A stretch of 64,000 bases of DNA from a virus, in the IMG/VR virus record IMGVR_UViG_3300020061_000004, positions 32,001 through 96,000 of that record; one strand, 5' to 3'. The translations under genes were made by a program, and so were the position numbers. Positions 1 to 64,000 of the stretch are shown piece after piece (positions within the stretch are counted from its first letter, which is position 1; every line of letters begins with the position of its first letter). Below the pieces are notes generated by a model. It did not search any database. It saw only the letters and a list, made by a program, of their open reading frames with translations, and was not told the DNA's origin.

Positions 1-37
1 AATATACAATTATAATTACAATTAATTAAACGTGTAA
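1..37 (-). promoter_or_regulatory. Class II promoter candidate (truncated) TTACA-N26-TATATT
   Basis: Runs off the window edge; shares ATTATGGTTACA with the portal promoter. Confidence 0.55.
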
Positions 38-47
38 CCATAATTGG

Positions 48-3000
48 TTAATCACATTGTAATTCAAATATACCACTCTGTTGAAGATTAGCATATAAAT
101 CATCATCTGACATTTCATGATAATCTAAGATAGATTTCTCTAATCTAGCTACTGCTTCTTCTTCGAAATGCTTCTTGAAAAGCCTTTCTTCCTGTGGAGT
201 CTGGAGTGTATTTTGTTTTACACTCTTAATATTTAGATAGGTACTAATACCAGGCTGATTTACCATATATACTGCTGTAGTAAGAGGAACTTTCAGACCC
301 ACCATATAGTTGACAATCTTTAGAGCATCTACAGATAGATTATAAAGAGCATTTAACTGTTCTTTAGCTTCATCCGTTGCAGCAGAGGTAAGAGCTGAAT
401 AAACACCATTAGTACGTCTACCATCAAATTGCTTTGATTCAGAGTCTAAGTTTAATTCATTATTTCCTCCAAAACTATCAAAAGTCATTCCATCAAATCT
501 GAATGGCTGAATCTTCTCTGTTTCTCTAACTTTTATACCTGCTTTATTAAGAATAGAGTATATTAAGCTTGCATTAACGTCAATACCAATGTTATCTTTA
601 CCAGCACTGTTATTTTTGAAAGCCTGATATTGTCCACCCATACTATCTCCAGGAAAACTAGATTTTTTACCAAATACCTTTCCAACCACTTTATCATTCT
701 TATCACGGAGTGTAAGTTCACCTCTACCCTGTATTTCTGAAAGGGCTTCCATTGATGAAGATTCATCTGCAATTTCTCTAATACCTTTATTTGTAAGAAG
801 AGAAATATAGCTATCTAATATCTTGTTATTTAATATACCATTGTTCAGTTCTTTAGTCTTAGAAGCTTCTTCGAATTCTTCCTGAGTTGATGGTAAACCA
901 ACTTGTTTTAGAGCAGCTTCTACAATACTATTCTTAACATTCTCTTTCTCAACTGGTGATAGATTTATATCTTGTAACAACCCTGCATTCATCGGCTGTC
1001 CCATTATTTCTGAGATAGCTCCTTTAAGAGTTTTGTTATTCTTCTTCATATAATCCTTATACTCACCCCATTGAGCTTCACTACTACGAGCATCTCCATA
1101 TTTTCTAAACTGAGGCTTTCCATCTCTATATTCGGTATAGAAATCATATCTAGTGATATATTCCTTGTCCAAATCAAAGTCGGCACCAGACAGACGAACA
1201 AGGTCTTTTGAGAACATTGCCGTTGATCCAAGGTTAGCAGGAAGAAAGTCTATTATTCTTAGAGCCATGAAGGAGTTCTTATCCTGTGAGGGAATACGTA
1301 CCCCTAATCCCATAGCAATAGATTCTGGAATTTGATCTGTATCAGCGATATCAAGGAATTCTTTAAAGTGAGGAGGAAGCATCATTTCTGAGTATCTTCT
1401 TCCTGTATCATTACCATCACTATCATATTCAGTGACATTATGACGCAATTCATCAAGATATAACTGTCCTTCTTCTGTTACCTGATCAATACTATGAAGA
1501 ATAGTTTCAGCTTGTACATTTTGTCTATTATTTACGTAATGATCTCTGCGAATATGATCCCATTCTACCACTACACCATTTTCTATTCTCTTTGCTCTAC
1601 GAATAGTCTTAGTATCAATGCCAGAGAAAAGGGCTACAGTATAACCAGGATTCTTCTGTGATAATACTCCCTTAGAGAAGTATGCTAGATATAACTGCTG
1701 GAATTTAAACTTCGTAGCAGACATATTTAGGTTATACTTAGGAATACCATTTTCATCAAGAGAGAAAAAGTCCAGAAGCTGTGCGTCACCGCCACTTGCT
1801 TCAAGAGTAGATATTGCACGTTTTTGGAAATTAGCTAGTTGAGGAGTTACTTTACCTTCAGCAATTGATTTCTCAACATCATTATTAAAATCCTGAATGT
1901 TATAGATTTCATTTCTTGCTGCTTCAAAGTTATTAGATACCTTATTTGCTATAGCAGTCTGATAAATATCTCTTACCTGTCCTATAGTATATGTAGTACC
2001 AGATATAGATACTTCTGATTCATCATCCTGTTCACCATCAATAAGTTGTAATAACTGAGTTGGTGTAGTTATTTCAAGCTTATTGGAAGGATTTGCTGTT
2101 TGTAGACCGAAGTATGTATTATCATAAGGGTGCCCTACTAGATCAGAGAAGTCTTTAGCTCTACCTACATCCATAGTCATCATCTTGGAAGCAGATTCAG
2201 GAGCAGCAAAATGCATACTCTGATCTTCCATACGAGTTCTTAGATTATGTAAAGTTTCCCATCCTGGAATAGCTTTCCAATTACCATTCTCATCCTTCAT
2301 TGATGTAAGATTAGGCTGAAGAACAACCACAGACATTTTGAAATAACTCTTACCATCCTTAAAGATGAGTTTCATAGAGTTAGTCATTTCATCCCATCTT
2401 AGAAGTCCATTATCCTTATCAAAGATAGCATCAAATTCTTTACCATTTGCAGCTTTAATACTATGAATATTCTCTCCAGCTTCAAGAGCATCAAGTACAC
2501 GTGCTACTCTAGGAGTAAGCTGAGCAAGTCCCCATAGAGTATATCTAAGACCGGTAACTGTTGTATACATCTGAGCATCAGCTATCTTTGTTCCATCAGC
2601 AGATATAGGTTCTTTGAATATACCAATATTTGAGTGAGTGAATGGTTGAGTAATCCCTAGTTCTGGAGCAATAAGGTCTGTTCTCATAGATTTGATAGCA
2701 GCATTATCACCCTTAGCTCTTTTTACAGCATCAACAGCATCCTTCAGAGAAAGAGCAGGATCACCATGTAATATCTGATTGTAGGCTAGTGTATTAATGA
2801 AGTTATTCATTATTACATGCCCGACATTATCTGTGAACTTATCTTTACTCAGATTAATTGATTCATTACCATTAAAGTAGTCACTATGTAAGAATACATT
2901 AGAATACTTTCCTTTATTATCTTTATTAATAATACCTTCTGTTACTAATAGATTAAGAGTATCATCTACCATTTTATTTAATGATACTGCAAGCTGATCC

Positions 3001-6000
3001 TTAATATATTTCTCATCCTGCTCAGATATAACAGCAGTAGATGAACGAGCTATTCCTGCCATTCTGTCTAGGACAGTTTTTGGAAGAAGAGCTGTAAAAC
3101 TTTCAGTAAACTGTAATCCACGATATCCCTTTAGGATAACTGATCTATCTTCATTTCCTTGACTATCTGTTCCAAAATTACCAGTATGATAGTTTTCTAC
3201 AACATTAGATTTAATAGTACCTATTTCAGTATTTACTCTGTTTATACGATTAAATTCTCTCTTAAACTCATTAAATATTATATCTTTAACCTTCTGTGTA
3301 ACTCCTGATGCTTTATACATATCAGAAAGTATAGGCAGATTAACAGTGTCACCAGTACTAGAAGCTTCAAGTACACGAATCAGATGTGGTGTTGTAACAA
3401 CAGATGTTTTACCATTTCTCTGAGTTTTTGCATATGAAGAATAGATATTCATAAAGTTGATCAAGAACTCACGTGGAGAATAGTGACCATATGTAATACC
3501 ATCTTTCTGATCTCTAAACTCAGCAGTGACTACTTTACCAGCTTTATTTGTTTCTACTGCTTTAAGACCATCTATACGATTTACTAATAGATTATCTGCA
3601 ATAGCTTCAAAATCTGGAGATTTCATTAAGAAGTTATCAGTGAGCCATTCAGAATCATAGGCATCCCTATAAGCTGTTGTAGCTTCACGATATCCCTGTT
3701 CTCTTAATTGCTTACGGAAAGCAGCATCTCTAAGTTGATAGGAGAAGTTAATATTAAATGTACCATCTTGGTGGCCATACACTATTTTATCTTCAGCATT
3801 AGTAAATGATGATTCACCTACTGTTTCATCAAATAAAGAATTACCCTTAGCGATGTTTAGAAGACGACCAATCATAGCTGTGTCTATCTCTTCATTTACT
3901 TTAGTAACTTGCTGAGTATTATCATCTATTTGTTCTACTTCCTTTAAGTCTTTGAAATAAGGGTTTGAACCACCAGTTAATAGTCTAGTGAGTTGTTCTA
4001 AATCTTCTCCATTAAGAGTAGTTTCATCAGCAGTTTTCATGATCTGAACATACTCATAATCTTGTTTATTTATGAATTTGTTCTTAGGATCATCAAACTG
4101 AAGTTCTACACCCTCTTTCTTATATTTTTCATTAAGAGCATCAAATAATCTTGCATTTTTAGAAAGTATAGAATATTTTATATACTCTGAAGATAAGCGA
4201 ATACCTACCTGTGAAAGAGTATTCTGAACTCTTGTAACATCATCGGAAAGTTTAGTTGCATCATATTTAGTAACTATTCTTTCATCAAATATACTTCTTA
4301 TATCATTTACATTGTCACGAATAGCTTTTTGAGCATCATCTGAATATTTTGCATAATTATCTCCATATTCATTAGACCACTTATCAAACTGTGTATTTTC
4401 TACATTTTTACGATTCGCAGGGTATGATTTTGTAATACTTTTCTTAACATCCACTTCATTGAAAAGATAGTCTACACGAAACTTATTAAATCCTTTTCTA
4501 ACCATTTCTACAAGGGCAGGATTAATAGTGGCTTCAAGTCTATTCTCTTCAAAAAGAGCTTGAACATTAAGTCCAGTTTCTTTAATAAACTTCTCTACAA
4601 AATGTCTACTCTGTTCATTACCATTAGAAAACATAATCATCTTCTGGAAGAACTTAATAGGATCAGTAATATTAGCTACAGAACGTAGTAGACCATAATA
4701 TACTGCCCTAGAATCAACAGTATTTACTGTAGGAACACCTTCAATAAGCTGTGAGTTTCCAAATTCATCTACTTTATCATAAGAAGTAAATCCTATATAC
4801 TGGCGTAGTAATCCTGGAAGGCTAGAAAGACCTCCTATGTTTTCAGAAGTATTATTATAACCAGTACTAGGTTGTCCTTTATCCTGTTCACTATCTTCCT
4901 TATCTTCTTCTCTAAACTGCTCAATATATTTAATAGTATTAACATATTCTATAGCTCCCTTTTTGATTATATCACGACTTTCTGGGTTGCTGTATACATA
5001 AGCCTGATCAGATGATAAAATACGATTCATTTCAGCCTCAGACTTTCCCGCATATAGAGGATTGTTAATACTATATAAACCTTGTAAGTCATCAAGTATA
5101 GTATTTAATAGAGTATCATCAGATATATTTCTATACTTGTCTAACATCCTATATGTATTATAATAAGATGCTACACTCTGAACAGTCTGAGTAGATGTTT
5201 TAGGGTCCATATTACGTTTAATAGTAATCTGGCCTTTACCCACTTGCATAACTCCCGGACGAGCAGGTATTAATGATAGAGCTATTTCTGGATTACCATA
5301 ATCTTCTTCTGGCATCTCAGTTGTAAACCTATTAGCAGCAATATCATGATATTTGTAAACACCTGTGTCAATATCTCTAAAGAGCATATCAAGGTCTTTA
5401 CCACTTTTAGAGAACCATTTGAAGAAACGACGAATAGCATCAAATAGTTTATCAAATATACCAGCAGATTCTTTCTTAGCTTTCCAACCTTGAAACTTAT
5501 CAGCCATATATTCTTCATACAGTCTATCAAGAGCTTGACTATTAGATAGTGTATTATAAAGTCCTAAGTCTCTTCTTTCCTTTAAATATTGATTAATAGA
5601 TTTACCTTCTGATTTCAGTTGGTTATAAAGTCCCTTCTGTGCCTCAGATAGATATCTATCTATTTCAGCATCACTTAATAGCATACGAAATACACCATGA
5701 AATGCTTCATGATATTCTGTACCTGCTGGAGCATCACTATTAAGATATATAACTCCATTAGAGAATGCTCCCCATACTTGTCCCTTTATAGCTATTCTAT
5801 CAAGAACTTCTGATATATCTGCCATTTTAATAAAAGAAGGAAGATTATCAGAGATATACTGACGAGCCTTTTCTACATCTAATATAGTATTCAGTTCTTT
5901 AACACCGTTCTCACCAAGTTTGAAATCAAAATCAATATCTTGATTAGCACCTTTTGGAATATCAAGATTAAGACCCATACTCTTAGCTAATTCTCTTGCA

Positions 6001-9000
6001 GACATTCCTGAAAGATTATCTAATATTTCTCCAGTTTCAGCATCTCTAAATACTGTTCCTTGTGGTGTATTACTAAACTGTACTCCTACACTTCCTAGAG
6101 CTTCATCAGCACTGGTGAATACTTTATCTTCATTAGATTCCTGATTGAAATTAGAAGTAGCCTTAGCATCTCTTATTTCTTGAGGAGACACCATTCCTAA
6201 TGGATTTCCTTGGTCATCTGTATCTACTTGTGTAAGACCACCAAAGATTCCCTTACTAGGAAGAGTAATAGGAGAAGGAGCTATCATTTCCTGCACTGGT
6301 ATACTAGGAGCAGGCATTTGAAATACTCCACTAGTAAGAGGTACTACAGAAGATATCTCAGGGTTATATACAATATTAATACCCTTTTGCTTTTCTACTG
6401 AGGTGATGTTTCCTTTGCCGTCATAAGCAATCTGAAATGGAAGAATTCCAAGTCTCTTTGGTTTTACACCAAATTCATTCTGGAAAAGGTTAGAATATGC
6501 ACTAAGTTGATTAGTATGATTCTGTCTCTTAGTCATCTTACCATTGTAAGAATCATCATACTTACCAAAATCCTTAGCTGTCTTTATATCATAAATACTA
6601 TAATTACCATCCTTATCTACCGATAGAATATCTACTTCACCAGCTATTTTACTTACTGGATCAAATAATACTATATTATTACTAATAAACTTCTCACCTC
6701 TATCTTCAATAGTTTTCTTAATTTCAGTGAGTGCTTTTATGATAGAAGTATGAGCTTCATCAGAAATACCAGCAGGTTTAGTAGCAGTTTTACCAGAAAA
6801 GAAATCTCTTACAATTCCATCTACTGTACTACCAGCAACTCTTGCATTTTCGTATAGAGAAGAGTCACCATCAAAATCATTAGGAATAACATTTGTTACT
6901 CTTCTATAGTTCTCTCCTCTAATTATATAAAACTGCTGATCTGCTGTTCTTCCTTGTACTTCTGTCTGACTAGCTATAACAGCAGCCATAATATCTTGAG
7001 AAGTCTGAAGATTTGCACCACTACTTACAGCATTCTGATTAGCAGGATTATTTCTTTCAGTACCTCCAGCTGCCTTATAGGCACTAGATATCTCTTTATA
7101 GTTAGGAGTGATACGAAGAGTACCATTCTTAAATACATTAGTAGTTGTTGCACTACTTAAAGCATTACCCGCAGCATCAGCATTAGTTTCAGAATCTTTT
7201 GCAATATTTTCACGGAACTGACTAGCAGAGAAATTAACTTTAAGTGCAGCAAATGCTGTAGCTTTATCAATTTGTTCCTGAGTCATTCCTTTCTTAACAG
7301 TACCTACTTTAACTGCTTCCTTATTGAAGAGATCAATCATCTCTCCTAAGTTCTTAATAGTAGCTACTCTTGTAGGAGCAATATATAAGGTATATCCTGC
7401 TTTAGTGTCCTTATCGTATATTTCCATACGAATTGCACCAATAGGGCTTACAGAAAGATTAAAGTTCTTTTTACCATCTGGATCAGATATAAACAGTTGA
7501 TTATCAATACCTTCATTAAAAGTATCATTATATGCTTTTGCTTCAGCATTAGGATATTTATAATAAACAACTTGATCACCAATTAATAACTGTCCATCTG
7601 CTAATTCCTTAGTAGATTCTGCAAAGTTAGTTTCTCCTGAAAGTTGTGCTCTATCTTTAAGAGAGTTAAACAATGCACTTTCAGCTTGTTCTCCTAACTG
7701 TCCAGGAGTAAGAGCTACATAATGTAAAGCTCCATCTGGTGTTTGAGTAACCCCAACATATCTTGTTCCAAGAGCATGTATTCTAGTAACGTCTCCAGCA
7801 ATTTTAGCTTTTAATTCTTTAGAATCAGCATTGTTATCATAAAAAGCAGGACTATAGATAAACTCCATAATATCAGACTTCACATATCCACCAATATCAT
7901 TATTATATACACGAGGTATAGAGATAATTACTTGTGACTGAACATCCTGTCCATTAGAACCTTTAAATACATGAGTAGTATTCTCTAATTCACTATATAA
8001 AGGTCTTTCTCCACCCGGTGGGATCAGATCAAGTTCCCCATATGTAAGTTTTACATCTACAAGTTTTTCAAGCTGTTCTTCTGATAGAGTAATAGCTTGA
8101 TTATTATTGTTCTTAAACTGTATAGCAAAATAGTTCTTCAGAGCAACCATAGCATTATACTGTTCCAAATCAGCAGCATATTGTGCAGCAGGTCTGGAAG
8201 TAAAATTAGCGTATTGTTGAGCAGTAAGTTTATCTAATGTAACTAATTGATTATTAACATTAAATAATAGTCTATCAGGAGTAGCAAGTTTTGCCACTTC
8301 ATCTCCAGTATGTAAGATAGACATATCTATAGGAGAAAGAGAAGAATATACTCCAGGATAACCTTTTAATTGTGTATATGTATTATTAGCTTTTTGATCA
8401 TTATAGGCTTGTTGACGTTCAGGAGAAAGAGGCTGTATTCTGATAGTCATATCAGCTTTAAACTCAGCTGATGTTTCATACTGTATAGCTTCTTGGAAAG
8501 GAACTTTTAAATCAGCAGGAACAAGAGCTTTATTAAAATAATCTTCTGTACGTAAAGCTTCTCTACCAGCTCCAGCACCAGCAGGTTGAGGCTGAGGAGG
8601 ACTTGGTGGTACAATAGGTTTAGAAGCCTTCTGGGAAGCAGCATTTGCAGCAGTGTTAAGAGTTACAGCCTGTGCTCTAATAGCAGCTACATTACTATTA
8701 TGTATATAGTAGTTCTTACCATCTGAGCTTTTAACTTGTGTATACTCTGAAAGGTTGACATTAGGATTTGTCATCTTAAGATCATCAACTGTAGATAGTT
8801 CATCTACATTATCAAGATCATCAGAAGCAGCTTTATCCTTTCCATCAATAACATTTAATAGAGCATTATAATATGTTCTTTTCTTCTCATCATCTAATAC
8901 TTGTGTAGACTCAGTTAATTCTCCTTGCCCTTGTTGTTGTGATGCAGCAAGACCAGTTCCTGTAGATAAACCATTAGCTTGAGCAGCCTGCTGAGCAACT

Positions 9001-11654
9001 ACATTTACCTGTGGATTCTGAGGTTGTACAGTATTAGGAGTGAGTGTAATAGGCTGTACCTGTACTTTACTTCTAATATCCGCTATATTATCAAATAATT
9101 TCTTAAATCCACCTTTAGTTGTAAGACGAGCATAACTATCAGCAGCTATTTTATTTCTGGAGTTTAGATATGCAATATCCTTACTCCTACCCATAACATC
9201 TTTTATGATAGTAGGATCAAACTTCTTTGCTCCAAATGGGGCATAAGCTTGATTATAATCTTGAGCATATTTATTAAATACGTTAAAGAGTAAATCTTGA
9301 TATGATTTTTGAGAAGCTTTTTCATCCTTCTGATCTAAAGAATCATCAATAAGAGAAACACGTTCTAATAGGTTATCTTTCTCTTTCTGAGACTCTTTAT
9401 CACCAAGCTTAATACCTTCATTTAAAATAGAAATACGACTTAAATAGTCTTGTTTAAGACTATGCATACCCACATCACTACCAAGTTTCTCAACTTCATC
9501 AGCATTTACAGCTGTATGAGCAGCTATTTCAGAACGCATCTGAGAGATACGATTATTAGAATCTCTTGCCACACTCATAGAGTAGGTGAGTTGATTCTTA
9601 GTATCTTGATATATCAGATATTTTTCATTCTCTTTATCCTGTTCGGCTTTCTGCTCTGCATTCTTGTAATTACCAGTACCTTTATAGTTAAAGGGATTTA
9701 CAAATGTTCTATCTACTCTATCGTGTATATCTTTAATAGAAGCTGCTGTACTCTTTAATGTACTAACATAATCTGCTACTAATTTTTTATTAGCATCAGT
9801 TTGAGGAATATTAAATTCTTTTTGAAATTCATCCTGACTAAGCTTATTTAGTTCATCTAATTGATCAAGACGAGTTTCATACTTATTCTGCTCAATACCA
9901 GACACAACGAAGTTAACCATCTGCTCATGCTGATAGTTCTTGAATAAGAATGGATTATTAGCCTTAGCAGCAGCCAGCATATCATCTTGGATAGCATCAG
10001 CAGCTACTTGTTCTCCATATTTATTCTCAAATACTCCTGTAAGAGTTTTGGCATTAAGTCCTTTAAGAACATCTTGTATTTGTTGCTTACGATCAGGAGC
10101 TTCTATACCTCTTATTTTATGGTATATATGTTCTCCAGCACTATATAAAGCACCACCAAGAACACCATCAATAATATTCTCCCATCCTTCCTGAGTACCT
10201 AAAGTCTTAGACATACCAAGACCAAAACTCTTCATGAAGTTATTAGTCTGATCTATAGATGGTTGATGATACTTACGTTTGTAATAATCGTCTACACCAT
10301 TCTGTATAGCAAACTGCGATCCTTCTTCAAAACCTTCTGATAAACTTTCTGTAAGTAGTTCAACAGGTTTACTACTAGTAATAGCTTTTCCTATTCTAGC
10401 AAATGTATTAGTTGGCTGTACAGCTTCAAATATATCTCTACTACCTTCTTTAAGAGCAACTCTTATACCTGTCTTAGCTTCTGCTTCTACGGCATCTTTA
10501 ATGACATTAAAAGGCTTTAGTAAGCTACCCCACTGAATAGAGTTAGTGGCAGCTAATAGAGCTGTATTTAAGAGAAAACGTGTATTACCAGCAGTTTTTG
10601 CTGTATCATATATTTTCTGTTGAGCTTCATAATCTGGCATTTTGCCATTATTATTGAAGTATTCTTGAGTAAGGTCTTTATTTAATTGATTAAATCCATC
10701 AAGTCCTTCAAATGCAGCTTCACCAACACCTGATGTAATCATGTTGGCACCCCATAGTCCTTTTCTCACTGCATAGTTAAACTTATCAATACCTTTTAAT
10801 CCTTTGATGATATCATCAGCAGATTTTATAGAACCTTTTAATCCAGCAAGTCCTTCTTCACCAAAATTAATAAGTTTACCAAGTCTATATACTGCTTTGT
10901 TGATCTGTAAGGCAGCAAGAGGCACTTCTCCCACTCCACCTGTAACAGCACCAACAACAGCATCTTCTACTAAGCTTCCACCAATAGCACCAATAGTGAA
11001 ACCTGTCTGTTGTAATATATTACCCCATCCATTACCAGCATTACCATAGAATGGAACAAGATTTAAGAATGGATGTTGTCTTTCCCAGTTTGTTTCATAG
11101 TTAGGCATAGCATTCTCTGCCCAGTTCTGCATATCAGTAGCCCAAGTATTAGTGGGGTTATTCCACACCTTATCAATATTTCCCTCTTTTGCAGCAGATA
11201 TCATATTAGGAATATCCATCAATGAATTGGCAAAACTTCCTACTGTTGTTACAGCAAGTTTACCAAAACGGTTTCCCATCTGCTTAACCCAACTTTGATT
11301 CTCTCCATACCAGTTTGATATATTTGGGTCATCAGGAGTAAATCCTCCATATGCATCTGTCAAATAGGGATCAGCAACAGACTTATTAGTATATTTAAAA
11401 TCAGTTAAGAAGTTAGTTGGTGTATTTTTTATAGCACCTAACATTGCAGCATATGCAGGATTAACCTTTGAATTTCCTGCTAAAGTATTTGGAGCACCAT
11501 CATTGAATAGAAGGTTTGGTGCTGTTGGTGCATCAACAACATTGGTACGATCTATTACACGTCCTAAGTCCTTGTTTATATCATAATTAGAAGCCGGAAT
11601 AGCAGTCTGCTGTCCCGGCTGAATATCTGTAGATATGGGAGTAGTTCCAGCCAT
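48..11654 (-). CDS. Giant virion-packaged RNA polymerase (crAss-like, phi14:2 gp66-type) with zincin and PD-(D/E)xK domains
   Basis: 3868 aa. C-terminal GVRIPSQ and SGADFDLDKEY (catalytic DxDxD at nt 1167-1181); HEAFH zincin motif; AGEVDILS...IYDIKT nuclease motif; lies at the end of the virion block. Confidence 0.88.
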   Translation of the reverse strand: MAGTTPISTDIQPGQQTAIPASNYDINKDLGRVIDRTNVVDAPTAPNLLFNDGAPNTLAGNSKVNPAYAAMLGAIKNTPTNFLTDFKYTNKSVADPYLTDAYGGFTPDDPNISNWYGENQSWVKQMGNRFGKLAVTTVGSFANSLMDIPNMISAAKEGNIDKVWNNPTNTWATDMQNWAENAMPNYETNWERQHPFLNLVPFYGNAGNGWGNILQQTGFTIGAIGGSLVEDAVVGAVTGGVGEVPLAALQINKAVYRLGKLINFGEEGLAGLKGSIKSADDIIKGLKGIDKFNYAVRKGLWGANMITSGVGEAAFEGLDGFNQLNKDLTQEYFNNNGKMPDYEAQQKIYDTAKTAGNTRFLLNTALLAATNSIQWGSLLKPFNVIKDAVEAEAKTGIRVALKEGSRDIFEAVQPTNTFARIGKAITSSKPVELLTESLSEGFEEGSQFAIQNGVDDYYKRKYHQPSIDQTNNFMKSFGLGMSKTLGTQEGWENIIDGVLGGALYSAGEHIYHKIRGIEAPDRKQQIQDVLKGLNAKTLTGVFENKYGEQVAADAIQDDMLAAAKANNPFLFKNYQHEQMVNFVVSGIEQNKYETRLDQLDELNKLSQDEFQKEFNIPQTDANKKLVADYVSTLKSTAASIKDIHDRVDRTFVNPFNYKGTGNYKNAEQKAEQDKENEKYLIYQDTKNQLTYSMSVARDSNNRISQMRSEIAAHTAVNADEVEKLGSDVGMHSLKQDYLSRISILNEGIKLGDKESQKEKDNLLERVSLIDDSLDQKDEKASQKSYQDLLFNVFNKYAQDYNQAYAPFGAKKFDPTIIKDVMGRSKDIAYLNSRNKIAADSYARLTTKGGFKKLFDNIADIRSKVQVQPITLTPNTVQPQNPQVNVVAQQAAQANGLSTGTGLAASQQQGQGELTESTQVLDDEKKRTYYNALLNVIDGKDKAASDDLDNVDELSTVDDLKMTNPNVNLSEYTQVKSSDGKNYYIHNSNVAAIRAQAVTLNTAANAASQKASKPIVPPSPPQPQPAGAGAGREALRTEDYFNKALVPADLKVPFQEAIQYETSAEFKADMTIRIQPLSPERQQAYNDQKANNTYTQLKGYPGVYSSLSPIDMSILHTGDEVAKLATPDRLLFNVNNQLVTLDKLTAQQYANFTSRPAAQYAADLEQYNAMVALKNYFAIQFKNNNNQAITLSEEQLEKLVDVKLTYGELDLIPPGGERPLYSELENTTHVFKGSNGQDVQSQVIISIPRVYNNDIGGYVKSDIMEFIYSPAFYDNNADSKELKAKIAGDVTRIHALGTRYVGVTQTPDGALHYVALTPGQLGEQAESALFNSLKDRAQLSGETNFAESTKELADGQLLIGDQVVYYKYPNAEAKAYNDTFNEGIDNQLFISDPDGKKNFNLSVSPIGAIRMEIYDKDTKAGYTLYIAPTRVATIKNLGEMIDLFNKEAVKVGTVKKGMTQEQIDKATAFAALKVNFSASQFRENIAKDSETNADAAGNALSSATTTNVFKNGTLRITPNYKEISSAYKAAGGTERNNPANQNAVSSGANLQTSQDIMAAVIASQTEVQGRTADQQFYIIRGENYRRVTNVIPNDFDGDSSLYENARVAGSTVDGIVRDFFSGKTATKPAGISDEAHTSIIKALTEIKKTIEDRGEKFISNNIVLFDPVSKIAGEVDILSVDKDGNYSIYDIKTAKDFGKYDDSYNGKMTKRQNHTNQLSAYSNLFQNEFGVKPKRLGILPFQIAYDGKGNITSVEKQKGINIVYNPEISSVVPLTSGVFQMPAPSIPVQEMIAPSPITLPSKGIFGGLTQVDTDDQGNPLGMVSPQEIRDAKATSNFNQESNEDKVFTSADEALGSVGVQFSNTPQGTVFRDAETGEILDNLSGMSARELAKSMGLNLDIPKGANQDIDFDFKLGENGVKELNTILDVEKARQYISDNLPSFIKMADISEVLDRIAIKGQVWGAFSNGVIYLNSDAPAGTEYHEAFHGVFRMLLSDAEIDRYLSEAQKGLYNQLKSEGKSINQYLKERRDLGLYNTLSNSQALDRLYEEYMADKFQGWKAKKESAGIFDKLFDAIRRFFKWFSKSGKDLDMLFRDIDTGVYKYHDIAANRFTTEMPEEDYGNPEIALSLIPARPGVMQVGKGQITIKRNMDPKTSTQTVQSVASYYNTYRMLDKYRNISDDTLLNTILDDLQGLYSINNPLYAGKSEAEMNRILSSDQAYVYSNPESRDIIKKGAIEYVNTIKYIEQFREEDKEDSEQDKGQPSTGYNNTSENIGGLSSLPGLLRQYIGFTSYDKVDEFGNSQLIEGVPTVNTVDSRAVYYGLLRSVANITDPIKFFQKMIMFSNGNEQSRHFVEKFIKETGLNVQALFEENRLEATINPALVEMVRKGFNKFRVDYLFNEVDVKKSITKSYPANRKNVENTQFDKWSNEYGDNYAKYSDDAQKAIRDNVNDIRSIFDERIVTKYDATKLSDDVTRVQNTLSQVGIRLSSEYIKYSILSKNARLFDALNEKYKKEGVELQFDDPKNKFINKQDYEYVQIMKTADETTLNGEDLEQLTRLLTGGSNPYFKDLKEVEQIDDNTQQVTKVNEEIDTAMIGRLLNIAKGNSLFDETVGESSFTNAEDKIVYGHQDGTFNINFSYQLRDAAFRKQLREQGYREATTAYRDAYDSEWLTDNFLMKSPDFEAIADNLLVNRIDGLKAVETNKAGKVVTAEFRDQKDGITYGHYSPREFLINFMNIYSSYAKTQRNGKTSVVTTPHLIRVLEASSTGDTVNLPILSDMYKASGVTQKVKDIIFNEFKREFNRINRVNTEIGTIKSNVVENYHTGNFGTDSQGNEDRSVILKGYRGLQFTESFTALLPKTVLDRMAGIARSSTAVISEQDEKYIKDQLAVSLNKMVDDTLNLLVTEGIINKDNKGKYSNVFLHSDYFNGNESINLSKDKFTDNVGHVIMNNFINTLAYNQILHGDPALSLKDAVDAVKRAKGDNAAIKSMRTDLIAPELGITQPFTHSNIGIFKEPISADGTKIADAQMYTTVTGLRYTLWGLAQLTPRVARVLDALEAGENIHSIKAANGKEFDAIFDKDNGLLRWDEMTNSMKLIFKDGKSYFKMSVVVLQPNLTSMKDENGNWKAIPGWETLHNLRTRMEDQSMHFAAPESASKMMTMDVGRAKDFSDLVGHPYDNTYFGLQTANPSNKLEITTPTQLLQLIDGEQDDESEVSISGTTYTIGQVRDIYQTAIANKVSNNFEAARNEIYNIQDFNNDVEKSIAEGKVTPQLANFQKRAISTLEASGGDAQLLDFFSLDENGIPKYNLNMSATKFKFQQLYLAYFSKGVLSQKNPGYTVALFSGIDTKTIRRAKRIENGVVVEWDHIRRDHYVNNRQNVQAETILHSIDQVTEEGQLYLDELRHNVTEYDSDGNDTGRRYSEMMLPPHFKEFLDIADTDQIPESIAMGLGVRIPSQDKNSFMALRIIDFLPANLGSTAMFSKDLVRLSGADFDLDKEYITRYDFYTEYRDGKPQFRKYGDARSSEAQWGEYKDYMKKNNKTLKGAISEIMGQPMNAGLLQDINLSPVEKENVKNSIVEAALKQVGLPSTQEEFEEASKTKELNNGILNNKILDSYISLLTNKGIREIADESSSMEALSEIQGRGELTLRDKNDKVVGKVFGKKSSFPGDSMGGQYQAFKNNSAGKDNIGIDVNASLIYSILNKAGIKVRETEKIQPFRFDGMTFDSFGGNNELNLDSESKQFDGRRTNGVYSALTSAATDEAKEQLNALYNLSVDALKIVNYMVGLKVPLTTAVYMVNQPGISTYLNIKSVKQNTLQTPQEERLFKKHFEEEAVARLEKSILDYHEMSDDDLYANLQQSGIFELQCD

Positions 11655-11656
11655 TA

Positions 11657-14173
11657 TTATTTGTTTGAAGGTGCCATTTTACTTATATTATCAATTGCTT
11701 CGTCTATAGTTTTAAATCTTGTTAATGCTTCTACGGCATTTTGAGCATGAACATATGTAGGCATGTACATATTGTTTAGTATAATTTTATTTCCCGCCTT
11801 ATTATGAATTCTTAAAAAGACACTTTTATCATTTGGATCATCAGGATTAACTTTTACCATATCATACTTTAATTCATAGTTTCTTCCTGATGTAGTTACT
11901 AGATCATTTACTTTTCCATTTAATCTCAAAGCAAAATCATATCCTGAAAAAGGTTTAACTTCATTACCAAATCCTAATATTTGTTGCTGAGATGGATCAA
12001 CTGGAATTCTTAATACTTTATAATCTTCAGGTTTATTACCTGTCTTATAATTAACAGTAACTGTCGGTGTCAGGTTTCCTTCGAGAGTACTATATCCTTT
12101 ATCTATTACTTGAATATTATTCATATTAAGTCCTACAGATGAAAATCCTTGATTCTCAGTACCATCTTCATTATAAGCATGCAAGTTACCACTTTTTACG
12201 TTACCTTCCAACATTTTTGCTATATTTTTATCTTTATCATCAGTAATAGTTACACGAGGTGCTCTAAATACTTCAGATGCTGATCCTATTAAAGCATTAC
12301 GTTCACTATCTCTATTCTGTAGATAAGCAGACATTGCTTTTGAGTCAATTCCTGGAAGTTCTCCATCAGGACTAGCCCCTATAGCTGCAAGCTTTTGTGC
12401 TTTTTGAGCATTAGCATTATCTATAACTTGCTGTCCATATAATATTTTACCATTAACTCTTCTATTTGGTATTCTTCCACTACTAAATAAATCATGTTCT
12501 TTCTGAATAGCTTGTACTGCATTATACTTAGCTAACTTATCTGGTGTAGCACCATATTTCTGCTGAATCTGTTTATCGATTCCTGTATAATAATTATCTA
12601 TAGCTTCTATTTCTTTTTGATTTTCCTGATACTTTTTAGCATATGATTTAAATTCAGGATCAAGTTGCTCAAAATTTATTTGTTTACCCTGTGTAAGAGA
12701 ATCTAATGCTGCAAATTTTTGTTGCATTGCTGCTCGCATTTCAGGTGTAAGATTTACAACTATATGACCATTAGGTAATAAATCAGATGTTGTAACATTA
12801 TCATCATCTTTCAGATGTGCTAAAGTCTTAGCATACTGTAGCTTTAATTGTTCATTAGCTGCTACTAAATCAGTCTTTCTACTATCAAGATTATCTTTAG
12901 TTACCTCATTAGCCTGAGTAGTTTTTGCTGCATTATATCCAGGAAGTCCACTATAATCAGGTTGTCCATTTTTTCCAACACGACCTCTTGATGTATTATT
13001 CTGTCTAGCATTAGGGTCTTGAATGATAGTAGTATGTCCAAAATCATCTTGGAAGTACATTAAACCATCCTTAGCCATTTCTATCTCCTGCTGTTTAGCA
13101 TCATGTCCTTGCTGATATGCAAACTTCTGTTTATCCATTTCATACTTCAACTTGAACATCTTATCTGTTGCAGGCTGGAGTTTGGTAGTAGCTTCACTAA
13201 AAGCATATCTATCTTGTAAACCTTTTAGTTTATCATTTAGATAGAGATTTTCCTTGATTTGTTCTGCATTCTTTCTTACAGGTGAAAGAAGTGTATTTAT
13301 TTGATTAGTAGTACTATCAATTAATTGTTGATATTTGTCTTGATCCTGAATATTTACAGAAGCTTTCAGTTTAGTTTTATAGTCATCTAATTGACTCGTA
13401 GCTACACCAACTTTCTTATAAGTCTCAGCATCATAAGCTTTAGTAAGATCAGACACAGGAAGATTCTGATATTGATAACGTCCTTCTATAGCAAGTTGCT
13501 GACGCTGTTCAGGAGTAAGCATTTTCTGTGCTGTATCCCATATCTGATCAGGTGATACTATCTTCTGGGTATCAATACGATACATTAGTCCCTTATCTGT
13601 AATAGTAGTACTAACATTTGGATGTGCAGCTATTTTTTCAAATAACTTACTCCAATCATCTTCATATTTAACATATGGAGTGATTTCACCTGCACCTGCA
13701 CCAACTGAAGCACCTGCTTTATCATCATTAAACCAGTCTGAGAACTTATTCATATCATACCATTCATTGGCAGGATTCCAGTTCTTAGGGTTCTTTTCTT
13801 TTAATGTTTTATATTGATCTTGAACATAGCGAAATGCCCTAGTTCCAGCTATGGCATTAATTACTGTAGGATCATTATATATCTGAGGAGCAAGACCAGC
13901 TATCTGGTTGGTGATATTAGGATCACTATAATCTACACCACCTATATTATTAGTAGTTTCTACTAGGTTATTTATCTTAGAGTTGAGATAATCCTTATCC
14001 ACACCTCTCACTACATCAAGAGAGGAGGCTTGATCAATTGCACCTTGTACCTTATTTACACCTTGATCAAATTGAGACTGTTTAGTCTCAAGAACACGAC
14101 CCAGTAGATTTAGGTCTACTGGAGTCGTGTAATCATTAGGCTTATGAATTATAGAGGCGTGAGAAATGGGCAT
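11657..14173 (-). CDS. Putative internal virion (cargo/ejection) protein
   Basis: 838 aa, helical, directly upstream of the RNAP as in crAss-like gene order. No catalytic motif recognised. Confidence 0.55.
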   Translation of the reverse strand: MPISHASIIHKPNDYTTPVDLNLLGRVLETKQSQFDQGVNKVQGAIDQASSLDVVRGVDKDYLNSKINNLVETTNNIGGVDYSDPNITNQIAGLAPQIYNDPTVINAIAGTRAFRYVQDQYKTLKEKNPKNWNPANEWYDMNKFSDWFNDDKAGASVGAGAGEITPYVKYEDDWSKLFEKIAAHPNVSTTITDKGLMYRIDTQKIVSPDQIWDTAQKMLTPEQRQQLAIEGRYQYQNLPVSDLTKAYDAETYKKVGVATSQLDDYKTKLKASVNIQDQDKYQQLIDSTTNQINTLLSPVRKNAEQIKENLYLNDKLKGLQDRYAFSEATTKLQPATDKMFKLKYEMDKQKFAYQQGHDAKQQEIEMAKDGLMYFQDDFGHTTIIQDPNARQNNTSRGRVGKNGQPDYSGLPGYNAAKTTQANEVTKDNLDSRKTDLVAANEQLKLQYAKTLAHLKDDDNVTTSDLLPNGHIVVNLTPEMRAAMQQKFAALDSLTQGKQINFEQLDPEFKSYAKKYQENQKEIEAIDNYYTGIDKQIQQKYGATPDKLAKYNAVQAIQKEHDLFSSGRIPNRRVNGKILYGQQVIDNANAQKAQKLAAIGASPDGELPGIDSKAMSAYLQNRDSERNALIGSASEVFRAPRVTITDDKDKNIAKMLEGNVKSGNLHAYNEDGTENQGFSSVGLNMNNIQVIDKGYSTLEGNLTPTVTVNYKTGNKPEDYKVLRIPVDPSQQQILGFGNEVKPFSGYDFALRLNGKVNDLVTTSGRNYELKYDMVKVNPDDPNDKSVFLRIHNKAGNKIILNNMYMPTYVHAQNAVEALTRFKTIDEAIDNISKMAPSNK

Positions 14174-14188
14174 AATCTAATTGTTATA

Positions 14189-14227
14189 CAAATATAAGCA
14201 TTTTCAAGTACTTATACGAACTTGTAA
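14189..14227 (-). promoter_or_regulatory. Class II promoter candidate TTACA-N26-TATATTTG
   Basis: Same spacing at four intergenic sites. Confidence 0.65.
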
Positions 14228-14237
14228 TTGAAATTGT

Positions 14238-17200
14238 TTATTTTACTTCTACTAGGTTATTTCCATCATACCTAAATACCTTACCTGCAAGTTTATAAGA
14301 CTTTCCGGGTGTAAAGGTTGTTACTCCTTTTGCAGACATGTTTTGGGGAGCAGTATATTGATTAGGCTGGATAGGAGTATTAGCAGTGAATGTAGGATTA
14401 TATCCGTTATAGTTACCATATTGATCAAATGCTTTAGACATCTTCTGAATAAGGTCTCCATTACGGTTTAAAGCTGCATTTTCAGCTACTGTCTTGTAAA
14501 GACTATCCAAAGCTGTAAGCTTCTGCTCCTGCTGTTTAGCCTTACCAGTAAGTACTTTTTCTTCGAAAGCTTCACGACTTTGCTGATCAGACTGAGCTTG
14601 CCTATCTCTAGCCTGAGTATTGTATTGAATCTCTTGATTCTTAATCTGGGCATTTTGATTCTCATAATTACCAATTACCTGATTGTTTAATGCATATTTA
14701 CGTGAAGCTAAGTTTGATATATTAGCTAACTGTGCTCCTATATTATTTGGAGCAGTTTCTTGTACAGCTTTAACAGCAGTATTGAAATCAGTTTCATTAG
14801 CATTTAATGCCGCTGTAGGATCAACCTGATGAAGCTGTAATTGATTTATCTTAGTAGGATTATATTTCTCTGCAAGACGTTCACTACCAGCAACATATGC
14901 ACCTATTGGAGAAGCAAGATCATACCAGTTAAGAGGTTGATTAAAATTACTCTTAGGTTGAGGTACTCTTTGTAAGTTATTAACTATAGGAGATGGTTGT
15001 ACTTTATCATTATACTGTCTTGGAGCTTGCTTTTGTGGTGGTATGTCATTATCAGTCCACATACGAGGTCCCACAGCCAGATTAACAAGGCGTTTACCAA
15101 GATTATTATCAGGATATAATTCTGCTAATTTCTGAAGATTTTCAGGGTCTTGTAATACTCCGGGTTTAAACTGTCCTCTTTTAACACCACTAGTAGCATC
15201 ATCCTTATCATATACAAGTCCTGCTTTAACAGCCTTATCATATCCTTGATTCTGGATACCTTCCTGCCACATTTGACGTATAGCATCAGGATTATTCTTT
15301 AATGCAAAGGTATAAGCAGCTCTCTGAAGATCAGCATTACTTTTAACATTAGCTACATTTACACCTGCTTTCTTAAGTTGATCAACATATTCATCAACTG
15401 TAGTATTATCAGGGAATGCATCTGAATTACCAGCAGGAGTGGTCTGTCCCGACTTATTTCCAGGATATGCTGTAACACCATTCTGAGCCTTCATTGTATA
15501 TTTCTTACCACCGTATTTCATCTCTTGATCACTAGAACCATCATTATTAATACCAAGAGCAGCTTTAGTCATTTCTTGATGATCAAATAGACGATTAAAT
15601 AGTTCTTCTTTAGTAGGAATTGCTTGGAAACTATCAATATTTAGTTTTGTTGAGTTCTGAGCATATTTATCGAGATAATTCTTTCCCTTACCTGCAAGTT
15701 CTATATTCTTAACAAGTTTACCTCTTTCCTTTTCAAGATTAGCATTTCCTTCTATGAGAGCTTGAGCATGAGACATGCTACTATTAGTATCAAGTCCTGT
15801 AAGTACTTTAATCTGTTCAGGATTAAGTCTTAAATACTTAGATATTTTATCTCCACGAAGTCTTGAAGTATTTTCTAATACACGGTGAACATCAGGAAGC
15901 ATTTCACCACCTTGTTCATGTGTATTACCATTAGGATCAACTTGCTGCATATTTCCTTGCTGATCAGTATATACTTCACCTTTCTCTGCTTCAACATTAG
16001 CTCTATCAGCCATACTATCAGGAAGTCCACCAACTTGCTGAATTCCTCCAGCTTGCATAATCATATTTTTATCAATTTCATATTCTGAAAGATCATTATA
16101 TAGATCACCACTTGTTCCTACTCCTCCATATTGTTTCTTAAGACTTGGATATTTTGCATATACTTTAGCCTTTACATCAGGTCTATGATGAAGTCCAGCT
16201 AGACGAAGAGCATCTCTACCATCTGCTTTAGTAGGAATAGGATATGAGCGATTTCCACCTGCAAAATCAACTTTCTTAACCATTGGATATGGATGACTCT
16301 TACTACCATAATCACTACTACGAGATAGACCACCTGCTTTCATAGTACTAGTAGGAGCAGCAGGTTGAGTTACTGTTGAATTCTGAGCAGGAGTAGGATT
16401 GGCATTATAATCCTTGAAATATCCTTCATCATTTAACTCTTTTGCACTCTGTAAACGAGCTTGTACATTATTATAAATACTACTATAAGATGCAGGTTTA
16501 AAACTTGCATTATCAATAAAGCTATCATCTTTCAAATAACCTTTATCTTGATAGGATTTTATCATCTTCTGCATATTTCCTTCTCCACCATTATAATTGG
16601 CTAGAAGAAAGAAATCCTGCTGCTTTGGTGTTAGTTTTACACCACTTTGCTTAGTATAAGCTGCTAATTGATCTTGAGACTGTCTCATCATAGCACTCTT
16701 AGCCATTAAAGCATCAGCATCAGTTTTAAATGCAGGAGCTTTCAAATCCATTCCACTACTACTTTCATTTTTTGTAGAAGCATCAAATGTTGTAAAATTA
16801 TTACTAAAACCTTTCGGTAAATAACCTTCTTTTTCTAAATCTTTAGCATTACCTGCAAAAGTATCAAGCCCATAATTATAGAAACCATCTACAGGATAAT
16901 CAGCAGCTTTATCTTTATTCTTACTAACCCAATCTACATATGCCTCAGAAGCATTTCCAGAGGCTTTTTTATCTACTGAACCACTCATACCCTCTTCCAT
17001 TGCGGAAGAGTATAGAAGAGCTGGATTAAGCTTATTTTGCCTTGCAGCAGAATATACCGCATCTCGTACATTACCTTGACTACTTTGGAATTCAGTATCT
17101 AGTTTATTTCCCCAATTATATCTACCTTGATCACTTAAATATGGATTATTAGCATATTTCTTTCTTAATGCATCTTTTGTAGGAAATTGTCCAGCAGACT

Positions 17201-18638
17201 GTTGTGCTTGTACTTGAGTCTGAGGAGTTGATCCAGATACTGGAGCTTGAGGGTTGCCTGTAGCAGCCTGAGATGCAGCTTGTGTAGCTTTATTCTGTGC
17301 AGATGTTGCAGGATTAGCAATTACACCATTCTTATTGAACTTCAGCTGTCCAGAGGCATCTTTAGACACACTATATCCCATTTGAGTATAACGATCAGCT
17401 ATCTGCTGTTCAGCAGGACTAAATCCACCACCAGCTTGTGCAGCAGGTTTCTGCTGTACGTTTGTGTTTGGTGTACTATAATAGTTAGCTACAGGATCAA
17501 GATTAAAACGTCCTGTCTTCTGACGAAGTATATCTGTTGGATCATTCTGATTAACTGGACTACCATAGAACCCTTGAATTAATTGCTCAGGAGTTCTTCC
17601 TTGAGGCTGTGTAGCCTTATAGATATAAGCCTTCTGTATAAGTGCTTGCTGATCAGGTGTATATACACCTTGAGTATTAGTACGTTTATTATTAGCTAAT
17701 ACACTATTAATATCATCTGCAAAGTATGCTTCATTAATTCCACTAGCATGAGAAGCACCAATATTCTGCTGAGTAAATCCTCCACCAGTTTGTGCAAGTA
17801 AATTACCTATTTCATCTTCATCATCATATGTACTATCCCATCCCATATCATCCCACTGCCCTACATTTCCACCAAGCTGTCCTTTATGAAGATCACCACT
17901 CTTGAAACGACGAGCAAGAGCTTTACGACGAGGAGTACAAGTACTTTTCGACATTGGTGTACAATATCCTTTATGTGCTGGATTGATAGCACCTTTAATC
18001 CATCCACCAGCTTTGAATTCTGTTAGAACATCTCCACTATAATCATTTGTATCTTCTGGATTAGTATATGTTAAACCAGCATCAGGTTGTTGTCCACCTA
18101 CTTGATATTTCTTCTTAGTCTTTCCTCCCATTTTAAAATAGGCAGGATTATTATTATTTCCTTGACTTTCCATATTCTCATACCCATTACCTTGGCGCTG
18201 CTGAAGATATTGATTAAATTCATTCCTAGATGCTTTATTGCTAGCAATTGTATTTGCAATAGCTGTAGTAGCAGAAGCAGCCGCATTGAATCCTTCTACT
18301 AGAGGATTAAGTTTCCTTGTAGCAAGATTCCAAGGTTGAGGTCCTTGATTAGATTGTCCTTGTTGGGTAGCAGGACCATGGGTTCCCGGATTACCGGGCT
18401 GTTCAGGTTGTTTAGAATAATTACTAGGGTCTAGTACATTAGCTCTTTGAGGGAGAGTTGCCCTTTTAGATACAATATCTGGCATATTAGGAACATCTAC
18501 ATTTTCAGTAGGTGCTATTCCTAATTTATCATTCATATAGTTACCATATGTAGGATCAACCAAATTGTTTAATTGATTAGAAGTATTAGTTCCAACCTGA
18601 GCTTTCTTTATTGAATATTTTTTCTTAGTCTTTTGCAT
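14238..18638 (-). CDS. Virion cargo protein with lytic-transglycosylase-like domain and repeated [QK]xGG motifs
   Basis: 1466 aa. ARQNKLNPALLYSSAMEE...LLANYNGGEGN resembles an SLT fold; NVEAEKGEV/HEQGG segment typical of crAss cargo proteins. Confidence 0.6.
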   Translation of the reverse strand: MQKTKKKYSIKKAQVGTNTSNQLNNLVDPTYGNYMNDKLGIAPTENVDVPNMPDIVSKRATLPQRANVLDPSNYSKQPEQPGNPGTHGPATQQGQSNQGPQPWNLATRKLNPLVEGFNAAASATTAIANTIASNKASRNEFNQYLQQRQGNGYENMESQGNNNNPAYFKMGGKTKKKYQVGGQQPDAGLTYTNPEDTNDYSGDVLTEFKAGGWIKGAINPAHKGYCTPMSKSTCTPRRKALARRFKSGDLHKGQLGGNVGQWDDMGWDSTYDDEDEIGNLLAQTGGGFTQQNIGASHASGINEAYFADDINSVLANNKRTNTQGVYTPDQQALIQKAYIYKATQPQGRTPEQLIQGFYGSPVNQNDPTDILRQKTGRFNLDPVANYYSTPNTNVQQKPAAQAGGGFSPAEQQIADRYTQMGYSVSKDASGQLKFNKNGVIANPATSAQNKATQAASQAATGNPQAPVSGSTPQTQVQAQQSAGQFPTKDALRKKYANNPYLSDQGRYNWGNKLDTEFQSSQGNVRDAVYSAARQNKLNPALLYSSAMEEGMSGSVDKKASGNASEAYVDWVSKNKDKAADYPVDGFYNYGLDTFAGNAKDLEKEGYLPKGFSNNFTTFDASTKNESSSGMDLKAPAFKTDADALMAKSAMMRQSQDQLAAYTKQSGVKLTPKQQDFFLLANYNGGEGNMQKMIKSYQDKGYLKDDSFIDNASFKPASYSSIYNNVQARLQSAKELNDEGYFKDYNANPTPAQNSTVTQPAAPTSTMKAGGLSRSSDYGSKSHPYPMVKKVDFAGGNRSYPIPTKADGRDALRLAGLHHRPDVKAKVYAKYPSLKKQYGGVGTSGDLYNDLSEYEIDKNMIMQAGGIQQVGGLPDSMADRANVEAEKGEVYTDQQGNMQQVDPNGNTHEQGGEMLPDVHRVLENTSRLRGDKISKYLRLNPEQIKVLTGLDTNSSMSHAQALIEGNANLEKERGKLVKNIELAGKGKNYLDKYAQNSTKLNIDSFQAIPTKEELFNRLFDHQEMTKAALGINNDGSSDQEMKYGGKKYTMKAQNGVTAYPGNKSGQTTPAGNSDAFPDNTTVDEYVDQLKKAGVNVANVKSNADLQRAAYTFALKNNPDAIRQMWQEGIQNQGYDKAVKAGLVYDKDDATSGVKRGQFKPGVLQDPENLQKLAELYPDNNLGKRLVNLAVGPRMWTDNDIPPQKQAPRQYNDKVQPSPIVNNLQRVPQPKSNFNQPLNWYDLASPIGAYVAGSERLAEKYNPTKINQLQLHQVDPTAALNANETDFNTAVKAVQETAPNNIGAQLANISNLASRKYALNNQVIGNYENQNAQIKNQEIQYNTQARDRQAQSDQQSREAFEEKVLTGKAKQQEQKLTALDSLYKTVAENAALNRNGDLIQKMSKAFDQYGNYNGYNPTFTANTPIQPNQYTAPQNMSAKGVTTFTPGKSYKLAGKVFRYDGNNLVEVK

Positions 18639-19507
18639 TATATTCTTTTTTCGTATACTTTACCAGTAAATTGTGCAGTGTCTTGTGGACCCCTTAATAT
18701 TTTATATTTACTACCATCTGATACAGCTACAGGATTTCCACTATCTAATCCTCTTATTGTATTAGTACCTTTTAGATTTAATACTGCTCTCTGATAGTTG
18801 TCATTATTCAAACCTTGCCTTTGTGTTGCTTCATCATCAGCATATAAAGTTTTACCTCCTGTTTGATAATCTGTATTATAAGCACCACCAGCTTTATATC
18901 CTACATTATAGACTCCTCCTGCTTTTGCAGTGGGAGTTACATTTATACCCATCTTTTGAGCTATTGGATCATTACTAATAGTGTTAATTGCAGTATTTTG
19001 AATATCCTGATAAGTAGTATCTGATCTACCTCCGGGTCCATAAGGAAGTTGAGGAGTATACTTCTGAGAAGGTCTTGTAGAAGCATACTTAATATTATTT
19101 ATCTGATTCTTTAACCAAGGCGCACTTTGTTGAGAATATACTGTACTAGCATTCCCTAATGTTCCTCCGCCATACTGCATCTGTGGTTTAGAGGATTGAG
19201 GTTGCTGTTGAGTATCTCCCATGATATACCCCATCAATTGGTAATCTGTGTCTGTTAACTCTTCATTCTCAAAATCATGAGTATCTGTAGCCATTTTCTC
19301 AGAATCAGAATCAGATAATTCCTCATGTTCAGTATCATCCATTTCTGTTAGATCATTAAGATCATCATCATCTAGTTGTTGTAGATCATTAATGTCATTA
19401 GGATCACCATTCTGTGTAGCTGCTTGGCTACTCATCATATTGATCATCCCTTGCTGCTGAGCAATCTGAGGATCAAGAGTTGTAGTATCTAAGAAATCAA
19501 AAGCCAT
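18638..19507 (-). CDS. Putative virion cargo protein (acidic N-half, [QK]xGG motifs)
   Basis: 289 aa. QYGG, KAGG (twice) and QTGG motifs shared with the neighbouring gene; coupled stop/start. Confidence 0.5.
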   Translation of the reverse strand: MAFDFLDTTTLDPQIAQQQGMINMMSSQAATQNGDPNDINDLQQLDDDDLNDLTEMDDTEHEELSDSDSEKMATDTHDFENEELTDTDYQLMGYIMGDTQQQPQSSKPQMQYGGGTLGNASTVYSQQSAPWLKNQINNIKYASTRPSQKYTPQLPYGPGGRSDTTYQDIQNTAINTISNDPIAQKMGINVTPTAKAGGVYNVGYKAGGAYNTDYQTGGKTLYADDEATQRQGLNNDNYQRAVLNLKGTNTIRGLDSGNPVAVSDGSKYKILRGPQDTAQFTGKVYEKRI

Positions 19508-22500
19508 TATCTATATGTTTTTACTTCGTGGTTTACAAGCCATTTAAAAATGAATTTATAGTTAGAAGTAGCATCATTACTCAACTTCACTCTACAATAT
19601 TCTCCTCTTATTCTTCTTTTATTTAAATCAGGCATTTGGTAGTCCAAAGCCTTATTATTAAGCTTTTTCTCTGTATTTGCACAGTTATTAAGCCATAATG
19701 GCATGTTATTTAGCCTATTATTTACAATATCATAGAAGGTATTTATTCTCCATATTCCGTCTGCATTAGTGACTCTAATTGTAGTAGAGTCTATATTCTG
19801 TATTGGGAACTGACGAAGAGTGTTTAAGTTCCTCTTGTCATGATATTCTAAGTTTAATTGGCCAGAGTTCTGGTTTTGTGTGAATACCACTGCTTTGTTG
19901 AATGTCTTATCGATGGTATAATAAGGATCAAACTGATTATGATATCTAATAACGTCGAGGCCATATTCTATTGAGTTTTGGTTGTTTTTATTAATATCTG
20001 GTTTGGTGATTGTTTGTATTGTAAATGGATATAGTTTACCACCAAATACCTGATATGATTTATTTGTTTGATTATGTATTGAAGCTGTACTTGTTGCACT
20101 ATTACTACCACTTATGAAGTAATCTACTCCTTCTATATAATAGTTAGGAAGATATGAATGATAACTAACCCAACTCTTTAAGAAGAAGTTATAAGAAATA
20201 GTCCAACTCTTATTGCAAAAGTACTTAATATCTGTGAGATTAACAACTGTTCTTGTAGGAACAGTAGGAATAAAGAATACTTTAGCAATTGGGTCCCATT
20301 CAACAGTTGGATCAATTACTTTATAGTCTAATTTAGTGATTAAAAAGCGGTTAAAACGCTTATCAAAACACAATGTAGTTCCTACACCCTTAAAACTATT
20401 ATCAAGATCACTATCAGTCATAGATGGAAAATCCTTAAGAAGTTGGAAGGGAAGGTTCTCTTTAAACCAGTTCTTCATACCATTCTTAGAGATTTCATCA
20501 AGTCCTTCTGGTGATAAGTTAAATATCTGGCCACGTTTAGAATCTACCCAAATATGTCCATATTCAGTATTTAATATAAACTGACTCTGAGCACCACCAT
20601 ATCCTAATGTAGTATGAGAATACTCTTGAGGCTTTGATGCAAACATACCTCCAGTACCAACCTGAATACTATCAGGGGTATTGGTTGGGATGGTGATGTA
20701 TGCATTAAAGATTTGAAAAGTATTCTCTGATCTTACTAATACTTTATCATTCTCAATACCATCCACTGCTATAAGTTTACCATTAGAAAGAGGGAAGTTA
20801 TAGAAGTCATTTGGTCTGTAATTCAACCAATTAGGACCATTAGAGAAAATAATTCCATTAGGGAAGTTTACTCTACATTGTCTATTTGGCTGGAAATCAG
20901 GAGGATATTGTCCATAAAAATGCTCCTCATTCTGTTTAGAATAAGTATTATTATAAAAGAAGGTATTATCTTCAGAAGGTGGAACATTTTTCTCTTGTAA
21001 CCAGAAGTTTAAATCTGTTGTATGAGGATAGAAATCTCCTTGTAGACTATTCTGAGCAGTTCTAAAGTCTACATCTCTATCACTCTCTACTAAGAAATAG
21101 GGAATACCATAGTTATATAGATACATTACACCATTCTGATAGAAGAACTTTTCTGTCTTACAATCTAAGTTAGAATTAGGACGACCTAATATTTGCCAAG
21201 GATTAGTGAATAAATCAGTAATATTTCCTGATGTTAATGCTTGTGCAATACCTGTTGTTGTTTGATACCAATAACGAGGATATCCTACATTTCCAAGAAT
21301 TGTATAGTCTATATCAGCACCATCGATATTTCTAAAGTTTGTAGATATCCAGAAGGAATGCTTACGTTTTATAGCAAATCTGTTGATGAATACATCACCT
21401 CCAAATATATTAAGCTGACAATCCACATAAGTATTATTCTTAAAGTAAATACATGATCCAGTATCTATATACTGTATATCATTAATATTACCATATTGAT
21501 CAGGTACATAGTTCTTTATAGAGCCATAATAAGAGGATATTTGGCTTGTATATATTTGATTAATGTGATTACTAAAGTCATCATTAGCATTCATTATAAA
21601 CCTTGATCCATCTACATTTGTAGGAGCTGGAAAGGCTGTATTAGTTTCTAATGTCTTTAAGTATAATGAACTTTCTCTGTTAAAGTTATTAAAATGAATA
21701 GTACTTTGTCCACTAATAAGACCTGTTATATTCTCATTAATAAGACTTAATTCAGGTTTTAAATAGGAATAATTCTCTATTTCTCTTCTTTTAAATCCCG
21801 AATTAGTTACATTTGAGTAGTTATTATATATACCTACAGCTTGTGCCTGTACTGCATAGTTCTTATAAGGAACCAAACTCTTTATCAGATCAATAATTAC
21901 ATTTGTTTCAGTTAATACTAATGCAAACTGATTAAATGCATTCTGCGCCAATATAAGCGCATTAAAGGCAGGATCCATTCCCGGGTAAAGTCCACTCTTA
22001 ATCTGTTGTGGTGTACCTTGTATTGTCGTTATATTACGTTCAGCTATTCTTGTACCAACACCAGCTAATGATCCAATATCTACACCTGTAGATGGATTCC
22101 AAAATGGTCCTGATAATGTAGCAGGAGGAGATGAAGGATCAGCAGGGTCTCCAAGTTGAGATGAAGATTGAATATCTCTTTCATCTATATTTGGTACATC
22201 TGTTGTTCCTGAACCATCCCATGATTCTGGTGTTGAAATAGTAGTTATTTCTCCTGTTCCTTCAGCCAGTGTTCCTGAAACAATACCAACAGGGATATTA
22301 CCACTTGCATCTGTATCTGTAGTATATGCATTTACTCTCTTTACAACATCCGCTCTAACTGTGTAGTTTTCTGTCTGTTGTGGCTGATATGATGTAAGCA
22401 TAGCAACAAGACCACCTGCAAGAGCTAAAGCATATGCAAATGCAGAAAGCATCTTTTCTTTTGCTTGTAGGTCTGCATAGTTGAAATAAGTGTTTGCTGT

Positions 22501-24642
22501 ACCATATTCCTCAGTTTCAATCTTTATTTCATCTCCTATTGTAGGATTTGCAAAACTTGTATCTGGGCTATGAAATGTATATCTTTTACTTGCAGAGAAT
22601 GTAATAGGAGGACCAGAAGGTTCATCATTATTAGAGCTACCTACATATCCTGCATTAGAATTTGAGATAAATGGATCATCTCTAAGATCATTAAATGGAT
22701 AGTTAGGGTAATACCAATCCTGATTTGTTGTCTGAGTGGTATTATACTTCCATACATCGTATAATAAGCCTTTAGCTACTACTGATTTATGTCCAAATCT
22801 ATTTCCTCTTACTATTCTATATCCAACAATTCTATCAGCTTGTGCTTGTGTAATTACTCCTGCTGTAACAGAAGCAGTAATAGAATCTACAACACTCTGA
22901 TGATCAATTCTTACACCTAAAGGAAAGACAATGTTCTTATCATTATATCCTTTAGTTCCACTAAGTCCATCATGGATATGGGAAACGAGAGAATCAGGCA
23001 TTTTATGATGTCTGATAGGTTGTCCACAAAGATCACCAAATAAGTCAGGACGATTCGGATATAAATCTGTCGATTCCCAGTATGAGAAGTCACCATATTG
23101 AAAACATCTATCATCATCACAAGTTGAAAGAATATTTGGATTAGGATTCGTGAATATCAGTTGTGCTGTATTATATACCTGCCAAGTCTTGTTTCTAGGG
23201 TCTCCTGTACATGAAGGATCACTAATAACATCAGCATTAGTTACAATAGCATTGACATTTATACCATACTGAGACTGAAAATAAGCAGCAGAAGGACCAG
23301 GAATATGTCCTACAACACTTTCTTCGCCTGTATCATAGATAAGAACAAGACCAAATGCATATACTTCATCCCTCATATAGGAACGAAACTTATTTACAAA
23401 TCTTGCGGCTCTATAAGCAGGTTCTGGAATAGCAGCACTCTGCCAGAATAGTTTTACATTATTAGAGATAAGTTGTATGTTTAACTTATCTGATTGTTCT
23501 AAGTCTCCCCAGAATAAGAAGTTATTTGATGAAGCTACAATACCAGCTTTTTGATAGTATACTTTAGCTTCGAATAAGTCAGCTTCTGTTATAGCACGTG
23601 TAGCCTTCTCATTACCAGAATATGTTATAATTTTCTGTGTTATAGGAAATGTACCAACAAAATCAATACTAGTGACACTATTAATAGTCTTTATTACTAC
23701 TAAATTATAGAATAAAAGAGGAGATTGAAAGTCCAGATTATCTATCTGAATCTTTATAGCCTGATCTGTTATATAATCTGTTTCAAAAGTTTCTTCTCTG
23801 GTGAAGATAGGAATTGGATTAGTAGCAGGGAAATAAGGACTTCTTTTTAGTCCAGATTCTTCTGCAAAAGATATAGCAAATTGATATACTCCAGCTTTAA
23901 GTGATCCACCAGATACAACATCAATAAGTTCAATACAAGGATATTCAATAACAGGATCAAGTAGTGTTTTATTACAATCTAACTCATTAGCATAGATTGG
24001 TACATCACAATTATCTGGATCAGTGCCAGTTACTACTTTAAATAATATATCTAAGGTTAAAGGTTGTGTAGGATCATCATTTACATAATCAAACATTATA
24101 TAACGATATGGATTTAATCCATCTGCAAAGTATATAGAAAGATTACATGGTTCTAATCTATAGACTATCCTTACAGGATGATCTATAGAGAAATTCATAC
24201 AATTTGTTGTTATAATTGTCTGATAACTACAGCAGTTAGGAATCTTCATATTCTGAAGTTCGGATTGTACTGGAACATATTCTGCTCCACAATCATCACA
24301 TTTTGCTGTATTACTATCACTATCTCCTAGTCTTTCATCACAATCCCCTTTACCTATAATCTCTCCTATTTCTGATTCTCCTGTTATAGGATTAACAAGT
24401 ATAAGAAGTATTCTCTGTTGTTCTATAACATTTGCATACCCTATCACTTGTTTTCCAGCAGGAAAGCCAGCACAAGGAAGATTACTACCTTCATTCTGTA
24501 AAAGAGGAAAACCATTACCACTAAATTCTTCAACTACTGCATTTAAAGCAAAGTCATACCCTTGTTCACCCAGATTTTGTGGATGAAGATCAGTATTCAT
24601 ACCCTTTACAGGTGTTGAAATGTTGCTGGTATTATTAGGCAT
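19507..24642 (-). CDS. Tail stabilization / muzzle protein (crAss-like)
   Basis: 1711 aa. N-terminal KGMNTD..YDFALNA, YMRDEVYAFG, GGDVFINRF and WVSYHSYLP segments plus gene position. Confidence 0.75.
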   Translation of the reverse strand: MPNNTSNISTPVKGMNTDLHPQNLGEQGYDFALNAVVEEFSGNGFPLLQNEGSNLPCAGFPAGKQVIGYANVIEQQRILLILVNPITGESEIGEIIGKGDCDERLGDSDSNTAKCDDCGAEYVPVQSELQNMKIPNCCSYQTIITTNCMNFSIDHPVRIVYRLEPCNLSIYFADGLNPYRYIMFDYVNDDPTQPLTLDILFKVVTGTDPDNCDVPIYANELDCNKTLLDPVIEYPCIELIDVVSGGSLKAGVYQFAISFAEESGLKRSPYFPATNPIPIFTREETFETDYITDQAIKIQIDNLDFQSPLLFYNLVVIKTINSVTSIDFVGTFPITQKIITYSGNEKATRAITEADLFEAKVYYQKAGIVASSNNFLFWGDLEQSDKLNIQLISNNVKLFWQSAAIPEPAYRAARFVNKFRSYMRDEVYAFGLVLIYDTGEESVVGHIPGPSAAYFQSQYGINVNAIVTNADVISDPSCTGDPRNKTWQVYNTAQLIFTNPNPNILSTCDDDRCFQYGDFSYWESTDLYPNRPDLFGDLCGQPIRHHKMPDSLVSHIHDGLSGTKGYNDKNIVFPLGVRIDHQSVVDSITASVTAGVITQAQADRIVGYRIVRGNRFGHKSVVAKGLLYDVWKYNTTQTTNQDWYYPNYPFNDLRDDPFISNSNAGYVGSSNNDEPSGPPITFSASKRYTFHSPDTSFANPTIGDEIKIETEEYGTANTYFNYADLQAKEKMLSAFAYALALAGGLVAMLTSYQPQQTENYTVRADVVKRVNAYTTDTDASGNIPVGIVSGTLAEGTGEITTISTPESWDGSGTTDVPNIDERDIQSSSQLGDPADPSSPPATLSGPFWNPSTGVDIGSLAGVGTRIAERNITTIQGTPQQIKSGLYPGMDPAFNALILAQNAFNQFALVLTETNVIIDLIKSLVPYKNYAVQAQAVGIYNNYSNVTNSGFKRREIENYSYLKPELSLINENITGLISGQSTIHFNNFNRESSLYLKTLETNTAFPAPTNVDGSRFIMNANDDFSNHINQIYTSQISSYYGSIKNYVPDQYGNINDIQYIDTGSCIYFKNNTYVDCQLNIFGGDVFINRFAIKRKHSFWISTNFRNIDGADIDYTILGNVGYPRYWYQTTTGIAQALTSGNITDLFTNPWQILGRPNSNLDCKTEKFFYQNGVMYLYNYGIPYFLVESDRDVDFRTAQNSLQGDFYPHTTDLNFWLQEKNVPPSEDNTFFYNNTYSKQNEEHFYGQYPPDFQPNRQCRVNFPNGIIFSNGPNWLNYRPNDFYNFPLSNGKLIAVDGIENDKVLVRSENTFQIFNAYITIPTNTPDSIQVGTGGMFASKPQEYSHTTLGYGGAQSQFILNTEYGHIWVDSKRGQIFNLSPEGLDEISKNGMKNWFKENLPFQLLKDFPSMTDSDLDNSFKGVGTTLCFDKRFNRFLITKLDYKVIDPTVEWDPIAKVFFIPTVPTRTVVNLTDIKYFCNKSWTISYNFFLKSWVSYHSYLPNYYIEGVDYFISGSNSATSTASIHNQTNKSYQVFGGKLYPFTIQTITKPDINKNNQNSIEYGLDVIRYHNQFDPYYTIDKTFNKAVVFTQNQNSGQLNLEYHDKRNLNTLRQFPIQNIDSTTIRVTNADGIWRINTFYDIVNNRLNNMPLWLNNCANTEKKLNNKALDYQMPDLNKRRIRGEYCRVKLSNDATSNYKFIFKWLVNHEVKTYR

Positions 24643-25559
24643 TAACTATTGAAATTAGTCTGATTGTATATTCTAAGATTCTTTCTCTGTACTCTAATAT
24701 AATTGATAGTTTGCTGGAAAGAAGGCATTTTACACCAATAAGCAGCTTGCTTTATTGAATCATCTGAGTTTGCTCTAGCTATCTTATATCTATCATCAAG
24801 ATTAGCTATTACACCATTAAACCAAAGGTCTTCAATTACACGATAGATAATATAGTCTTCCATTGCTTTCTCAATGAATGTATTATGAGGAACCATTGGA
24901 AGTCCTGTCTCTTCATCCATTGCAAAACCATAATATTTCATGAAGATATGTCCATGCTCAAAGTGAGTATGGATAAATCCATTATCAATAGTTATTTCTG
25001 GAGTATCATGATGACGGAAGTTTCTTTCATCAATATCAATATCATGTCGTCCAAACTTCTCAATAGGACGAGCACCTGTTCCTAGTCTAAGTAATGTAGG
25101 ACGTCTATAGTTGAAAGTATTAGGCTTACCATGAATATATGTTCTAGCTCTTAATACTTCACCTTCTACGAAATCAAACTTAGCTGATAAGCAGTTATTA
25201 CCTTTACATTGTACAAATGGCTGCCATGTTTCCTCTAAATACATAGAGAAACCCTCTTGTGGAAAACAGTCTTCTTTAGACTGGCTTGTCATTGTAAGAG
25301 GGTCAGTGGAATAAGCAGCATATAAATACTGGAAGTTGTCAGGAAGAGCTGTCTTATGGTGTTTAACTTCAAGTAATACTTGCCCTTCTTCAGAGATAGA
25401 AACACCTAGTTTTTCAAATACTTCCTTTACATAATAGTAAAAGTCACCTTCATCAATTACACCAGATGCATCAAATGAGCTGAGCCTTTTCTTAATTCTA
25501 GCGAAAAGTCTTTCAGTTGTCTCATATTTGAGCATCTTATTTGGATCAATAACTCCCAT
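24642..25559 (-). CDS. Tail ring / tubular protein
   Basis: 305 aa between the IHF-like gene and the muzzle; IHTHFEHGHIFMKYYG..DEETGLPMVP segment. Confidence 0.6.
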   Translation of the reverse strand: MGVIDPNKMLKYETTERLFARIKKRLSSFDASGVIDEGDFYYYVKEVFEKLGVSISEEGQVLLEVKHHKTALPDNFQYLYAAYSTDPLTMTSQSKEDCFPQEGFSMYLEETWQPFVQCKGNNCLSAKFDFVEGEVLRARTYIHGKPNTFNYRRPTLLRLGTGARPIEKFGRHDIDIDERNFRHHDTPEITIDNGFIHTHFEHGHIFMKYYGFAMDEETGLPMVPHNTFIEKAMEDYIIYRVIEDLWFNGVIANLDDRYKIARANSDDSIKQAAYWCKMPSFQQTINYIRVQRKNLRIYNQTNFNS

Positions 25560-26073
25560 TTTCTTCTAATTTTAGTTTCTTATGAACTAGTTTTTCGAGT
25601 TTATTAAAATCCCAGAAATCTTTAAGAGTCCACTCATTATAATCTTTTTCAGCTCTTATATTTTTAGATACCTCATTTCTAAGATTTCTAAGAGGAGCAA
25701 ACTTATAGACTTCATTAAAGGCAAACCGGGAAATTCCAGTTTTAAACCATTTTATATGATAACGATAGCCAAAACTATGTAGATTTAAGTAGTAAATAGT
25801 CTTACTATACTTCTTAGTATCAGCCCAGTTTATAGCTTTTTTCTTAGTTTTATACTTTATAACACACAGATAACCAAGGTTTTCTGGGAGTTTAAACCCA
25901 TCACTATCTTCTACGATAGCATCAAATATCTTCTTATTAGATACTTTAATTATCTCTGAAAATTGAGAATAACTAATATCACTCTTGGTCTTTTCTTTAT
26001 AAAGTTTCCAGAGAGCTGGAGATAATACTTGATCTCTATCTGGTAGTTGATAATGTGTACCTTTATGCGGCAT
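25546..26073 (-). CDS. IHF/HU-like DNA-binding protein
   Basis: 175 aa, basic; GFKLPENLGYLCV resembles the HU/IHF arm; crAss-like position. Confidence 0.6.
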   Translation of the reverse strand: MPHKGTHYQLPDRDQVLSPALWKLYKEKTKSDISYSQFSEIIKVSNKKIFDAIVEDSDGFKLPENLGYLCVIKYKTKKKAINWADTKKYSKTIYYLNLHSFGYRYHIKWFKTGISRFAFNEVYKFAPLRNLRNEVSKNIRAEKDYNEWTLKDFWDFNKLEKLVHKKLKLEENGSY

Positions 26074-26777
26074 TATTGCTTCTCCTTAACTTTTTCGTTA
26101 GTATTCAAGTTTGGAGCTTCATCTACTACATTACGTTTATAGAAGTTAAATAGGTCTTTTAGAGTTTCCTGCTTTACTACAGATACTAGATAGTCAGGAC
26201 ATACAAAGGGTTGATCTAGTATACTTACACATTCCTGTTCACTTTCTGGAATACATGAATTAAGTTTATTAGCCTCAGCAGGTTCTAGGAATACACCTCT
26301 CAGGGTGACAGTAGTTACAAGTGCATCAGGTACAATGAGAAAACCATTCTGAATCCAATAATACTTGATTCTCTTATCATAAAACTCACGATTTAGGATA
26401 TTCTTATACTGTTCTGGGGTGGTGAAAGTGAATTCTCGGGAAAACTTAGGGTTTAATACCTGTAAAAGCTCTCTAAACTTATTCTGAATAAGATCAGGAA
26501 TCTTCTTCCTACTCTTCATTACCATAGTACAATTAGGTATATCAATATCACAGCAGTCTACTAAAGGAACCTCACAAAGTTCTACACAAGACACATTAGT
26601 CCATATCTCTGACATGGTATAAAGCCTACGTGATTCAGAATCTCTATTGATAAATAAGGAAGCAAATGAACGAAGCTTTGATAGAATATACCTTTTACTC
26701 ACTCTATCATCTAAGTTTAAGGCTCTTAGATCGTTCACAATATCGGAGATAATTTCTCTATTAGTTAATGATGCCAT
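26073..26777 (-). CDS. Tail ring protein (crAss-like)
   Basis: 234 aa. TNREIISDI N-terminus and YYWIQNGFL..VTLRGVFLEP; gene order. Confidence 0.55.
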   Translation of the reverse strand: MASLTNREIISDIVNDLRALNLDDRVSKRYILSKLRSFASLFINRDSESRRLYTMSEIWTNVSCVELCEVPLVDCCDIDIPNCTMVMKSRKKIPDLIQNKFRELLQVLNPKFSREFTFTTPEQYKNILNREFYDKRIKYYWIQNGFLIVPDALVTTVTLRGVFLEPAEANKLNSCIPESEQECVSILDQPFVCPDYLVSVVKQETLKDLFNFYKRNVVDEAPNLNTNEKVKEKQ

Positions 26778-26792
26778 AATGAAAAATAGTTA

Positions 26793-26831
26793 CAAATATA
26801 CATTATTTGTATGGTATTATGAAACGTGTAA
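26793..26831 (-). promoter_or_regulatory. Class II promoter candidate TTACA-N26-TATATTTG
   Basis: Same spacing at four intergenic sites. Confidence 0.65.
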
Positions 26832-26848
26832 ACAAAAATGGTTATAAT

Positions 26849-26872
26849 AAAAAACCCCTGTAGAAACAGGGG
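26849..26872 (-). terminator. Intrinsic terminator
   Basis: CCCCTGT TTCT ACAGGGG TTTTTTT. Confidence 0.8.
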
Positions 26873-26898
26873 TAATTATGATCACTAAACAAGACATT

Positions 26899-28257
26899 TT
26901 AACTATGCATATAGTAATAGTTTGCTACTAATCCTTTATCAAAGTGGTAAAGGAATGCTTCAGCAGCTTTAAGGCTTAAATATCCTTTTTCAGCATGCCA
27001 AGCGTCATTTGCCGACAAGGAATTAAGGATTTTAACTGTAAAACCTGGGTATTCTTGGACATCTGTGAACTTAACCTGTTTCGAGTGATGGAAGTGACCC
27101 ACATGCACTCGTCTAAACTTAGTGGCCGCCCAGAGAGTTGGTTGTTCAGTCGCGCAGATGATCCCCAAATCATTGAGCTTTTCTCTGTGTCCATGTGTGT
27201 ACATGATAAGGTTCTGTCCATACTGATAGTATTTACGTGGAGTATGTGTGTTAATGACTTTTACATACTTATTTGTGTGAAACCATGCATCTAATACCTC
27301 TCCAAGAGTAAATGTAGAAATACTATCATGATTTCCCGGTATAATTATCACATCTACAGGTGCAATAGTAGATAGTTTTTCTATAGTTTCAATTAATAGA
27401 GTCTTTGCAGTCTGGAACATCTTCCCAAAGCGTGAATCACATGATACGGGTGTACCGGCAGTAGTAGTATTACTAGCATTATCCACATTAATGAGGTCAT
27501 TACCAACAGGAAGAATGATTTTTGCTACATTTTCCAGATTAACACGAGACAGTAATTCTTCTACTGCCTTTGTATAACGATCTACAGCAATTTTACTATC
27601 ATAAGCTTCTCCTGTTTCCTTTCCCCATGCCAGTTTACCAATATGCAAATCAGGAATGTTGATTTCTAATGCATGTACCTTTTCAACCTTAGATGGAACT
27701 GCATATTCAATACCAATATTACTATAAGGACTATATCCCTTGATTTCATCAAGAAACTTCTTCTTGTCGAATTCAACTGAGCTTTCCTTTTTATTTTTAA
27801 CTTTAGCCTTCACCGAATATAGTGGCTTAGACTCGATCTCTCCTTGGTTGTTCTTAATCCAAGCATTGTATGATTTAATCTCATAATCTGATATATTTCC
27901 CTTATCAAGATTGATCTTTGCAACACTTATAAGATCATCAAGATTCTCTACTTTATCTTCTGTAGTATGTGTATATACAGATTCTGCATCTTCTACTTTA
28001 TATGACCAACCAGTATTAGGAAGAGTTAGTGATCGAGTAGGGTCTTTTACTAAAGACTGATCATAATCTACACTATAATATCCAATTGTTGCAGTAGTAA
28101 GGGGTTTGTTTGTTTTATTTAATTGTCTCCAACGTTTACGAGCTTTTTCAGGATGAATATTAAACTTTGCAGCAATTTTATTGTAATATCCTACTTCATT
28201 TGTCTTTTTAGGATTTGCCATTATATATTCATCAACTAACTTATTCAGTTCACTCAT
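26899..28257 (-). CDS. Calcineurin-like metallophosphoesterase with N-terminal HTH-like region
   Basis: DLHIG, GND, GNHD, THG and GHFH motifs. Start moved to MSELNKL (28257) because the ORF-track start lies inside the promoter. Confidence 0.8.
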   Translation of the reverse strand: MSELNKLVDEYIMANPKKTNEVGYYNKIAAKFNIHPEKARKRWRQLNKTNKPLTTATIGYYSVDYDQSLVKDPTRSLTLPNTGWSYKVEDAESVYTHTTEDKVENLDDLISVAKINLDKGNISDYEIKSYNAWIKNNQGEIESKPLYSVKAKVKNKKESSVEFDKKKFLDEIKGYSPYSNIGIEYAVPSKVEKVHALEINIPDLHIGKLAWGKETGEAYDSKIAVDRYTKAVEELLSRVNLENVAKIILPVGNDLINVDNASNTTTAGTPVSCDSRFGKMFQTAKTLLIETIEKLSTIAPVDVIIIPGNHDSISTFTLGEVLDAWFHTNKYVKVINTHTPRKYYQYGQNLIMYTHGHREKLNDLGIICATEQPTLWAATKFRRVHVGHFHHSKQVKFTDVQEYPGFTVKILNSLSANDAWHAEKGYLSLKAAEAFLYHFDKGLVANYYYMHS

Positions 28258-28273
28258 TTTGTTATATTTTACA

Positions 28274-28305
28274 CAAAAATACACAAAATCTCTGATATAT
28301 CCAAA
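28274..28305 (-). promoter_or_regulatory. Bacteroidota-type promoter (metallophosphoesterase)
   Basis: TTTG-N20-TATTTTTG. Confidence 0.8.
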
Positions 28306-28306
28306 T

Positions 28307-28334
28307 AAAAAATCCCCTCCTAGAAAAGAGGGGA
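28307..28334 (-). terminator. Intrinsic terminator after tail fibre
   Basis: TCCCCTC TTTTCTAG GAGGGGA TTTTTT. Confidence 0.8.
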
Positions 28335-28376
28335 CAGAACCTATCCAAAAACCAACAAAAGCATAGGGTCTTAAAG

Positions 28377-30140
28377 TTATTTTAATTCGAGTACTTTTAC
28401 CTTATCACTCAACTCTTTAACTGCATTTATTAGTGTAAAGATTAGAGTATCTGTATCAAGTTTTTTGAAATCCTCAATATTATAATAATGACTTTTTTCA
28501 GTAACTACAGCTTCAGGTATAATCTTTTCTATTTCTTGTGCAATTACACCTACACGTTTATCACCAGTAGTATTGTCTTTAAAATGAAACTTTAATGTAT
28601 TAATTTTTTCAATTTCATCAAGTCCTCTTGTATAAGATTCAAAACCAGTTTTTACTCTTTCATCTGATGTTACAACAACTCCTGTAGAGAAACTATTTGT
28701 CATAGTGCTACCTTCTTGGAAGATAGCATGTTTATTAGTTATACGTGCTCCATAATCACTTGTAGTAATATCATCAATATATAAACCATAGTAGTCAGCA
28801 ACAGTTCCTGTATAAACTGCACCAGTTGGTGCTGTATTAATACCTCTTGCTCTTATTGCTGCCCATCTTGATACATTTCCTGCATCAGATGCAAAAGCAA
28901 CAAATGTACCATTACTTACTATATTATCTACTGATACACTACCAGCATTTTCTTTAAACATAACACCCACTACACCTGCATATCCATCACATCCAGGAGC
29001 TAATGTAACTGCACCAGTTGCATTTATTCTCATTTCTCCATGAATCGCAGATTTTATTGAGTTAATAGCATCTGTCTGTGCTCCACCATCAATTTCTAAT
29101 AAACCAAATATTCCATTTAATCCTGTAGAAGCAAATGTTCCTGTAGTTGATATAGTTGCAGCACTAGTCTTTCCACCAGATACTACATAAGTATTTTCTA
29201 TCTGAAAGTTAGCTCCAGTACCGGGAGTACCTTCACCCATGTATAATACAGGATTGTCATGATACTTCAAATTAAAAGTAGCAAAATCAATATCTGTATT
29301 CTTAATTAATGGACCACCCATCTGAACTGTATTACCAGTAATGCTAAGACCATTATTAGCAGCATTAACTGTACCGGAATTGCCTACGAATAAACCATCA
29401 CTATTTACAGTAATATTATTACCAGCAGTAACTGATACTTTAACATTAGCAGTTAAGACATTAGGAGTAGTAGTTGAAAGATTAAGATCAACTGTAGCTG
29501 TATCATTAGCTTGTAAACCTGCTGTTAATAAGCAATTTGCAAGCTGTTCCCTGACACCTAAGTTAGAACTACATAATGCACTAGCAAAGCAAGCAGCGTT
29601 GAATGTAGGGCGTATTACAAGGGTTCCAGAATTATCTAGGACATCAATAGATATACAACCATCTACAGTAGTGTCTCCTACTACCTGATTAAATAAATAA
29701 TCAGGAGAATCATTAGCATCTACCTTTACAAAGAAATTAGGATTGGGATTAGTGGCAAGGAGTCCATTAGCTGTAGCAGATAATAGATTACCAACAGTTG
29801 GGTCTATTATTACATTACCACTTAATGTTCTTCCATCAAGGCCAACAGTTAAATCTAATGTGTTTGTATCAAGAGGAATGATAGGAGTATTAGCTGTACT
29901 ACCAAACTTTGCATCTATTGCATCAAATATTGTCTGAGCAGAACTACCATTAGGAAGTCCTAGATTTATTAGATTAGTTGCAGGAGGGATGAAGCCTGGA
30001 TATGTAGGATGATAGATAACACAAGCAGAATCCATTTCTGAATTACAGTTTGCATTTTCATTACATTGATCACAATAAGGAACTACTACACAATTACATC
30101 TAAGATGGTCTGGGCCACCACAAGTTGAGCAAATAGGCAT
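28377..30140 (-). CDS. Tail fibre/spike with C-terminal S74-type intramolecular chaperone
   Basis: 587 aa. C-terminal SDERVK...GVIAQEIEKIIPEAV...LINAVKEL coiled coil. Confidence 0.8.
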   Translation of the reverse strand: MPICSTCGGPDHLRCNCVVVPYCDQCNENANCNSEMDSACVIYHPTYPGFIPPATNLINLGLPNGSSAQTIFDAIDAKFGSTANTPIIPLDTNTLDLTVGLDGRTLSGNVIIDPTVGNLLSATANGLLATNPNPNFFVKVDANDSPDYLFNQVVGDTTVDGCISIDVLDNSGTLVIRPTFNAACFASALCSSNLGVREQLANCLLTAGLQANDTATVDLNLSTTTPNVLTANVKVSVTAGNNITVNSDGLFVGNSGTVNAANNGLSITGNTVQMGGPLIKNTDIDFATFNLKYHDNPVLYMGEGTPGTGANFQIENTYVVSGGKTSAATISTTGTFASTGLNGIFGLLEIDGGAQTDAINSIKSAIHGEMRINATGAVTLAPGCDGYAGVVGVMFKENAGSVSVDNIVSNGTFVAFASDAGNVSRWAAIRARGINTAPTGAVYTGTVADYYGLYIDDITTSDYGARITNKHAIFQEGSTMTNSFSTGVVVTSDERVKTGFESYTRGLDEIEKINTLKFHFKDNTTGDKRVGVIAQEIEKIIPEAVVTEKSHYYNIEDFKKLDTDTLIFTLINAVKELSDKVKVLELK

Positions 30141-30141
30141 A

Positions 30142-30927
30142 TTATACAGTTGTTATTGTCTTAACGATTCCGTTTGCCTGAATCTTAAGAAGGTTTGAAG
30201 TGGTATTAAACCAATACTGTCCATCAAGAATTCCTGTAGGATCAGTAGCTAAATTACCAAGATATCCAATTACACCACAAGCAAGAGCAGCAAGACTTAC
30301 CGAGTTACCACCTACAATAGATAATGTCTTAGTAGTATTATCAAGTGAAAGTGTCTGAGGAGCAGAAAATATACCATCAGATAAAATAGAAGCTCTATTA
30401 TTAGCTGTAGCTGATATCTTCACCACCCCAGTGATAGTATGGTTCTGAGTACCTGAAACAGTAAAATCAATAGATGTACTATCTATAGGAGTAATAGGAA
30501 TTGTTGCAGCGGCAGTTGCAGCAGCTATAGCAGCACTCTGTGTAGCAAATTCAGTATCAACTGATTGTGCAAACTGTTGTAGAGTATTTATAGTAAATGG
30601 AACAGCTCTAAGAAAGGGAAGAGTGTAGTTTGGTACATTCATTACCTGTCCAATAGGTACTGCAACAGTATCCATAAATAACTGAAGAGTAGCTCCATTA
30701 TTTAAGCCAATAGGTGTAAGATTATTAATTATATCATTATTCTTATGATAGATGACACAATTAGAATCTAACTGAATTGGGCAACCAGTATTATTACACG
30801 TACATACAGGCTGACCACATCCACATCCGCCATATTGCCAACCAGAAGGAGCTATACGAGGATATTGAGGACCAAATGGAACAGCATCACTACCACATCC
30901 ACAACCAGAATAAAGAGGGTTAGGCAT
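30142..30927 (-). CDS. Putative tail fibre-associated structural protein
   Basis: 261 aa. Cys-rich N-terminus (DSNCVIYH) shared with the 587-aa fibre; GQYWFNTT C-terminus. Confidence 0.55.
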   Translation of the reverse strand: MPNPLYSGCGCGSDAVPFGPQYPRIAPSGWQYGGCGCGQPVCTCNNTGCPIQLDSNCVIYHKNNDIINNLTPIGLNNGATLQLFMDTVAVPIGQVMNVPNYTLPFLRAVPFTINTLQQFAQSVDTEFATQSAAIAAATAAATIPITPIDSTSIDFTVSGTQNHTITGVVKISATANNRASILSDGIFSAPQTLSLDNTTKTLSIVGGNSVSLAALACGVIGYLGNLATDPTGILDGQYWFNTTSNLLKIQANGIVKTITTV

Positions 30928-30938
30928 TTTATTTTAAT

Positions 30939-31397
30939 TTATATTCCTAAGAATGTTTTAATTGTACAAATTTCACTTCTAAATAAGTTTAGAATAGAAA
31001 TGAGTGAGTATGTATTAGTTCCAACTTGACAAGGTGCAGCTGAGGCTGAAAGACATTGTAAGTCTATTGTTAGAAGCTGTGTAGCAATATTCCAAGCATT
31101 TACAGTTGATGTTAATGCAGTGAGAGCAGCATCCAGTCCACATATCTTATCTGTGTGAATCTGAAATAATCCCTTTACATCTACATCAATAGGAACAGTT
31201 GTTAGACACTGGTTATTAAGATTAGTAACATTAATAGCCGTCTGAATATTTAGAATAGCCTGTGATATTAGATCAACAATGTCATTGACATTAGCATCAC
31301 AGTCGGGTTGTTGTTCTGTTGTAAGAAATACTAAATCCTTTCCTGTGTAAGGAACACATTCAGAAGGAATTATATTACCACATGAATATCTTCTCAT
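30939..31397 (-). CDS. Putative tail-associated protein
   Basis: 152 aa. ECVPYTG motif similar to neighbouring fibre N-termini. Confidence 0.5.
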   Translation of the reverse strand: MRRYSCGNIIPSECVPYTGKDLVFLTTEQQPDCDANVNDIVDLISQAILNIQTAINVTNLNNQCLTTVPIDVDVKGLFQIHTDKICGLDAALTALTSTVNAWNIATQLLTIDLQCLSASAAPCQVGTNTYSLISILNLFRSEICTIKTFLGI

Positions 31398-31555
31398 TGT
31401 ACTTTTTTATAAAGGAGGCTACAAATATATTCTGTTTGTTGTTTATCTTTGAAGAACTTGGCCTTTAGAAAGTCTTCATTAGGAAGTTCGCAGGTAATAT
31501 CATAGCGATAGCTATTATATACAGCATTAGCATATTTAAGAAGTATCTTTAACAT
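31394..31555 (-). CDS. Small hypothetical protein (53 aa, not in ORF track)
   Basis: Hand translation MLKILLKYANAVYNSYRYDITCE...YKKVQ; fills the gap, with ATGA overlap to the next gene. Confidence 0.65.
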   Translation of the reverse strand: MLKILLKYANAVYNSYRYDITCELPNEDFLKAKFFKDKQQTEYICSLLYKKVQ

Positions 31556-31869
31556 TGTCCTGTGCTTAATATTACTGTTACAAAACTTTTAATCTCGTCA
31601 AGCTGCTTTTTAAAATAGCAGACATTTGTTGGGTAGTTGAGTGTTGAAAGTAATATACCTCTATAGTTTACAAGCTGAGCTTGTGTGATATTAGGCATAG
31701 TTGTATATAACCCTTTATCCTTAAAGCATGTTACTTTTTCCAACCATGAATTTACCTGATCTAAGGTATATACACAATCTGATTGTTGTGTTTCATCAAT
31801 GGGAGGAACAGAACGAGTAGCAAATGAGCGTGTAGCTATTGTAGCATTACCCGATGAACATCCACACAT
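31549..31869 (-). CDS. Hypothetical protein in tail operon
   Basis: 106 aa; coupled stop/start. Confidence 0.6.
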   Translation of the reverse strand: MCGCSSGNATIATRSFATRSVPPIDETQQSDCVYTLDQVNSWLEKVTCFKDKGLYTTMPNITQAQLVNYRGILLSTLNYPTNVCYFKKQLDEIKSFVTVILSTGQC

Positions 31870-32435
31870 TAGTTACAACATTTTTCGAGTTTCTTAATTA
31901 ATCGATCTGTCAACTTAGATGCCAATGCATAAAACTCAGTAGCTTTCTTTTCATTCTGATCTGCAATAAGATGACATCCTTCTACAAGCATGTGTATCTC
32001 AGCAAGATCATTCATTATTGTTAAGTCCTCTTTTCTTGAACAATCTGAAGCTCCTATCTTTTCATAGATAAAAGTAATTCGTTGTTCTAAGATATTAGTA
32101 CGACAAAAGCTCTTAAGTTTATAATTGAGATTGTATGGACAGATTTTATACTTTAGTCGATATACTCCATCAGGAAGATCAATAAGACAATCAGCATTCA
32201 ATAAGTCTGTAAGTCCTAAAGTATTGGAATTGAAGGTATTAACCTGATTTGCAACAATATTAACTAAGAAATACTTATTGTATCCCGGCATTAATACTTC
32301 AAGTAAGGGTCTATCAGGTTGTCCTATATATACAGAGCTATCTATGAAAACAAGAGTCTTAGGATTTCCCGTAGAAATTATTTCGAAATCTATAATATTT
32401 TCTCTAAATCCCTTCATAAATAAAAAAAGGAGCAA
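31869..32435 (-). CDS. Putative tail hub protein
   Basis: LPDGVYRLKY segment and gene position; true start may be the downstream MKGF. Confidence 0.5.
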   Translation of the reverse strand: MLLFLFMKGFRENIIDFEIISTGNPKTLVFIDSSVYIGQPDRPLLEVLMPGYNKYFLVNIVANQVNTFNSNTLGLTDLLNADCLIDLPDGVYRLKYKICPYNLNYKLKSFCRTNILEQRITFIYEKIGASDCSRKEDLTIMNDLAEIHMLVEGCHLIADQNEKKATEFYALASKLTDRLIKKLEKCCN

Positions 32436-32458
32436 GCAAGATTGTACCTGCTTGCTCC
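32422..32458 (-). terminator. Intrinsic terminator
   Basis: GGAGCAAGCA...TGCTTGCTCC TTTTTTT. Confidence 0.85.
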
Positions 32459-32481
32459 AGATTATAAGAGTTACAAAAAAC

Positions 32482-34404
32482 TTAGTCGAGTATTACATCA
32501 ACTGGGCTAGACAAACTTTCGATGTATCCCAGAATTGCTGTTTCGAATGCTGTACCTGTACCGGTAGGGAAGTATACAACCTGCTGATATGAATCAGTAT
32601 AGGTTTGAGACCAACCCAACACTTTGTAGGTGAATTCATACTCAAGAGTATATTCATCATAGAAAGCGAAAGGATCAGAGAAGTATACATAACCTTCAGC
32701 TTCACGAACAGCAGGGTCCATAGAGTAGTCCTTCAGGAAGTAACCAAGAGACTTAACTTCTTGATCACGAACATAAGCACCAACACCTACAGGATACTGT
32801 ACGTTCTGAAGTTCAGTGATAGGCCAACGATTTTCACAAGGAGAAGCATCGTAGTCTTCATTGTATTCAGATACCTGAATGTGAATTGTATCAGCTTCAT
32901 AAGGATAGTACAGATATGTACATTCTCCAGTGATACGATTGATAAAGGCCGTTTCTATGATAACACCAGCAGATACTACTGCACCCGGAGCTGCTGTTAC
33001 TGGAACCCACTCAGAGTTACCAAAGGCAGGAATCTTACCGAAATCAATTTCATCTACCTGACAATCAATACCAACTACATTAGAGAAAGTTGTTACTGCA
33101 TAACCATGTACACAATCTACAGGACCATCAGCAAGCTGAGTAATCGTGAGAGGCTGTCCATTGATTAAGATACCAGCATAATAGTCCTGAAGTTCAGTCA
33201 GACGGCTAACACCACAAACATTATCTGAAAGGGTAAGGTTAAGAGTCTGAGGGAACTGCCAAAGAACTGGAGTCTGTGCTGTCCAAGCAGTAGTTGTAGG
33301 AGTAGTGATAGTACATTTAGCACTTACATCTCCAAAAGCTTGAATAGAGTCAGTACCAACAGCAGCCTGATTAGCAACATTACTTACAATTACATAAGTA
33401 GAAAGTTGATTAGGGCTATCGAAGTTAGTACGAACAATTGACTCACCGGGACCTGCAATAGCATAAGCAGTTGCAGCAGCCGTAAGAGCAGCAGGATTAC
33501 CAGCATCAGCACGACGTACTACATACAAGAAACCAGCAGGATTCAATGTATAACCAGCAGGACAAGTAGCACAAGAAGGAAGTACAACAATACCAGCATT
33601 TGTGAATGCAGCAGGAGCACCAGCACTTGTAAGACGAGTCATCTGATATGTACTTACAATACCATCACGAGAAGTGCGAATTACCACCATTCCAGGATAC
33701 TGTACCTGTACAAAAGCCAGAGCAGCATTATGTCCACCATCCGCTACAGATAGGGTATATACTGTGTTTGAGAGAGCACCCGTTGTGTCAACAGCAGTGC
33801 TGAGAACTTTCTTAGCTAAAAGCAAACCGGGAGTATCGAAACTATTAAATTTCAGACGAGGATCATTATTGATCTTATCTACAAGCTGATCAGCAAGCTG
33901 AGAAGCATTAACAGCAGCACAGTTGTCTGTACCACAATCATCGCAACAGCCCGTATCCAGCCAATACTGGCGAATAAGACCCTGAACCGAGTAGAGTTTA
34001 TCAATAGGATTACCTGTAAGTTTGATAAATACTGAACGCTTTTCACCGCAGTTAGCAGTTAAGGTTTTAGTAACATCAAAACCGTCGAAACCGATAGCGA
34101 CTTTCTGATTCTGTCCTTGATGTGCAGTTTTCTTACGGAACCTTGTAATAAGTTTCCCCTTGATCAGCTTAGAAGCCTGATTAGTTTTAGGAATACCGCC
34201 CATTAAAGGGATAAAAGACAGATCAGGCATACCTTGCCAGATTTGAATTGCTTTGTTATTTGCATAGGTGGGAGCAGGAGCAGCAGTATAGGTATTGCCA
34301 TCGACGATACCAATCTGAGAAATACCCAAGTCCACGGTTGTGCCCGATGCAAGTAAGACAGGAGTTTTCGTTACGAATACTTGTCTAAACGATTGATTAA
34401 GCAT
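32482..34404 (-). CDS. Abundant structural protein (auxiliary capsid protein-like)
   Basis: 640 aa, two genes downstream of the MCP neighbour, followed by a terminator. Confidence 0.55.
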   Translation of the reverse strand: MLNQSFRQVFVTKTPVLLASGTTVDLGISQIGIVDGNTYTAAPAPTYANNKAIQIWQGMPDLSFIPLMGGIPKTNQASKLIKGKLITRFRKKTAHQGQNQKVAIGFDGFDVTKTLTANCGEKRSVFIKLTGNPIDKLYSVQGLIRQYWLDTGCCDDCGTDNCAAVNASQLADQLVDKINNDPRLKFNSFDTPGLLLAKKVLSTAVDTTGALSNTVYTLSVADGGHNAALAFVQVQYPGMVVIRTSRDGIVSTYQMTRLTSAGAPAAFTNAGIVVLPSCATCPAGYTLNPAGFLYVVRRADAGNPAALTAAATAYAIAGPGESIVRTNFDSPNQLSTYVIVSNVANQAAVGTDSIQAFGDVSAKCTITTPTTTAWTAQTPVLWQFPQTLNLTLSDNVCGVSRLTELQDYYAGILINGQPLTITQLADGPVDCVHGYAVTTFSNVVGIDCQVDEIDFGKIPAFGNSEWVPVTAAPGAVVSAGVIIETAFINRITGECTYLYYPYEADTIHIQVSEYNEDYDASPCENRWPITELQNVQYPVGVGAYVRDQEVKSLGYFLKDYSMDPAVREAEGYVYFSDPFAFYDEYTLEYEFTYKVLGWSQTYTDSYQQVVYFPTGTGTAFETAILGYIESLSSPVDVILD

Positions 34405-34431
34405 TGTGATTTGTTATTGTTTGTTAAAAAT

Positions 34432-35100
34432 TTACTCTGTTACTATTCTTTCTTTTGCGAGTTGAAATCCATCTGGATTCTCGTAGCGTCTGATCACTTC
34501 TAAAGCACACCTGTCAATCACTTCATCAACATACTGATCTTGAATATCAGGATCAATGTTTGTTGATTGTGTGCCATCTAATCTGATGTAACCTTCTATA
34601 TCAATGTTTATAACAGAACGATAATAGTTTAGGTAACATTCATCAACAGCGAAGTCCTTTTTAAAGACGAATAGGTTTCCCTCAGACAAATCTACGATAG
34701 TTTCTTCAAAATCAAAAGAGGGCTGATTATTTGCGTCCTCTAATAGCATATTTTCGTTTAAGGGCTTGTAGGGAAAGTTGAATATTCTAACCCCTTTACA
34801 ATTCCCCGAAGAACATACTGAATAACTACTCGCATAATTAAAGAAGTTGGTCGGCAACTTAAAGATAGCGTAACTATCATTCTCATCCAGCTTTTGAAGC
34901 TTTTTGAACTTAACTTGGATTTCAGCCAAGTCTTGAACATCAATTACGCTTTCTTTTTCGTTTAACTTCGTCTTCAGCCACCTTTTAGCCTGTTCATTAA
35001 ATAAGAATACAAACTCACCTTTTGATATATCAATATCTGCATTGGTGTCATTCTTATTTACTTTTAATAACAGTCTTTTATAGGTTTCAAATGACGTCAT
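34432..35100 (-). CDS. Head-tail ring/adaptor protein
   Basis: 222 aa. PSFDFEETI and YYRSVINIDI; crAss-like gene order. Confidence 0.55.
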   Translation of the reverse strand: MTSFETYKRLLLKVNKNDTNADIDISKGEFVFLFNEQAKRWLKTKLNEKESVIDVQDLAEIQVKFKKLQKLDENDSYAIFKLPTNFFNYASSYSVCSSGNCKGVRIFNFPYKPLNENMLLEDANNQPSFDFEETIVDLSEGNLFVFKKDFAVDECYLNYYRSVINIDIEGYIRLDGTQSTNIDPDIQDQYVDEVIDRCALEVIRRYENPDGFQLAKERIVTE

Positions 35101-35110
35101 TATTATAATT

Positions 35111-35998
35111 TTATCCCAGTGAACGTTTTTCTTCTACTTCTTCTTTTACAGAAGCAAACTCATTTACATTTGCAGGACTACTCAGGAACTTTATTACATC
35201 CTTCATAGTCTTACCATATGTAGCATTACCTCTCTGGTAATAGCCTTCTCTGATACGAATAACGTGACGCTGGATAGCTTCATCAATGATAAGCTTATAA
35301 GTGAGTTCTTCTACAGTCTTACCCATAGCTTCAGCAAACTTACGCGTTGCAGTACCTTCCTTATCATTAGTAAGTGTATCCCTAAGAAGGTTATATACAC
35401 TATCTTTCTTCATTGAATCCTTAACCTTAGAGCCAAGAATGTATTTACCAATGAGATTAAGCTTACGCTCATTATCATACAGACCGAAGAGATCAGCAAC
35501 TGCCTTATCACGTTCACGACTCTTAACAGACTTCTGAGAATCTTCTTCTTCTGAACGGTGCATGTAGAATTTTGTGGAAATGTAATCAGGATCACCTTTC
35601 GCTTCCAATTCTGGAGCACTAAATCTATTTGCTAGCAAGACATAGTATTTAACCCTGTCAAGCGGAATATCAAAGTTAAGAGCTAATTTATCTACAATAC
35701 GAATGTAGAATGTTTCCCAGAAATCTGATTTAGCATGCAGATTAAGACCAGTGAGAGTTTCGAGTTCCAAACGGAGTTCTTTTTTCTCTGCCTGAATTTT
35801 CTCACGAAGTTCACTGTCTTTAATACTTTTGATAGATACTGTCTCGTCATCAAGACCTGTAATCCACCTTCCATCTAAGCCTTTACCAGCTTGAAGGATT
35901 TCAAAAGTTCCAGGAAATTTACTTTTGTCATACTTGTCAAGTCCAAGCATCTGAGCACCTAAGTCAGGAGCCTGTTTGATTTCTACAAGAGTAGCCAT
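35111..35998 (-). CDS. Conserved crAss-like protein downstream of MCP
   Basis: GRWITGLD motif. Start moved to MATLVEIK (35998) because the ORF-track start is inside the terminator. Confidence 0.6.
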   Translation of the reverse strand: MATLVEIKQAPDLGAQMLGLDKYDKSKFPGTFEILQAGKGLDGRWITGLDDETVSIKSIKDSELREKIQAEKKELRLELETLTGLNLHAKSDFWETFYIRIVDKLALNFDIPLDRVKYYVLLANRFSAPELEAKGDPDYISTKFYMHRSEEEDSQKSVKSRERDKAVADLFGLYDNERKLNLIGKYILGSKVKDSMKKDSVYNLLRDTLTNDKEGTATRKFAEAMGKTVEELTYKLIIDEAIQRHVIRIREGYYQRGNATYGKTMKDVIKFLSSPANVNEFASVKEEVEEKRSLG

Positions 35999-36017
35999 TG
36001 TGTTTGTTTGTTGGTTT

Positions 36018-36056
36018 AAAAAAGAAAAGTAGGGAGGTGTTTGTGGCACACCTCCC
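36018..36056 (-). terminator. Intrinsic terminator after MCP
   Basis: GGGAGGTGT GCCACAA ACACCTCCC followed by a T-rich tail. Confidence 0.8.
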
Positions 36057-36069
36057 GAAGCACTTAAAA

Positions 36070-37704
36070 TTAGAAGCTAGGCTTGATCTTTTCGATGATG
36101 ATCGAGCGAGTGGCATCTTTCAGCCAAATGCTGCTCTGATTTTTCATCCAGATCGCATATCCATCACGCTGAGAGCTAGAGAACATACCCTGAGTTGCTT
36201 TAGGACCAAACGGATGTTGAGTACCTAATTCATAACCCCAATATGTATCAGACCAACCTTCAGGTTTAATAAGAACCAGGTTCGAGTTATCGTTAAAGCC
36301 ATCTTCAACACGATATTCTACTTCCTTAACCTTTGCGGCTGCATTTGATGTATTATTATCAGTGATATCCAATACCATCAGAGTGTAAGACTCGATAGGC
36401 AGTTCACCTATCAGACCATCCTGAACACGATTGTAGTGATTATCCAGAGCAGGGTTATATTCGAAAGTAACCTCACCAGCTACAGGGAAACGTTTGCTAG
36501 TGAAACGATATCCATACATCAGGTGCATAGCATCTCCTGTTAGATATCCCTTAACATCACCAGCCAGTACCAAGAATGGATTAGTATTCTTAAAGTCATC
36601 AGCCAGAAGTTTAGAAACTTCAATCATAGCACCAGTACCTACCATGATCTTAGTACGACGCTGTTCAAACGGAATACCAGAGTTGTAGAACAAGTTAGCC
36701 AGAGTTTCTTCGATCAGAGCAAGTGTCAGTCTAGTATACTGAACTCTATTACCTGTACGCAGTTGTTCGTAAAGACCCGTGTTAACACGTACCGAACGAC
36801 GACCACTACCAGTAACAATACCACCCTTAGACCACATCAAATCCCTTTCTTCCATCATCTTCATTTCAGCCCATAGCATGGCTTCGATACGATTCATCCA
36901 TTTCATGGAGTTAGGTATCGGCTTACCAGCCTGATCTTTATTGAAGAAGACAAGAGTAGAGTTATTTCTACGCAAATCAGAATACTGATTAAGATAACCA
37001 TAACGAGGGTCTCCACCGTCGATCTTCAGCATGTCAGCATAAGCAGTAATCCAGTGATATACCGAACGTCCACCACCAACTTGCATTTCCAGATCAAGTG
37101 ATCCCTGACGAAGCCAAACAGAAGATTTCTGAGTGTCATATTCGCCATTAACATTGGTAATTTTCATATACTCAACACCGGGCTGAAGGAACCTCTTAGG
37201 GAAGAAGTTTTTCTTGTTAGCCTGTGGAAGAGTAACAGTATATACCCAACCATCACTTTCTTCATAGATTTCTTCTTCTGTGATATACAGAGACACACCA
37301 TCACGATAATCGTAAGTGATAATATCAGTGTTTGTAAAACAGTTTTCAGAAAGCTTAATTTTGAATTTCTGTCCATCAATACCGGGACGCTGGATATCAC
37401 CAGTCATATCTTCTACCATATAAGGTAGGCCGATGTTGTACGGTACGCTATAACGGAACTTTCCTTCAGCACCATTGATATACATAACAGAGTTATTCAT
37501 CTCAGTCATGCTGATCAGCGGCGTATTCATCAACCTACGCTGATTCCACAAGTGGATCATACCTTTATAGGTAGTGAATGATTCTCTCTTGTACAGAGAG
37601 TAAAGTGAGTTCAAGTCTGTGTACTTGTTAACATCAAATCTAGTCTGACCAACAACGAGTGAGTTATTTAAACTCGTTACGCTTGGTATTTGAACTTGAG
37701 CCAT
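36070..37704 (-). CDS. Major capsid protein
   Basis: 544 aa in the portal - acidic scaffold - MCP order of crAss-like phages; own terminator. Confidence 0.8.
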   Translation of the reverse strand: MAQVQIPSVTSLNNSLVVGQTRFDVNKYTDLNSLYSLYKRESFTTYKGMIHLWNQRRLMNTPLISMTEMNNSVMYINGAEGKFRYSVPYNIGLPYMVEDMTGDIQRPGIDGQKFKIKLSENCFTNTDIITYDYRDGVSLYITEEEIYEESDGWVYTVTLPQANKKNFFPKRFLQPGVEYMKITNVNGEYDTQKSSVWLRQGSLDLEMQVGGGRSVYHWITAYADMLKIDGGDPRYGYLNQYSDLRRNNSTLVFFNKDQAGKPIPNSMKWMNRIEAMLWAEMKMMEERDLMWSKGGIVTGSGRRSVRVNTGLYEQLRTGNRVQYTRLTLALIEETLANLFYNSGIPFEQRRTKIMVGTGAMIEVSKLLADDFKNTNPFLVLAGDVKGYLTGDAMHLMYGYRFTSKRFPVAGEVTFEYNPALDNHYNRVQDGLIGELPIESYTLMVLDITDNNTSNAAAKVKEVEYRVEDGFNDNSNLVLIKPEGWSDTYWGYELGTQHPFGPKATQGMFSSSQRDGYAIWMKNQSSIWLKDATRSIIIEKIKPSF

Positions 37705-37736
37705 TTTTTACGTGAATTTTAGTTTAGATTAAAAAT

Positions 37737-39014
37737 TTATCTTGAAGGTAAGCCCCAATCTAGGGTTGCTACTTTCTTATCTTTATTACGAGAGGATTGT
37801 TCATGTTGGCTACCTTTCTTAGTAGAAACAGCACCATTTCCTTTGATGAACTTAAAGGCTTCAGCAGCGGCTTTGGATTTCTCCTGTGTTGCTACTTTAT
37901 TAACAAACTTCTGCTTATCCATTACAAACATAACCAAATCAACATAATCTTGAGGGTTAGCTTGCATCTTAGCGAAGTTCACATAGAACTTATTAACTAG
38001 ATTGCCATTTGGAAGGCGCTGATCATAACTAAGAAGATAATCTTCTACAGTACGTTTTTCAGCTAATGAAAGGTCTTTACGCTCTTTGATTGTATTACGA
38101 ATATTACTTTCAAAAGTCTTTTCCTTTTCCTTCTCTTTAGCTACAAAATCTTCCTGATCTTTATTAAGCCTATCAGCTTCTTTTCCGTAGTAAGATTTCA
38201 GAAGGTCTTTAACTTCCTTAGCTTCATTTTCAAGCTCATTAGAAAGTATAAGTCCACCTATCTGCTTTTCAACCCTTTCAGGTTTCCATCCTAATACTTC
38301 AGAATAATAATGCTTAATAAGTTCTTTCTGTCCATCTACACTATCAAGAGGAATTGCTTCTACTTGTTTCTGTTCTTTAAACAGATCGATGATCTCATCA
38401 GGTTGTCCACCATTCTTTACAAACTCAATGATAGCTTTACCAAAAGGTCCAGTACTATCTACAAGTTCTTCAAACATGCTACTAACACGAAGAGAATCTT
38501 GCTGAGCTACTAATTTTGCATAAGTGTCTTCATCAATATCTAAGTCTTCACGACCTTCGAAATCCTGCCAAGCACCACTTTGTATAAGATACTCTACAGT
38601 AGATTTAAGAATTCCTTTTACATCACTACTATCACTCTTCTCTTCTTCTTCAGACTCTTCTTCAGATTCTTCAGAAGCTTCTTCTTTCCTTTTAACAGGA
38701 GGCTTTTTCTTTGCTTCTGGATTTTCTTCTTCTTCCTCTACTTCCTCTTCCTCATCTTCTTCATCCAGACTATCCAAATCTATATTCTGAATGTCATTAC
38801 GACCAAAGGCTTCAGATATAGGTTGTTCTACACTTTTTTCTTTAGAAGCTAGAGGAGCTTTTTTACTTCCTTTAACTTCAGATTCTTCTTTTTTAGGGGC
38901 TTCTTTTTTTCCACCTACAAGAGAGTCTGCACTTGGTGTACCAGATGGTGTTTCATCAAACAGTCCATTAAGTACATCATCGGACATCTCCATGATTTCA
39001 CTTTGAAATTCCAT
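37737..39014 (-). CDS. Acidic scaffold-like protein
   Basis: 425 aa with Glu-rich N-terminus, between portal and MCP. Confidence 0.6.
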   Translation of the reverse strand: MEFQSEIMEMSDDVLNGLFDETPSGTPSADSLVGGKKEAPKKEESEVKGSKKAPLASKEKSVEQPISEAFGRNDIQNIDLDSLDEEDEEEEVEEEEENPEAKKKPPVKRKEEASEESEEESEEEEKSDSSDVKGILKSTVEYLIQSGAWQDFEGREDLDIDEDTYAKLVAQQDSLRVSSMFEELVDSTGPFGKAIIEFVKNGGQPDEIIDLFKEQKQVEAIPLDSVDGQKELIKHYYSEVLGWKPERVEKQIGGLILSNELENEAKEVKDLLKSYYGKEADRLNKDQEDFVAKEKEKEKTFESNIRNTIKERKDLSLAEKRTVEDYLLSYDQRLPNGNLVNKFYVNFAKMQANPQDYVDLVMFVMDKQKFVNKVATQEKSKAAAEAFKFIKGNGAVSTKKGSQHEQSSRNKDKKVATLDWGLPSR

Positions 39015-39047
39015 TGTTGCTTGGTTTTATTAATTTAGAATCTATTA

Positions 39048-39079
39048 CAAAAATAAGTACAAATAAGTAAGTAAGCAAA
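39048..39079 (-). promoter_or_regulatory. Bacteroidota-type promoter (scaffold-MCP)
   Basis: TTTG-N20-TATTTTTG. Confidence 0.7.
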
Positions 39080-39119
39080 TCCTATGTTCATTAGTTGTAA
39101 TACATAGCATTTCTTATAC

Positions 39120-41795
39120 TTATTTCTTACCATCGTATTTGTTTTTGTTTATTTTGGCTACTTTTAACTTTTCATTCTCTACTCTTTCACGAGATTGTAG
39201 CTCCTGTTGACGTACTTTTAGATCAGCAGTTTTCATCTGAGCATCTATTACAGCCTTTTCACGAGCTATAGTATTCTTCTCCCTATCCAATAGCAATTTC
39301 TGCTGTCCTACTTCTGCTGCAACAGAAAGCTTATCATATTCCAGAATATCCGGAGTCTGATCAGCGTCTTCATCTTTAAGATTATCTGGTTGACGAGAGA
39401 AGGTTTGGATATAAGCGATCTTCTCTTTAGAAGCTCTATTCTTATCATTCTCATCAGCTTGGAATGCAAGGTCTGCTTGTTTCTGCTGAGCTTCACTCTG
39501 AATCTGCTGCTGTTGCATATCCATTTGCTGTTGATACTTCTGTTCATTACGAGCCATAGCAACTTCAAGCTGAGCTTTAATTTCAGCAGGACTATTAGAT
39601 GTAATAACAGTAGCAAGATCAACTGGTGATGCTCCAGTATTATTATTAGACATAAATAACTGACGAAGAGATTCAAGTTGTCTCATATCTTCTTGAGAGT
39701 TAGACACATATACGTGAAGATCAGATAATAGGAGTTCTGTGCCATTCATCTTCATGAAAGCTCTACTCATATCTGATTTAACATAAGATACTGTTACATC
39801 TCTTTCCTTAGACTGTACATACTGTGCAATATCTAAGTTCATCTTTAGTACACGACGCTTATATTCAGAGAACCTAGTAAAGTAAGATTCTGTCTGAGCA
39901 TATGACTGAGCAATAGCTTGTTGTGTACCTGTAGCTGTTTCTGAGGCTGCCACTGACCCAAGACGCTGAGGAGTAATACCTACTTGAGATAGGGCTCTTT
40001 GTTCAAAGAACTCCATTATCTTCATTCTGGACATCATCCTTGCAGACTCATCCATATCTACTTCTTTAGGCATCTGTCCACCTGGATTAGCACCCTTCAT
40101 ATTCTGGGGTGATGTATCTACAAAGGTGACACCTAAACTCTTAGCAACTAGAAGGAACTTTTCATAGGCATTCTCTCCACCCCAGTCTTTAATGTTTGTA
40201 AGCATATTCACATCCATGATAAGGAAGCGACCAATTTCACGTTGCATTGTCTGGTAGAGTTGGTTAGCTCCTACATTAAATCCAATCTGCCAAGGCTTCA
40301 TCAAGTCTACAAGAGACATTGATTGAGAGTTTCTAGCATTGAATATCTGTCCACATACTGGTAGCTTCGCATAGTAAGGATTGAAATCTCCTCTAAACTG
40401 AAATGGAAGAGGACCAGCATTTACATAAATATCTTCTTTTAATTGTGTACCATGTTTACATATCTTAATCCCACGCCAAATTTCATTTACCCATGTCCAA
40501 GACACAGTATTAATTTGATCATCATTCTCATAGATAGCACTATCAAGTTCTTTAAATCCAGGAGGTACTACAAATGTTTCATCTACAAGTTGCTTAGTAA
40601 CTAAGTTAGTTTCAGGATCGATAAAGGTTACTTTACCTATCTTCTTCTGTGATTTCCAATAGGCTTCTAATACTTTCAGATAGCCTCTAGTATTAAGGAA
40701 GTATGGATTATGTGTACTAAGTTCTGTAGACATGAAGTCTCCAGTAAAGGTGGGAATATAGGGAGCAGCAGGATTGACACCAAAGGTATCAGTCATAAGT
40801 TTACCATCTCCATAGTTCTGGTATGGTACTACAGCACCATATGCAATACCCTGTCCATCAGTTCCAGATATCTTACCCATTAAGTCCTTAGAGAGTTCCA
40901 AGTCTTTAAGGGTAGACTTTTTCATCATATACCCATATCTATCTACAACATCAGATACAGTTAGATATATAATACGTCCTACATAGTCACCTTCTTCAGC
41001 ATGTTCTACTTCAGGACTCTTATGGAAGAATGTATTAACAGGGTTCCAAGTTTCTTGGTTATACCCATTTGATGTCAGATAGAAGTGTCTAAATGCACGA
41101 TCCGCAGTGAGCATATCTTCAAACTCTCTACGTTCTAGTTCAGGAAGATAGAAACGCTGCCTATCAAGTTCAAGTTGGTATTGTCCCCATATCTCAGCAG
41201 TATCCTGCCAAGAGTATTTCATATACTTCTCTATTTCTGGAGGAGTAAGAGCCTGACGCTGTTGTTCTACTTGTTGTTGATATTGCTGTTGTTCTTGAGG
41301 AGAATTAAATTGATCCTTATTAGGATTCAATCCCATTTGTGCAAGACGTAAGTTTACTTCATTATTAACCTCTTGCATTACATGCTCTAGTAGGAGACGA
41401 GTCTTTTCACGAACATAACTATTTGTAGTATTTTCATCATAACCCTTTACTCTAAAGTTATCAGGGCGCTTCTGGTATTCACCAGATAAAGTATTGATTA
41501 CCTGAGAGATAATATCATAGTGACGTAAGTAGTTAGGAATTTCAAATTCTCTGGAAAGCTGATGTACCATATCAGCATATTCATCCTGTTCTAGGTAGTG
41601 AGAGAAAATGAATTTACCCTTAACCATCTCATAGTTTTCTATAAGACTCATGTTAGAGTAGTATTGAAGAGTTCCTATTCTCTCCAAAGAGTCCATATTG
41701 TCCTTAATCCACTGAGCATTTTTCTTGGTTAAGGGAACCATTTGGGCTGGTAAGGCCACATTAGGGTTCGTATTAATTGCCGGACTTATATTCAT
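39120..41795 (-). CDS. Portal protein
   Basis: 891 aa. LRHYDIISQVINTLSGEY, WVNEIWRGIKI, SLVDLMKPWQ and GITPQRLG; follows terminase. Confidence 0.85.
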   Translation of the reverse strand: MNISPAINTNPNVALPAQMVPLTKKNAQWIKDNMDSLERIGTLQYYSNMSLIENYEMVKGKFIFSHYLEQDEYADMVHQLSREFEIPNYLRHYDIISQVINTLSGEYQKRPDNFRVKGYDENTTNSYVREKTRLLLEHVMQEVNNEVNLRLAQMGLNPNKDQFNSPQEQQQYQQQVEQQRQALTPPEIEKYMKYSWQDTAEIWGQYQLELDRQRFYLPELERREFEDMLTADRAFRHFYLTSNGYNQETWNPVNTFFHKSPEVEHAEEGDYVGRIIYLTVSDVVDRYGYMMKKSTLKDLELSKDLMGKISGTDGQGIAYGAVVPYQNYGDGKLMTDTFGVNPAAPYIPTFTGDFMSTELSTHNPYFLNTRGYLKVLEAYWKSQKKIGKVTFIDPETNLVTKQLVDETFVVPPGFKELDSAIYENDDQINTVSWTWVNEIWRGIKICKHGTQLKEDIYVNAGPLPFQFRGDFNPYYAKLPVCGQIFNARNSQSMSLVDLMKPWQIGFNVGANQLYQTMQREIGRFLIMDVNMLTNIKDWGGENAYEKFLLVAKSLGVTFVDTSPQNMKGANPGGQMPKEVDMDESARMMSRMKIMEFFEQRALSQVGITPQRLGSVAASETATGTQQAIAQSYAQTESYFTRFSEYKRRVLKMNLDIAQYVQSKERDVTVSYVKSDMSRAFMKMNGTELLLSDLHVYVSNSQEDMRQLESLRQLFMSNNNTGASPVDLATVITSNSPAEIKAQLEVAMARNEQKYQQQMDMQQQQIQSEAQQKQADLAFQADENDKNRASKEKIAYIQTFSRQPDNLKDEDADQTPDILEYDKLSVAAEVGQQKLLLDREKNTIAREKAVIDAQMKTADLKVRQQELQSRERVENEKLKVAKINKNKYDGKK

Positions 41796-41814
41796 TCTTT
41801 GATATTAAATAGCA

Positions 41815-41853
41815 CAAATGTACTTAAAAACGATTAGATTATAAAGTATGTAA
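41815..41853 (-). promoter_or_regulatory. Class II promoter candidate TTACA-N26-TACATTTG (portal)
   Basis: Same spacing at four intergenic sites. Confidence 0.65.
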
Positions 41854-41872
41854 CCATAATAACATATTATGA

Positions 41873-43945
41873 TTACCTGGATTGTTTATTATGCTTGAAG
41901 GTGAATGTACTCTGTACCTTTCCAAATCCTTGTCCTATCCTTACAAAGGGTGAAGCAAGCATTGGATCATGTACCTTCTTAGGCATTAGAGGATCAAAGG
42001 GTTGTTCAGCTATATTACTAACAGGATAGTATTTATCCAGATGCTTAGCAAATGCTAAAGCATGCCTGAAGGCCACTATACGGTCATAGTTACCATCCTT
42101 TGGATCATACTTGATAATCTCCATTAGAAGTACAGGGTCCAGAATTCGGGTTATACCAAGCTTGTAGATGGGTTCTCTTGTAACAGGATGTGTTCCTATC
42201 TGTATCTGTTCCTTACAATATTCTATCATTAAGGACATACAGTAGTTAATATTAGCTACTGTTGGTGATAAGCCATATACTTTACCACCTTGGTTAGCTC
42301 TAGTCTTAGGATTTATTTCTCTTGCAATATTAAATCCCTGTCCAAGCATATGTCCTTTATTCTTACGCTCAAAATACTGGATGAATGTACCTGCTGCATT
42401 TTCTGGAAAGCATGTAGCATTATAATAATCCATTAACATCTCAACATCTTCATGCCAAGAATCCATTCTCTCAGGACGAGATGCCAAAGATGCCACCACC
42501 ATATTCTGATAGGTTTCACCAGATACATCTGTCATTCTCTTATAGATGAAGAGTGTCCCTAGAGAGTCAGACCAATCTGATATATCATTATTATACGGGT
42601 CGGCTCCAGCTACATAAAGCCCCATAGGAGCATTTGTAATAGGTTCTTCCCATATTACTATAGGGCAATCTGTGCCTAAGTTTCCTTTTGTTGGAAACTC
42701 TGAGATTGGTAGATCAGTAGGATCAGCATTTTTCTGAATTACCCTACCATTAGAATCTCTATATAGACGTACATAACGTCCCTTAATTTGATTAGTTTGT
42801 AAGTATTCCAGATGCTGTCTAGCTGCTTCCAAAGGGAACGGATTACTACTACCTGATAGAAAGCATTCCTCTGGTGTCAGAGGATGATACATTACAGCCT
42901 TTAAATACTCTTGTTTATCTGGGTCTTTAGACTTGATGAGTCTTTCTTCTTCTATCTTTAAGCGAGCTTTCTCTTTATCTGATACCTTAATAGGAATTGT
43001 CTTAGCTTCTAATCCAATTCCTGTAAATCCTTTTGATAAGAGATAGTCATATAGATTGGAATCAGTCTTACAATCCATTCGGTAAAGACCAGACATGAAT
43101 AAGCCAGTCTTCTTTCCTGTCTCTTCATTTACTACTTCTTGGAAGTTATTAGCTGTGGGATGTTCAAATACACGTTTAGCATCATTACCTTTCTCAAAAC
43201 TACCACCAGTACCCACTAGGATTGGAACACAACGCCAGCCGTATGGTGATAGGAACGCTGGTTTATGTGCTTCAAATACTGGTGAAAATAGATATTTACC
43301 AATTTCATCATATACTGCTGCCTTTGCTGTTGTACCAGCCGCGGCTTCTGTATTTGTACCTTCTTCTGCATTACGAATCATTATATAACTCCACACATGG
43401 TCTTCATTATTCTTGTCTTTAAAACCAAGACGTAATGTTGGCTTCCTCCAGTCTTTATCTAGTTTAGGGATAGCCAATCCTTGCCACATATGTTTCCATC
43501 CAAAATCAATCTTCTCTGTAAGAAGCTTCATGTCTGCTCCATTACCCGCTACAAGTACACTCTGTGAATTCTCATATAATATAGCTGTCATACCAATATG
43601 AGAAGCTTCCCATTCTGATTTACCTCCCTGACGTAATCCCACTTCTATATATCCCTTCTGAGCTACACGAGCTTTCTCAAAATACTCAGCACGTTCCCAT
43701 TCATTATCTCTAAGATCAGGTAGGGATGGTGTACGTACAATGTTTCCCCACTTATCCTTCTTATCCACAATAATATGCCAGTGATTCAAATGCCCATATA
43801 AAATTCCAGGAATATGAACACCACCAATAGTAATACCCCCCATGCACTTTTCAATTTCCCACTCTACAAGAGAAGTGAAATCATCAGTACCGGGAGGTGG
43901 CAAAGTTTTTATATTTCTAAAAAACTCAGTTGTTTTAATCTGCAT
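41873..43945 (-). CDS. terL: Terminase large subunit
   Basis: Walker A-like RQGGKS, Walker B VYDEIG, VGTGG coupling motif, nuclease AGADPY and NYDR. Confidence 0.92.
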   Translation of the reverse strand: MQIKTTEFFRNIKTLPPPGTDDFTSLVEWEIEKCMGGITIGGVHIPGILYGHLNHWHIIVDKKDKWGNIVRTPSLPDLRDNEWERAEYFEKARVAQKGYIEVGLRQGGKSEWEASHIGMTAILYENSQSVLVAGNGADMKLLTEKIDFGWKHMWQGLAIPKLDKDWRKPTLRLGFKDKNNEDHVWSYIMIRNAEEGTNTEAAAGTTAKAAVYDEIGKYLFSPVFEAHKPAFLSPYGWRCVPILVGTGGSFEKGNDAKRVFEHPTANNFQEVVNEETGKKTGLFMSGLYRMDCKTDSNLYDYLLSKGFTGIGLEAKTIPIKVSDKEKARLKIEEERLIKSKDPDKQEYLKAVMYHPLTPEECFLSGSSNPFPLEAARQHLEYLQTNQIKGRYVRLYRDSNGRVIQKNADPTDLPISEFPTKGNLGTDCPIVIWEEPITNAPMGLYVAGADPYNNDISDWSDSLGTLFIYKRMTDVSGETYQNMVVASLASRPERMDSWHEDVEMLMDYYNATCFPENAAGTFIQYFERKNKGHMLGQGFNIAREINPKTRANQGGKVYGLSPTVANINYCMSLMIEYCKEQIQIGTHPVTREPIYKLGITRILDPVLLMEIIKYDPKDGNYDRIVAFRHALAFAKHLDKYYPVSNIAEQPFDPLMPKKVHDPMLASPFVRIGQGFGKVQSTFTFKHNKQSR

Positions 43946-44258
43946 CTCTCTGCATTCTATGAGGAATATTAGTATTCCCTTTTGCTTCAGCCTTAGTTGC
44001 TTCTTTTTCTCTTAATTTATCTATCACTTCCAAAAGAAGAAGATAGTTCTTCATGGTATCTTGTACAGATTTAATCTGTTGTTCAATAGAAGCCACTACT
44101 GTACGCATCATACCACCATTCTTCGTCTCCTTATAGTCCATCCTATCTGTTAGTTGATCTATAGGATTGATGTCAATGTAATTACGCCATTTCTTTAATT
44201 GCTCTTCAGCCCAATCTAAATCTGATGTTATGTAACTATTAACTTTCTTTGCTGCCAT
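43935..44258 (-). CDS. Small helical protein upstream of TerL (possible small terminase)
   Basis: 107 aa, overlaps the TerL start; function inferred from position only. Confidence 0.45.
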   Translation of the reverse strand: MAAKKVNSYITSDLDWAEEQLKKWRNYIDINPIDQLTDRMDYKETKNGGMMRTVVASIEQQIKSVQDTMKNYLLLLEVIDKLREKEATKAEAKGNTNIPHRMQRDAD

Positions 44259-44724
44259 CTATTTGGTTTTGAGCACTAGGTTGGATTTGAACCAACGGTT
44301 GTACGGTTTTGCAGACCGGTGCCTTGGACCCCTCAGCCACTAGTGCAGGTTTCTGTGCGAAATCTAAATACTTTGATATTAAAATCTTATTCTTAAGAAC
44401 GTAATCAAATATCTTCTCCACTATATATCCTGTTATATATGCTCTTGTCTCACCTAGTTTCTCTACTTCAGTCTTCTCGATGATGTAGTCTACAATGTGG
44501 GACACTTCATGTACAATGCAGTTGGGAGTGAGTCCATGTAACTGATAGAAGATGAAGTATTTATGATCAGGTGTATCTAGTGATAAACCATAATAGCCTC
44601 CTTCTGCAAGAGGCTCCATACCATACTTCTTAAGATATCTTGGTACTATCTTTTCAATCTCTTCATCTATAATAATAGTGAGGTTGAACTCAAAGATAGG
44701 TATCTTTATAGTTGTCTTATACAT
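44239..44724 (-). CDS. HExxH (zincin-like) protein whose 3' end contains tRNA-Cys
   Basis: IVHEVSHIVD...ETRAY motif; frame stays open through the tRNA. Confidence 0.65.
   Translation of the reverse strand: MYKTTIKIPIFEFNLTIIIDEEIEKIVPRYLKKYGMEPLAEGGYYGLSLDTPDHKYFIFYQLHGLTPNCIVHEVSHIVDYIIEKTEVEKLGETRAYITGYIVEKIFDYVLKNKILISKYLDFAQKPALVAEGSKAPVCKTVQPLVQIQPSAQNQIDGSKES
44272..44346 (-). tRNA. trnC: tRNA-Cys (GCA)
   Basis: GCACTAG/CTAGTGC acceptor, loop CTGCAAA, T arm GTTGG TTCAAAT CCAAC, U73. Confidence 0.9.
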
Positions 44725-44734
44725 AGAAGATATT

Positions 44735-44809
44735 TGGAAGCGGGAGCGGGATTTGAACCCGCGACCTTTGAGTTATGAGCCCAACGAGCTACCTCTGCTC
44801 TACCCCGCT
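44735..44809 (-). tRNA. trnM: tRNA-Met (CAT)
   Basis: AGCGGGG/TCCCGCT acceptor, loop CTCATAA, encoded CCA. Confidence 0.9.
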
Positions 44810-44815
44810 ATATTA

Positions 44816-45043
44816 TTAATCTTCTATTTGTGTTGCCTTATCAGCTAGATCAGTCTCAAGTTCATCACGATAGTTTTCAAACTTCTTGAGAAGTTCTTCA
44901 TCACTCCAGTTATAATTACCTGTTTGGGGGCGCATCACATGCACAATATGCTGTGAGATACTATACTGGGGAAACAACTCTACTATCTCTACGAAATGAT
45001 GAAAAATCTGTTGCTTGATCTGAGTTTTTTGTTTATTGCTCAT
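44816..45043 (-). CDS. Hypothetical protein
   Basis: 75 aa, overlapping neighbour in the operon. Confidence 0.6.
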   Translation of the reverse strand: MSNKQKTQIKQQIFHHFVEIVELFPQYSISQHIVHVMRPQTGNYNWSDEELLKKFENYRDELETDLADKATQIED

Positions 45044-45461
45044 TGGTTTTTGTTTTGTATGCTGTCCATTTAAGTTCCATATTGATGTTGTTATTCTGAT
45101 TAAAGGCTAACAACTCTTTATCCTTGCAAGTACAATTTGATAAGTTATCAAAATTGCAACAATCAATTCCACAATTTGCTTCTAGTGAAGCTGTCTTTCT
45201 AGTGATTGTACATCCACACATAATACAATGTTCATCAAATCTATCTGTCTTATATCCAGTAGATACTGCATTTGAACTATTGAATGGACACGTTGCACAT
45301 ATAAATCTTCTTCTTGCTATTTCTGCTTGTTCATCTTCAGGAAGGATATCATATTGCAATTTCACTTGATTCACTATCCCCTCCACTATCAAGTCTGCAT
45401 TCTGTACTACTGTCGGCAGTAGTTTTACATATTCTATTAGTCCTTTTAGCATAAGCTTCAT
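45033..45461 (-). CDS. Cys-rich putative Zn-binding protein
   Basis: RRFICATCPF...HCIMCGC...NCGIDCC. Confidence 0.65.
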   Translation of the reverse strand: MKLMLKGLIEYVKLLPTVVQNADLIVEGIVNQVKLQYDILPEDEQAEIARRRFICATCPFNSSNAVSTGYKTDRFDEHCIMCGCTITRKTASLEANCGIDCCNFDNLSNCTCKDKELLAFNQNNNINMELKWTAYKTKTNEQ

Positions 45462-45792
45462 AATACTGTGTTGCTAATGTATTCCTCTGTATTAAGGCTT
45501 TTCTAAGTTTGCCATAGTTTACTTCGAGGAGCAGGTCTTTTGTTGATTCTTTATACCTGATAGACTTCTTTATATTCCTAATCTTATTAATTGTGGACTT
45601 TATAAAGTAGTCTATCTTACGTTTACTTGTTGTTATTGTTCCTAAGTACTTGATACTCACCGATGTAGACTCAAGGCCACTTAGTTTTTTCCTTACTTCT
45701 TTCCAATAAAAATCATTCACACTATCAACAATCTTCTCTTCTATTCCCATCTCACGGGATACTATCTTGCTGATTACTTGAATAGTTTTCAT
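45349..45792 (-). CDS. IHF/HU-like DNA-binding protein
   Basis: 147 aa. ISKIVSREMGI..VSIKYLGTI HU-like pattern. Confidence 0.6.
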   Translation of the reverse strand: MKTIQVISKIVSREMGIEEKIVDSVNDFYWKEVRKKLSGLESTSVSIKYLGTITTSKRKIDYFIKSTINKIRNIKKSIRYKESTKDLLLEVNYGKLRKALIQRNTLATQYYEAYAKRTNRICKTTADSSTECRLDSGGDSESSEIAI

Positions 45793-46133
45793 TAGCTATT
45801 ATCTATTTTAATCAGTACACCAATCACAGGATTAACAGGAAAGTCTAAGTCTGCATTAAGTGTGTAGTCTTTAGAATCTACAGGACGCACTAACATTCCA
45901 AACTTCTTAAGTTTACTCATTGTATTCTTCAGACTATCCTCTGTTTTGAGAATATTTGAAGAAAGAATAAGGTCTTTAGTTTTTCTATTAATCCTATATA
46001 CCATGAAATAAGCAAGGACTGTGAGTTCAGTATCAGAAAGTCGTATATTCTTGAGTAAACAAAAGATACCAATTACTTTCTTTGCCTGTTCCACCTTGCT
46101 ATTGGTTTTAAGTTTGATTTTTACAAGCTGCAT
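45792..46133 (-). CDS. Winged-HTH (RepL-like) protein
   Basis: LSDTELTVL...LKNTMSKLKKFGML; start moved to MQLVK (46133), downstream of the promoter. Confidence 0.5.
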   Translation of the reverse strand: MQLVKIKLKTNSKVEQAKKVIGIFCLLKNIRLSDTELTVLAYFMVYRINRKTKDLILSSNILKTEDSLKNTMSKLKKFGMLVRPVDSKDYTLNADLDFPVNPVIGVLIKIDNS

Positions 46134-46149
46134 TTCCTTAATTTCTACA

Positions 46150-46181
46150 CAAAGATAAGTAATTGATTTCAATTAACCAAA
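46150..46181 (-). promoter_or_regulatory. Bacteroidota-type promoter (HTH-IHF-terminase operon)
   Basis: TTTG-N20-TATCTTTG. Confidence 0.8.
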
Positions 46182-46190
46182 TCTTTTTCA

Positions 46191-46676
46191 CTAATTATGA
46201 TTATTTGCTGTAATTAAGTCTCTATATCTCTCATTTACAATCTTAGCCTGAGCTGATGAAGGTATTCTTCCTGATTCTAATAGGGAAAGGATACTTCTGA
46301 AGTAAGGAGCAGGGGATATTTGTAATATCTTCTTACAACGCTTCTTATATTCCTCTATAACTCCTTGTATTCTAGTGGTATCCTTTGATTTATTCTTCTT
46401 TACTCTTCTGGTTGATGAAGGTTTCTTCATGAAAGAAGCTATTGTTCTTTTCTCATGTGCTTTTGAATGACAATCTGCACAAAGAGTAACTAAAGCTTTC
46501 AAAGGATATTCCCAAGGACTCTTATCTTTGATGTAATAGAGATGATGAACATGCAACATACAATTTGTAGCCTTACAATTCCTGCATGTATACTTATCAC
46601 GGTTTAAAACCTGAACCCTAACTACATCAACCCAGCGTGTATCAAGTAATAATATTTTATATTCTTCTTTTGTCAT
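46191..46676 (-). CDS. HNH endonuclease
   Basis: RDKYTCRNC..LHVHH..LVTLCADCH; start moved to MTKEEY because the ORF-track start is at the terminator. Confidence 0.85.
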   Translation of the reverse strand: MTKEEYKILLLDTRWVDVVRVQVLNRDKYTCRNCKATNCMLHVHHLYYIKDKSPWEYPLKALVTLCADCHSKAHEKRTIASFMKKPSSTRRVKKNKSKDTTRIQGVIEEYKKRCKKILQISPAPYFRSILSLLESGRIPSSAQAKIVNERYRDLITANNHN

Positions 46677-46758
46677 AATATTCTCTGTTGAGTATGCAAT
46701 ACTACGGAAAATTATTGACATTATGCCACTTTTTTCAATATTTATTTTTATATAATAT

Positions 46759-46783
46759 AAAAACCCCTCACTTGGAGGGGCTT
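46759..46783 (-). terminator. Intrinsic terminator
   Basis: AAGCCCCTC CAAGT GAGGGGTTTTT. Confidence 0.8.
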
Positions 46784-46804
46784 GCAACAAAAGAAGGTAG
46801 CAGA

Positions 46805-46951
46805 TTAGACTTTTTTAGCATCTGCTTCGACAGTAGAAGCTACTTCTTCAACCTTTTCAATAATCGGCTCGATCTTTTCCTTGTTATTACGGTAAATTAA
46901 TATACCTGCAATGAACAAACCAAGAGATACAATAGCAACGAGTGGAACCAT
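46805..46951 (-). CDS. Small single-TM membrane protein (48 aa, not in ORF track)
   Basis: MVPLVAIVSLGLFIAGILIYRNNKEKIEPIIEKVEEVASTVEADAKKV; own promoter and terminator. Confidence 0.75.
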   Translation of the reverse strand: MVPLVAIVSLGLFIAGILIYRNNKEKIEPIIEKVEEVASTVEADAKKV

Positions 46952-46969
46952 ATGTTTCAAATTTAGATA

Positions 46970-47001
46970 CAAAGATAATAACTTCTTAGGAAATTACCAA
47001 A
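46970..47001 (-). promoter_or_regulatory. Bacteroidota-type promoter
   Basis: TTTG-N20-TATCTTTG upstream of the 48-aa membrane ORF. Confidence 0.8.
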
Positions 47002-47075
47002 TGGCACGGGAGGCTTGATTCGAACAAACATCAAAGGTTTTGGAGACCTCTATTCTACCATTGAACTACTCCCGT
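47002..47075 (-). tRNA. trnW: tRNA-Trp (CCA)
   Basis: ACGGGAG/CTCCCGT, loop CTCCAAA, encoded CCA. Confidence 0.9.
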
Positions 47076-47076
47076 A

Positions 47077-47151
47077 TGGGGTGAAAGGACGGTAATGATC
47101 CGTCTTCTATGCCTTCACAGGGCACCGCATCACCTTAATGCTTCAGACACC
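47077..47151 (-). tRNA. trnH: tRNA-His (GTG), atypical acceptor stem
   Basis: GTGCC CTGTGAA GGCAT arm, G-1:C73, CCA; three pyrimidine mismatches in the acceptor stem. Confidence 0.75.
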
Positions 47152-47161
47152 ATGTATTATG

Positions 47162-47232
47162 TACCCGATCATGGGAACGATCCACATTCTCCTGCTTCAA
47201 AGGCAGGCATAATACCTTTATACTACTCGGGT
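47162..47232 (-). tRNA. trnQ: tRNA-Gln (TTG)
   Basis: CCTGC CTTTGAA GCAGG arm; ACCCGA/TCGGGT acceptor. Confidence 0.8.
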
Positions 47233-47237
47233 ATAAG

Positions 47238-47308
47238 TTGGGGAAGATTGAATCGAACAACCACCAAAGGTGTCAGAGACCTTTGTACTACCATTATACG
47301 ATTCCCCA
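47238..47308 (-). tRNA. trnQ: tRNA-Gln (CTG)
   Basis: TGGGGAA/TTCCCCA; loop CTCTGAC. Confidence 0.88.
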
Positions 47309-47354
47309 AAATGAAGGTTCCTTACTCAATGAAGTATGCCTACAACCCAAAATG

Positions 47355-47427
47355 TGGTACAGGTTAGTTATGATCTAACTCCTCGGGATTTTCAGTCCCG
47401 CGCTTCTACCAAGTTAGCTTCTGTACC
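47355..47427 (-). tRNA. trnF: tRNA-Phe (GAA)
   Basis: GGTACAG/CTGTACC; CGGGA CTGAAAA TCCCG. Confidence 0.88.
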
Positions 47428-47432
47428 ATAAG

Positions 47433-47506
47433 AGCCCTAGCCGGAACTCGAAGCCGGTCTGTTCCGCATTACAAGTGCGGCGCTGCACCATATCAGCATC
47501 TCGGGC
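47433..47506 (-). tRNA. trnT: tRNA-Thr (TGT)
   Basis: CCGCA CTTGTAA TGCGG; GCCC/GGGC acceptor. Confidence 0.85.
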
Positions 47507-47555
47507 AGTTGACATTTGATTTTCACATAAAACAAAGTTTCCAAACAAAACATCG

Positions 47556-47656
47556 CTAATGGGGTACGATTCGAACGTACATGCAGAGGTTATTAATTCC
47601 CTATATCTGCACCACCGAGAAAAGGAGGCGAGTCTGCCAAGTTCCAACACCCATTA
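47556..47656 (-). ncRNA. 101-nt tRNA-like RNA with very long variable arm, isotype undetermined
   Basis: TAATGGG/CCCATTA acceptor, GTACG TTCGAAT CGTAC T arm, TGCAGA...TCTGCA long arm, non-canonical loop TTTTCTC. Confidence 0.7.
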
Positions 47657-47661
47657 ATCTG

Positions 47662-47733
47662 CGGGGAAGGTATGGATCGAACATACGACCTGAGAGTTAA
47701 CAGCTCCCTGCTCTACCGCTGAGCTACTTCCCC
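47662..47733 (-). tRNA. trnN: tRNA-Asn (GTT)
   Basis: GGGGAAG/CTTCCCC; loop CTGTTAA. Confidence 0.92.
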
Positions 47734-47790
47734 AAAATAGGGTGTAAGGGTTCTTCCTTACACAGGGTGCGCTTACCCCACTTCCTATTG

Positions 47791-47866
47791 CCGGCAATAC
47801 GGGATTTGAACCCGTGGTCTTCCCGTAGACAGCGGGACAGGGACAACCAGACTCCCCTAAATGCCG
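47791..47866 (-). tRNA. trnD: tRNA-Asp (GTC)
   Basis: TCCCG CTGTCTA CGGGA; G73. Confidence 0.85.
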
Positions 47867-47874
47867 AATAAAAG

Positions 47875-47945
47875 TCTAGCTTGTCTGAATCGAACAGCTC
47901 TTCATGCTTCCAAGGCACGGGTGCTACCATCACACCCCAAACTAG
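47875..47945 (-). tRNA. trnP: tRNA-Pro (TGG)
   Basis: CTAGTTT/AAGCTAG; loop CTTGGAA. Confidence 0.85.
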
Positions 47946-47977
47946 AAATAAAAAACCCTCCTTTAAGGGGAGGGCTT
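47946..47977 (-). terminator. Attenuator terminator in front of tRNA block 1
   Basis: AAGCCCTCC CCTTAAA GGAGGG TTTTTTATTT, between the promoter and the first tRNA. Confidence 0.85.
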
Positions 47978-48001
47978 GTATGAACACGCTTGAAAATTTA
48001 G

Positions 48002-48082
48002 TTATCGTGATATAATATAGCCTCTCCCAACGATTGTATCGGGTTGAAAATTAAAGGTATTATTATGCCAATTCTGAATCAT
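48002..48082 (-). CDS. Leader peptide 1 (26 aa) MIQNWHNNTFNFQPDTIVGRGYIISR
   Basis: ATG 4 nt after the -7 box; residues 3-16 are all amino acids of the downstream tRNAs. Confidence 0.85.
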   Translation of the reverse strand: MIQNWHNNTFNFQPDTIVGRGYIISR

Positions 48083-48086
48083 ACAG

Positions 48087-48118
48087 CAAAGATAAGAAGA
48101 ATATTTGATATTACCAAA
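48087..48118 (-). promoter_or_regulatory. Bacteroidota-type promoter of tRNA operon 1
   Basis: TTTG-N20-TATCTTTG. Confidence 0.85.
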
Positions 48119-48137
48119 TTTCTTATAAAAATAAATG

Positions 48138-48220
48138 TGGGAGCTGATGGAGTTGAACCACCCGAGTCCTAAGACAGCAGATTTACAGTCTGCCCCGCTA
48201 CCCCTACGGTATAAACTCCC
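48138..48220 (-). tRNA. trnY: tRNA-Tyr (GTA)
   Basis: GCAGA CTGTAAA TCTGC; long variable arm. Confidence 0.92.
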
Positions 48221-48306
48221 AAATAGCTACCCTCGGTATTTCCGAGACCAGCTTACAATATAGGGTCACTCACTTAAGAGGCTCACTAGTTTCCTAGTTA
48301 CTTTAG

Positions 48307-48393
48307 AGGAAGGTGTGGGATTTGAACCCACGGAACTTTTACATCCTCCGGTTTTCAAGACCGGTGCAATCAGCCAGACTCTGCCAACCTTCC
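48307..48393 (-). tRNA. trnS: tRNA-Ser (TGA)
   Basis: GGAAGGT/ACCTTCC; loop CTTGAAA; long variable arm. Confidence 0.92.
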
Positions 48394-48467
48394 TAAAGCT
48401 CACCCCGTAGGTGAGCAGCGCAATTAAGGCTTTGCGATGCCATTACAGCCACCCTTTGGGCAGTGTG

Positions 48468-48552
48468 AGGAGAGTAGAAGATTCGAACTTCTGGGGCTTT
48501 AACACCCAACACTTTAGCAAAGTGTTACGATAAACCTCTCTGACAACTCTCC
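48468..48552 (-). tRNA. trnS: tRNA-Ser (GCT)
   Basis: GGAGAGT/ACTCTCC; loop TTGCTAA. Confidence 0.9.
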
Positions 48553-48557
48553 TTATG

Positions 48558-48637
48558 TATCCCTAACATGATTTGAACATGCACCCCGAAGGAGCAGATT
48601 TTAAGTCTGCCGCGTCTACCAGTTTCGCCATAGAGAT
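48558..48637 (-). tRNA. trnL: tRNA-Leu (TAA)
   Basis: GCAGA CTTAAAA TCTGC; TGGTAGAC D-loop. Confidence 0.9.
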
Positions 48638-48643
48638 AAGTTG

Positions 48644-48728
48644 TAGGTATAGTAAGAGTCGAACTTACACGCCCATTACAGGCATCAGTTTCTAAGACTG
48701 ACGTGTCTACCAATTCCACCATATACCC
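48644..48728 (-). tRNA. trnL: tRNA-Leu (TAG)
   Basis: TCAGT CTTAGAA ACTGA; long variable arm. Confidence 0.92.
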
Positions 48729-48730
48729 AT

Positions 48731-48766
48731 AAAATAAAAACCCCCGCTATCCGAATTAGCAGGGGA
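48731..48766 (-). terminator. Attenuator terminator in front of tRNA block 2
   Basis: CCCCTGCTA ATTCGGA TAGCGGGGG TTTTTATTTT. Confidence 0.85.
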
Positions 48767-48808
48767 GTGACGATATTGTCTTTTACGAACGCTTCTTTAT
48801 CACATACT

Positions 48809-48871
48809 TTACCCCTTACTATCGAGTGATAGATAACTTAAGGAGAGCAAATATGAGTTTAAATTCTTCAT
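48809..48871 (-). CDS. Leader peptide 2 (20 aa) MKNLNSYLLSLSYLSLDSKG
   Basis: AATTAAA-ATG start; Leu/Ser/Tyr run matches the downstream Leu, Leu, Ser, Ser, Tyr tRNAs. An in-frame upstream ATG also exists at 48937. Confidence 0.85.
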   Translation of the reverse strand: MKNLNSYLLSLSYLSLDSKG

Positions 48872-48945
48872 TTTAATTAGGGGTCTCAGGAAAGATATAG
48901 AAACAATCGTGTGTACAATAAATCTATATCTATCCATCAACACAA

Positions 48946-48977
48946 CAAAGGTAATACAAATAATTGATATTACCAAA
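48946..48977 (-). promoter_or_regulatory. Bacteroidota-type promoter of tRNA operon 2
   Basis: TTTG-N20-TACCTTTG. Confidence 0.85.
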
Positions 48978-48985
48978 TTTAAGTG

Positions 48986-49058
48986 TAGTAATGATGGGAG
49001 TTGAACCCACTACCCCGGAGGTATCAGCTCCGTACTCTAACCGTTGAGCTACACTACT
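48986..49058 (-). tRNA. trnI: tRNA-Ile (GAT)
   Basis: CGGAG CTGATAC CTCCG. Confidence 0.9.
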
Positions 49059-49060
49059 AG

Positions 49061-49132
49061 TGGACTGAGATGGAATTGAACCATCGACTTGCACATTATG
49101 AGTGTGCTGCTCTACCCCTGAGCTATCAGTCC
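49061..49132 (-). tRNA. tRNA with CAT anticodon, probably Ile2 (lysidine) type
   Basis: GGACTGA/TCAGTCC, A73, loop CTCATAA; leader 3 contains ATA and no internal ATG. Confidence 0.85.
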
Positions 49133-49139
49133 ATAAAAG

Positions 49140-49211
49140 TACTCTGTGACGGTTACGATCCGTCTTCCACGCTTTGAAGGAGCGTTATCCTAGCCACTAG
49201 ACGAACAGAGC
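49140..49211 (-). tRNA. trnE: tRNA-Glu (TTC)
   Basis: GCTCTGTTCGTCTAG Glu-like body; ACGCT CCTTCAA AGCGT (C33). Confidence 0.85.
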
Positions 49212-49218
49212 ATATATG

Positions 49219-49290
49219 AGCACCAGTGGGTAATCGAAACCCAATCCGCGCATTGGAAGTGCGCTATAATAGCCGTTATACGACTGATGC
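49219..49290 (-). tRNA. trnG: tRNA-Gly (TCC)
   Basis: GCGCA CTTCCAA TGCGC; U73. Confidence 0.88.
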
Positions 49291-49292
49291 AT

Positions 49293-49367
49293 TGGTAGAG
49301 ATACCAAGAATCAAACTTGGGTCTAGGGATTAGAAGGCCCTCGTTCTATTCATTGAACTACATCTCT
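49293..49367 (-). tRNA. trnR: tRNA-Arg (TCT)
   Basis: Loop CTTCTAA; encoded CCA. Confidence 0.88.
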
Positions 49368-49368
49368 A

Positions 49369-49444
49369 TGGAGGACACAGAAAGAGTCAAACTTTCGTTC
49401 CCTGCTTCGTAGGCAGGAGTTCTATTCAGCTGAACTATGCGTCC
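49369..49444 (-). tRNA. trnR: tRNA-Arg (ACG)
   Basis: CCTGC CTACGAA GCAGG; encoded CCA. Confidence 0.88.
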
Positions 49445-49515
49445 TAATACTGGGCCAGAGTATACAGGTTACTGTCCCTCTATGAATTTCACATAGTTAC
49501 CCCAGTAGAATACTG

Positions 49516-49588
49516 TCTCCCCGTTCGGAATCGAACCGAACCCCACGGTTTAAAAGACCGTTGCCTACAACCAGTTTGCTACAAGGAG
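49516..49588 (-). tRNA. trnK: tRNA-Lys (TTT)
   Basis: ACGGT CTTTTAA ACCGT; T arm TTCGG TTCGATT CCGAA. Confidence 0.88.
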
Positions 49589-49593
49589 TTTGT

Positions 49594-49633
49594 AAAAACA
49601 AAAACCCGAAGCTGCTAGTTGCGGCTCCGGGCT
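49594..49633 (-). terminator. Attenuator terminator in front of tRNA block 3
   Basis: CCCGGAGCCGC AACTA GCAGCTTCGGG TTTTTGTTTTT. Confidence 0.85.
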
Positions 49634-49655
49634 CTGTTAAAAGAAATTGTTAGTA

Positions 49656-49757
49656 TTATCCTAAATCAATATCTTGTAGACATATAGCTCCGGAGCCAGG
49701 TTTTCTTCCTGCCTCGCGAATAATTTCTATGCCACCGATATTGATAACTAAATTCAT
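49656..49757 (-). CDS. Leader peptide 3 (33 aa) MNLVINIGGIEIIREAGRKPGSGAICLQDIDLG
   Basis: ATG 4 nt after the -7 box; Ile/Gly/Glu/Arg/Lys run matches the downstream tRNAs. Confidence 0.85.
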   Translation of the reverse strand: MNLVINIGGIEIIREAGRKPGSGAICLQDIDLG

Positions 49758-49761
49758 AATG

Positions 49762-49793
49762 CAAAGATATGTTAAATATTTGAAACTACCAAA
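49762..49793 (-). promoter_or_regulatory. Bacteroidota-type promoter of tRNA operon 3
   Basis: TTTG-N20-TATCTTTG. Confidence 0.85.
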
Positions 49794-50026
49794 TCTTGTT
49801 TTAAAAAGGCTATTACTTCTTTAAGTTCTTGTTCAGGAGTAGATGGCCTTATCATAAATTCTCTTTCCCGATTTGTTACCATATATCCAAAAACATTTGA
49901 GGATGCTAGGAAACCCTTTGAAATATTAAGAAATGATGGAAGGTGTGTTCCAGACATAAATCCATAATCTCCTCTACTATGAGAGAGTCCTGTCTCCTTA
50001 TCTATATAAGCTAATACAGCATTCAT
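49772..50026 (-). CDS. Hypothetical protein
   Basis: 84 aa; coupled stop/start. Confidence 0.6.
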   Translation of the reverse strand: MNAVLAYIDKETGLSHSRGDYGFMSGTHLPSFLNISKGFLASSNVFGYMVTNREREFMIRPSTPEQELKEVIAFLKQDLVVSNI

Positions 50027-50310
50027 TATACAAAGATTAAACTACACAATGCTTTTGATATCCATACAATCTCACCTTTAACTGGTTCTTGATCAATCTC
50101 AATAGATATATGAGTGCCATCAATCCCTGCAAACTCTCCATTATCTAAGGGTGTCATATTCCAATGGCTTATCTCACGTTTATCATTGAGGATGGTATAA
50201 TAGCTACCATCCTCTTTTATTAATCTTATGCCGGGACAGAGATATTTCTTTGGAATATATCTATCCCTCCAATCTCCCTGTATCATCAGAGTCACTCGTG
50301 TGGGTCTCAT
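50026..50310 (-). CDS. Hypothetical protein
   Basis: 94 aa in the operon. Confidence 0.6.
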   Translation of the reverse strand: MRPTRVTLMIQGDWRDRYIPKKYLCPGIRLIKEDGSYYTILNDKREISHWNMTPLDNGEFAGIDGTHISIEIDQEPVKGEIVWISKALCSLIFV

Positions 50311-50334
50311 AACTAAAAAAAATTCGTTCGTACG

Positions 50335-50736
50335 TTAACTCAAATTATCACTATCCATACCAAGCCCGAAATCATCAATCGAATCTGGTTTGATGATAGT
50401 GTCATTAGACGCGCCTTCTCCAGATTTTTCTGTTATGAATCCGTGTATACTATACCCTGTAGCGGCTGTATAGATACGCTGAAACTCACTATAAGGCAAT
50501 GCCACTACAAAACTATCCCCGTCCTTAAAACGCACCGTTGTCGATTTTTTATCCTGGCTACGATTGAATCGAGAGATATCATTGATATCAAACGTCATAG
50601 GAGCATAGTCATAAAAGAACTCTGGTTGGAAGTTGTTCTGCTCTTCACCACTCAGAAGCTTCTTTAGTTGAAGTTCCTGATCGTCCTCTTTCTTAACACG
50701 CATCTCTGTCCATCTCACCTGCATTTCTACTATCAT
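50335..50736 (-). CDS. Hypothetical protein
   Basis: 133 aa in the operon. Confidence 0.65.
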   Translation of the reverse strand: MIVEMQVRWTEMRVKKEDDQELQLKKLLSGEEQNNFQPEFFYDYAPMTFDINDISRFNRSQDKKSTTVRFKDGDSFVVALPYSEFQRIYTAATGYSIHGFITEKSGEGASNDTIIKPDSIDDFGLGMDSDNLS

Positions 50737-50737
50737 A

Positions 50738-50953
50738 TTAATATACTTCTCCTATAAGTTTGTTTATTTTCTTCCTATCACCATTTGTTTTAGTTACAAT
50801 CTCCACTAAGGTTTCAAACCTGGAGCTTCTCAATACTAGAGGGGAAGTTCTATTAGAGAATAACAAGGGATAATGATCCCTTTCTACGGCTGCCCATTCC
50901 ATCTTATAGGCATTGTAGTTAAATACCCAATTGTGTAAATTACTTAGTTCCAT
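50738..50953 (-). CDS. Hypothetical phage protein
   Basis: 71 aa; WVFNYNAY..W.A segment. Confidence 0.65.
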   Translation of the reverse strand: MELSNLHNWVFNYNAYKMEWAAVERDHYPLLFSNRTSPLVLRSSRFETLVEIVTKTNGDRKKINKLIGEVY

Positions 50954-51119
50954 TTATATCTACTTTTGTTGTTGCTTTTAAATTCTCTACTGTCTTTATA
51001 TCTGCATCAGCTAACTCAGGGTGTTCTCGTAATGCTTTCTGCATTGCTTCTTCCCATTGTGCTGCTGTAAAGTTAACTCTTTTTTGTTTAGTAAACAAAT
51101 ATTTTTGCTTAATTTTCAT
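50940..51119 (-). CDS. Hypothetical protein (59 aa, not in ORF track)
   Basis: MKIKQKYLFTKQKRVNFTAAQWEEAM...; fills the operon gap. Confidence 0.55.
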   Translation of the reverse strand: MKIKQKYLFTKQKRVNFTAAQWEEAMQKALREHPELADADIKTVENLKATTKVDINGTK

Positions 51120-51270
51120 GTTTATATTTTTCGTTTAAATTATCTACAAACTCCTTTAATATCTTCTTAGGTATTTTAGGCCCATATTTTATATATAGTG
51201 CCCCCATACCTTCTAGCCATTCTGCTGTTAGTTTGGCTTCTTCAATACTTAGCCAAGATGTTTCATCCAT
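51109..51270 (-). CDS. Hypothetical protein (53 aa, not in ORF track)
   Basis: MDETSWLSIEEAKLTAEWLEG...; overlaps both neighbours. Confidence 0.55.
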   Translation of the reverse strand: MDETSWLSIEEAKLTAEWLEGMGALYIKYGPKIPKKILKEFVDNLNEKYKHEN

Positions 51271-52004
51271 TTTACTTCTTTTATAATTTCCCTCCAGCGT
51301 GTAGCTAAGAGGTTTGAATAAATACTATCATCAAGTCCATAGTTCCCAAGAGACCATCCATCATTACACTCTACCAATACTGTCTCTCCTGTAGATAGAA
51401 CACCAACATCCAGACTATATCCAGAAGGAGCTTCTGTATAAGCTGCTATCATCTTCATCACCTTCTCCTTATTGGGAGCTATAAAAGGATCACCAAGATA
51501 GTGCTTCATTCCCTTTAATACTCCATTGATGATATAGCATCTATATTCAGAAACGAAGTCTACCACTTCACTATAGAATATCTTTGTATCCTGAGGAATC
51601 TTACTGAAGTAAATAAGAGCATCTGTTGGTGTTTTAACTACTCCTGCTATAAACTCCTTAGCTTTTCCATCTGGCTTTACAAATAGAGGCCATTTACGCT
51701 GCTCACTATACCAAGTAATATCCTCCATTTTACCATTTCCTACTTCTCTTTTAAGGAACTCTTCTTTCCATAATTGGTAGGGAACATTAATAGCCTGCTT
51801 TGGTGGTAGTCCTATCTTCTCGAAATACTTATTGGTGGTTTCTATATAAGCTACAAGAATTACCCAAGGAGCTACAGGTACTTCATCAATATCCTCAAAG
51901 AATACTATATTAGCTTGCTTCCCTTTAAACCCCATATAGGCAGATACCATCCAGTCTGCGATTGGGAAGTTATTAAGACTCTCTATGTATATTTTATAAT
52001 CCAT
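51249..52004 (-). CDS. ATP-grasp domain protein (DUF4343 / R2K-like)
   Basis: LFVKP, SEVVDFVSEYRCY, YSLDVGV and LVECNDGWSLGNYG. Confidence 0.8.
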   Translation of the reverse strand: MDYKIYIESLNNFPIADWMVSAYMGFKGKQANIVFFEDIDEVPVAPWVILVAYIETTNKYFEKIGLPPKQAINVPYQLWKEEFLKREVGNGKMEDITWYSEQRKWPLFVKPDGKAKEFIAGVVKTPTDALIYFSKIPQDTKIFYSEVVDFVSEYRCYIINGVLKGMKHYLGDPFIAPNKEKVMKMIAAYTEAPSGYSLDVGVLSTGETVLVECNDGWSLGNYGLDDSIYSNLLATRWREIIKEVKWMKHLG

Positions 52005-52018
52005 TCTTTCTCAATATT

Positions 52019-52318
52019 TTATTTTCCATATCTCTGTTCATCTGGTGTTACTATAACTGTAAAGTTATTATATCTCAATGACTTAGATTCTATAGGAGCA
52101 TTAGTAGCCATCGCTCCATAATTATAATGTCGTTCTCCCTTAGTCATAATGTGCTCTATAAAGTCTGCTACAGAAGGCATATTCTTAGTAATAGTACTAA
52201 GCCTTGTCTGTATACTATCAAACACATTCTTGGAAATAATTTCCTGATGGGTGAGTGTATTAAGAACCAGTTGTATTTCTGTTACAGTCTGGTTGAGTTT
52301 ATCATATTTTGCTTGCAT
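52019..52318 (-). CDS. Hypothetical protein
   Basis: Start moved to MQAKYD (52318), just after the promoter. Confidence 0.6.
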   Translation of the reverse strand: MQAKYDKLNQTVTEIQLVLNTLTHQEIISKNVFDSIQTRLSTITKNMPSVADFIEHIMTKGERHYNYGAMATNAPIESKSLRYNNFTVIVTPDEQRYGK

Positions 52319-52322
52319 GTGG

Positions 52323-52354
52323 CAAAAATACAATAATAAGACATACTTTCCAAA
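52323..52354 (-). promoter_or_regulatory. Bacteroidota-type promoter at the start of the minus-strand arm
   Basis: TTTG-N20-TATTTTTG. Confidence 0.8.
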
Positions 52355-52497
52355 TTTTTTACTACCTATTTTTTAACAAGTATGGATGTAATACCTCTAC
52401 CTCACCAAGTGTATGGGTGCATATACCCAGTCTCAACAGCTCCCCCCCTTAAATCTAGCGGAGCGATAGTGCCCCGTACTTACACTAATACGTAATT

Positions 52498-52779
52498 ATG
52501 AACACGAAATTCACAGTCGTTGCATCTACAGCTAATCAGAAAGGTGGCTTTGTTTGGAAACTTACAGCTAATCAGGAAGTCACTGTCTTCGGTGTTAAGA
52601 AGCTCATCAGTCGCACATACTACATTGGTGGCATGCCTTCTGCTGCTGCTATTGGTGCTGTCATCGAGGAAGACATGGCGAAATTCGACGTCATTGAACG
52701 CGAGTTTCAGTTCCCTAATAAGGACACTGGCGAAGTGGAAACGATCAACCTGAAGTGGCTACACGCGAAAGCGATGTAG
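52498..52779 (+). CDS. Hypothetical protein, first gene of the plus-strand arm
   Basis: 93 aa, followed by a TTCG hairpin. Confidence 0.7.
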   Translation: MNTKFTVVASTANQKGGFVWKLTANQEVTVFGVKKLISRTYYIGGMPSAAAIGAVIEEDMAKFDVIEREFQFPNKDTGEVETINLKWLHAKAM

Positions 52780-53214
52780 CATCCCTTCGGGGAGGCTGCT
52801 TATACAATACCTCAGACTAGTGTGAGATATTTATAGGGTATTGCTCTATAAATACCTCATATCTGGGTGATGTATATACGCAGTATTTATACACTATTCA
52901 ATACCAGCTTGATTCTTTACGAGGACAGAAGTAGACAGCTTGACTGCGCATACCGTTAGTAAATACACTTATATATATGTATACAATCATCAATGGCTGC
53001 TTAATTCCTACTAAGGATGCAGCTGAATGGGACAAGAAATGACTAATATAATACACACATGATGAGAATTGTGTGTGTATTTTTCTTATTTCTATTGTCA
53101 TAACCAATTGATTGTCAGTGTGTTGATGAGATAGGTAGGTAAAATAGTATGTATTTGAGGATATATTTAACATTAGTATAAAACACATTCCTAATATTTA
53201 ATACTATTGCATTT

Positions 53215-53421
53215 ATGTCACAACATAACATTAATTGTCCTAAGTGTCATACTACTCATGAAGTAGATGTTCTTAGAAATGGTGGGATTGCTGGAGTTAT
53301 AGTTTCAGAACAATGTGGCTTTCAGACTAATAATAAAGCAGAGATTATGAAGTTATTAGGATTGGAAGAGATACATAGGCAGCGTGTTCGTGGTTATGAG
53401 ATACCAGCACAAGACTACTAA
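53215..53421 (+). CDS. Small putative Zn-ribbon protein
   Basis: INCPKCH...EQCGF. Confidence 0.55.
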   Translation: MSQHNINCPKCHTTHEVDVLRNGGIAGVIVSEQCGFQTNNKAEIMKLLGLEEIHRQRVRGYEIPAQDY

Positions 53422-53549
53422 GATATTTCAGGATCAGGTATTCATAGAGGATTTTATTGGACTTAAAGAGAGGGTATTTCTATACTCTCTCTATTTTTAC
53501 CTTCTTACATAGCATTTATTATCTTTTAATATCTAATACACACTTACAC

Positions 53550-53957
53550 ATGAACAAGGAATTTACACTTCAAAAGACCAATGATTTGAAAGCTGTTGAA
53601 ATAGTATTGATTGAGAATATCTATCTTGTATTAAAGAGGAGAGATGAACTCATCAAGCGAATTGTTAATCATGCAGATGATTACAAGAAGGTATTAGAAG
53701 CAGCTGAAGAATTGAGGCATATTGATCGCTATAATGGCACAATGGATAACATGAAGAATCAATTATTTGAATATGCTTCTGTTGAGACATTGAGAAAGAT
53801 AGTATATGAGGAGAAATTTGCTTCAGTATATAACTTTCAAGATCCATTTACTATTTCTAAGCTTGTGCTCAAAGAGTTTGGATATGGAAGTGAAATCAAG
53901 CAGAGCCATCCAAAAGCAGAAATAGCTAAGAAATTGGGTGCTAAAATAGTTATCTAA
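53550..53957 (+). CDS. Hypothetical protein
   Basis: Likely start MNKEFTL; followed by a terminator at about 53966-53993. Confidence 0.6.
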   Translation: MNKEFTLQKTNDLKAVEIVLIENIYLVLKRRDELIKRIVNHADDYKKVLEAAEELRHIDRYNGTMDNMKNQLFEYASVETLRKIVYEEKFASVYNFQDPFTISKLVLKEFGYGSEIKQSHPKAEIAKKLGAKIVI

Positions 53958-54012
53958 GGCATTAAATAGAGGGCTTGTCCCTCTATTCCTTTTGTAATCA
54001 AACGTTTACATC

Positions 54013-54228
54013 ATGAAACGTATTATATATAAGATTGGTGGTAGCCATATTGGCCATATGGATACAACAATGTATCATTATTGGATATCATACAATAATG
54101 GAGCTTATTTCTATCCTGTTCATTGTTCACATGAGCATTTTGCAATGCATATGCTGAATGTCTGGGATATGGCAGGATATAAGGTAGAATACATTGAACA
54201 TGGCATTCTAGCCACAGAAAAAGATTGA
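54013..54228 (+). CDS. Hypothetical protein
   Basis: 71 aa, His-rich. Confidence 0.5.
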   Translation: MKRIIYKIGGSHIGHMDTTMYHYWISYNNGAYFYPVHCSHEHFAMHMLNVWDMAGYKVEYIEHGILATEKD

Positions 54229-54417
54229 TTTCGGCCATCAATTCACAAGCATGTATTATTCCAGAAATGGTATAATATATGCTTTTACACTGTACACTAA
54301 TACTTAACATATGAATCCAAAACGCATTCTTGGATTGGCTTTCTTGGTATTATTCGTTTATTGGATAATATGCATGATGGCATAATCAGGACATTTGGGC
54401 GGACATCAACAGGACAG

Positions 54418-54461
54418 GGGAGGAAATGGCTATAAGCCGCAATAGTTTCCTCCCTATTTTT
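54418..54461 (+). terminator. Intrinsic terminator
   Basis: GGGAGGAAA...TTTCCTCCC TATTTTT. Confidence 0.7.
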
Positions 54462-54479
54462 AACTTTAAACTTTTAATC

Positions 54480-54809
54480 GTGATAATTATAAAGATTCAA
54501 TTGTTTTTTAATATTCTTTTTACTGTGTTAGTAGCTCTTGGTATTTATGTAGATATTCAGCATATTACATATATGTTGATATTTGATGCTATTATGGCAG
54601 GTATTTGTGTTTATAAATGGGTAGCTTATTCCAGGGATATTGCAGAGATTGAATTGGAGGCTGAGATGAATAAGTGTATGGTAAGCTTATTGGAAGATCA
54701 ACTTGCTATCACTGAGCGAATGTACAGGAATAAGTTTGAGGTATTTAAATCCTCTTTTAACCACAAAGAAAATTGTGGCTGTATTGTTTGTGCTATAGTA
54801 AAAGAGTAA
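54480..54809 (+). CDS. Two-TM membrane protein
   Basis: Hydrophobic N-half. GTG start chosen because the ORF-track start is inside the terminator. Confidence 0.5.
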   Translation: MIIIKIQLFFNILFTVLVALGIYVDIQHITYMLIFDAIMAGICVYKWVAYSRDIAEIELEAEMNKCMVSLLEDQLAITERMYRNKFEVFKSSFNHKENCGCIVCAIVKE

Positions 54810-55011
54810 TTAATTACACTTTATATGATCAAGGTACAATCTAGTACTTACCCTTCTCAGACTCTATCATTTAATGAGTGGATGCAACACATCTATAAGC
54901 TCTTAAATAATAGATAAATCATTGATAGTTAGTATATTATAAGGATATTACCGTTTGGTATGATCAAATAATATGCTGACTATTATATTTTTAACTCTAA
55001 ATTATTAGATC

Positions 55012-55182
55012 GTGTTAACAAAAATATTCATGTTTCTCATATTCTTAGGTATAGCTATTGCATTATGGCCAATTGCTAAGGATAATGGTGATGTTTGTGC
55101 TGTTCTTATTGTGGATGGTATTATTGATGCTTGTTTTCTCTATTTTATATTAGAGAGCATCGAGAAGAGATTTAAAATTTAA
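55012..55182 (+). CDS. Small membrane protein (56 aa, GTG start, not in ORF track)
   Basis: Two hydrophobic stretches by hand translation. Confidence 0.45.
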   Translation: MLTKIFMFLIFLGIAIALWPIAKDNGDVCAVLIVDGIIDACFLYFILESIEKRFKI

Positions 55183-55216
55183 GACATTCTATTTTTTCAT
55201 ATAACAATTTAATTTC

Positions 55217-55447
55217 ATGCCAGTCATTAAACAGGATCGTGTGATGCCATTTGCTTTTGTACATGCTAATGCTCCATTTGCATTTACCACTACTATTTAC
55301 AGTAAGTCTGAAGGTGTTGAAGAACCTAAAGAACACATCTTCTTTAAGAAGGGTGTTAATAAGGCTATTACATCAGACAAGCGTGTAGTAGTATATTTTG
55401 CACCTAATGATAATGTACAATTGTGCAAGTTGGAAAGGAACCAATAA
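55217..55447 (+). CDS. Hypothetical protein
   Basis: 76 aa. Confidence 0.55.
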   Translation: MPVIKQDRVMPFAFVHANAPFAFTTTIYSKSEGVEEPKEHIFFKKGVNKAITSDKRVVVYFAPNDNVQLCKLERNQ

Positions 55448-55477
55448 TTTCTTAACAATCTAAAATACCCAAAAGTC

Positions 55478-55618
55478 ATGAAAAAGCTTTTAATCTTTGT
55501 TATTATTGGCGTATTATTCACATCGTGTTATAGTTCAAAAAAGGACTATCGCTACACACCCATGCCCAGAAGTGGTAGAATGTGTGATTATGTTCATAAA
55601 CATTGGGTAGGTTTTTGA
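55478..55618 (+). CDS. Small lipoprotein (46 aa, not in ORF track)
   Basis: MKKLLIFVIIGVLFTS-C lipobox. Confidence 0.6.
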   Translation: MKKLLIFVIIGVLFTSCYSSKKDYRYTPMPRSGRMCDYVHKHWVGF

Positions 55619-55666
55619 TAAACTCGCGCCTAGAGTAAATCAATCTCTTACATCAATTTCTTTTTA

Positions 55667-55882
55667 ATGAACTATCATCCATCAACCGAAAAGGTGAGTA
55701 ATAACCCTAATTTAGGGTTTGCAATTAGTAAAGCATCACGGCAGCTTCATCCATGCAGAGTATATACAAAGGATGAATATCCATCATTACCTGAAACAAT
55801 GGTAAAGATTATATCTCAGGATGGGCGGAATATATTTCTGCCAGCGTCTAAGTTCAGCGAAATAAGCACAATGGACTTTTAA
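55667..55882 (+). CDS. Hypothetical protein
   Basis: 71 aa. Confidence 0.5.
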   Translation: MNYHPSTEKVSNNPNLGFAISKASRQLHPCRVYTKDEYPSLPETMVKIISQDGRNIFLPASKFSEISTMDF

Positions 55883-55926
55883 ACCTTATCCAATCATTTA
55901 TTTAATTTAAAACAAAAAACAAGAAC

Positions 55927-56496
55927 ATGGAAGCGACAAAATCATTATCGGCTCTTTTGAATAAGACAACCCCTGTAATTCTGGTAGCAAACGAAAACAT
56001 CGAAGGAAGTCCTCTGGTTACTCCTCTGATGGATAGCGTCACTAATCTGCCCAAAACGGATATGATGGGTAAAGCACTCGGCAGTATTCGTGTACAGCAG
56101 GAAACCACCTCTTTGGCTAATGGCTCTTTCTTGAATGTACGCAAGCGTGTTGCATTCATCAGCGGCTCTGTTGAACTGCTCACCGCTATTATCTCTGGTA
56201 ATGGCTTGAAAGCTGGTAGTGCATTGCCTGGAAAGATTGTTATCACTGAATCTCTGGAACCCTTCTGGAATGGCCAGAATCATAAGATCAACCCGCAGAC
56301 TGATGAACCCATTGGTGTTACCATCAATGACAAGTTCTATCCCGTCTATATGCGTATGTTGTATCAGGAAGATGGCAGCGGCAAGGATGTATTCATCCGC
56401 ACACCTGAAGAAGCTGTTAATTGGTTTGCATCCCGTACAGCACTCACTGCTCAGACAGCAGGAACTGTTGAAACGGCTAGCATGCCACAGGCTTAA
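55927..56496 (+). CDS. Conserved Bacteroidota-phage protein (possibly ssDNA-binding)
   Basis: 189 aa. IRVQQ...LPGKIVITESLEPF; A-rich leader and own terminator. Function tentative. Confidence 0.55.
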   Translation: MEATKSLSALLNKTTPVILVANENIEGSPLVTPLMDSVTNLPKTDMMGKALGSIRVQQETTSLANGSFLNVRKRVAFISGSVELLTAIISGNGLKAGSALPGKIVITESLEPFWNGQNHKINPQTDEPIGVTINDKFYPVYMRMLYQEDGSGKDVFIRTPEEAVNWFASRTALTAQTAGTVETASMPQA

Positions 56497-56530
56497 TTGA
56501 TATAAAATAAAGAACGTTCCGGCGGCATGG

Positions 56531-56566
56531 AGAAGAGCTAAGAAATTAGCTCTTCTTCTATTTTTT
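56531..56566 (+). terminator. Intrinsic terminator
   Basis: AGAAGAGCTAA GAAA TTAGCTCTTCT followed by a T tail. Confidence 0.8.
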
Positions 56567-56584
56567 AATTCGTAACAAAAACAA

Positions 56585-57313
56585 ATGAAAAAAGCAATTT
56601 TTCTTATATCCTTGTTGATAGGATCAATAATTGGATATTCTCAGACTATCACTACTGATAGTATCTTTACAGGTACTTCAATGAATGGTAGTATTATTAC
56701 CATCAAATCAGGTATTACTCTTACTTTCACTAAAGCAGTAGATATTACCGGCTGTACATTTACAATAGAACCAGGCGCTACTCTTACTTCTAACAATGCT
56801 CTTACACTCAATGGATCAACCTTATTTATTAGTGGTACATTACAAGCTACTAATACAACAATAAAGAGTAGTACAGTAACATTAGCAGGTTGTGCATTTA
56901 TTAATATTAAAAATCTTACAACTAATAGTAGTGATCAGTTAAGTGGGAGTGGATTGATAGTTGTTGCTAACGAATACAAGAATACTTCAAATCAAGGTCT
57001 TACTTTTAGTTCTACTATTTATATCAATACTAGTAATACTACGAATCTTGGAAATGCACAGCCTACTAATCAGACTATACCTGCCTGTAGTGTCACCACA
57101 CCTGTAGTATTTAGTGCAAGTCCTAAAGTAACAGCTATCTATGAGAACTATGTAACAGTAGAATTCAAGGTAGCTAATGAGGATCAGATTGCACGCTATA
57201 ATGTACAGTTTAGTCGGGATGGTGGTAAGACATGGGAAACAGTAGCCGTAGTAATACCTAATAATACCACATTGAACAAAACCTACTCTATTAACGTAAA
57301 TTTATACAAATAA
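56585..57313 (+). CDS. Secreted beta-solenoid-like protein with C-terminal Ig-like domain
   Basis: Signal peptide MKKAIFLISLLIGSIIGYS-Q; Thr/Ser/Gly-rich; YNVQFSRDGGKTW. Confidence 0.65.
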   Translation: MKKAIFLISLLIGSIIGYSQTITTDSIFTGTSMNGSIITIKSGITLTFTKAVDITGCTFTIEPGATLTSNNALTLNGSTLFISGTLQATNTTIKSSTVTLAGCAFINIKNLTTNSSDQLSGSGLIVVANEYKNTSNQGLTFSSTIYINTSNTTNLGNAQPTNQTIPACSVTTPVVFSASPKVTAIYENYVTVEFKVANEDQIARYNVQFSRDGGKTWETVAVVIPNNTTLNKTYSINVNLYK

Positions 57314-57504
57314 TGTCACGTAAGACAAAACTCATCGCAGCAGCAGTAATCATCATTGCAATACTTTTTACAATGGCTTCCTGCTCTAAAAAGACTTCAA
57401 GACCCAATGTGGGTACAACAACAATATTGGTACGAATACAGGCAATAAACTCTGTGGATACTAGCTCTGCTGGTTATTCTACGCAGGCAGCCTTTAAGTA
57501 CTAA
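57313..57504 (+). CDS. Small lipoprotein
   Basis: Lipobox TMAS-C; followed by a terminator at about 57521-57554. Confidence 0.65.
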   Translation: MSRKTKLIAAAVIIIAILFTMASCSKKTSRPNVGTTTILVRIQAINSVDTSSAGYSTQAAFKY

Positions 57505-57663
57505 TGACGGCAAACTACCGGGGGAGTGGTATCAATGACCACTCCCTTTTATTTCTGTCAAAGATATTTTGTTCATTGCGTAACAAAGTGTAAGTGTAAT
57601 TGTCATACAAGCTGGATGTTTCTACATCCGGCTTATTTTTAATTTCATTAAACATTATTTTAT

Positions 57664-58266
57664 ATGAAGGTAGAAATATCACTTCTGTCATGGCATGTTA
57701 AGGTATATAAATGGTTTTACCATACACATTCTGTGCCAGTATCTCTTTGTAAGTATTTTTGGAAAACAGCTTTTGCTACAATCATAGCGCCTTTTCTGCT
57801 ACTGCTATCATTACCAAACTTTGTAATAATACATTATTTCAAAGGATGGAGATGGTTTATTCATCAGGTAGATAGAGTATCTCCTAAGCATTTTGCTTTT
57901 GCTGGTGCTTTATTGTATGGTGCAGCGTGGATATTTACACACACTATCTTTTTCATTCTGGCTCTCATTCAGCATCATCATATCACCACCAATCAGACAG
58001 TATCTTTTGCAATGACTGTAGTATCTACTATTATGATAATAGTAATATTTGTAGCTAATAAGTTTTATAATTATAAAACTGATCAAGAAAATCGGCTTTA
58101 TACTCAATTTCGCCGTGCAAATCCTGAATTGGGATGGAGAGAATTCTATGAAGAATCCAAAAAGCGCAAATGGTATAGGAGATTTAATCTTCCCAATTCG
58201 CTACTTGTTAAAGCCATTATAGCATGGTATAACAAAAGTTGCCCTATTATTGAGTGGACACGTTAA
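57664..58266 (+). CDS. Multi-TM membrane protein
   Basis: 200 aa. SLCKYFW N-terminal and KSCPIIEW C-terminal segments; three hydrophobic helices. Confidence 0.7.
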   Translation: MKVEISLLSWHVKVYKWFYHTHSVPVSLCKYFWKTAFATIIAPFLLLLSLPNFVIIHYFKGWRWFIHQVDRVSPKHFAFAGALLYGAAWIFTHTIFFILALIQHHHITTNQTVSFAMTVVSTIMIIVIFVANKFYNYKTDQENRLYTQFRRANPELGWREFYEESKKRKWYRRFNLPNSLLVKAIIAWYNKSCPIIEWTR

Positions 58267-58481
58267 CTCTGCCCTAAGAATATAGGCGGTTCCTATTAAC
58301 TAAGTGGGTGATAACCAAAGATTACAAGATGTAGGTCTTCTTATAATCCTAATAATACACCTTCTGAATACTCATAGTGTAGAAGACCACAGCTATTGTG
58401 AGAGCTAAGATGCCGATAGTGATACGGCTTTAATGCTGGGAATACCTTCGAGAAGTGGGCAACGGGGAAACTTCTCATTTT

Positions 58482-58898
58482 TGATACTCAGGTTATATTC
58501 AATAGGCTGCATGTATAAGGCGTCAGTTCATGAGCTGTTTATACTTGCAGGGAAATAGTACTAACCAAGTGCCGGATATACTATCAGTTATATACTGTAT
58601 AATCTGGGTATCATTAACTTATTAAAGATTATATAGTATCATTCTGTTGGATTCAGATAAGCTCAGGTAAACAGATAACGCTGGCCTTTCTTTCAAGGGC
58701 TATATAATCTTTAACTTCTTAAGCTCCTATACACCTTATTGATATATTAAGCCCATAGCATGAGGATGGTCAGGCTAAGCACATACAACGCTTGAATAGG
58801 TAAATGGGACATGTAATCAAGTTGTGATAGTTACATGTTGGGTAGTGCTTAGGATGGATTAATAAGTGAGGCCAGATTGCCCTCTGTATAGGAGCTTA
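58482..58898 (+). ncRNA. Three tandem stem-closed structured RNA candidates
   Basis: Terminal stems of 16, 15 and 14 bp in a 650-nt gene-free gap; strand inferred from G-U pairs and flanking genes. Confidence 0.5.
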
Positions 58899-58915
58899 TT
58901 TTAAACTTTATTATT

Positions 58916-59161
58916 ATGAAAACAATAGATACTACAATAGGTAAAATTCCTGAAATACAGCATTTGTTTGTAAAACTAATAGCTGACAATGGCAATGGAA
59001 TCAAAGGAGATATGAATATACTCAAAGATTCTACTGAATCTAAGGATGATAAAATCATATTCATGTATCCAAATGAATATGGAGGATTTTCTCGTGGATC
59101 AATAAGTAAAGATCATGTATTATTTATTGATGGTAAAACCTTAAAAGAATTAAATTTTTAA
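58916..59161 (+). CDS. Hypothetical protein
   Basis: 81 aa. Confidence 0.6.
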   Translation: MKTIDTTIGKIPEIQHLFVKLIADNGNGIKGDMNILKDSTESKDDKIIFMYPNEYGGFSRGSISKDHVLFIDGKTLKELNF

Positions 59162-59179
59162 CTCTTTAAACCAATCGGT

Positions 59180-59467
59180 ATGGATAAAATAGACTTAGAT
59201 GCATTATTAAAAGAGTTCGTATTTGAAGATGAATATGGAGATGATTGTATTACTGTTAATACTGCCAAAGAATGTATGCGAAAACTTGTTCATCAAGCTC
59301 TTGTATTAGCTACTGAGAAAGCTCAGCTTGTTGGTACATGCGTTCATCAAGCATGGAGACCTGATGTATCTGATGATTCTGTTTATGTGGCTAATTCAAA
59401 TGGACCAGATTATATTTATAGAGTAGATAAACAATCTATTCTTGACATTGAAAAATTGATTATATGA
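59180..59467 (+). CDS. Hypothetical protein, paralog A
   Basis: Shares IDL, AKxCM and DKQSILDIxKLI with the next gene. Confidence 0.7.
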   Translation: MDKIDLDALLKEFVFEDEYGDDCITVNTAKECMRKLVHQALVLATEKAQLVGTCVHQAWRPDVSDDSVYVANSNGPDYIYRVDKQSILDIEKLII

Positions 59468-59709
59468 ATAACAAGATAGACTTAAATAGTATTATAGCTG
59501 AGGTAAATAAGCTTCCTAAATTCAATGGGGGAGTATATACTGAGGCTCAATATGCTAAAAAATGTATGGAAATAGCTATCCATAAAACTTTACTATTGGC
59601 TAGTGAGAATGCTAAAATGAAGGCACAGAAAGGTGGAGGAATTGATGATATATTCTGGGTAATAGATAAACAATCTATTCTGGACATAGATAAACTTATT
59701 GTCGATTAA
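59464..59709 (+). CDS. Hypothetical protein, paralog B
   Basis: ATGA overlap; motifs shared with the previous gene. Confidence 0.7.
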   Translation: MNNKIDLNSIIAEVNKLPKFNGGVYTEAQYAKKCMEIAIHKTLLLASENAKMKAQKGGGIDDIFWVIDKQSILDIDKLIVD

Positions 59710-60087
59710 CTTTTTAAAAAATATCAATTATGATACATTACAATTTGAGTAAAAAACAGTTAAGAGAATTGGGAAACAATCGTGTAAATGCACGTTGCCC
59801 TAATCGTCAGTCTCGCTTGACAGTAAAGGGTAAAGCGCATCTCTTTTTGAGGTTAAACCCTGTAAAAAATGTGGAATAACAAATATCGATTTGTTGATAA
59901 ACTCATTGCAGAGATGTTTGGACCAGCATTTCATAGCCCTGAGCATGATAAAGTATCATCATCAATTAAGATTACTATAGTCTTAATTGTAATGGGAATT
60001 GCTTATCTGCTTTATATCAAGTAACCATATTTAATTACAAGAAGCTCATAGTAATATGGGCTTCTTTCACATTTTAAATCACTAATT

Positions 60088-60303
60088 GTGCGTGAATTCG
60101 ATCAAGAAGAACAGGAAGAAATGGATGAGCAAATAGAAATGCTTATTCGTACCACTAAGAGTACTATTAAAGGAATGGATGAAGAATTTCATCAACTCCA
60201 AGCTGAGAATGCAATGCGTGCCTATAATGCTTACCAGAAGGTAGGATTTACTGCTCAGCATTGCTTTGATCTTGTTGTAGCTTCTATGAAAGCTATAAAA
60301 TAA
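60088..60303 (+). CDS. Hypothetical protein
   Basis: 71 aa, GTG start; YNAYQKVGFT segment. Confidence 0.6.
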   Translation: MREFDQEEQEEMDEQIEMLIRTTKSTIKGMDEEFHQLQAENAMRAYNAYQKVGFTAQHCFDLVVASMKAIK

Positions 60304-60313
60304 GCTTTAAAGT

Positions 60314-60406
60314 GGGCATGGTAGCATTGGTGGCGCTAATGTAACTCCCTCAACAGAAAAGCGCAAGCGGGATTAGATCGCTGGTTCGAAACCAGTCATG
60401 TCCCCA
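60314..60406 (+). ncRNA. tRNA-like element lacking a canonical anticodon loop
   Basis: GGGCATG/CATGTCC + CCA; T arm GCTGG TTCGAAA CCAGT. Confidence 0.6.
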
Positions 60407-60430
60407 CATTTTAATCATTAAAACAGTTTT

Positions 60431-60820
60431 ATGTATAAGAAACTTTTAATTCTTATTCCAAGTATTATTCTGTTCTTTGTAGGACTAAATCTACTTGTAA
60501 CTCTTGCGAGTATTGGAGTATGGTATTCTTATACCACTCCTATATTAGCACTCTTATTGTGCTATGGGTTTGCTAAACTCTGGCGATATACCTTTAAAAC
60601 CTGGTATGAATGGCTTGATGCTACAAGCTATAAGCGTAATGAAGCTATTAAGGAACGTATAAGAGCATCTGCCAAGCTCTTATCTACTACATCAAATCTG
60701 GAATCTGTACAAAAATTAGCTAAAATGCAAGCTAATAAAGTATGTCCTTATGGTGATTCCTCTGTTGCTCGTGTTACTATTGTCATACCTAAAATTGATA
60801 GCGATGCGAAAAGCGTATAG
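60431..60820 (+). CDS. Membrane protein
   Basis: Two N-terminal hydrophobic helices. Confidence 0.6.
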   Translation: MYKKLLILIPSIILFFVGLNLLVTLASIGVWYSYTTPILALLLCYGFAKLWRYTFKTWYEWLDATSYKRNEAIKERIRASAKLLSTTSNLESVQKLAKMQANKVCPYGDSSVARVTIVIPKIDSDAKSV

Positions 60821-61037
60821 ATTCCTCACCTATCTAAGTACATGGATTCAAAATACTGGATTCTTTGGTGATACCCCATGTGGTGGATATTTCTGTGGAA
60901 ATATTGATAGTGAACATAAATGGGGAAGTAGACATTATTGGTATTTCTTCATGGGAGTATTATTATTCCTTCTATCAATTGTAAGAGTAATAGTTTGGGC
61001 ATTTTGGTATTGGGAGCCTGATCATTTAAAAAAATAA
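60750..61037 (+). CDS. Small membrane protein
   Basis: WGSRHYWY followed by a TM helix; true start probably MRKAY (60804). Confidence 0.55.
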   Translation: MVIPLLLVLLLSYLKLIAMRKAYRFLTYLSTWIQNTGFFGDTPCGGYFCGNIDSEHKWGSRHYWYFFMGVLLFLLSIVRVIVWAFWYWEPDHLKK

Positions 61038-61046
61038 GTTTAATAC

Positions 61047-61586
61047 ATGAAAACAATTCTGTTTTTATTGATATTTATTCATCAACCATTTCATTGGGAA
61101 GATCACAAACTATCGTGGATAGATTTTGAAGGAGTATATGATAAATCAGAAGCTTCGGCTTCATCGTGTACAGAGCTTTATATGGATATGAACCTGGATT
61201 CAATCGGTGGAGTAGTATTCAATGTAAAAGCTATATTTCATCCTGAGTCATCTTTTATAGCACCTTTCTGTTCAAAGAGTAGTAGAGCGTTAAAGCATGA
61301 ACAATTACACTTCGATATTACTGAAGTATATGCAAGACAATTACGTATACTTTTAGCCCCGCTTCAACATACTCATAATCAGAATAGTGTACAGATGTCA
61401 GAATACTATTATGAATTTGTGAGTAAGCAATGGAATAATACGGAGAGAGATTACGATTGTGAAACAGATCATGCAAATAAGCTCGTAGTTCAACAGATGT
61501 GGGAGATTCGTGTAGCGAATGCTCTTATAAAACCATTAAAGTATGCAAACAAATCTAGCCCCAGACTACGTAAAGTTCGTAGATAA
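61047..61586 (+). CDS. DUF922-like zinc metallopeptidase
   Basis: KLSWIDFEG, LKHEQLHFDITEVYAR and YDCETDH. Confidence 0.75.
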   Translation: MKTILFLLIFIHQPFHWEDHKLSWIDFEGVYDKSEASASSCTELYMDMNLDSIGGVVFNVKAIFHPESSFIAPFCSKSSRALKHEQLHFDITEVYARQLRILLAPLQHTHNQNSVQMSEYYYEFVSKQWNNTERDYDCETDHANKLVVQQMWEIRVANALIKPLKYANKSSPRLRKVRR

Positions 61587-61824
61587 TGGAGAGCGAATAG
61601 ATCATCTTGTACAAGAAGTAATTGATAGAGCCCAGTATCATGCTGGATTTCTTGATTTCTTAGAGATGTTGTTAAAAGATTATGAATCTCCTTTCGAATG
61701 GCTTGACACACCAGATGGAAGAGTAAGAACATTAAAACCTCATTTCGTTAAAACAAATTCAAATGGCAATAATATTGAATCTGAGACCGGGACTGATAAC
61801 GGATCAGAATTACAAAGCCTTTAA
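61543..61824 (+). CDS. Hypothetical protein
   Basis: 93 aa overlapping its neighbours. Confidence 0.5.
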   Translation: MQTNLAPDYVKFVDNGERIDHLVQEVIDRAQYHAGFLDFLEMLLKDYESPFEWLDTPDGRVRTLKPHFVKTNSNGNNIESETGTDNGSELQSL

Positions 61825-62674
61825 GTTTCCGGGTGGTGAACTACATTTCATCTTAAGCGATTCATTCAAATATATTCTGAATGAGAGCAATGATGATATT
61901 CATGTTTATGCAGGAGTAAATTCTGCTGAGGACCTTATTCTGTTGTGTATTGCTGTAGAGACAATAGCAAAGACCTATACTAATGAAATTCATGTAGTAT
62001 TTGCTTATATGCCCTATCAGCAAGCAGATAGAGACTTCTCTGAAGGTGAAAGTTTTAGTCTTAAAACCATAACAAACATTCTTAATGGACTACCGGTACA
62101 GTCGTTCACCATTTATGATCCGCATTCTGATGTATCTCCTGCATTGCTGCGTAATTGTCAGGTTATTACTAACCATAACTACATCAAAGAAGTAGTAGAT
62201 AGTATTGTACATGAGGATTTTCAGGAGGAACTTGTTATTCTTTCTCCGGATGCTGGAGCATACAAGAAGATATTCAAACTTGCTGAAGCAATTAAGTTTG
62301 ATGGTGGGATTGAAACTGCCAATAAATATCGTGATATAAGAAGTGGAGACCTTAAAGTGAGGTTCTCCTGTGACGATTTTAATGGCAGAGATGTTCTCAT
62401 CGTTGATGACATCTGTATCGGCGGTGCTACATTTATTGCTCTTGCGGAAGAGCTTTTGGATAAGAATGTGGGAAAACTGTATTTAGCAGTATCTCATGGT
62501 ATATTCTCCAGAGGATTTGGAGAACTCGGTAACTATTTTTCGAAGATATATACTACCAATTCACGGCACTCTGAATATGGTGATCTTATTGATGATTGGA
62601 ATATTAATCATGCTCCTCGCACCAATAAATATCACACAGATGAGTTTGAGCTGGCAGTACATTCCATTATTTAA
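61763..62674 (+). CDS. prs: Ribose-phosphate pyrophosphokinase-like protein (possible ADPR-PP synthetase)
   Basis: FPGGE, YMPYQQADR, DPHS, SPDAGA, LIVDDICIGGATF and VSHGIFS. Confidence 0.85.
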   Translation: MAIILNLRPGLITDQNYKAFKFPGGELHFILSDSFKYILNESNDDIHVYAGVNSAEDLILLCIAVETIAKTYTNEIHVVFAYMPYQQADRDFSEGESFSLKTITNILNGLPVQSFTIYDPHSDVSPALLRNCQVITNHNYIKEVVDSIVHEDFQEELVILSPDAGAYKKIFKLAEAIKFDGGIETANKYRDIRSGDLKVRFSCDDFNGRDVLIVDDICIGGATFIALAEELLDKNVGKLYLAVSHGIFSRGFGELGNYFSKIYTTNSRHSEYGDLIDDWNINHAPRTNKYHTDEFELAVHSII

Positions 62675-62685
62675 AACTTTTTACA

Positions 62686-63141
62686 ATGTTTTTTTTAAAT
62701 CCGGAAAACTTCACACAGCGTCTTCGAACAGAATGGGAGACATATGGCGGGTTAATTCTTGCTGTAGACTATGATAGTACTCTTGTTCCTTATTGGCAAT
62801 ATGAGATGAAAGACTCATATGAACCCATTCAACAACTCATCAGAGAATGTAAAGAATGGGGATGTACCATTATCATCAATACGGCTGCTGCTGAGGAGAG
62901 ACATGAGAGTATTAAGCTTAAATTAGCTGAATTGAATATTCGTTGGGATTATTTCAACGAGTCTCCCTCTTATATCCCCGGCATCGGTAAAGGTGGTAAA
63001 GTATATGCCAATGTATATATTGATAACAGAGGAGGACTCTGGCAGGTATATACCACTCTTAAACAACTTCTTCTGGAGAGGCAAACTATCCTACTGAAAA
63101 AGCAGGTAAAAGCTCTTGACAGGTACATCACAAAATTATAA
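62686..63141 (+). CDS. HAD-superfamily hydrolase
   Basis: ILAVDYDSTLV (DxD) and KVYANVYIDNR. Confidence 0.75.
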   Translation: MFFLNPENFTQRLRTEWETYGGLILAVDYDSTLVPYWQYEMKDSYEPIQQLIRECKEWGCTIIINTAAAEERHESIKLKLAELNIRWDYFNESPSYIPGIGKGGKVYANVYIDNRGGLWQVYTTLKQLLLERQTILLKKQVKALDRYITKL

Positions 63142-63145
63142 AACT

Positions 63146-63637
63146 ATGGTAGAGGTACATTATCCACCCGCCAAGCCTTTTATTAACAAAAGATCATTTA
63201 AGATTTTCTTAGCTGGTACAATTGATCAGGGTAATTCCATTGATTGGCAAAAGCTAATGATTAAGGAAATTGAAAAGCACTTTCCTGAAGGTAATATTGA
63301 TATTATGAATCCCCGGCGACCTGATTGGGATTCATCATGGGAGAATGATCCTTGTCATCCTATGTTCAAAGCTCAGGTAAACTGGGAATTGGATCAATTG
63401 GATAATGCGGACTTAATCATCATGGTATTATTGGAAGAAAGTATAAGTCCTGTTTCTATGTTGGAACTTGGATATCTCAAGGATCGTAGGATGCTTGTTT
63501 TTAATCCGGAAGAGTTCCATTTATACGGAAATGTAGAAATATTCTGTCGTAGAAATAATATACCAAGCTTTCACGATTGGGATGACTATTTGATTTCTAT
63601 TAACCGTTATATTCGTACTTCACTTTTAAACTATTAA
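63146..63637 (+). CDS. Nucleoside 2-deoxyribosyltransferase-like protein
   Basis: IFLAGTID..W, NPRR, QVNWELDQL and SPVSMLELG; start set at MVEVH. Confidence 0.8.
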   Translation: MVEVHYPPAKPFINKRSFKIFLAGTIDQGNSIDWQKLMIKEIEKHFPEGNIDIMNPRRPDWDSSWENDPCHPMFKAQVNWELDQLDNADLIIMVLLEESISPVSMLELGYLKDRRMLVFNPEEFHLYGNVEIFCRRNNIPSFHDWDDYLISINRYIRTSLLNY

Positions 63638-63645
63638 AACTTACG

Positions 63646-64000
63646 ATGTCTAACGCAGCACACAAAATCGACTTTTATAAATCTGGACACAAAGTCCAGT
63701 ATCCTGAAAATACAACACTCATCTATTCCAATCTTACTCCTCGAACGAGTAGAATACCCGGAATTGATCATGTTGTGTTCTTTGGGATGCAAGCAGTTAT
63801 CCTTAAATTTCTCATTTACGATTGGAGAAAAGGATTTTTTAATCGTGATAAAGAATCTGTATTACATTCCTATAAACGTAGGCTTGATAATGCATTGGGT
63901 AAGGATGTAGTAGATATTAGCCACATAGCTGCTCTTTACGATCTGGGCTATCTTCCATTGGAAATTAAAGCCCTGCCTGAAGGAACTCTGGTGCCTATTA
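63646..64000 (+). CDS. nadV: Nicotinamide phosphoribosyltransferase-like protein (5' part, runs off window)
   Basis: Hand translation MSNAAHKIDFYKSGHKVQYP...YSNLTPR...VFFGMQ...LGYLPLEIKALPEG. Confidence 0.85.
   Translation, partial: MSNAAHKIDFYKSGHKVQYPENTTLIYSNLTPRTSRIPGIDHVVFFGMQAVILKFLIYDWRKGFFNRDKESVLHSYKRRLDNALGKDVVDISHIAALYDLGYLPLEIKALPEGTLVPI

Follow-up and report, generated by a model that had tools for sequence, protein, structure and literature searches.

How does a phage that carries its own tRNA genes decide when to make them, and in what amount? tRNA genes are usually viewed as constitutive or under growth-rate control, and we know of essentially no account of how phages time and dose their own tRNAs. 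The locus described here lies on the minus strand of a 64,000-nucleotide stretch of a soil phage, referred to below as the window, and it suggests an answer, namely that this phage probably makes a block of tRNAs when the codons read by that block are translated slowly. The sequencing runs containing the stretch are of DNA only.

Three units, each made of a promoter, an ORF of 20-33 codons, an intrinsic terminator and 5-9 tRNAs, are found on this strand (Table 1). They had been described as identically built in a first-pass annotation of the locus, and our tRNA, ORF, promoter, terminator and folding analyses agree with that description. The pattern TTTG-N20-TAnnTTTG, typical of Bacteroidota promoters, occurs 8 times in the window, always on the minus strand, versus 0.31 occurrences expected from shuffled sequence; three of the 8 copies stand at the heads of the units and share the general TTTG/TAnnTTTG pattern only. 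The short distance between the -7 box and the ATG in units 3 and 1 suggests that these mRNAs may be leaderless, and leader 2 has an additional in-frame ATG at 48937 that would make it a 42-codon ORF. The terminators, each a hairpin followed by a T run, end 0-9 nt ahead of the first tRNA of their block. This gap is too small for a promoter, and the regulated genes are thus left without one after the terminator. A promoter, a small ORF and a terminator without tRNAs are also present at 47001-46761.

Table 1. Features of the three tRNA units, in order of transcription (positions in the window)
Feature	Position	Strand	Basis and details
Promoter, unit 3	49762..49793	-	Motif match, TTTG-N20-TAtcTTTG; ATG 4 nt after -7 box
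Leader ORF 3, 33 codons, MNLVINIGGIEIIREAGRKPGSGAICLQDIDLG	49656..49757	-	ORF list
Roster run 3, INIGGIEIIREAGRK	49701..49745	-	Cognate codon for each of 7 block 3 tRNAs
Region 2, unit 3 (antiterminator strand)	49679..49699	-	Pairs with terminator 5' arm; -23.5 kcal/mol vs null mean -11.6, p 0.004
Intrinsic terminator 3	49597..49638	-	Folding; core stem 49631-49624 / 49612-49605, then T run; 11-nt loop; ends 8 nt before tRNA-Lys
tRNA block 3: Lys-TTT, Arg-ACG, Arg-TCT, Gly-TCC, Glu-TTC, CAT (Ile2 or Met), Ile-GAT	48985..49588	-	ARAGORN, Rfam
Promoter, unit 2	48946..48977	-	Motif match
Leader ORF 2, 20 codons, MKNLNSYLLSLSYLSLDSKG	48809..48871	-	ORF list
Roster run 2, SYLLSLSYLSL	48824..48856	-	11/11 at codon level; cognate codon for each of 5 tRNAs
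Region 2, unit 2	48811..48822	-	Folding, complementarity; pairs with region 1 (48845-48839) or terminator 5' arm
Intrinsic terminator 2	48741..48765	-	Terminator scan; 9-bp stem, T run to 48732; ends 3 nt before tRNA-Leu
tRNA block 2: Leu-TAG, Leu-TAA, Ser-GCT, Ser-TGA, Tyr-GTA	48137..48728	-	ARAGORN, Rfam
Promoter, unit 1	48087..48118	-	Motif match; ATG 4 nt after -7 box
Leader ORF 1, 26 codons, MIQNWHNNTFNFQPDTIVGRGYIISR	48002..48082	-	ORF list
Roster run 1, QNWHNNTFNFQPDT	48035..48076	-	14/14; cognate codon for each of 9 tRNAs
Region 2, unit 1	48018..48028	-	Folding, complementarity; pairs with region 1 (48057-48038) or terminator 5' arm
Intrinsic terminator 1	47953..47977	-	Terminator scan; T run abuts tRNA-Pro
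tRNA block 1: Pro, Asp, Asn, tRNA-like gene, Thr, Phe, Gln-CTG, Gln-TTG, His (47150-47080), Trp	47002..47945	-	ARAGORN, Rfam

ARAGORN placed 20 tRNAs on the minus strand at 47002-49588, and one further tRNA at 47080-47150 was recovered with Rfam (31.4 bits) and called His-GTG by relaxed ARAGORN. The resulting order, K R R G E CAT I / L L S S Y / P D N T F Q Q H W, is the one given by the first-pass annotation, as is the division into three blocks. The CAT tRNA of block 3 is probably Ile2, a reading based on a leader that has ATA and no internal ATG. Block 1 includes an odd long-arm tRNA-like gene with anticodon TTC (about 47652-47552). The Met and Cys tRNAs of the window have no leader.

The leaders name the tRNAs that they precede. 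Each had been said to contain a run built from the amino acids of its own block, with all of them present, and this was confirmed for 13/15 (INIGGIEIIREAGRK), 13/15 (LNSYLLSLSYLSLDS) and 14/14 (QNWHNNTFNFQPDT) own-block residues. At the codon level, a cognate codon lies within the run of the own leader for 21/21 window tRNAs, and run 1 carries CAG and CAA, matching its two Gln isoacceptors. The three leaders score 10, 11 and 14 against their own blocks versus 1-3 against the others, and among the 316 short ORFs of the window each of them has the highest score for its block (14, 11 and 10, versus 7, 8 and 8 for the next best). Chance probabilities of the match were 1e-5, 5e-7 and 1.2e-4, from 2,000,000 random peptides each. 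One mismatch is seen in leader 3, which retains Val and Ala codons even though a search of the 123-kb record found no Val-TAC or Ala-TGC tRNA.

We consider it likely, on the strength of this match and of the folding and comparative results given below, that the units are ribosome-mediated (leader-peptide) transcription attenuators comparable to those of trp, his and ilv, each controlling the tRNAs by which the codons of its leader are read. Transcription by host-type RNA polymerase would start at the Bacteroidota sigma-A-type promoter while a ribosome translates the short leader. If all codons of the run are decoded fast, the ribosome would move onto region 2, the segment behind the run, and with region 2 covered the terminator hairpin (3:4) would form and transcription would stop 0-9 nt short of the first tRNA. 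Should any one of the block's tRNAs be in short supply, uncharged or damaged, the ribosome would stall inside the run, covering region 1 and leaving region 2 free to pair with the 5' arm of the terminator (2:3), and polymerase would read through into the tRNA block. The outcome would be a closed loop in which decoding capacity for 16 amino acids is maintained by three channels under separate control, each working as an OR gate with 5-9 tRNA species as inputs. In this model, translation of the leaders, coupling of ribosome and polymerase, the direction and size of the response and its natural trigger, perhaps anticodon nucleases or starvation, are what we infer, and it is by computation that we established the architecture, the codon-tRNA match, its covariation, the conserved complementarity with its position, and the position-dependent folding.

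A sequence complementary to the terminator 5' arm had been noticed right after each run, and in the window it indeed begins 2-7 nt behind the run. Across the window and its relatives, region 2 pairs with the terminator 5' arm in 16/16 units, starting 2-17 nt after the run (at most 10 nt in 14 of them), and this complementarity exceeds that of shuffled sequences at p<=0.05 in 14/16 units (Fisher 1.5e-17). The two strands change together, as seen in L003 (GCAGGGGAG/CTCCCCTGC) and L004 (GCAGGGGGG/CCCCCTGC). The antiterminator of unit 2 is weak (-11.5 kcal/mol, p 0.048).

The mutually exclusive structures foreseen in the first-pass annotation were found in the predicted folds, where the leaders adopt a terminator or an antiterminator and the choice switches with ribosome position at the run boundary. 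Simulated stalls inside the run leave region 2 free, while ribosomes just past the run block it. With the leading edge of the ribosome mask at +9, the antiterminator probability of unit 1 is at least 0.98 at codons 3-16, the whole run, and falls to 0.15 at codon 17 and to 0.02-0.07 over codons 18-26. The corresponding values in unit 3 are at least 0.98 over codons 5-18, then 0.65 (codon 19) and 0.12 (codon 20). Unit 2 rises from 0.07 without a ribosome to 0.5-0.6 for stalls late in the run. With a longer edge of +14, stalls at the last 2-3 codons of the run also cover region 2, and among the codons affected are AAA and AGA in unit 3 and GAT in unit 1, each occurring just once in its unit. For transcripts reaching region 3 at equilibrium, units 3 and 1 form the antiterminator also without a ribosome, and again with a ribosome at the stop codon, and termination in these units must therefore rest on kinetics or on the 1:2 helix of the full-length fold. 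Such 1:2 helices appear for each of the three units when the full-length transcript is folded to minimum energy; in unit 3, region 2 is then paired with part of the run itself (region 1, about 49720-49708). When the fold is cut short ahead of region 4, unit 2 alone is dominated by 1:2, and 2:3 prevails in units 3 and 1. At equilibrium the full-length transcript favours the terminator at most stall positions. The attenuation reading of the first-pass annotation is thus supported by the folds and by the covariation described below, but its claim that the tRNAs are transcribed only when a cognate tRNA fails is too strong, because the ribosome-free equilibrium fold also favours the antiterminator in units 3 and 1.

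The same parts could be wired in the opposite sense, with a fast leader ribosome following polymerase closely and suppressing the terminator, so that the tRNAs are on when decoding is good and off on a stall. A ribosome is known to suppress terminators a few base pairs behind a translated gene, according to the portion of one report available to us (PMC4824070), and the stop codons here lie about 20-45 nt ahead of the terminator stems. From that distance, however, a ribosome on the stop codon does not reach the stem, and this reading leaves unexplained both the conserved, covarying segment, paired with the terminator 5' arm in 16/16 units, that directly follows the run and the coincidence of the run boundary with the boundary of the stalls that free region 2. 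We regard it as improbable.

If the leaders sense decoding, their codons should follow the tRNAs in relatives, as the first-pass annotation had anticipated, and they do so even where the blocks are partitioned differently. Nine non-redundant related phage contigs divide their tRNAs among blocks differently, and the leader codons change accordingly, even at the level of Arg and Gln isoacceptors. In L015, P Q H R L L S S Y E stand behind MKNLSLHSSRPYQQLSLLGSGAMFDW and A D N W T R M K I M F V G C behind MMMNNWFNIIDTAFATRNCGKVGILYWS; in L040, P T F Q Q H R W stand behind MIKFQHTRFWFTQPT... Leaders preceding Arg-ACG use CGN and those preceding Arg-TCT use AGA, and while the window, with Gln-CTG and Gln-TTG, has both CAG and CAA, L003 and L004, with Gln-TTG only, have CAA only. 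A cognate codon is present in the own leader for 126/131 tRNAs (five lack one), versus 76/184 in the other leaders of the same genome. Own-block scores added up over 18 units (from the window and 8 related loci) give 212, whereas permutation gave 78.1 on average and 164 at most, with 0/200,000 permutations reaching the observed sum; with one genome per partition type (7 units), 2/5040 permutations reach the observed score. Because related units share ancestry, the permutation p-values overstate independence. The score is 205 in frame versus 35 and 38 in the shifted frames. This frame-specific match, kept across partitions and at the isoacceptor level, requires selection on the decoding of these codons here. 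The design is present too in two cultured phages, Cellulophaga phage phi17:2 and Leptolyngbya phage Lbo-JY46, and was not found in crAss001. Asp and Ile-Ile-Ala tRNAs of L040 have no leader.

These comparisons also bear on the view that the terminators are constitutive and leaky and the short ORFs small proteins or evolutionary relics without a sensing role. In L041, a P/Q/H/R/L/S/Y-type leader, which is a relic, precedes only Pro, Val and Gly (own score 1) and no longer matches its block; this exception, the Val and Ala codons kept by leader 3 and the tRNA-less promoter, ORF and terminator of the window would all suit such a view. It does not account for a frame-specific match to the downstream tRNAs that persists across partitions and isoacceptors, and we give it marginally less credence than the inverted wiring. 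A ribosome-free RNA switch, in which the run is a row of specifier codons binding tRNA anticodons directly as in T-boxes, would equally make the run codons cognate to the downstream tRNAs. We think this very improbable, given that start codon, stop codon and reading frame are conserved, that the match is frame-specific, that some leaders (in L040 and L042) share an ATGA overlap with an upstream ORF, as seen in translationally coupled genes, and that 0/25 matches in a permissive Rfam scan of 43500-50500 are a T-box or another riboswitch, all 25 being tRNA or weak tRNA-like. That the match is a coincidence, for which nothing beyond the shortness of the ORFs speaks, is refuted by the permutation and frame controls and has next to no probability.

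Ribosome-mediated attenuation of this form has well-known enterobacterial relatives in which one leader senses several amino acids, Thr and Ile in the thr leader and Ile, Leu and Val in that of ilvGMEDA. The phage units resemble them in the short leader ORF, here predicted to be translated, with regulatory codons for more than one amino acid, and in the four RNA segments, predicted to form 1:2, 2:3 and 3:4 helices, in which a codon-stalled ribosome is predicted to free the antiterminator. They differ in controlling tRNAs instead of enzymes, in their phage setting and Bacteroidota-type promoters, in rosters of 3-8 amino acids (5-9 tRNA species) in the window and up to 14 tRNAs in a relative, and in using mostly one or two codons per amino acid without long single-codon runs. 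Leader-peptide attenuators also precede aminoacyl-tRNA synthetase genes, as in pheST. In bacilli, a His leader attenuator precedes hisS paralogs, as described in the available part of one study (PMC2965389). Such leaders likewise attenuate a component of the translation apparatus serving the sensed codon; unlike the window units, they sense a single amino acid, act on a protein product and belong to cells. T-box riboswitches share with the proposed units the sensing of tRNA status and a terminator/antiterminator switch, but bind the tRNA directly through one specifier codon and need no ribosome. The trn operon of Anabaena PCC 7120 is a stress-induced tRNA array (PMC8421152, PMC10272220) that, like the units proposed here, stays silent as an accessory array until translation is impaired; as far as the accessible portions of these papers go, its control is exerted at the promoter, where the repressor TrcR binds direct repeats, and the words attenuat-, leader and terminator occur 0 times each in PMC8421152. 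Leaderless polycysteine short ORFs are Cys-responsive attenuators in mycobacteria (bioRxiv 10.1101/834739), and in having the short sensing ORF right at the 5' end of the mRNA they would resemble units 3 and 1, if these are leaderless; in the part of that work available, they sense one amino acid, serve protein-coding operons and are not in phages. Classical leader-peptide attenuators act on genes of amino-acid biosynthesis and transport and on aminoacyl-tRNA synthetase genes, a scope that the tRNAs regulated here fall outside. Our literature search found no published account of leader-peptide attenuation of phage tRNA arrays, and in our reading what is new is the application of the known trp/ilv-type mechanism to tRNA genes.

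The same genome encodes an RNA-repair gene set elsewhere, with RNA ligase, kinase, CCA-enzyme-like and RlaP genes, which fits the idea of tRNA damage without proving it. It is possible, though we hold it to be doubtful, that roster attenuators are a widespread undescribed control layer in Bacteroidota phages (soil, marine and cultured Cellulophaga phages), acting as multi-input OR gates that register when any one of as many as 14 tRNA species is depleted or cleaved and answer with replacement tRNAs. Together with these repair genes, they would form an inducible counter-defence against host anticodon nucleases and not merely a tuning of codon usage.

If the attenuation model is right, a leader that reads the decoding speed of the codons served by its tRNAs would let the ribosome feed back directly on tRNA supply, and the reach of leader-peptide attenuation, one to three amino acids, would grow to rosters of as many as 13. 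The rule that the leader spells the block predicts which tRNAs are co-regulated and can reveal tRNAs missed by gene finders. The cultured carriers phi17:2 and Lbo-JY46 make experiments possible, and the question of why phages carry tRNAs becomes testable, since the sensor codons state what the phage monitors.

Our results show that the tRNA array of this virus is divided into three minus-strand units with the same order of parts. Each promoter is followed by a short ORF (33, 20 and 26 codons) and by a G+C-rich hairpin with a T run, and the first tRNA begins 0-9 nt further on. The gap from the last tRNA of a preceding block to the next promoter is 0-18 nt. Since there is no space for a promoter between terminator and tRNAs, the tRNAs of a block would be made by read-through only. 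ARAGORN identified 20 tRNA genes in the array; one further tRNA was recovered by Rfam and is read as His-GTG by relaxed ARAGORN. The Met and Cys tRNAs lie outside the three units, with neither leader nor terminator, and a 161-codon ORF that spans the tRNA-Cys gene is either over-called or truly overlaps it.

The first-pass annotation had described in each leader ORF a run built from the amino acids of the tRNAs behind it, and the three runs were confirmed exactly as given. At the codon level, under ordinary wobble rules, a cognate codon was found inside the own run for 7/7, 5/5 and 9/9 tRNAs, and the segment scores were 10, 11 and 14 with the own block vs 1-3 with the other two. When all six frames of the window are searched for ATG-to-stop ORFs of 20-60 codons (316 in total), each leader ranks first for its own block (next best 7, 8 and 8), and random peptides of proteome composition would reach the observed scores with probabilities of 1e-5, 5e-7 and 1.2e-4. 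The match is also specific to the reading frame, with sums over 16 units of 205 in frame vs 35 and 38 in the shifted frames.

The promoter motif TTTG-N20-TAnnTTTG, which we take to be the Bacteroidota sigma-A promoter type, occurs in 8 copies in the window, all on the minus strand, vs 0.31 expected. The spacing of 4 nt between -7 box and leader ATG in units 3 and 1 recurs in four units of the related loci L003 and L004, in unit 1 of Cellulophaga phage phi17:2 and at the 4-codon ORF of Bacteroides phage crAss001 (locus L061); it suggests that these mRNAs may be leaderless or nearly leaderless. A small hydrophobic ORF similar to the one behind the fourth promoter of the window immediately precedes the leader in L015, L040 and L042, with an ATGA overlap in the latter two. 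The features discussed are collected in the table.

Positions of features in the window, in the parent genome and in related or reference loci
Feature	Sequence	Position	Strand	Remark
Promoter, unit 3	window	start 49793	minus	TTTG-N20-TAnnTTTG
Promoter, unit 2	window	start 48977	minus	TTTG-N20-TAnnTTTG
Promoter, unit 1	window	start 48118	minus	TTTG-N20-TAnnTTTG
Fourth promoter	window	47001-46761 region	minus	same type; directly after tRNA-Trp; then small ORF and terminator
ORF behind fourth promoter	window	ATG ~46950		small membrane-type protein, up to 55 aa
-7 box to leader ATG, unit 3	window	49761-49755		exactly 4 nt
-7 box to leader ATG, unit 1	window	48086-48080		exactly 4 nt
5' extension, unit 2	window	48945-48872	minus	74 nt between promoter and leader ATG; absent in relatives
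Hairpin in extension	window	48931-48923 / 48901-48893		9 bp
In-frame ATG in extension	window	48937		8 nt past -7 box
tRNA genes (ARAGORN)	window	49588 to 47002	minus	20 genes
Further tRNA (Rfam)	window	47080-47150
Met and Cys tRNAs	window	44271-44809
tRNA-Cys	window	44271-44346		spanned entirely by the 161-codon ORF
161-codon ORF	window	44239-44724	minus
Site of absent Val-TAC and Ala-TGC	window	48985-48977		cleanly missing
Val-TAC and Ala-TGC	L003	5008-5170		end of block 3
Long-variable-arm tRNA-like gene	window	47552-47652	minus	triplet TTC (Glu)
Long-variable-arm tRNA-like gene	L003	6195-6295		triplet GTC (Asp)
Long-variable-arm tRNA-like gene	L004	6191-6286		triplet GTC (Asp)
Leader with Pro, Val, Gly tRNAs	L041	6230-6660
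Homing-endonuclease-type ORF	L040	6732-7116		inside tRNA block
Homing-endonuclease-type ORF	L056	3562-4389		inside tRNA block
gp078	phi17:2 (L057)	13335-13436		annotated hypothetical protein
gp077	phi17:2 (L057)	15258-15377		annotated hypothetical protein; overlaps promoter and leader of unit 2
RNA-repair-type gene run	genome (G000:C1, locus L059)	687-6865		outside the window
Ribonucleotide reductase and ThyX	genome	6000-14500

Comparison with relatives was based on 53 loci fetched from IMG/VR using the terminase-like protein, 12 of which have 3 or more tRNAs on the strand of the terminase gene and upstream of it; the other 41, many of them short or cut upstream, have fewer than 3 by default ARAGORN and were left out. 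L005, L006 and L016 repeat L003, L007 and L015 in both leaders and tRNA lists and were removed, as was L008, whose block is truncated where the locus begins. The counts also omit the unusual long-arm tRNA-like genes found in L003 and L004. Together, the window and the 8 remaining loci contribute 18 units. Leader codons were expected to covary with tRNA content, and they do: the matched sum is 212, whereas permuted pairings average 78.1 with a highest value of 164 (0 of 200,000 as high as observed), and with one genome per partition type the observed value is reached by 2 of 5040 permutations. A cognate codon is present in the own leader for 126/131 tRNAs, vs 76/184 when tRNAs are scored against the other leaders of their genome.

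The individual loci illustrate how closely the leaders follow. L003 and L004 (terminase identity 73% and 64%) have the same block partition as the window; their leaders carry only CAA, with Gln-TTG alone, vs CAG and CAA with Gln-CTG and Gln-TTG in the window, and their block 3 adds Val-TAC and Ala-TGC behind the runs IIIVGRGAER and VIIAGRGAERIVK. In the more distant L011, L015 and L040 (45-49% identity) the tRNAs are sorted differently and the leaders match the new partition. L015 has the leader MKNLSLHSSRPYQQLSLLGSGAMFDW before the block P Q H R L L S S Y E and MMMNNWFNIIDTAFATRNCGKVGILYWS (23/23 codons) before A D N W T R M K I M F V G C, L011 has MKRNNWFNNAAAFTTTDCGKGLLYCWN (17/17 codons) before A G D N W T R F C, and the L040 leader before P T F Q Q H R W begins MIKFQHTRFWFTQPT and continues. 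Even the Arg isoacceptors are tracked, as leaders before Arg-ACG carry CGN and those before Arg-TCT carry AGA. In L040 and L056, homing-endonuclease-type ORFs lie inside tRNA blocks, with the roster of the upstream leader unsplit.

Some leaders are out of step with their blocks. Leader 3 of the window keeps GTT and GCA and scores 13 with the tRNA set of L003/L004 vs 10 with its own, and no convincing Val or Ala tRNA was found in the 123-kb record (estimated 76% complete). It looks as if these two tRNAs were lost recently and leader 3 has not yet caught up. In L041 a leader of P/Q/H/R/L/S/Y type, MNTFLRPSLSLYSQHLYAGQGNSV, has behind it only tRNAs for Pro, Val and Gly (the Val tRNA alone being confirmed by Rfam) and fits the P/Q/H/R/L/S/Y/E block best (score 13 with L015-A); this unit is a relic. 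Leaders can thus lag behind their tRNA blocks, and some tRNAs have no leader at all. A further conserved gene, tRNA-like and with a long variable arm and a pyrimidine after the anticodon, lies between tRNA-Asn and tRNA-Thr. ARAGORN missed it in the window, where no Glu codon occurs in leader 1; a special or decoy tRNA is one possibility.

The transcripts are predicted to have the pairing expected of a switch between a terminator hairpin (regions 3 and 4) and an antiterminator, in which the terminator 5' arm (region 3) is captured by a strand just after the run (region 2). The best duplex partner of the arm starts 2-17 nt past the run in 16/16 units (at most 10 nt in 14), and in none does it lie within the run or ahead of it. 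Compared with 500 shuffles, the duplex is stronger at p<=0.05 in 14/16 units, the other two giving 0.064 and 0.148; the Fisher combination of 1.5e-17 is rough, being based on mononucleotide shuffles with each p floored at 0.002. The pairing is kept despite changes on both strands between L003 (GCAGGGGAG/CTCCCCTGC) and L004 (GCAGGGGGG/CCCCCTGC). Minimum-energy folds of the full-length transcript predict, for each of the three window units, a formed terminator and a region 2 paired with part of the run (region 1), the classical combination of anti-antiterminator and terminator.

The fold check proposed in the first-pass annotation supports mutually exclusive terminator and antiterminator, with a predicted switch at the run end. 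Transcripts up to region 3 were folded with about 25-30 nt masked by a ribosome (leading edge +9), and the probability that region 2 captures the arm was read out. For unit 1 it is at least 0.98 with stalls at every codon from 3 to 16, 0.15 at codon 17 and 0.02-0.07 at codons 18-26; for unit 3 it is at least 0.98 at codons 5-18, 0.65 at codon 19 and 0.12 past the run at codon 20. The antiterminator of unit 2 is weak: late-run stalls give up to 0.5-0.6, no ribosome 0.07 and a covered region 2 at most 0.1, a result reproduced in a second fold analysis. Because the probabilities drop past the run, its end would be the last stall position with the antiterminator free; with a ribosome edge of +14, stalls at the final two or three codons of the run would already leave region 2 covered. 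Truncated folds of units 3 and 1 favour the antiterminator when no ribosome is present and also with one at the stop codon; efficient termination would therefore have to depend on kinetics or on the pairing of regions 1 and 2 in the full-length fold. When full-length equilibrium folds were combined with the ribosome mask, the terminator won at most stall positions; such folds were set aside as unsuited to a switch that acts during transcription, in favour of transcripts ending before region 4, a limitation that stands.

Similar units were found in cultured phages. In phi17:2 (NC_021798.1) the leader MKIQRLHLQELEQPIISGGTGV precedes Pro Glu Gln His Leu Leu Arg-ACG, and a GTG-start ORF, partly annotated as gp077 and reading ...TKTGITVIDKTKGARAYLGDTVIG, precedes Ala Lys Ile Gly Met Asp Thr Val Arg-TCT Met Tyr. 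Within this array the small proteins gp077 and gp078 look mis-annotated, gp078 lying on an apparent Ser-type tRNA that is not annotated. Leptolyngbya phage Lbo-JY46 (PP438436.1) has three leader-terminator-tRNA units. Phage crAss001, for which transcriptomes are published, was rejected as an example: its array is in the same place and is preceded by a promoter and the 4-codon ORF, and neither such a leader nor such a terminator was found in the four gaps inspected.

The parent IMG/VR record has 123,280 bases. It contains a P22-like portal gene and, beside it, the gene of a 690-aa protein; in Crassvirales and in Cellulophaga phages, relatives of this protein carry the annotation large terminase. 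The stretch was found in four sequencing runs of DNA or unknown type, three of them soil metagenomes, and in no listed RNA run; in a DNA search of 50,697 phage records none covered 80% of it, the matches being single tRNAs only. A gene run outside the window codes for an RNA ligase (PF09414) and an AAA_33 P-loop kinase, together with an RNA-repair nucleotidyltransferase of RlaP type and a protein of the CCA-enzyme family with a PolyA_pol head domain; this set fits, but does not show, pressure from tRNA-damaging host defences.

The Anabaena trn tRNA array is reported to be switched on under translational stress (PMC8421152, PMC10272220); it is the closest functional analogue in the readable literature, although its control is described there as a repressor at the promoter, not a leader. 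No account of leader-peptide attenuation of tRNA genes was found in the full-text literature, which mostly excludes subscription journals, or in papers where a mention could have been expected, PMC2965389 among them. The multivalent thr and ilvGMEDA leaders have the working principle proposed here, and the window units share the leader ORF, the terminator and a predicted antiterminator with that family but fall outside its classical scope, since the genes regulated would be tRNAs.

Taken with the modelled folds, ribosome-mediated attenuation of the tRNA blocks is the best reading of these units and in our view a probable one. Fast decoding of the leader would lead to termination, while a ribosome stalled on any roster codon would allow read-through into the very block that supplies the tRNA for that codon, a logic that would amount to a negative feedback loop on decoding capacity.

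What the first reader, a model, noticed from the sequence alone, without database searches (positions are those of the whole stretch)
47946..48118. Attenuator 1: QNWHNNTFNFQPDT sensor for the Pro/Asp/Asn/Thr/Phe/Gln/His/Trp block
Codons 3-16 are CAG AAT TGG CAT AAT AAT ACC TTT AAT TTT CAA CCC GAT ACA. These are 14 consecutive codons covering all 8 amino acids of the block, and both Gln codons match the two Gln isoacceptors. GGGAGAGGCT (48028-48019) can pair with the terminator arm AGCCCTCCC (47976-47968) with one bulge. One leader sensing eight amino acids is far broader than classic attenuators.
Basis: partly seen in the sequence, partly recalled or inferred. Interest (0 to 1): 0.88.

Follow-up and report, generated by a model that had tools for sequence, protein, structure and literature searches.

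The report
Leader-peptide attenuator gating phage tRNA genes
In front of nine of its tRNA genes this phage carries a tiny test gene written in exactly the amino acids those tRNAs carry and wired to a switchable transcription stop, so it probably makes these tRNAs only when ribosomes read those codons slowly.

Summary
On the minus strand a Bacteroidota-type promoter (48118-48087) is followed 4 nt later by a 26-codon ORF (48082-48002). Codons 3-16 spell QNWHNNTFNFQPDT. Then come an intrinsic terminator (47977-47953) and tRNA-Pro, Asp, Asn, Thr, Phe, Gln, Gln, His and Trp.

- **Chance:** the 14-codon run is the longest run of that eight-residue set in all six frames of the window.
- **Structure:** folding gives the classic four-region design. 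Stalls at codons 3-15 leave the antiterminator free; stalls at 17-25 block it.
- **Relatives:** in phages with TerL 31-73% identical, the tRNA genes are grouped differently and the leaders change with them. Own-block match is 0.556 against 0.357 after shuffling, reached by 0 of 20,000 permutations. Antiterminator complementarity beats shuffles in 18 of 20 leaders. Arg codon family follows the Arg anticodon.
- **Cultured carriers:** Cellulophaga phage phi17:2 and phage Lbo-JY46.

Nothing is shown experimentally. Ten literature searches found no description of this for tRNA genes. The scan's notes report the same kind of element at this genome's two other blocks and on other DNA.

The parts
48087..48118 (-). 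Bacteroidota-type promoter: TTTG (48118-48115), 20-nt spacer, TAtcTTTG (48094-48087). The ATG follows 4 nt later, so the mRNA is possibly leaderless.
   Evidence: The pattern TTTG-N20-TANNTTTG occurs 8 times in the window against 0.31 expected, all on the minus strand. Three of the 8 head the three tRNA blocks. The same spacing to the ATG is seen in L131 and L132. That this is the Bacteroidota sigma-A consensus, and where transcription starts, are recalled and not tested.
48002..48082 (-). Leader ORF of 26 codons plus stop: MIQNWHNNTFNFQPDTIVGRGYIISR
   Evidence: Homologous ORFs are MINNWHNTFTFTPNQPDRARVYCAN (L131/L133) and MINNWHNTFNNFTPDQQDLDEGTLCQNK (L132), in the same place.
48035..48076 (-). 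Sensing codons 3-16 (QNWHNNTFNFQPDT): 14 consecutive codons that cover all 8 amino acids whose tRNA genes follow
   Evidence: Twelve of the 14 codons can be read by the block's tRNAs by standard pairing or wobble. ACC and CCC would need four-way reading by U34.
48038..48070 (-). Region 1: the 5' side of the 1:2 hairpin. It lies inside the sensing codons and pairs with region 2 when no ribosome is on it.
   Evidence: MFE of the full transcript. The same 1:2 hairpin appears in the MFE of L131, L132 and G001.
48008..48031 (-). Region 2. It contains the antiterminator arm GGGAGAGGCT (48028-48019).
47968..47976 (-). Region 3: AGCCCTCCC, the 5' arm of the terminator. It pairs either with region 2 (antiterminator) or with region 4.
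47947..47977 (-). Intrinsic terminator: a 9-bp hairpin (47977-47953) followed by a T run. It ends 2-8 nt before tRNA-Pro.
   Evidence: The hairpin dG is -12.9 kcal/mol.
47002..47945 (-). The gated block: tRNA-Pro 47945-47874, Asp 47866-47790, Asn 47733-47661, a tRNA-like element about 47656-47556, Thr 47506-47432, Phe 47427-47354, Gln(ctg) 47308-47237, Gln(ttg) 47232-47161, His 47150-47080, Trp 47075-47002
   Evidence: There is no room for a promoter between the terminator and tRNA-Pro. The next promoter motif lies at 47001-46970.

Best explanation
This is a ribosome-mediated (leader-peptide) transcription attenuator whose output is a block of nine phage tRNA genes.

- Transcription starts at the promoter at 48118-48087, and a ribosome begins on the ATG at or near the 5' end.
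- If codons 3-16 (Gln, Asn, Trp, His, Thr, Phe, Pro, Asp) are decoded quickly, the ribosome moves onto codons 17-26. There it covers the arm GGGAGAGGCT while the polymerase makes the terminator. The hairpin at 47977-47953 then forms and transcription stops before tRNA-Pro.
- If any of those codons is decoded slowly because its charged tRNA is scarce, the ribosome stalls upstream of the arm. The arm pairs with AGCCCTCCC, the terminator cannot form, and the polymerase reads into the nine tRNA genes.
- With no ribosome at all, region 1 sequesters region 2 and termination is the default.

The net effect is negative feedback: the phage supplies these tRNAs on demand. Demand could arise in a host whose tRNA pool fits the phage's codons badly, or when host tRNAs are lost during infection.

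What is shown: the sequence parts, the alternative pairings, and their conservation and co-variation with tRNA content. What is inferred: translation of the ORF, coupling of ribosome and polymerase, the response itself and its physiological trigger.
For: 1. **The match is far beyond chance.** It is the longest run of the set in six frames of 64 kb, 14 against a next best of 10.

2. **All the parts are present in the right order.** Promoter, ORF, terminator directly abutting the first tRNA, and the 2:3 alternative pairing.

3. **Stall simulation fits the design.** With the A site on codons 3-15 the transcript made before arm 4 folds as the antiterminator (-14 to -18 kcal/mol). With the A site on codons 17-25 it cannot.

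4. **Matching codons sit where stalls matter.** Over 20 leaders, codons matching the block make up 235 of 321 (0.73) in the zone where a stall leaves the arm free. Beyond it they make up 69 of 198 (0.35).

5. **Homologous leaders persist.** L131/L133 (TerL 73%) and L132 (64%) keep the ORF, the promoter spacing and the terminator. They keep the antiterminator pairing with different flanking bases: GGCT/AGCC here, GTGTAT/ATACAC in L131, GAA/TTC in L132.

6. **A natural experiment.** Of 86 loci (G000, 5 viral, 80 metagenomic), 17 had 3 or more same-strand tRNAs. I passed on 15, leaving out two duplicates. An objective finder gave 22 ORFs in 13 of the 15. Blocks are composed differently between lineages and the leaders follow:
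   - QniHsYRPQQLLQ before P Q H R L Y
   - RNNWFNNAAAFTTTDCG before A G D N W T R F C
   - FQHTRFWFTQPT before P T F Q Q H R W
   - HPQPQH before P Q H

   Own-block match is 0.556 against 0.357 +/- 0.033 after shuffling blocks, reached by 0 of 20,000 shuffles. Only 11 of 149 block amino-acid types are missing from their leader.

7. **The leaders predicted missing tRNAs.** Default ARAGORN missed several tRNA genes that a laxer run then found: His here, Asn, Ala, Trp and Asp elsewhere.

8. **The antiterminator is general.** Complementarity between the ORF's 3' part and the terminator's 5' arm beats 500 shuffles at p <= 0.05 in 18 of 20 leaders, median z -3.7.

9. **Codon-level tracking.** In the sensing zone, Arg codons are CGN where the block has Arg(acg), AGR where it has Arg(tct), and both where it has both. 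This holds in 9 of 9 leaders, plus 3 more. These leaders are partly homologous, so they are not 12 independent events.

10. **The design reaches cultured phages.** Cellulophaga phage phi17:2 and phage Lbo-JY46 carry it.
Against: - There are no expression data. No RNA run was listed for this DNA, so termination, read-through and translation of the ORF are all unobserved.
- A ribosome parked on the stop codon (A site at codon 27) leaves most of the arm free in the simple footprint model. Termination under fast translation therefore depends on timing and on the 1:2 hairpin, not on the stop-codon position alone.
- At equilibrium the terminator and antiterminator are about equally stable (-12.9 against -12.5 kcal/mol), so the switch must be kinetic.
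- Two of the 14 sensing codons (ACC, CCC) are not read by the block's tRNAs under standard wobble. Over all leaders this applies to 56 of 307 in-set codons, and a further 7 are unreadable.
- Two of 20 leaders showed no significant antiterminator: L201 block B (p 0.24) and L203 block A (p 0.20). G001 gave p 0.063.
- In the more distant phage G001 the leader holds 4 Thr, 1 Asn, 2 Ile and 1 Cys codons with no such tRNA in its block.
- The leaders compared are partly homologous, so the p-values overstate independence.
- Slow decoding also follows amino-acid starvation, when more tRNA would not help.
Confidence: 0.78

Rival explanations
1. The device is the same, but the signal is the host's amino-acid supply (tRNA charging) rather than tRNA abundance. 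The leader would report starvation for any of eight amino acids and tie tRNA output to the host's nutritional state.
For: Classic attenuators respond to charged-tRNA levels, and a stalled ribosome cannot tell an absent tRNA from an uncharged one (established knowledge of the trp and his attenuators, recalled). ACC and CCC in the leader are not standard targets of the phage's own tRNAs.
Against: The output is tRNA genes, which cannot relieve starvation. Leader content follows the tRNA genes of the block even when lineages regroup them. Arg codon family follows the Arg anticodon present, which sensing at the amino-acid level does not require.
Confidence: 0.1
2. Ribosome position on the small ORF controls processing or stability of the tRNA precursor rather than transcription termination. 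For example, it could govern nuclease access next to tRNA-Pro, with the hairpin serving as a processing or stability element.
For: The hairpin ends only a few bases before tRNA-Pro. In phage G001 a protein gene's terminator also abuts a tRNA-Gly, so hairpins next to tRNAs are common in these phages.
Against: The hairpin has the G+C-rich stem and T run of an intrinsic terminator. The conserved complementarity is specifically between the ORF's 3' part and the terminator's 5' arm (18 of 20 leaders). That is the signature of a terminator/antiterminator choice.
Confidence: 0.06
3. A constitutive leaky terminator follows an unrelated small peptide gene or a spurious ORF. On this reading the likeness between peptide and tRNA block has no regulatory meaning.
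For: No experiment shows regulation. Short ORFs are common in AT-rich spacers (one search lists many).
Against: About 0.002 runs of this length are expected in the whole window (and my arithmetic). The leader-block match is reached by 0 of 20,000 permutations. Matching codons are concentrated upstream of the antiterminator arm. The ORF is conserved at 64-73% TerL identity while its tail and the arms change together.
Confidence: 0.03

Closest known systems
Multivalent leader-peptide attenuators of enterobacterial amino-acid operons (ilvGMEDA leader: Ile/Val/Leu; thr leader: Thr/Ile), and the single-amino-acid trp, his, leu and pheA leaders. Their details are recalled, not checked in a call; PMC1183508 was seen as an abstract only, in the listings.
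   Same: A short ORF carries regulatory codons. An intrinsic terminator follows. An antiterminator uses the terminator's 5' arm, and a 1:2 hairpin makes termination the default. A stalled ribosome selects read-through.
   Different: The output here is tRNA genes, not biosynthetic enzymes. Eight amino acids are sensed in 14 consecutive codons here, and up to 12 of 12 in relatives, against one to three in the classic cases. Regulatory codons follow the anticodons of the genes behind (Arg CGN or AGR). The element is phage-borne, has a Bacteroidota-type promoter and is possibly leaderless.
pheST and other leader-peptide control of aminoacyl-tRNA synthetase genes, including the His leader before hisS paralogues in bacilli (PMC2965389, passages read)
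   Same: Leader-peptide attenuation is applied to a component of the translation apparatus rather than to amino-acid synthesis.
   Different: Those cases regulate a protein gene for one amino acid. In that paper the terms 'tRNA gene' and 'tRNA operon' do not occur.
T-box riboswitches
   Same: Terminator/antiterminator control that reads the state of a specific tRNA.
   Different: T-boxes bind uncharged tRNA directly, need no translation and regulate synthetase, transport or biosynthesis genes. Here there is an ORF, and no Rfam family, T-box included, matches the region at E <= 1.
The silent long tRNA array (trn operon) of Anabaena sp. PCC 7120, induced under translational stress (PMC8421152, passages read; PMC10272220, abstract read)
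   Same: An extra tRNA gene array is kept off and switched on when translation is impaired.
   Different: [quoted passage not shown] The words 'attenuat', 'leader' and 'terminator' do not occur in PMC8421152. It responds to global stress, not block by block through matching codons.

Membership tests
Leader-peptide (ribosome-mediated) transcription attenuator | A short ORF in the leader transcript with a cluster of regulatory codons cognate to what the operon supplies | tested here: met
   The ORF is 48082-48002. Codons 3-16 cover all 8 amino acids of the block. The leader-block match across relatives is reached by 0 of 20,000 permutations.
Leader-peptide (ribosome-mediated) transcription attenuator | An intrinsic terminator between the ORF and the regulated genes | tested here: met
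   Hairpin 47977-47953 plus T run. There is no promoter motif between it and tRNA-Pro.
Leader-peptide (ribosome-mediated) transcription attenuator | A mutually exclusive antiterminator that uses the terminator's 5' arm and a segment a translating ribosome covers | tested here: met
   GGGAGAGGCT pairs with AGCCCTCCC (p 0.01 against shuffles). It forms only with stalls at codons 3-15. The equivalent pairing is significant in 18 of 20 leaders and in L132 (p 0.024).
Leader-peptide (ribosome-mediated) transcription attenuator | A 1:2 hairpin that sequesters the antiterminator arm when the leader is not translated | tested here: met
   The MFE of the full transcript shows it. The same architecture appears in L131, L132 and G001. 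This is prediction only.
Leader-peptide (ribosome-mediated) transcription attenuator | Read-through responds to the supply of the cognate charged tRNA | not testable with these tools
   No RNA run was listed. Reporter or 3'-end mapping experiments are needed.
Classic amino-acid operon attenuators (trp, his, leu, thr, ilv, pheA type) | The regulated genes encode amino-acid biosynthesis enzymes | tested here: not met
   The genes behind the terminator are nine tRNA genes and one tRNA-like element. No curated Rfam leader family matches at E <= 1.
T-box riboswitch | A specifier loop and conserved T-box sequence that bind tRNA, detectable with the Rfam model | tested here: not met
   cmscan of 43500-50500 at E <= 1 gave only tRNA-type hits and chance plastid or Tymo hits lying on tRNA genes. 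Nothing fell in 47946-48136.
Repressor-controlled stress-induced tRNA array (Anabaena trn/TrcR type) | [quoted passage not shown] | not tested
   I did not search for TrcR or its repeats. The architecture here (ORF plus terminator) is different.

The most novel reading that the evidence does not exclude
Phages of a broad crAss-related clade that infects Bacteroidota run a codon-resolved homeostat for their tRNA genes, and by the scan's unchecked notes so do unrelated phages. Each tRNA block is gated by a mini-ORF that polls exactly the anticodons behind it, down to the isoacceptor (Arg CGN or AGR). The phage would thus measure the host's decoding capacity codon by codon and top up only what is short. 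This would be the first case of leader-peptide attenuation controlling tRNA genes. It would also give phages a built-in sensor of tRNA depletion, for instance by host anticodon nucleases or after host shut-off.
Probability: 0.7. Interest if true: 0.9.

Novelty: new variant of a known kind. Interest (0 to 1): 0.85.

Why it matters
**Open question addressed.** Why phages carry tRNA genes, and how they use them, is a long-standing question. Proposed answers include codon-usage matching, replacement of degraded host tRNAs and escape from anticodon nucleases. A sensor that turns each tRNA block on only when its own codons are read slowly would show that supply is demand-driven. It would make the question testable with simple reporters.

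**Extension of a textbook mechanism.** Leader-peptide attenuation would gain a new class of output, RNA genes of the translation apparatus. It would also gain a far greater breadth: 8 amino acids here, and 12 of 12 in relatives.

**Annotation tool.** Here the leaders predicted tRNA genes that the default tRNA finder missed.

**Tractable systems.** Cultured carriers exist (Cellulophaga phage phi17:2 and phage Lbo-JY46), so experiments are feasible.

Tried and rejected
- **Close DNA relatives among cultured phages.** blastn of the array against 50,697 phage records found only tRNA-level hits, at most 7% of the query.
- **Relatives through a neighbouring gene.** The 251-aa gene at 51249-52004 gave 15 pattern hits in viral contigs, none of them a relative.
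- **Exact 17-nt promoter string in viral contigs.** It did bring in G001 (L005) and L110 by luck.
- **Degenerate leader-A pattern in viral contigs.** It found only the three contigs already known.
- **L110 as a negative control.** I first took this 274-kb phage with 26 tRNAs as a control without leaders. This was wrong. A 57-codon ORF holding all 20 amino acids, a terminator and a complementary arm precede its 25-tRNA array. With all 20 amino acids on both sides, that match carries no statistical weight.
- **Column-wise covariation on an alignment of the three A-type leaders.** Abandoned, because the arms are shifted by indels in the MAFFT alignment. I used per-sequence duplex tests against shuffles instead.
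Checked and not supported as a rule.
- **Expression.** No RNA holder was listed for 46900-49800.
- **Limits of my objective leader finder.** It missed three leaders seen by eye because its terminator rule failed: L131 blocks B and C, and L132 block A. It returned two spurious ORFs, L147:6322 and L149:311. All 22 ORFs it returned, the two spurious ones included, are in the counts; the three missed leaders are in none of them. The two spurious ORFs were dropped. One block (L132 B) was mis-delimited and corrected by hand. L133 and L134 were left out as duplicates of L131 and L135. L142 and L143 gave no leader by the finder.
- **Literature.** Ten searches found no account of leader-peptide attenuation of tRNA genes. 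Subscription journals and supplementary files were not searchable.

Full report
**What is there.**

The window is part of a 123,280-bp virus record. Large terminase, portal and major head genes lie on the minus strand downstream of a tRNA array. ARAGORN finds 22 tRNA genes, 20 of them in one array at 49588-47002. Rfam adds a 21st at 47150-47080, which a laxer ARAGORN run calls His(gtg).

The array falls into three blocks. Each is headed by the motif TTTG-N20-TAnnTTTG, which occurs 8 times in the window against 0.31 expected, always on the minus strand. I recall this motif as the Bacteroidota sigma-A promoter consensus.

The finding concerns the third block. The promoter lies at 48118-48087 and an ATG follows 4 nt later. 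The ORF at 48082-48002 encodes MIQNWHNNTFNFQPDTIVGRGYIISR, and a hairpin plus T run lies at 47977-47947. The genes behind it are tRNA-Pro, Asp, Asn, a tRNA-like element, Thr, Phe, Gln(ctg), Gln(ttg), His and Trp.

**Is it more than chance?**

All eight are present. This 14-codon run is the longest run of that set in all six frames of the 64-kb window; the next longest is 10. With the measured six-frame frequency of 0.28, I compute about 0.002 such runs expected in the whole window.

The two other blocks show the same thing. SYLLSLSYLSL precedes Leu, Leu, Ser, Ser, Tyr. IGGIEIIRE.GRK precedes Lys, Arg, Arg, Gly, Glu, Met/Ile2, Ile.

**RNA design.**

The full leader transcript folds with two elements (-26.1 kcal/mol). 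One is a hairpin between the sensing codons (region 1) and the segment holding GGGAGAGGCT (region 2). The other is the terminator (3:4). Cut before the terminator's 3' arm, the transcript folds instead with GGGAG.AGGCU paired to AGCCCUCCC, the antiterminator 2:3 (-19.6 to -20.4).

I blocked a 28-nt ribosome footprint at successive positions. The antiterminator forms with the A site on codons 3-15, and cannot form with the A site on codons 17-25. So the run of matching codons ends just where a stall stops being productive.

A weak point is that a ribosome resting on the stop codon leaves most of the arm free in this model. The two alternative helices are also about equally stable (-12.9 against -12.5 kcal/mol). 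The choice must therefore be kinetic, as it is in the classic attenuators.

**Relatives.**

The large terminase retrieved five viral contigs and 80 metagenome loci. The closest are L131/L133 (73% TerL identity) and L132 (64%). They carry homologous leaders in the same place with the same promoter-to-ATG spacing: MINNWHNTFTFTPNQPDRARVYCAN and MINNWHNTFNNFTPDQQDLDEGTLCQNK.

Their tails and terminators differ from the window's, yet each keeps an arm in the ORF's 3' part complementary to its own terminator's 5' arm:
- AGGGTGTAT with ATACACCCT in L131 (p 0.002).
- GAGGGAA with TTCCCTC in L132 (p 0.024).

Each also keeps the 1:2 hairpin.

**A natural experiment.**

Of the 86 loci, 17 had three or more tRNAs on the terminase strand. 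I passed on 15 after dropping two duplicates. I then searched for leaders with a rule that ignores composition. It takes any ATG ORF of 12-45 codons that ends at most 60 nt before a terminator, where that terminator ends at most 30 nt before a tRNA. This gave 22 ORFs in 13 loci; two of them are evidently spurious.

In these lineages the tRNA genes are grouped differently from the window, and the leaders differ accordingly:

| Leader | tRNA genes behind it |
|---|---|
| QniHsYRPQQLLQ | P Q H R L Y |
| RNNWFNNAAAFTTTDCGkG..CWN | A G D N W T R F C |
| KRNWFNIIFTMFATRDCGKVGI.CW | A D N W T R K I M F V G C |
| FQHTRFWFTQPT | P T F Q Q H R W |
| LQHYQPACLYLY | A Q H L P Y C |
| HPQPQH..P | P Q H |

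The statistics agree:
- The mean fraction of leader residues in the leader's own block set is 0.556. After shuffling blocks among leaders it is 0.357 +/- 0.033, and 0 of 20,000 shuffles reach the observed value.
- Only 11 of 149 block amino-acid types are absent from their leader.
- 18 of the 22 ORFs cover every amino acid of their block.
- Several tRNAs that the leaders 'called for' were missing from the default ARAGORN output and appeared at 88% thresholds.
- Antiterminator complementarity exceeds shuffles at p <= 0.05 in 18 of 20 leaders.
- Matching codons make up 0.73 of the zone upstream of the arm and 0.35 beyond it.

These leaders are partly homologous, so the p-values overstate independence. 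The regrouping of tRNAs between lineages is what gives the test its force.

**Codon level.**

Of 307 in-set codons, 244 can be read by the block's tRNAs by standard pairing or wobble. Another 56 need four-way reading by U34; these include ACC and CCC in the window's leader. Seven cannot be read.

Arg is informative. Sensing-zone Arg codons are CGN where the block has Arg(acg), AGR where it has Arg(tct), and one of each where it has both. This holds in 9 of 9 leaders and in three more from cultured phages. It speaks for sensing at the level of the tRNA rather than the amino acid.

CAG is used with only Gln(ttg) in L147, L153, L203 and L209. L201 has Gln(ctg) but uses only CAA.

**Reach.**

A tblastn of the terminase against cultured phages gave phage Lbo-JY46 (44.7%), Cellulophaga phages phi17:2 and phi4:1 (31%), and crAss-like phages (24-32%). 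So this is a crAss-related clade. Its cultured relatives are recorded mostly on Bacteroidota hosts; the closest, Lbo-JY46, is recorded on the cyanobacterium Leptolyngbya.
- **Lbo-JY46** has three unannotated leaders, among them MKITRQHTQFWFPT before Pro, Thr, Phe, Gln, His, Arg(acg), Trp.
- **phi17:2** has MKIQRLHLQELEQP before Pro, Glu, Gln, His, Leu, Leu, Arg(acg). It has a second leader in the gp077 region before Ala through Arg(tct). It has a third..NYCTYNNSNWSFSY, before Tyr, Ser, Ser, Asn, Trp, Phe.
- **G001**, a 126-kb phage that the terminase search did not retrieve, has MTNITFTFTFFPCIFQDQPD before Pro, Asp, Phe, Gln. This is a partial mismatch, because its Thr, Asn, Ile and Cys codons have no tRNA in the block.

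**What it is and how it most likely works.**

All structural features that define a leader-peptide attenuator are met. The one that is not met is the kind of gene regulated. No Rfam family covers the region at E <= 1.

I therefore read it as a ribosome-mediated attenuator of tRNA genes:
- Slow decoding of any of the block's codons stalls the ribosome upstream of the arm. The antiterminator forms and the nine tRNA genes are transcribed.
- Fast decoding, or no translation, gives termination.

This amounts to on-demand supply with negative feedback. Translation of the ORF, coupling to the polymerase, the leaderless start and the physiological trigger are all inferences.

**Novelty.**

Ten full-text searches found no description of leader-peptide control of tRNA genes.

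The nearest case in print is the Anabaena trn array, induced by translational stress. It is controlled at the promoter by direct repeats and the repressor TrcR, and its paper has no mention of attenuation, leader or terminator.

The scan's own earlier notes report the same kind of element at this genome's other two blocks. They also report it on other DNA: phiCbK-like Caulobacter phages, a marine Bacteroidota phage and a giant phage. Those are unchecked AI notes. I did not test them beyond this genome.

**Verdict.**

It is not yet tested at the bench. It is a new variant of a known mechanism, and of high interest.

Noticed in passing
window 47556-47656 (-); L131:6185-6300; L132:6187-6291: A conserved tRNA-like element of about 100 nt lies between tRNA-Asn and tRNA-Thr. 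It has acceptor and T arms, a long class-II-like variable arm and compensatory changes in the anticodon stem. The anticodon reads GTC (Asp) in L131 and L132 but TTC (Glu) in the window, with a pyrimidine at position 37. Leader A has no Glu codon. No Rfam hit at E <= 1.
   Followed up: partly
window 47080-47150 (-): tRNA-His(gtg) has a poorly paired acceptor stem (three mismatches by eye). Default ARAGORN misses it; Rfam finds it at 31.4 bits, and ARAGORN finds it at 88% thresholds.
   Followed up: partly
L110 (reverse complement about 8170-8417), a 274-kb viral contig: A 57-codon ORF containing all 20 amino acids is followed by a terminator. The terminator's 5' arm is complementary to the ORF's end, and it sits directly before a 25-tRNA array. 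This may be a 'whole-alphabet' version of the same device.
   Followed up: partly
G001 (L120, L127): tRNA-Asn at 12713 and tRNA-Gly at 65508 of that record: A lone tRNA-Asn is preceded by MANNKKGSLTLNVQ plus a terminator. A lone tRNA-Gly sits directly behind the terminator of a protein gene, with no room for a promoter.
   Followed up: no
L220 (Cellulophaga phage phi17:2, NC_021798.1), gp077 and gp078: Two small 'hypothetical protein' genes annotated inside the tRNA array lie in two of the array's spacers. Each of those spacers holds a leader ORF, and each leader matches the tRNAs behind it.
   Followed up: partly
L219 (phage Lbo-JY46, PP438436.1): The record names a cyanobacterium (Leptolyngbya boryana) as host. 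Yet its tRNA-block promoters have the TTTG / TAnnTTTG form, and the more distant cultured terminase relatives are phages of Bacteroidota.
   Followed up: no
window 46970-47001 (-): A further promoter motif starts on the base after tRNA-Trp and heads a 55-codon gene (46972-46805). That gene ends in a terminator at 46783-46761.
   Followed up: no
window 44239-44346 (-): tRNA-Cys (44346-44271) lies on the same strand inside the 3' end of the 161-codon ORF 44724-44239.
   Followed up: no
leaders in G000, L131, L147, L153, L201, L203, L204, L209: Pro is written CCC in the sensing zone of most leaders, although the block's tRNA-Pro has anticodon TGG. It may be a deliberately weakly read codon that sharpens the sensor.
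   Followed up: no

Follow-up and report, generated by a model that had tools for sequence, protein, structure and literature searches.

A putative leader-peptide attenuator in front of the Leu/Ser/Tyr tRNA operon of a phage from soil metagenomes

The DNA analyzed here, a stretch of 64,000 nucleotides hereafter called the window, comprises positions 32,001 to 96,000 of the virus record IMGVR_UViG_3300020061_000004, whose contig has a length of 123,280 bp and a G+C content of 35.6%. Three public DNA runs containing the stretch or part of it are soil metagenomes; a fourth run, whose kind and organism are unrecorded, contains a small share (0.17). No RNA run is among those listed for the sequence. 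The gene for the large terminase (41873-43945) lies downstream of the region described below. Its relatives belong to uncultured phages and to phages of Flavobacterium, Cellulophaga and Bacteroides, and the best match to a cultured phage is the terminase of the Leptolyngbya phage Lbo-JY46 (44.7% identity). A DNA search of a 301-nt region against GenBank phages gave no match. By use of ARAGORN, 22 tRNAs were called, all of which reside within one region on the minus strand of the window. An additional tRNA-His (gtg) gene at 47080-47150 (minus strand) was missed by ARAGORN at default settings but detected by Rfam (31.4 bits) and by ARAGORN at a relaxed threshold; with this gene the match between the third leader of the region and its tRNA block is complete. 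A tRNA-Cys gene (44271-44346, minus strand) is located within the last codons of an ORF of 161 codons on the same strand (44239-44724) and has no leader/terminator unit of its own.

Five of the tRNA genes, specific for Leu, Ser and Tyr, form a block that is preceded on the minus strand by a promoter-like site, a 20-codon ORF and an intrinsic terminator, in this order (Table 1). Rfam recognized four of the five genes as tRNA; the Tyr gene appeared there only below the gathering cut-off, as tRNA-Sec with 34 bits. The tRNAs of the block measure 81-88 nt (n=5). Since all 17 other tRNAs called by ARAGORN are only 72-77 nt long, the long-arm tRNAs are grouped in this one block. The terminator stem consists of nine pairs (six G-C) with a loop of 7 nt and is followed by a T-run, from which the first tRNA (48728) is separated by 2 nt. 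The stop codon of the ORF (48811-48809) sits inside region 2. An initial annotation, made from the sequence alone, had described 11 straight Leu/Ser/Tyr codons at residues 6-16 of the leader, the presence of all long-arm tRNAs in a single operon, and an extra 5′ hairpin at about 48935-48889 with an in-frame ATG at its base. All three statements held.

Table 1. Features of the Leu/Ser/Tyr unit (window coordinates)
Feature	Position	Strand	Basis or remark
Promoter-like site, Bacteroidota type (TTTG box, spacer, TAnnTTTG box)	48946-48977	-	Motif scan
Upstream ATG in the leader frame	48935-48937	-	Spaced 8 nt from the -7 box; the hairpin opens with its G
5′ hairpin	48889-48935	-	Outer stem of 12 pairs around a T-T mismatch and inner stem of 5 pairs
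Leader ORF, 20 codons plus stop (ATG to TAA)	48809-48871	-	Preceded by an A-rich stretch
Regulatory run, codons 6-16, 11 consecutive Leu/Ser/Tyr codons	48824-48856	-	
Region 1 (5′ strand of the protector hairpin, inside the run)	48856-48851 and 48845-48839	-	Constrained folds
Region 2 (last leader codons, stop and 12 nt beyond)	48799-48825	-	Partner is region 1 or region 3
Region 3 (antiterminator partner of region 2)	48751-48771	-	Includes the terminator 5′ arm 48765-48757
Intrinsic terminator	48731-48765	-	Hairpin 48765-48741 and T-run 48740-48731
tRNA block behind the terminator, Leu(tag), Leu(taa), Ser(gct), Ser(tga), Tyr(gta)	48137-48728	-	ARAGORN, Rfam
tRNA-Leu(tag)	48728-48643	-	ARAGORN
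tRNA-Leu(taa)	48637-48557	-	ARAGORN
tRNA-Ser(gct)	48552-48467	-	ARAGORN
tRNA-Ser(tga)	48393-48306	-	ARAGORN
tRNA-Tyr(gta)	48220-48137	-	ARAGORN

The promoter-like site belongs to a motif (TTTGG box, 16-20 nt, TAnnTTTG box) which we take to be the Bacteroidota housekeeping promoter consensus. It was found eight times in the window compared to 0.35 expected occurrences, always on the minus strand. One copy precedes each of the three leaders of the region (49793-49762, 48977-48946 and 48118-48087) and another is situated just past the last tRNA. The motif scan of the window disclosed no such site between the terminator and the tRNAs of the Leu/Ser/Tyr block, the next one beyond the block being that at 48118-48087. 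As just 2 nt part the T-run from tRNA-Leu, it can be inferred that the block is transcribed only by read-through of the terminator. In six of nine units from the window and two related loci (L001 and L002), a gap of only 4 nt separates the -7 box from the leader ATG, a spacing that possibly points to leaderless mRNAs; this is inferred from the sequence and from an assumed position of the start site. The Leu/Ser/Tyr unit differs in this respect, as an in-frame ATG follows 8 nt after the box and the leader ATG another 66 nt downstream (74 nt after the box), past the A-rich stretch. Use of the upstream ATG would give an ORF of 42 codons, and from either ATG the Leu/Ser/Tyr run is read in frame.

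The composition of the leaders was compared with a background of 1025 first-ATG ORFs of 15-45 codons, collected from the six frames of nine loci. A Leu/Ser/Tyr run of at least 11 codons occurred in none of these short ORFs (0/1025). For the other two units of the window, the longest runs of codons belonging to the set of their own block amounted to 14 (0/1025) and 9 codons (1/1025). Matched against its own block, each leader of the window thus exhibits an in-set run of 9, 11 or 14 codons, whereas runs of only 1-3 codons resulted with the other two blocks. At the level of single codons no such excess was observed. In the run of the Leu/Ser/Tyr unit 8/11 codons are strictly read by the tRNAs of the block, compared to 7.4 expected from the codon usage of the phage, and over 19 units the ratio was 182/228 versus 172.9. 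The three remaining codons of the run (two CTC, one TCC) require four-way wobble or a host tRNA. Because codon matching fits codon usage, the agreement between leader and tRNAs resides at the level of the amino acid or tRNA family, and isoacceptor-level matching was rejected as additional evidence. The claim of the initial annotation that the leader contains codons read by the five downstream tRNAs held descriptively, each of the five anticodons having a strictly cognate codon (5/5), but as a codon-to-isoacceptor match it held only in part, not exceeding codon usage.

The ability of the transcript to adopt alternative structures was studied by constrained folding. The RNA was folded up to the terminator loop, and the ribosome was represented by an unpaired mask that extended 15 nt upstream and 13 nt downstream of the first base of the codon in the A site. 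For A-site positions at codons 3-13, the terminator 5′ arm was predicted to be paired upstream over its full length (9/9). On codon 14 this value dropped to 5/9 and on codons 15-19 to 0/9, while the last sense codon and the stop codon each gave 4/9. In the absence of a ribosome the arm was not paired upstream at all (0/9); positions 48856-48851 and 48845-48839 of the run paired with region 2 instead. The antiterminator, in which 48825-48812 and 48803-48799 are joined to 48771-48751, has a folding energy of -14.9 kcal/mol (truncated transcript, ribosome on codons 7-11). It includes the pairing of 48821-48812 with 48765-48757 that had been proposed beforehand and was now recovered by folding with nine pairs, a 1-nt bulge and one G-U, as part of the longer structure. 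Since the stop codon sits within region 2, a ribosome terminating there would cover this region. Dinucleotide shuffling of the upstream part (n=250) never reproduced the switch pattern. We regard the masked-ribosome folds as a classical attenuator switch, in which antiterminator and terminator are mutually exclusive and set by the position of the ribosome, though only in silico and by means of a crude folding model.

Similar calculations were carried out with other units. In nine of them the contrast between a ribosome stalled in the run and one further on was compared with shuffles (L054 B was left out as its terminator could not be located); in eight units only 0-3 of 80 shuffles attained it, in the ninth 8/80. 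Across 16 modelled units, the arm in the state without a ribosome was sequestered in nine, free in six and intermediate in one. L013 Ua and L040 were not part of this series because their terminators had not been located; L040 was modelled separately. The prediction for a ribosome at the stop codon differed from unit to unit.

Two scans of viral contigs with the terminase yielded 53 loci. Twelve of them had at least three plus-strand tRNAs in the fetched flank, and the remaining 41, which lacked a tRNA array there, were excluded. Three apparent duplicates (L003, L005 and L014, sharing the tRNA pattern of L001, L004 and L013) were removed, although their status as near-duplicates was not fully checked. 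Together with the added phage Lbo-JY46 (PP438436.1, L054) the scored set comprised 21 units of 10 genomes. Relaxed ARAGORN thresholds produced many spurious hits, of which only those on the plus strand in gaps of the arrays were kept, and two tRNAs of L001 (Lys, Gln) were assigned via alignment to called homologues.

In 14/18 units, no background ORF (0/1025) contained an in-set run as long as that of the leader. Moreover, when the tRNA sets were permuted among the 21 units, none of 10000 permutations reached the observed summed run of 231 (permuted mean 83, maximum 171). The Leu/Ser/Tyr unit itself was also identified in L001, L002, L004, L038 and Lbo-JY46, with runs of 7-11 codons and zero or one match in the background. 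Genomes with other groupings of tRNAs are the informative cases, because the leaders there follow the grouping. In L040, which has tRNAs for Pro, Gln and His, the leader contains a run of six codons for only those three amino acids. The set of L009 (Ala, Gly, Asp, Asn, Trp, Thr, Arg, Phe, Cys) is matched by a run of 17 codons in which all nine are present, and in L013, with tRNAs for 13 amino acids, all 13 are represented in a run of 23. L038 and Lbo-JY46, with tRNAs for Pro, Thr, Phe, Gln, His, Arg and Trp, showed runs of 12 and 11 codons, respectively.

A comparison of L001 and L002 revealed how the leaders diverge. Within the block-3 run (codons 10-17), substitutions replace one member of the set by a different member, whereas codons further on vary freely. 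As the substitutions stay in the set, we conclude that selection acts on set membership and not on the peptide sequence. The block-2 leaders of the two genomes differ by four synonymous and three non-synonymous changes. One of the latter is situated in the strand pairing with the terminator arm, which differs as well, so that the pairing strand of the ORF and the arm have changed in step. A multiple alignment of the six Leu/Ser/Tyr leaders was too divergent (51% mean column identity) for counting covariation; for this reason folds constrained for each sequence were used.

Some units did not conform. In L039, a leader of the Pro/Gln/His/Arg/Leu/Ser/Tyr type is followed by no tRNAs other than a Pro-like one, one for Val and one for Gly; its in-set run of one codon was equalled by 946/1025 background ORFs. 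The terminator of this locus (6230-6660) is intact, and the array appears to be decayed or rearranged. Leader A of Lbo-JY46 was matched by 394 of 1121 background ORFs with a narrow tRNA set and by 9 with a wide one, and hence fits only when tRNAs past intervening genes are included. Unit Ua of L009 is weak (14/1025). Furthermore, a leader is lacking for the Met and Cys tRNA genes of the window, for the Ile/Ile/Ala clusters in L004 and L038, and for those in L006 and L052.

Several other properties of the arrays were recorded. Between tRNA-Asn and tRNA-Thr the window harbors a tRNA-like sequence of approximately 100 nt with a very long extra arm (47507-47660, minus strand), whose position is kept in two relatives (L001 6185-6300; L002 6191-6286). 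The L002 copy was called by ARAGORN as a 96-nt 'Asp' tRNA, but its identity is unknown. Block 1 ends with Val(tac) and Ala(tgc) tRNAs in relatives (L001 5008-5161; L002 4716-4862). ARAGORN found neither of them in the genome studied here (window 48985-49757, minus strand); leader 1 of the window nevertheless keeps Ala codons and a single Val codon. In L013 (1372-1572), L038 (5531-5644) and L040 (185-313), promoter and tRNA leader are separated by a small hydrophobic ORF (37-66 codons), and Cys-rich, zinc-finger-like ORFs are found inside the tRNA arrays of L002 (4866-5012) and L038 (6780-7110), the latter with a promoter-like site of its own. Within 8.4 kb of Lbo-JY46 (positions 1-8400) there are six promoter-like sites of the type TTTGG...TAnnTTTG. 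The recorded host of this phage is a cyanobacterium, yet the terminase relatives are phages of Bacteroidota, and the host assignment may merit re-examination. No paper on Lbo-JY46 was found in the literature searched.

The 5′ hairpin of the Leu/Ser/Tyr unit has a folding energy of -17.0 kcal/mol. No further copy was detected in the 123-kb genome, and the five homologous Leu/Ser/Tyr leaders lack a counterpart. Being unique in the genome and absent from relatives, it was rejected as a repeated element or conserved module. We interpret it as a lineage-specific insertion, which, judging from the sequence, likely masks the first ATG or stabilizes the 5′ end. With the long 5′ region included, a near-isoenergetic fold was obtained in which a C-rich box just past the hairpin pairs with region 2. 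According to this thermodynamic model of one sequence, such a fold would compete with the antiterminator if the upstream ATG were used. No comparative evidence backs the suggestion of the initial annotation that the hairpin may act as a second control layer; such a role is neither supported nor excluded.

Based on these results, we think it likely (probability about 0.78) that the unit is a ribosome-mediated, leader-peptide transcription attenuator gating a phage tRNA operon, though it has not been tested at the bench. Anatomy and conservation are shown, as is the co-variation between leaders and tRNA sets, whereas the alternative pairings are predicted by a model. A short ORF with start and stop codon is present between promoter and regulated genes, it contains a cluster of cognate codons (11 codons; 5/5 anticodons represented), an intrinsic terminator separates it from the tRNAs, and in the folding model a protector (1:2) hairpin leaves the arm free without a ribosome. 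The attenuator reading put forward initially is thus supported, as all requirements at the sequence level are met, the design is conserved and the composition of the leaders tracks the tRNA content.

Leader translation, stalling, regulated read-through and whatever causes the shortage are inferred; no expression or translation data exist for the phage. In the proposed mechanism, the host RNA polymerase would start at the Bacteroidota-type promoter and a ribosome would translate the 20-codon leader. If Leu, Ser and Tyr codons are decoded fast, the ribosome would reach the end of the ORF and cover region 2 with the stop codon, whereupon the terminator hairpin would form and transcription would stop 2 nt ahead of tRNA-Leu. 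A ribosome stalled in the first two thirds of the run would cover region 1 and leave region 2 free to pair with the terminator 5′ arm, allowing the polymerase to enter the five tRNA genes. Without any ribosome, regions 1 and 2 would pair with each other and the terminator would form. In this way the supply of Leu, Ser and Tyr tRNAs may be replenished by the phage whenever an infected cell has too few of them. Because the products are tRNAs for the very codons being polled, the circuit would exert negative feedback on decoding capacity.

Leader-peptide attenuators are well known from amino-acid operons, for instance trpL, hisL, leuL and pheL, and the multivalent leaders thrL and that of ilvGMEDA. 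The phage unit resembles them in its short promoter-proximal ORF with a run of regulatory codons, in the four RNA regions forming protector, antiterminator and terminator hairpins, and in a stop codon positioned so that the terminating ribosome covers region 2, a geometry known from the trp attenuator. It differs from them in that tRNAs and not enzymes are regulated, that three amino acids are sensed (up to 13 in a relative), and that Bacteroidota-type promoters are used, with the 4-nt gap in 6/9 phage units suggesting leaderless mRNAs. Neither does it match an Rfam leader family: searches of 43500-50500 with the curated models (Leu, His, Thr, Trp leaders and others) and with the T-box riboswitch model gave no match at E up to 1. 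The attenuator of E. coli pheST with its pheM leader is similar in that leader-peptide attenuation acts on a part of the translation machinery that serves the same amino acid, but it controls an aminoacyl-tRNA synthetase, senses one amino acid and is cellular. T-box riboswitches likewise link the choice between terminator and antiterminator to the state of a specific tRNA; they bind the uncharged tRNA directly, without translation, via conserved stem I and T-box sequences. In Anabaena, the trn operon forms a silent tRNA array that is switched on by translational stress (PMC8421152, PMC10272220). As proposed for the phage units, it is an accessory array expressed when translation is impaired, but it is controlled by the transcriptional repressor TrcR (PMC10272220), and the terms 'attenuat' and 'leader peptide' do not occur in either paper. 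PMC3082878 contains a passage on supercoiling and a tRNA operon of the host. Leader-peptide attenuation of tRNA genes was not found in the literature searched, which did not cover most subscription journals, so that its absence remains unproven.

Among the alternatives, the closest is the same attenuator with a different signal, namely amino-acid supply perceived through uncharged tRNA in starvation and not tRNA abundance. The phage would then respond to Leu, Ser or Tyr starvation of the host. Classical attenuators sense charging, and the match between leader and tRNA block exists at the amino-acid level, with codon matching not above codon usage. However, the leaders follow the tRNA content of the block in every grouping seen, and sensing of starvation would be poor logic, because extra tRNA cannot relieve a lack of amino acid. 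We infer from this that the alternative is unlikely. Direct binding of tRNAs by a ribosome-independent RNA sensor, in the manner of a T-box, could likewise explain a terminator/antiterminator pair upstream of translation-related genes. It is nevertheless most improbable, since the RNA sequence diverges without loss of start codon, reading frame or stop codon, and no Rfam family, T-box included, matches 48731-48977 at E up to 1. The only Rfam overlap with this segment was a sub-threshold tRNA-like match at 48965-49052, which is tRNA-Ile.

It might also be argued that the ORF is incidental and that a leaky or constitutive terminator merely ends the upstream tRNA operon or fixes a low tRNA level. 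There are indeed no expression data and no terminator between tRNA-Ile (48985) and the Leu/Ser/Tyr promoter, and it follows from the latter that block 1 transcripts also end at the 48765-48731 terminator. However, this terminator lies downstream and not upstream of the promoter and the ORF, the run has no equal in the background ORFs (0/1025), the leader/tRNA-set co-variation was reached by 0/10000 permutations, and the switch pattern was missing in 250/250 shuffles. We consider this possibility very remote. Even less plausible is a functional small peptide whose composition has been selected for its own activity. The ORF has been kept as an ORF in six genomes, and the first 21 residues of the Leu/Ser/Tyr leader are identical in L001 and L002. 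On the other hand, other leaders scramble the order of residues and keep only set membership (block 3, L001 versus L002), the composition follows the adjoining tRNAs, and no hydrophobic or other motif is held in common.

Going beyond the attenuator reading, each tRNA block of this phage lineage may be a closed-loop 'tRNA-stat', in which the transcription of the block is set by the speed of ribosomes on a test ORF composed of codons for those amino acids that the block serves. We put this forward tentatively, as the balance still tips slightly against it. If true, it would allow the phage to detect and repair the loss of specific tRNAs in the infected cell, which could be brought about by host anticodon nucleases, phage-induced decay of host tRNAs or codon-usage mismatch, and tRNA genes would for the first time be seen to respond to the decoding activity of what they encode. 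As the same units are present in the cultured relative Lbo-JY46 (PP438436.1), the attenuator idea can be examined at the bench.

The reasons for the presence of tRNAs in phages, and the ways in which they are controlled, are still under debate. If the leader-peptide attenuator proposed here does act on tRNA operons, a textbook mechanism would gain a new class of targets and would include sensors that monitor many amino acids simultaneously, and regulated tRNA arrays would have a genomic signature, a leader whose composition equals the downstream tRNA content. The supply of phage tRNAs would then be demand-driven and not constitutive.

Follow-up and report, generated by a model that had tools for sequence, protein, structure and literature searches.

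Leader-peptide attenuators of enterobacteria respond to a single amino acid, as in the case of trp, his, leu and pheA, or to several, as in the case of ilvGMEDA (Ile/Val/Leu) and thr (Thr/Ile), and in E. coli a Phe-rich leader controls the aminoacyl-tRNA synthetase genes pheST. T-box riboswitches bind one uncharged tRNA directly and without translation. It has been proposed that phages carry tRNA genes to compensate for codon usage, to replace host tRNAs that are degraded or to evade anticodon nucleases. The general mechanism of leader-peptide attenuation is laid out in passages of an earlier account (PMC1183508), and leaderless leader peptides, e.g., that of cysS, are documented for Deinococcus deserti in parts of a further one (PMC4007540). 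In Anabaena sp. PCC 7120, according to sections of two reports, the trn operon comprises a long tRNA array that is normally silent and is induced by translational stress (PMC8421152; PMC10272220).

The locus described here is situated on the minus strand of a 64,000-nt window (the whole stretch of DNA that was analyzed), which belongs to one virus record of 123,280 bp. We read it as a ribosome-mediated (leader-peptide) transcription attenuator that gates seven phage tRNA genes, with a probability of about 0.77, a value limited by the fact that perhaps not all sensor codons act and that attenuation is deduced from sequence and folds. The phage would then probably make the seven tRNAs only if their supply to the ribosomes becomes insufficient. 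The mechanism as such is known from classical attenuation; new is its use on phage tRNA genes, with at least five amino acids per sensor. No published account of leader-peptide attenuation of phage tRNA genes was found in full-text searches of the open-access literature, and a literature search for a leader of tRNA-Phe genes similar to that of pheST gave nothing.

Like ilvGMEDA and thr, the element has a promoter-proximal short ORF that is rich in regulatory codons, would sense several amino acids and contains mutually exclusive antiterminator and terminator helices; the folds predict that the antiterminator is selected when a ribosome stalls on central sensor codons. In contrast to the enterobacterial attenuators, the regulated genes are those of tRNAs and not of enzymes, and therefore the product would act directly on the sensor. 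It further differs from them in the number of amino acids sensed, namely five and up to about ten in the related record G001, and in being a phage element with a probably leaderless Bacteroidota-type start and without sequence similarity to them. Similar to the leaders of pheST and of D. deserti cysS, the latter as described in parts of the respective account, it would control the decoding apparatus and not biosynthesis, and in the D. deserti leaders, according to the same parts, translation likewise starts from a 5′-terminal AUG (PMC4007540). However, the pheST and cysS leaders precede protein genes, sense one amino acid each and are neither found in phages nor linked to tRNAs. T-box riboswitches resemble the proposed attenuator in that tRNA supply is sensed, read-through of a terminator is controlled and translation-related genes lie downstream, whereas the phage element is an ORF with many different codons. 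With the Anabaena trn operon it would share an accessory tRNA array expressed under impaired translation, but there, as stated in the sections mentioned, a transcriptional repressor, TrcR, acts in a bacterium, whereas here a leader peptide would act in a phage. Judged from these sections, the stress-induced Anabaena array is the nearest functional parallel found.

DNA of the window is present in soil metagenome runs. A P22-like portal gene and an R2K ATP-grasp gene are encoded in the window, and a 690-aa protein without Pfam hit (41873..43945) is probably the terminase, judging from the adjacency of its gene to the portal gene. ARAGORN reported 22 tRNA genes, all on the minus strand; a tRNA-His missed by this program was matched by Rfam at 47150..47080 (anticodon loop GTG). 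The first-pass annotation of the window had remarked on the lack of tRNA-Ala and tRNA-Val, and neither was found anywhere in the 123,280-bp genome. A blastn search of positions 48900..50400 against the INPHARED phages matched the tRNA genes alone (15 records, none with at least 80% query coverage).

The features of the attenuator are listed in Table 1. The leader ORF lies between the promoter and the tRNA genes, and the ORF, its codons and the seven tRNAs, which the first-pass annotation had claimed to match one another, were all found at the annotated positions. Codons 5–19 (ATC AAT ATC GGT GGC ATA GAA ATT ATT CGC GAG GCA GGA AGA AAA) translate as I N I G G I E I I R E A G R K. Between segment 2 and the terminator 5′ arm AGCCCGGAGCC (49633..49623), the 11 bp with one bulge proposed earlier are read as 8 + 3 bp with one bulged A. 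The terminator stem is formed by CCCGGAGC (49631..49624) with GCTTCGGG and is followed by TTTTTGTTTTT; this 8-bp GC-rich stem with UUUUUGUUUUU ends 6 nt ahead of tRNA-Lys. The fold of the attenuator region has a z-score of -4.41, and none of 200 shuffles was equally stable. The hairpin is absent from a simple consensus terminator scan, which did report those of units 1 and 2 of the same genome, because its loop is larger than the limit of that scan. No other promoter motif was found between the terminator and the tRNA, and the next promoter copy past the tRNA block begins at 48977.

Table 1. Features of the proposed attenuator and of the tRNA block behind it (positions in the window).
Feature	Position	Strand	Sequence or content	Basis
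Bacteroidota-type promoter	49793..49762	-	TTTG 49793..49790, 20-nt spacer, TATCTTTG 49769..49762	
Leader ORF, 33 codons + stop	49757..49656	-	TAA 49658..49656; translation MNLVINIGGIEIIREAGRKPGSGAICLQDIDLG	
Sensor stretch, codons 5–19	49745..49701	-	INIGGIEIIREAGRK, 13/15 residues in K/R/G/E/I	
Long 1:2 hairpin within the ORF	49745..49665	-		MFE and centroid folds
Segment 2, antiterminator strand	49697..49686	-	GGCTCCGGAGCT	read from sequence; constrained folds
Intrinsic terminator	49633..49594	-	5′ arm within 49633..49623, 3′ arm 49612..49605, U-run 49604..49594	
tRNA block, putatively regulated	49588..48985	-	Lys-TTT, 70-nt spacer, Arg-ACG, Arg-TCT, Gly-TCC, Glu-TTC, CAT, Ile-GAT	

The composition of the sensor stretch is rare in this genome. 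In all six frames, 15-residue windows with at least 13 residues in K/R/G/E/I are confined to four loci including the attenuator (14 of 107,920 windows). The layout of promoter, ORF, terminator and tRNAs was found three times in the genome, with each leader matching its own block: besides the attenuator described here, a Leu/Ser/Tyr-rich leader lies ahead of a Leu, Leu, Ser, Ser, Tyr block and an QNWHNNTFNFQPDT leader ahead of a Pro, Asp, Asn, Thr, Phe, Gln, Gln, His, Trp block. Windows as rich as these two other sensors occur genome-wide, again in six frames, at three loci and one locus. When the three leaders were scored against the three blocks, the diagonal values were 4.86, 5.27 and 5.05 and all off-diagonal values at most 1.65; among 24 block sets (see below), the own block of the window leader (4.86) ranks first. 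The match is not complete, since AAT (twice), GTT and GCA in the sensor region have no cognate tRNA in the block. GGT and GGC, as well as GTC in relatives, are outside what the encoded tRNAs can read by standard wobble, and reading of GGT and GGC by Gly-TCC would require extended wobble.

Relatives were collected by means of the 690-aa protein, which yielded five loci, and then with a four-sequence profile, which yielded 53 viral and 80 metagenome loci; tRNA arrays are present in many of the loci fetched. Four homologous leaders were compared, namely those of the window, of the IMG/VR contigs L001 (equal to L003 in this region) and L002, and of G001, a 146,724-nt record. L001 and L002 are 73% and 64% identical in the 690-aa protein, and both share the three-block array. 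G001 came from a pattern scan for the antiterminator/terminator core that was mostly noise (at least 118 stretches); among the matches listed, four lie beside tRNA arrays, three of them on known contigs and the fourth in G001, and the remaining stretches are taken as chance matches. The ORF is kept in all four homologs with 25–33 codons. The leader peptides are MQSTIIIVGRGAERTIKCGSGVSMYYDDI in L001, MSLLVIIAGRGAERIVKCGSGGSIC in L002 and MYNLNMIVDRMIGANEKSAPGFLLAVM in G001, the latter with the core GGCTCCGG(G) / CCCGGAGCC / GCTTCGGG.

The codons of these leaders are conserved in kind and vary in parallel with the tRNAs encoded in the block. The block of G001 begins with Lys-TTT, Lys-CTT, Val-TAC, Arg-CCT, Arg-TCT, Asn, CAT and CAT, continues with Gly-TCC, Gly-GCC, Glu, Asp, Ile-TAT, Ile-GAT and Ala-TGC, and has ORFs inserted between the tRNAs; its leader, which in part reads ..LNMIVDRMIGANEK.., contains N, M, V, D and A besides I, R, G, E and K. 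From the Val and Ala codons of the window leader, the first-pass annotation had predicted that relatives carry the corresponding tRNAs in this block. For Val this is the case in L001 (= L003), L002 and G001 (Val-TAC throughout), with the third block of both L001 and L002 ending in tRNA-Val(TAC) and their leaders containing Val codons; for Ala it is the case in G001 only (Ala-TGC), and Ala codons are also present in three leaders whose blocks are without tRNA-Ala. In the window leader, the codons for Asn, Val and Ala look like remnants of a larger, G001-like block. The proposed match at the isoacceptor level is borne out for Arg, as CGC and AGA occur together in the three leaders whose blocks hold Arg-ACG and Arg-TCT, and AGA alone in G001, whose block holds Arg-CCT and Arg-TCT.

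Relatives that are 40–50% identical in the 690-aa protein have arrays of another arrangement, with leaders that differ to match. L009 has ..HSYRPQQLLQ.. ahead of Pro, Gln, His, Arg, Leu, Tyr and ..RNNWFNNAAAFTTTDCG.. ahead of Gly, Asp, Asn, Trp, Thr, Arg, Phe, Cys; L013 has MMMNNWFNIIDTAFATRNCGKVG.. ahead of Ala, Asp, Asn, Thr, Arg, Met, Lys, Ile, Met, Phe, Val, Gly, Cys; and L038 has ..FQHTRFWFTQPT.. ahead of Pro, Thr, Phe, Gln, Gln, His, Arg, Trp. For 24 blocks of the window and its relatives that are preceded by a terminator and were delimited automatically, the own-block scores add up to 86.7 in comparison to 45.8 ± 5.2 for permuted blocks, a statistic that ignores shared ancestry; with the same disregard of ancestry, none of 20,000 block permutations reached the observed sum, the highest being 69.4. 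Antisense controls scored lower in 20 of the 24 units, tied in two and were higher in four. Units L009-5006, L039, L057-18428 and L068-4330 rank poorly, and L004 and L038-5776 do so to a lesser degree; some tRNAs are missed by ARAGORN, whereby units are lost and block sets blurred. In 13 of 13 units, with the sensor stretch delimited by eye, the Arg codon family equals the Arg anticodon family: six units have Arg-ACG only with CGN, four have Arg-TCT or Arg-CCT only with AGR, and three have both with both. CGN or AGR codons are also found in the GC-rich tails of numerous leaders, and some leaders whose blocks lack an Arg tRNA have such codons as well. The gap from stop codon to first tRNA is 55–67 nt in 22 of 28 units.

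TTTG / TAnnTTTG, which we take to be the Bacteroidota promoter type with a consensus from the Bacteroides literature, is present in the window as TTTG-N17-21-TAnnTTTG in 14 copies versus 2.09 expected, a number reached in none of 100 shuffles, and the extended form TTTGGTA.T.TC is common to four copies (49793, 48977, 48118, and 47001). Of the 15 leaders with a full motif within 70 nt, ten have their ATG 4–5 nt past the -7 box; other leaders are found 15–27 nt from the -7 box, or behind an ORF or tRNA without recognisable promoter (12 of 28). The distance also varies among the homologs, with 4 nt in the window, where CATT separates the -7 box from the ATG, 27 nt in L001 and 17 nt in L002, and no promoter motif was found within 70 nt of the G001 leader. 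From the 4 nt in the window, and using the generally known distance between -7 box and start site, we infer a leaderless or nearly leaderless mRNA. The spacing of 4–5 nt in ten of 15 leaders suggests as well that transcripts may begin at or beside the AUG.

Conservation was also observed for both helices. In the four-sequence alignment, all 36 of the 36 cells of the terminator are paired and three of nine pairs are changed on both sides; only two of 500 column shuffles score as high, and slid controls reach at most 61% pairing. The antiterminator proposed by the first-pass annotation is kept in all four homologs; its 8 bp are paired in 32 of 32 cells, and a single pair differs on both sides, a compensatory change that it has in common with the terminator. 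Its covariation comes from one column in four sequences and is statistically weak, as 104 of 500 shuffles score as high. The column concerned, column 77 of the alignment in the terminator 5′ arm, holds G in two of the sequences (window, G001) and U in the other two (L001, L002), and its partners change in step, from C to A in segment 2 and from C to G in the terminator 3′ arm. That the same 5′-arm nucleotide covaries in both helices fits the prediction for a two-state element. Moreover, GGCTCCGG is read as S-A-P-G in G001 and in a different frame, as G-S-G, elsewhere, so that the constraint is on the RNA and not on the peptide.

The predicted switch was followed by folds in which an unpairable footprint of 30 nt, representing the ribosome, was moved codon by codon; these folds reflect thermodynamics without kinetics. 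The 1:2 hairpin and the terminator form both in the free RNA and when the footprint lies at the stop codon. In the MFE scan of the window, the terminator is lost to pairing with segment 2 only with the ribosome at P-site codons 9–13; the corresponding P-sites are 5–14 in L001, 5–13 in L002 and 3–14 except 5 in G001, and with the ribosome farther downstream the terminator re-forms. At P-site codons 14–19 (A-site Glu15, Ala16, Gly17, Arg18, Lys19, Pro20), segment 2 is predicted to be covered and the terminator to be favoured. Ala16 to Lys19 in the A-site would thus be too near to segment 2, and therefore not every sensor codon could act. Upstream parts with shuffled dinucleotides switched as well in one of 100 cases for the window, one of 100 for L002 and none of 100 for G001. 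The control for L001 (4 of 100; any opening 45 of 100) was flawed, as helix detection caught four outer pairs only. Unit 2 of the same genome showed no clean switch in MFE folds.

A cultured example is given by Cellulophaga phage phi38:1 (NC_021796.1), in which gp066, annotated as a hypothetical gene, contains the leader MKTIMNIATDIRTKGVKLLGRSRVL, followed by a terminator and then by Lys, Ile, Gly, CAT, Asp, Thr, Val, Arg-TCT and more. When this leader was folded with the moving ribosome footprint, the same three states and the same predicted switch were obtained as for the window. RNA-seq of the phi38:1 infection is published, and the tRNA and codon passages of that report do not mention the attenuator element (PMC5335546). 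Since the design is present in a cultured phage, phi38:1 offers a test system. The tRNA-Lys of the window is similar to the tRNA-Lys of Cellulophaga phages.

Given the anatomy, its conservation, the covariation in both helices, the tracking of tRNA content by the leader and the thermodynamic plausibility of the switch, we infer for the phage that the leader is translated from a leaderless start, that termination takes place in vivo, and in which direction and by what trigger the tRNA genes are regulated. The Bacteroidota-type promoter would start the transcript, and the 33-codon leader would be translated, probably from a leaderless 5′ AUG. A ribosome moving fast over the Ile, Gly, Glu, Arg and Lys codons would leave segment 2 (GGCUCCGG) locked in the 1:2 hairpin or would cover it; with segment 2 unavailable, the terminator would form and transcription would end 6 nt ahead of tRNA-Lys. 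If the central sensor codons are decoded slowly, for which scarce, uncharged or cleaved tRNAs may be the cause, the stalled ribosome would hold segment 1, and the freed segment 2 would pair with the terminator 5′ arm CCGGAGCC, so that RNA polymerase enters the tRNA genes. As the products are tRNAs that read the sensor codons, the circuit would be a negative feedback on decoding capacity. A more far-reaching form of this proposal is tuned inducibility, in which each block would be transcribed only when exactly its aminoacyl-tRNAs limit, including after the action of host anticodon nucleases or tRNA degradation, as part of a counter-defence and homeostasis circuit widespread among large phages; this form is conceivable, yet we regard it as doubtful.

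The leader might be translated and its codons might matter while the output differs from classical attenuation, i.e., consists in stall-promoted termination, in RNase processing or stability of a precursor, or in the timing of the infection cycle. Such an output would be in line with the predicted covering of segment 2 at P-site codons 14–19, which favours the terminator, and with unit 2, for which MFE folds give no simple switch. However, a ribosome on central or early codons frees segment 2 and removes the MFE terminator in all four homologs and in phi38:1, and a hairpin with U-run is the canonical form of an intrinsic terminator; we consider a different output improbable. Still less can be said for the idea that the cassettes are independent genes for small functional peptides, with tRNAs arising from leak-through or other promoters, which appears very improbable to us. 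The annotation of phi38:1 gp066 as a hypothetical protein and the recurring Gly-rich motifs in the C-terminal halves of the peptides speak for it. On the other hand, the composition alone is conserved, not the peptide sequence, and it varies according to the tRNAs of the block; the conserved GGCTCCGG occurs in two reading frames, the distance from stop codon to first tRNA is kept in most units, and the interval between terminator and tRNA is without other promoter motif.

It would be even more surprising if the hairpin were the ordinary terminator of an upstream protein operon with a chance ORF ahead of it. An 84-codon ORF (49772..50026) does end 15 nt upstream of the leader ATG, and transcripts from it would run into the hairpin, for which reason the terminator may have a second, plain role. 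Yet a promoter motif lies between this ORF and the leader, the composition match is rare genome-wide, occurs three times in the genome and is tracked in relatives, and the switch is reproduced by one of 100 shuffled leaders. An untranslated RNA sensor that binds tRNAs directly via codon-like triplets in the manner of a T-box seems to us just as hard to believe. The location ahead of genes for the translation apparatus and the presence of triplets complementary to the encoded anticodons would suit such a sensor, but the triplets form one uninterrupted ATG-to-stop frame in all four homologs, and neither a specifier loop nor a T-box-like conserved sequence is seen in alignments A2 and A3. In line with this, Rfam searches of 43000..52000 with E-values up to 1 revealed no T-box or other leader family; the hits were of tRNA type, together with a few sub-threshold plastid- or tymovirus-like matches on tRNA genes.

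If the reading as a leader-peptide attenuator is correct, the phage would gauge the decoding of exactly those codons for which it supplies tRNAs on demand, and the question of what phage tRNAs are for would become directly testable with reporters in the cultured phi38:1 system. It would also extend attenuation to RNA products acting back on the sensor that controls them, to the simultaneous sensing of five to ten amino acids and to leaderless transcripts of the Bacteroidota type. In practical terms, the content of a leader could help to find tRNAs missed by programs and to assign ambiguous ones, such as CAT tRNAs (Ile2 versus Met).

The latter applies to the CAT tRNA of the window block, for which the first-pass annotation had favoured an Ile2 identity. 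Comparison with other tRNAs gave an identity of 0.69–0.71 to Ile-TAT/Ile-GAT versus 0.66 to the best Met-CAT, a weak difference in favour of Ile2. The leaders point in the same direction, and the CAT tRNA is probably Ile2, albeit with weak support: the three leaders whose block holds one CAT tRNA and is without Ile-TAT contain ATA and no internal ATG, and in G001, whose block holds Ile-TAT and two CAT tRNAs, the leader contains ATA and two internal ATG.

The leader/terminator/tRNA design of the window is also contained in the annotated gp066 of a cultured virus, the Cellulophaga phage phi38:1. In this phage, a tRNA-like stretch that was not called as a tRNA lies between the terminator and tRNA-Lys.

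In five loci of relatives (L009, L013, L064, L068, and L128), a promoter-like motif lies upstream of the lone tRNA-Glu, followed by a Glu-rich ORF which reaches the tRNA, and a terminator hairpin between this ORF and the tRNA-Glu is absent in all five. The abutting Glu-rich ORF may represent another design of the same leader idea.

Within the window, leader 2 comprises 42 codons, if the ATG located 8 nt past its -7 box is taken as start, and carries its Leu/Ser/Tyr run at the C-terminal end. MFE folding of leader 2 with the ribosome footprint moved codon by codon gave no clean switch. An upstream CCCCU is able to compete for the antiterminator strand.

In the studied block, tRNA-Lys and tRNA-Arg(ACG) are separated by a 70-nt spacer, whereas the corresponding gap in L002, a relative with the same three-block array, measures only 8 nt. 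Judged by eye, the two ends of the spacer are complementary and resemble an acceptor stem; neither ARAGORN nor Rfam called a tRNA in it. Block 1 harbors a stretch that resembles a tRNA; its acceptor and T arms are perfect, and its extra arm is very long. This stretch is kept in L002 and in L001, a second relative with this array. The L002 copy was called by ARAGORN as a 96-nt "tRNA-Asp(gtc)".

In the relatives L064, L068, and L277 (the 146,724-nt record G001), HNH-endonuclease-like ORFs (CxxC...CHRxxH motifs) interrupt the tRNA arrays, dividing blocks that are unbroken elsewhere.

After the last tRNA gene (Trp) of the window, the extended promoter, TTTGGTAAT.TC...TATCTTTG, occurs for the fourth time. 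Downstream of it come an ORF of 48 codons, whose N-terminus is hydrophobic and whose 5′ leader measures 18 nt, and then a terminator.

Coordinates of the described features in the window and in loci of relatives
Feature	Sequence	Position	Strand
Leader + terminator + tRNA design	L278 (NC_021796.1, phi38:1)	2572-2839	minus (of locus)
Lone tRNA-Glu, Glu-rich ORF upstream	L009	about 5500-5586	
Lone tRNA-Glu, Glu-rich ORF upstream	L013	about 2550-2634	
Lone tRNA-Glu, Glu-rich ORF upstream	L064	about 630-711	
Lone tRNA-Glu, Glu-rich ORF upstream	L068	about 3860-3943	
Lone tRNA-Glu, Glu-rich ORF upstream	L128	about 30-112	
Leader 2	window	48809..48937	minus
Lys-Arg spacer	window	49445-49514	minus
tRNA-like stretch, block 1	window	about 47556-47656	minus
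tRNA-like stretch, block 1	L001	about 6196-6294	
tRNA-like stretch, block 1	L002	6191-6286	
HNH-endonuclease-like ORF	L064	2915-3220	
HNH-endonuclease-like ORF	L068	about 2640-2970	
HNH-endonuclease-like ORFs	L277 (G001)	several gaps	
Fourth promoter copy	window	47001..46970	minus
48-codon ORF	window	46951..46805	minus
Terminator after 48-codon ORF	window	46783..46761
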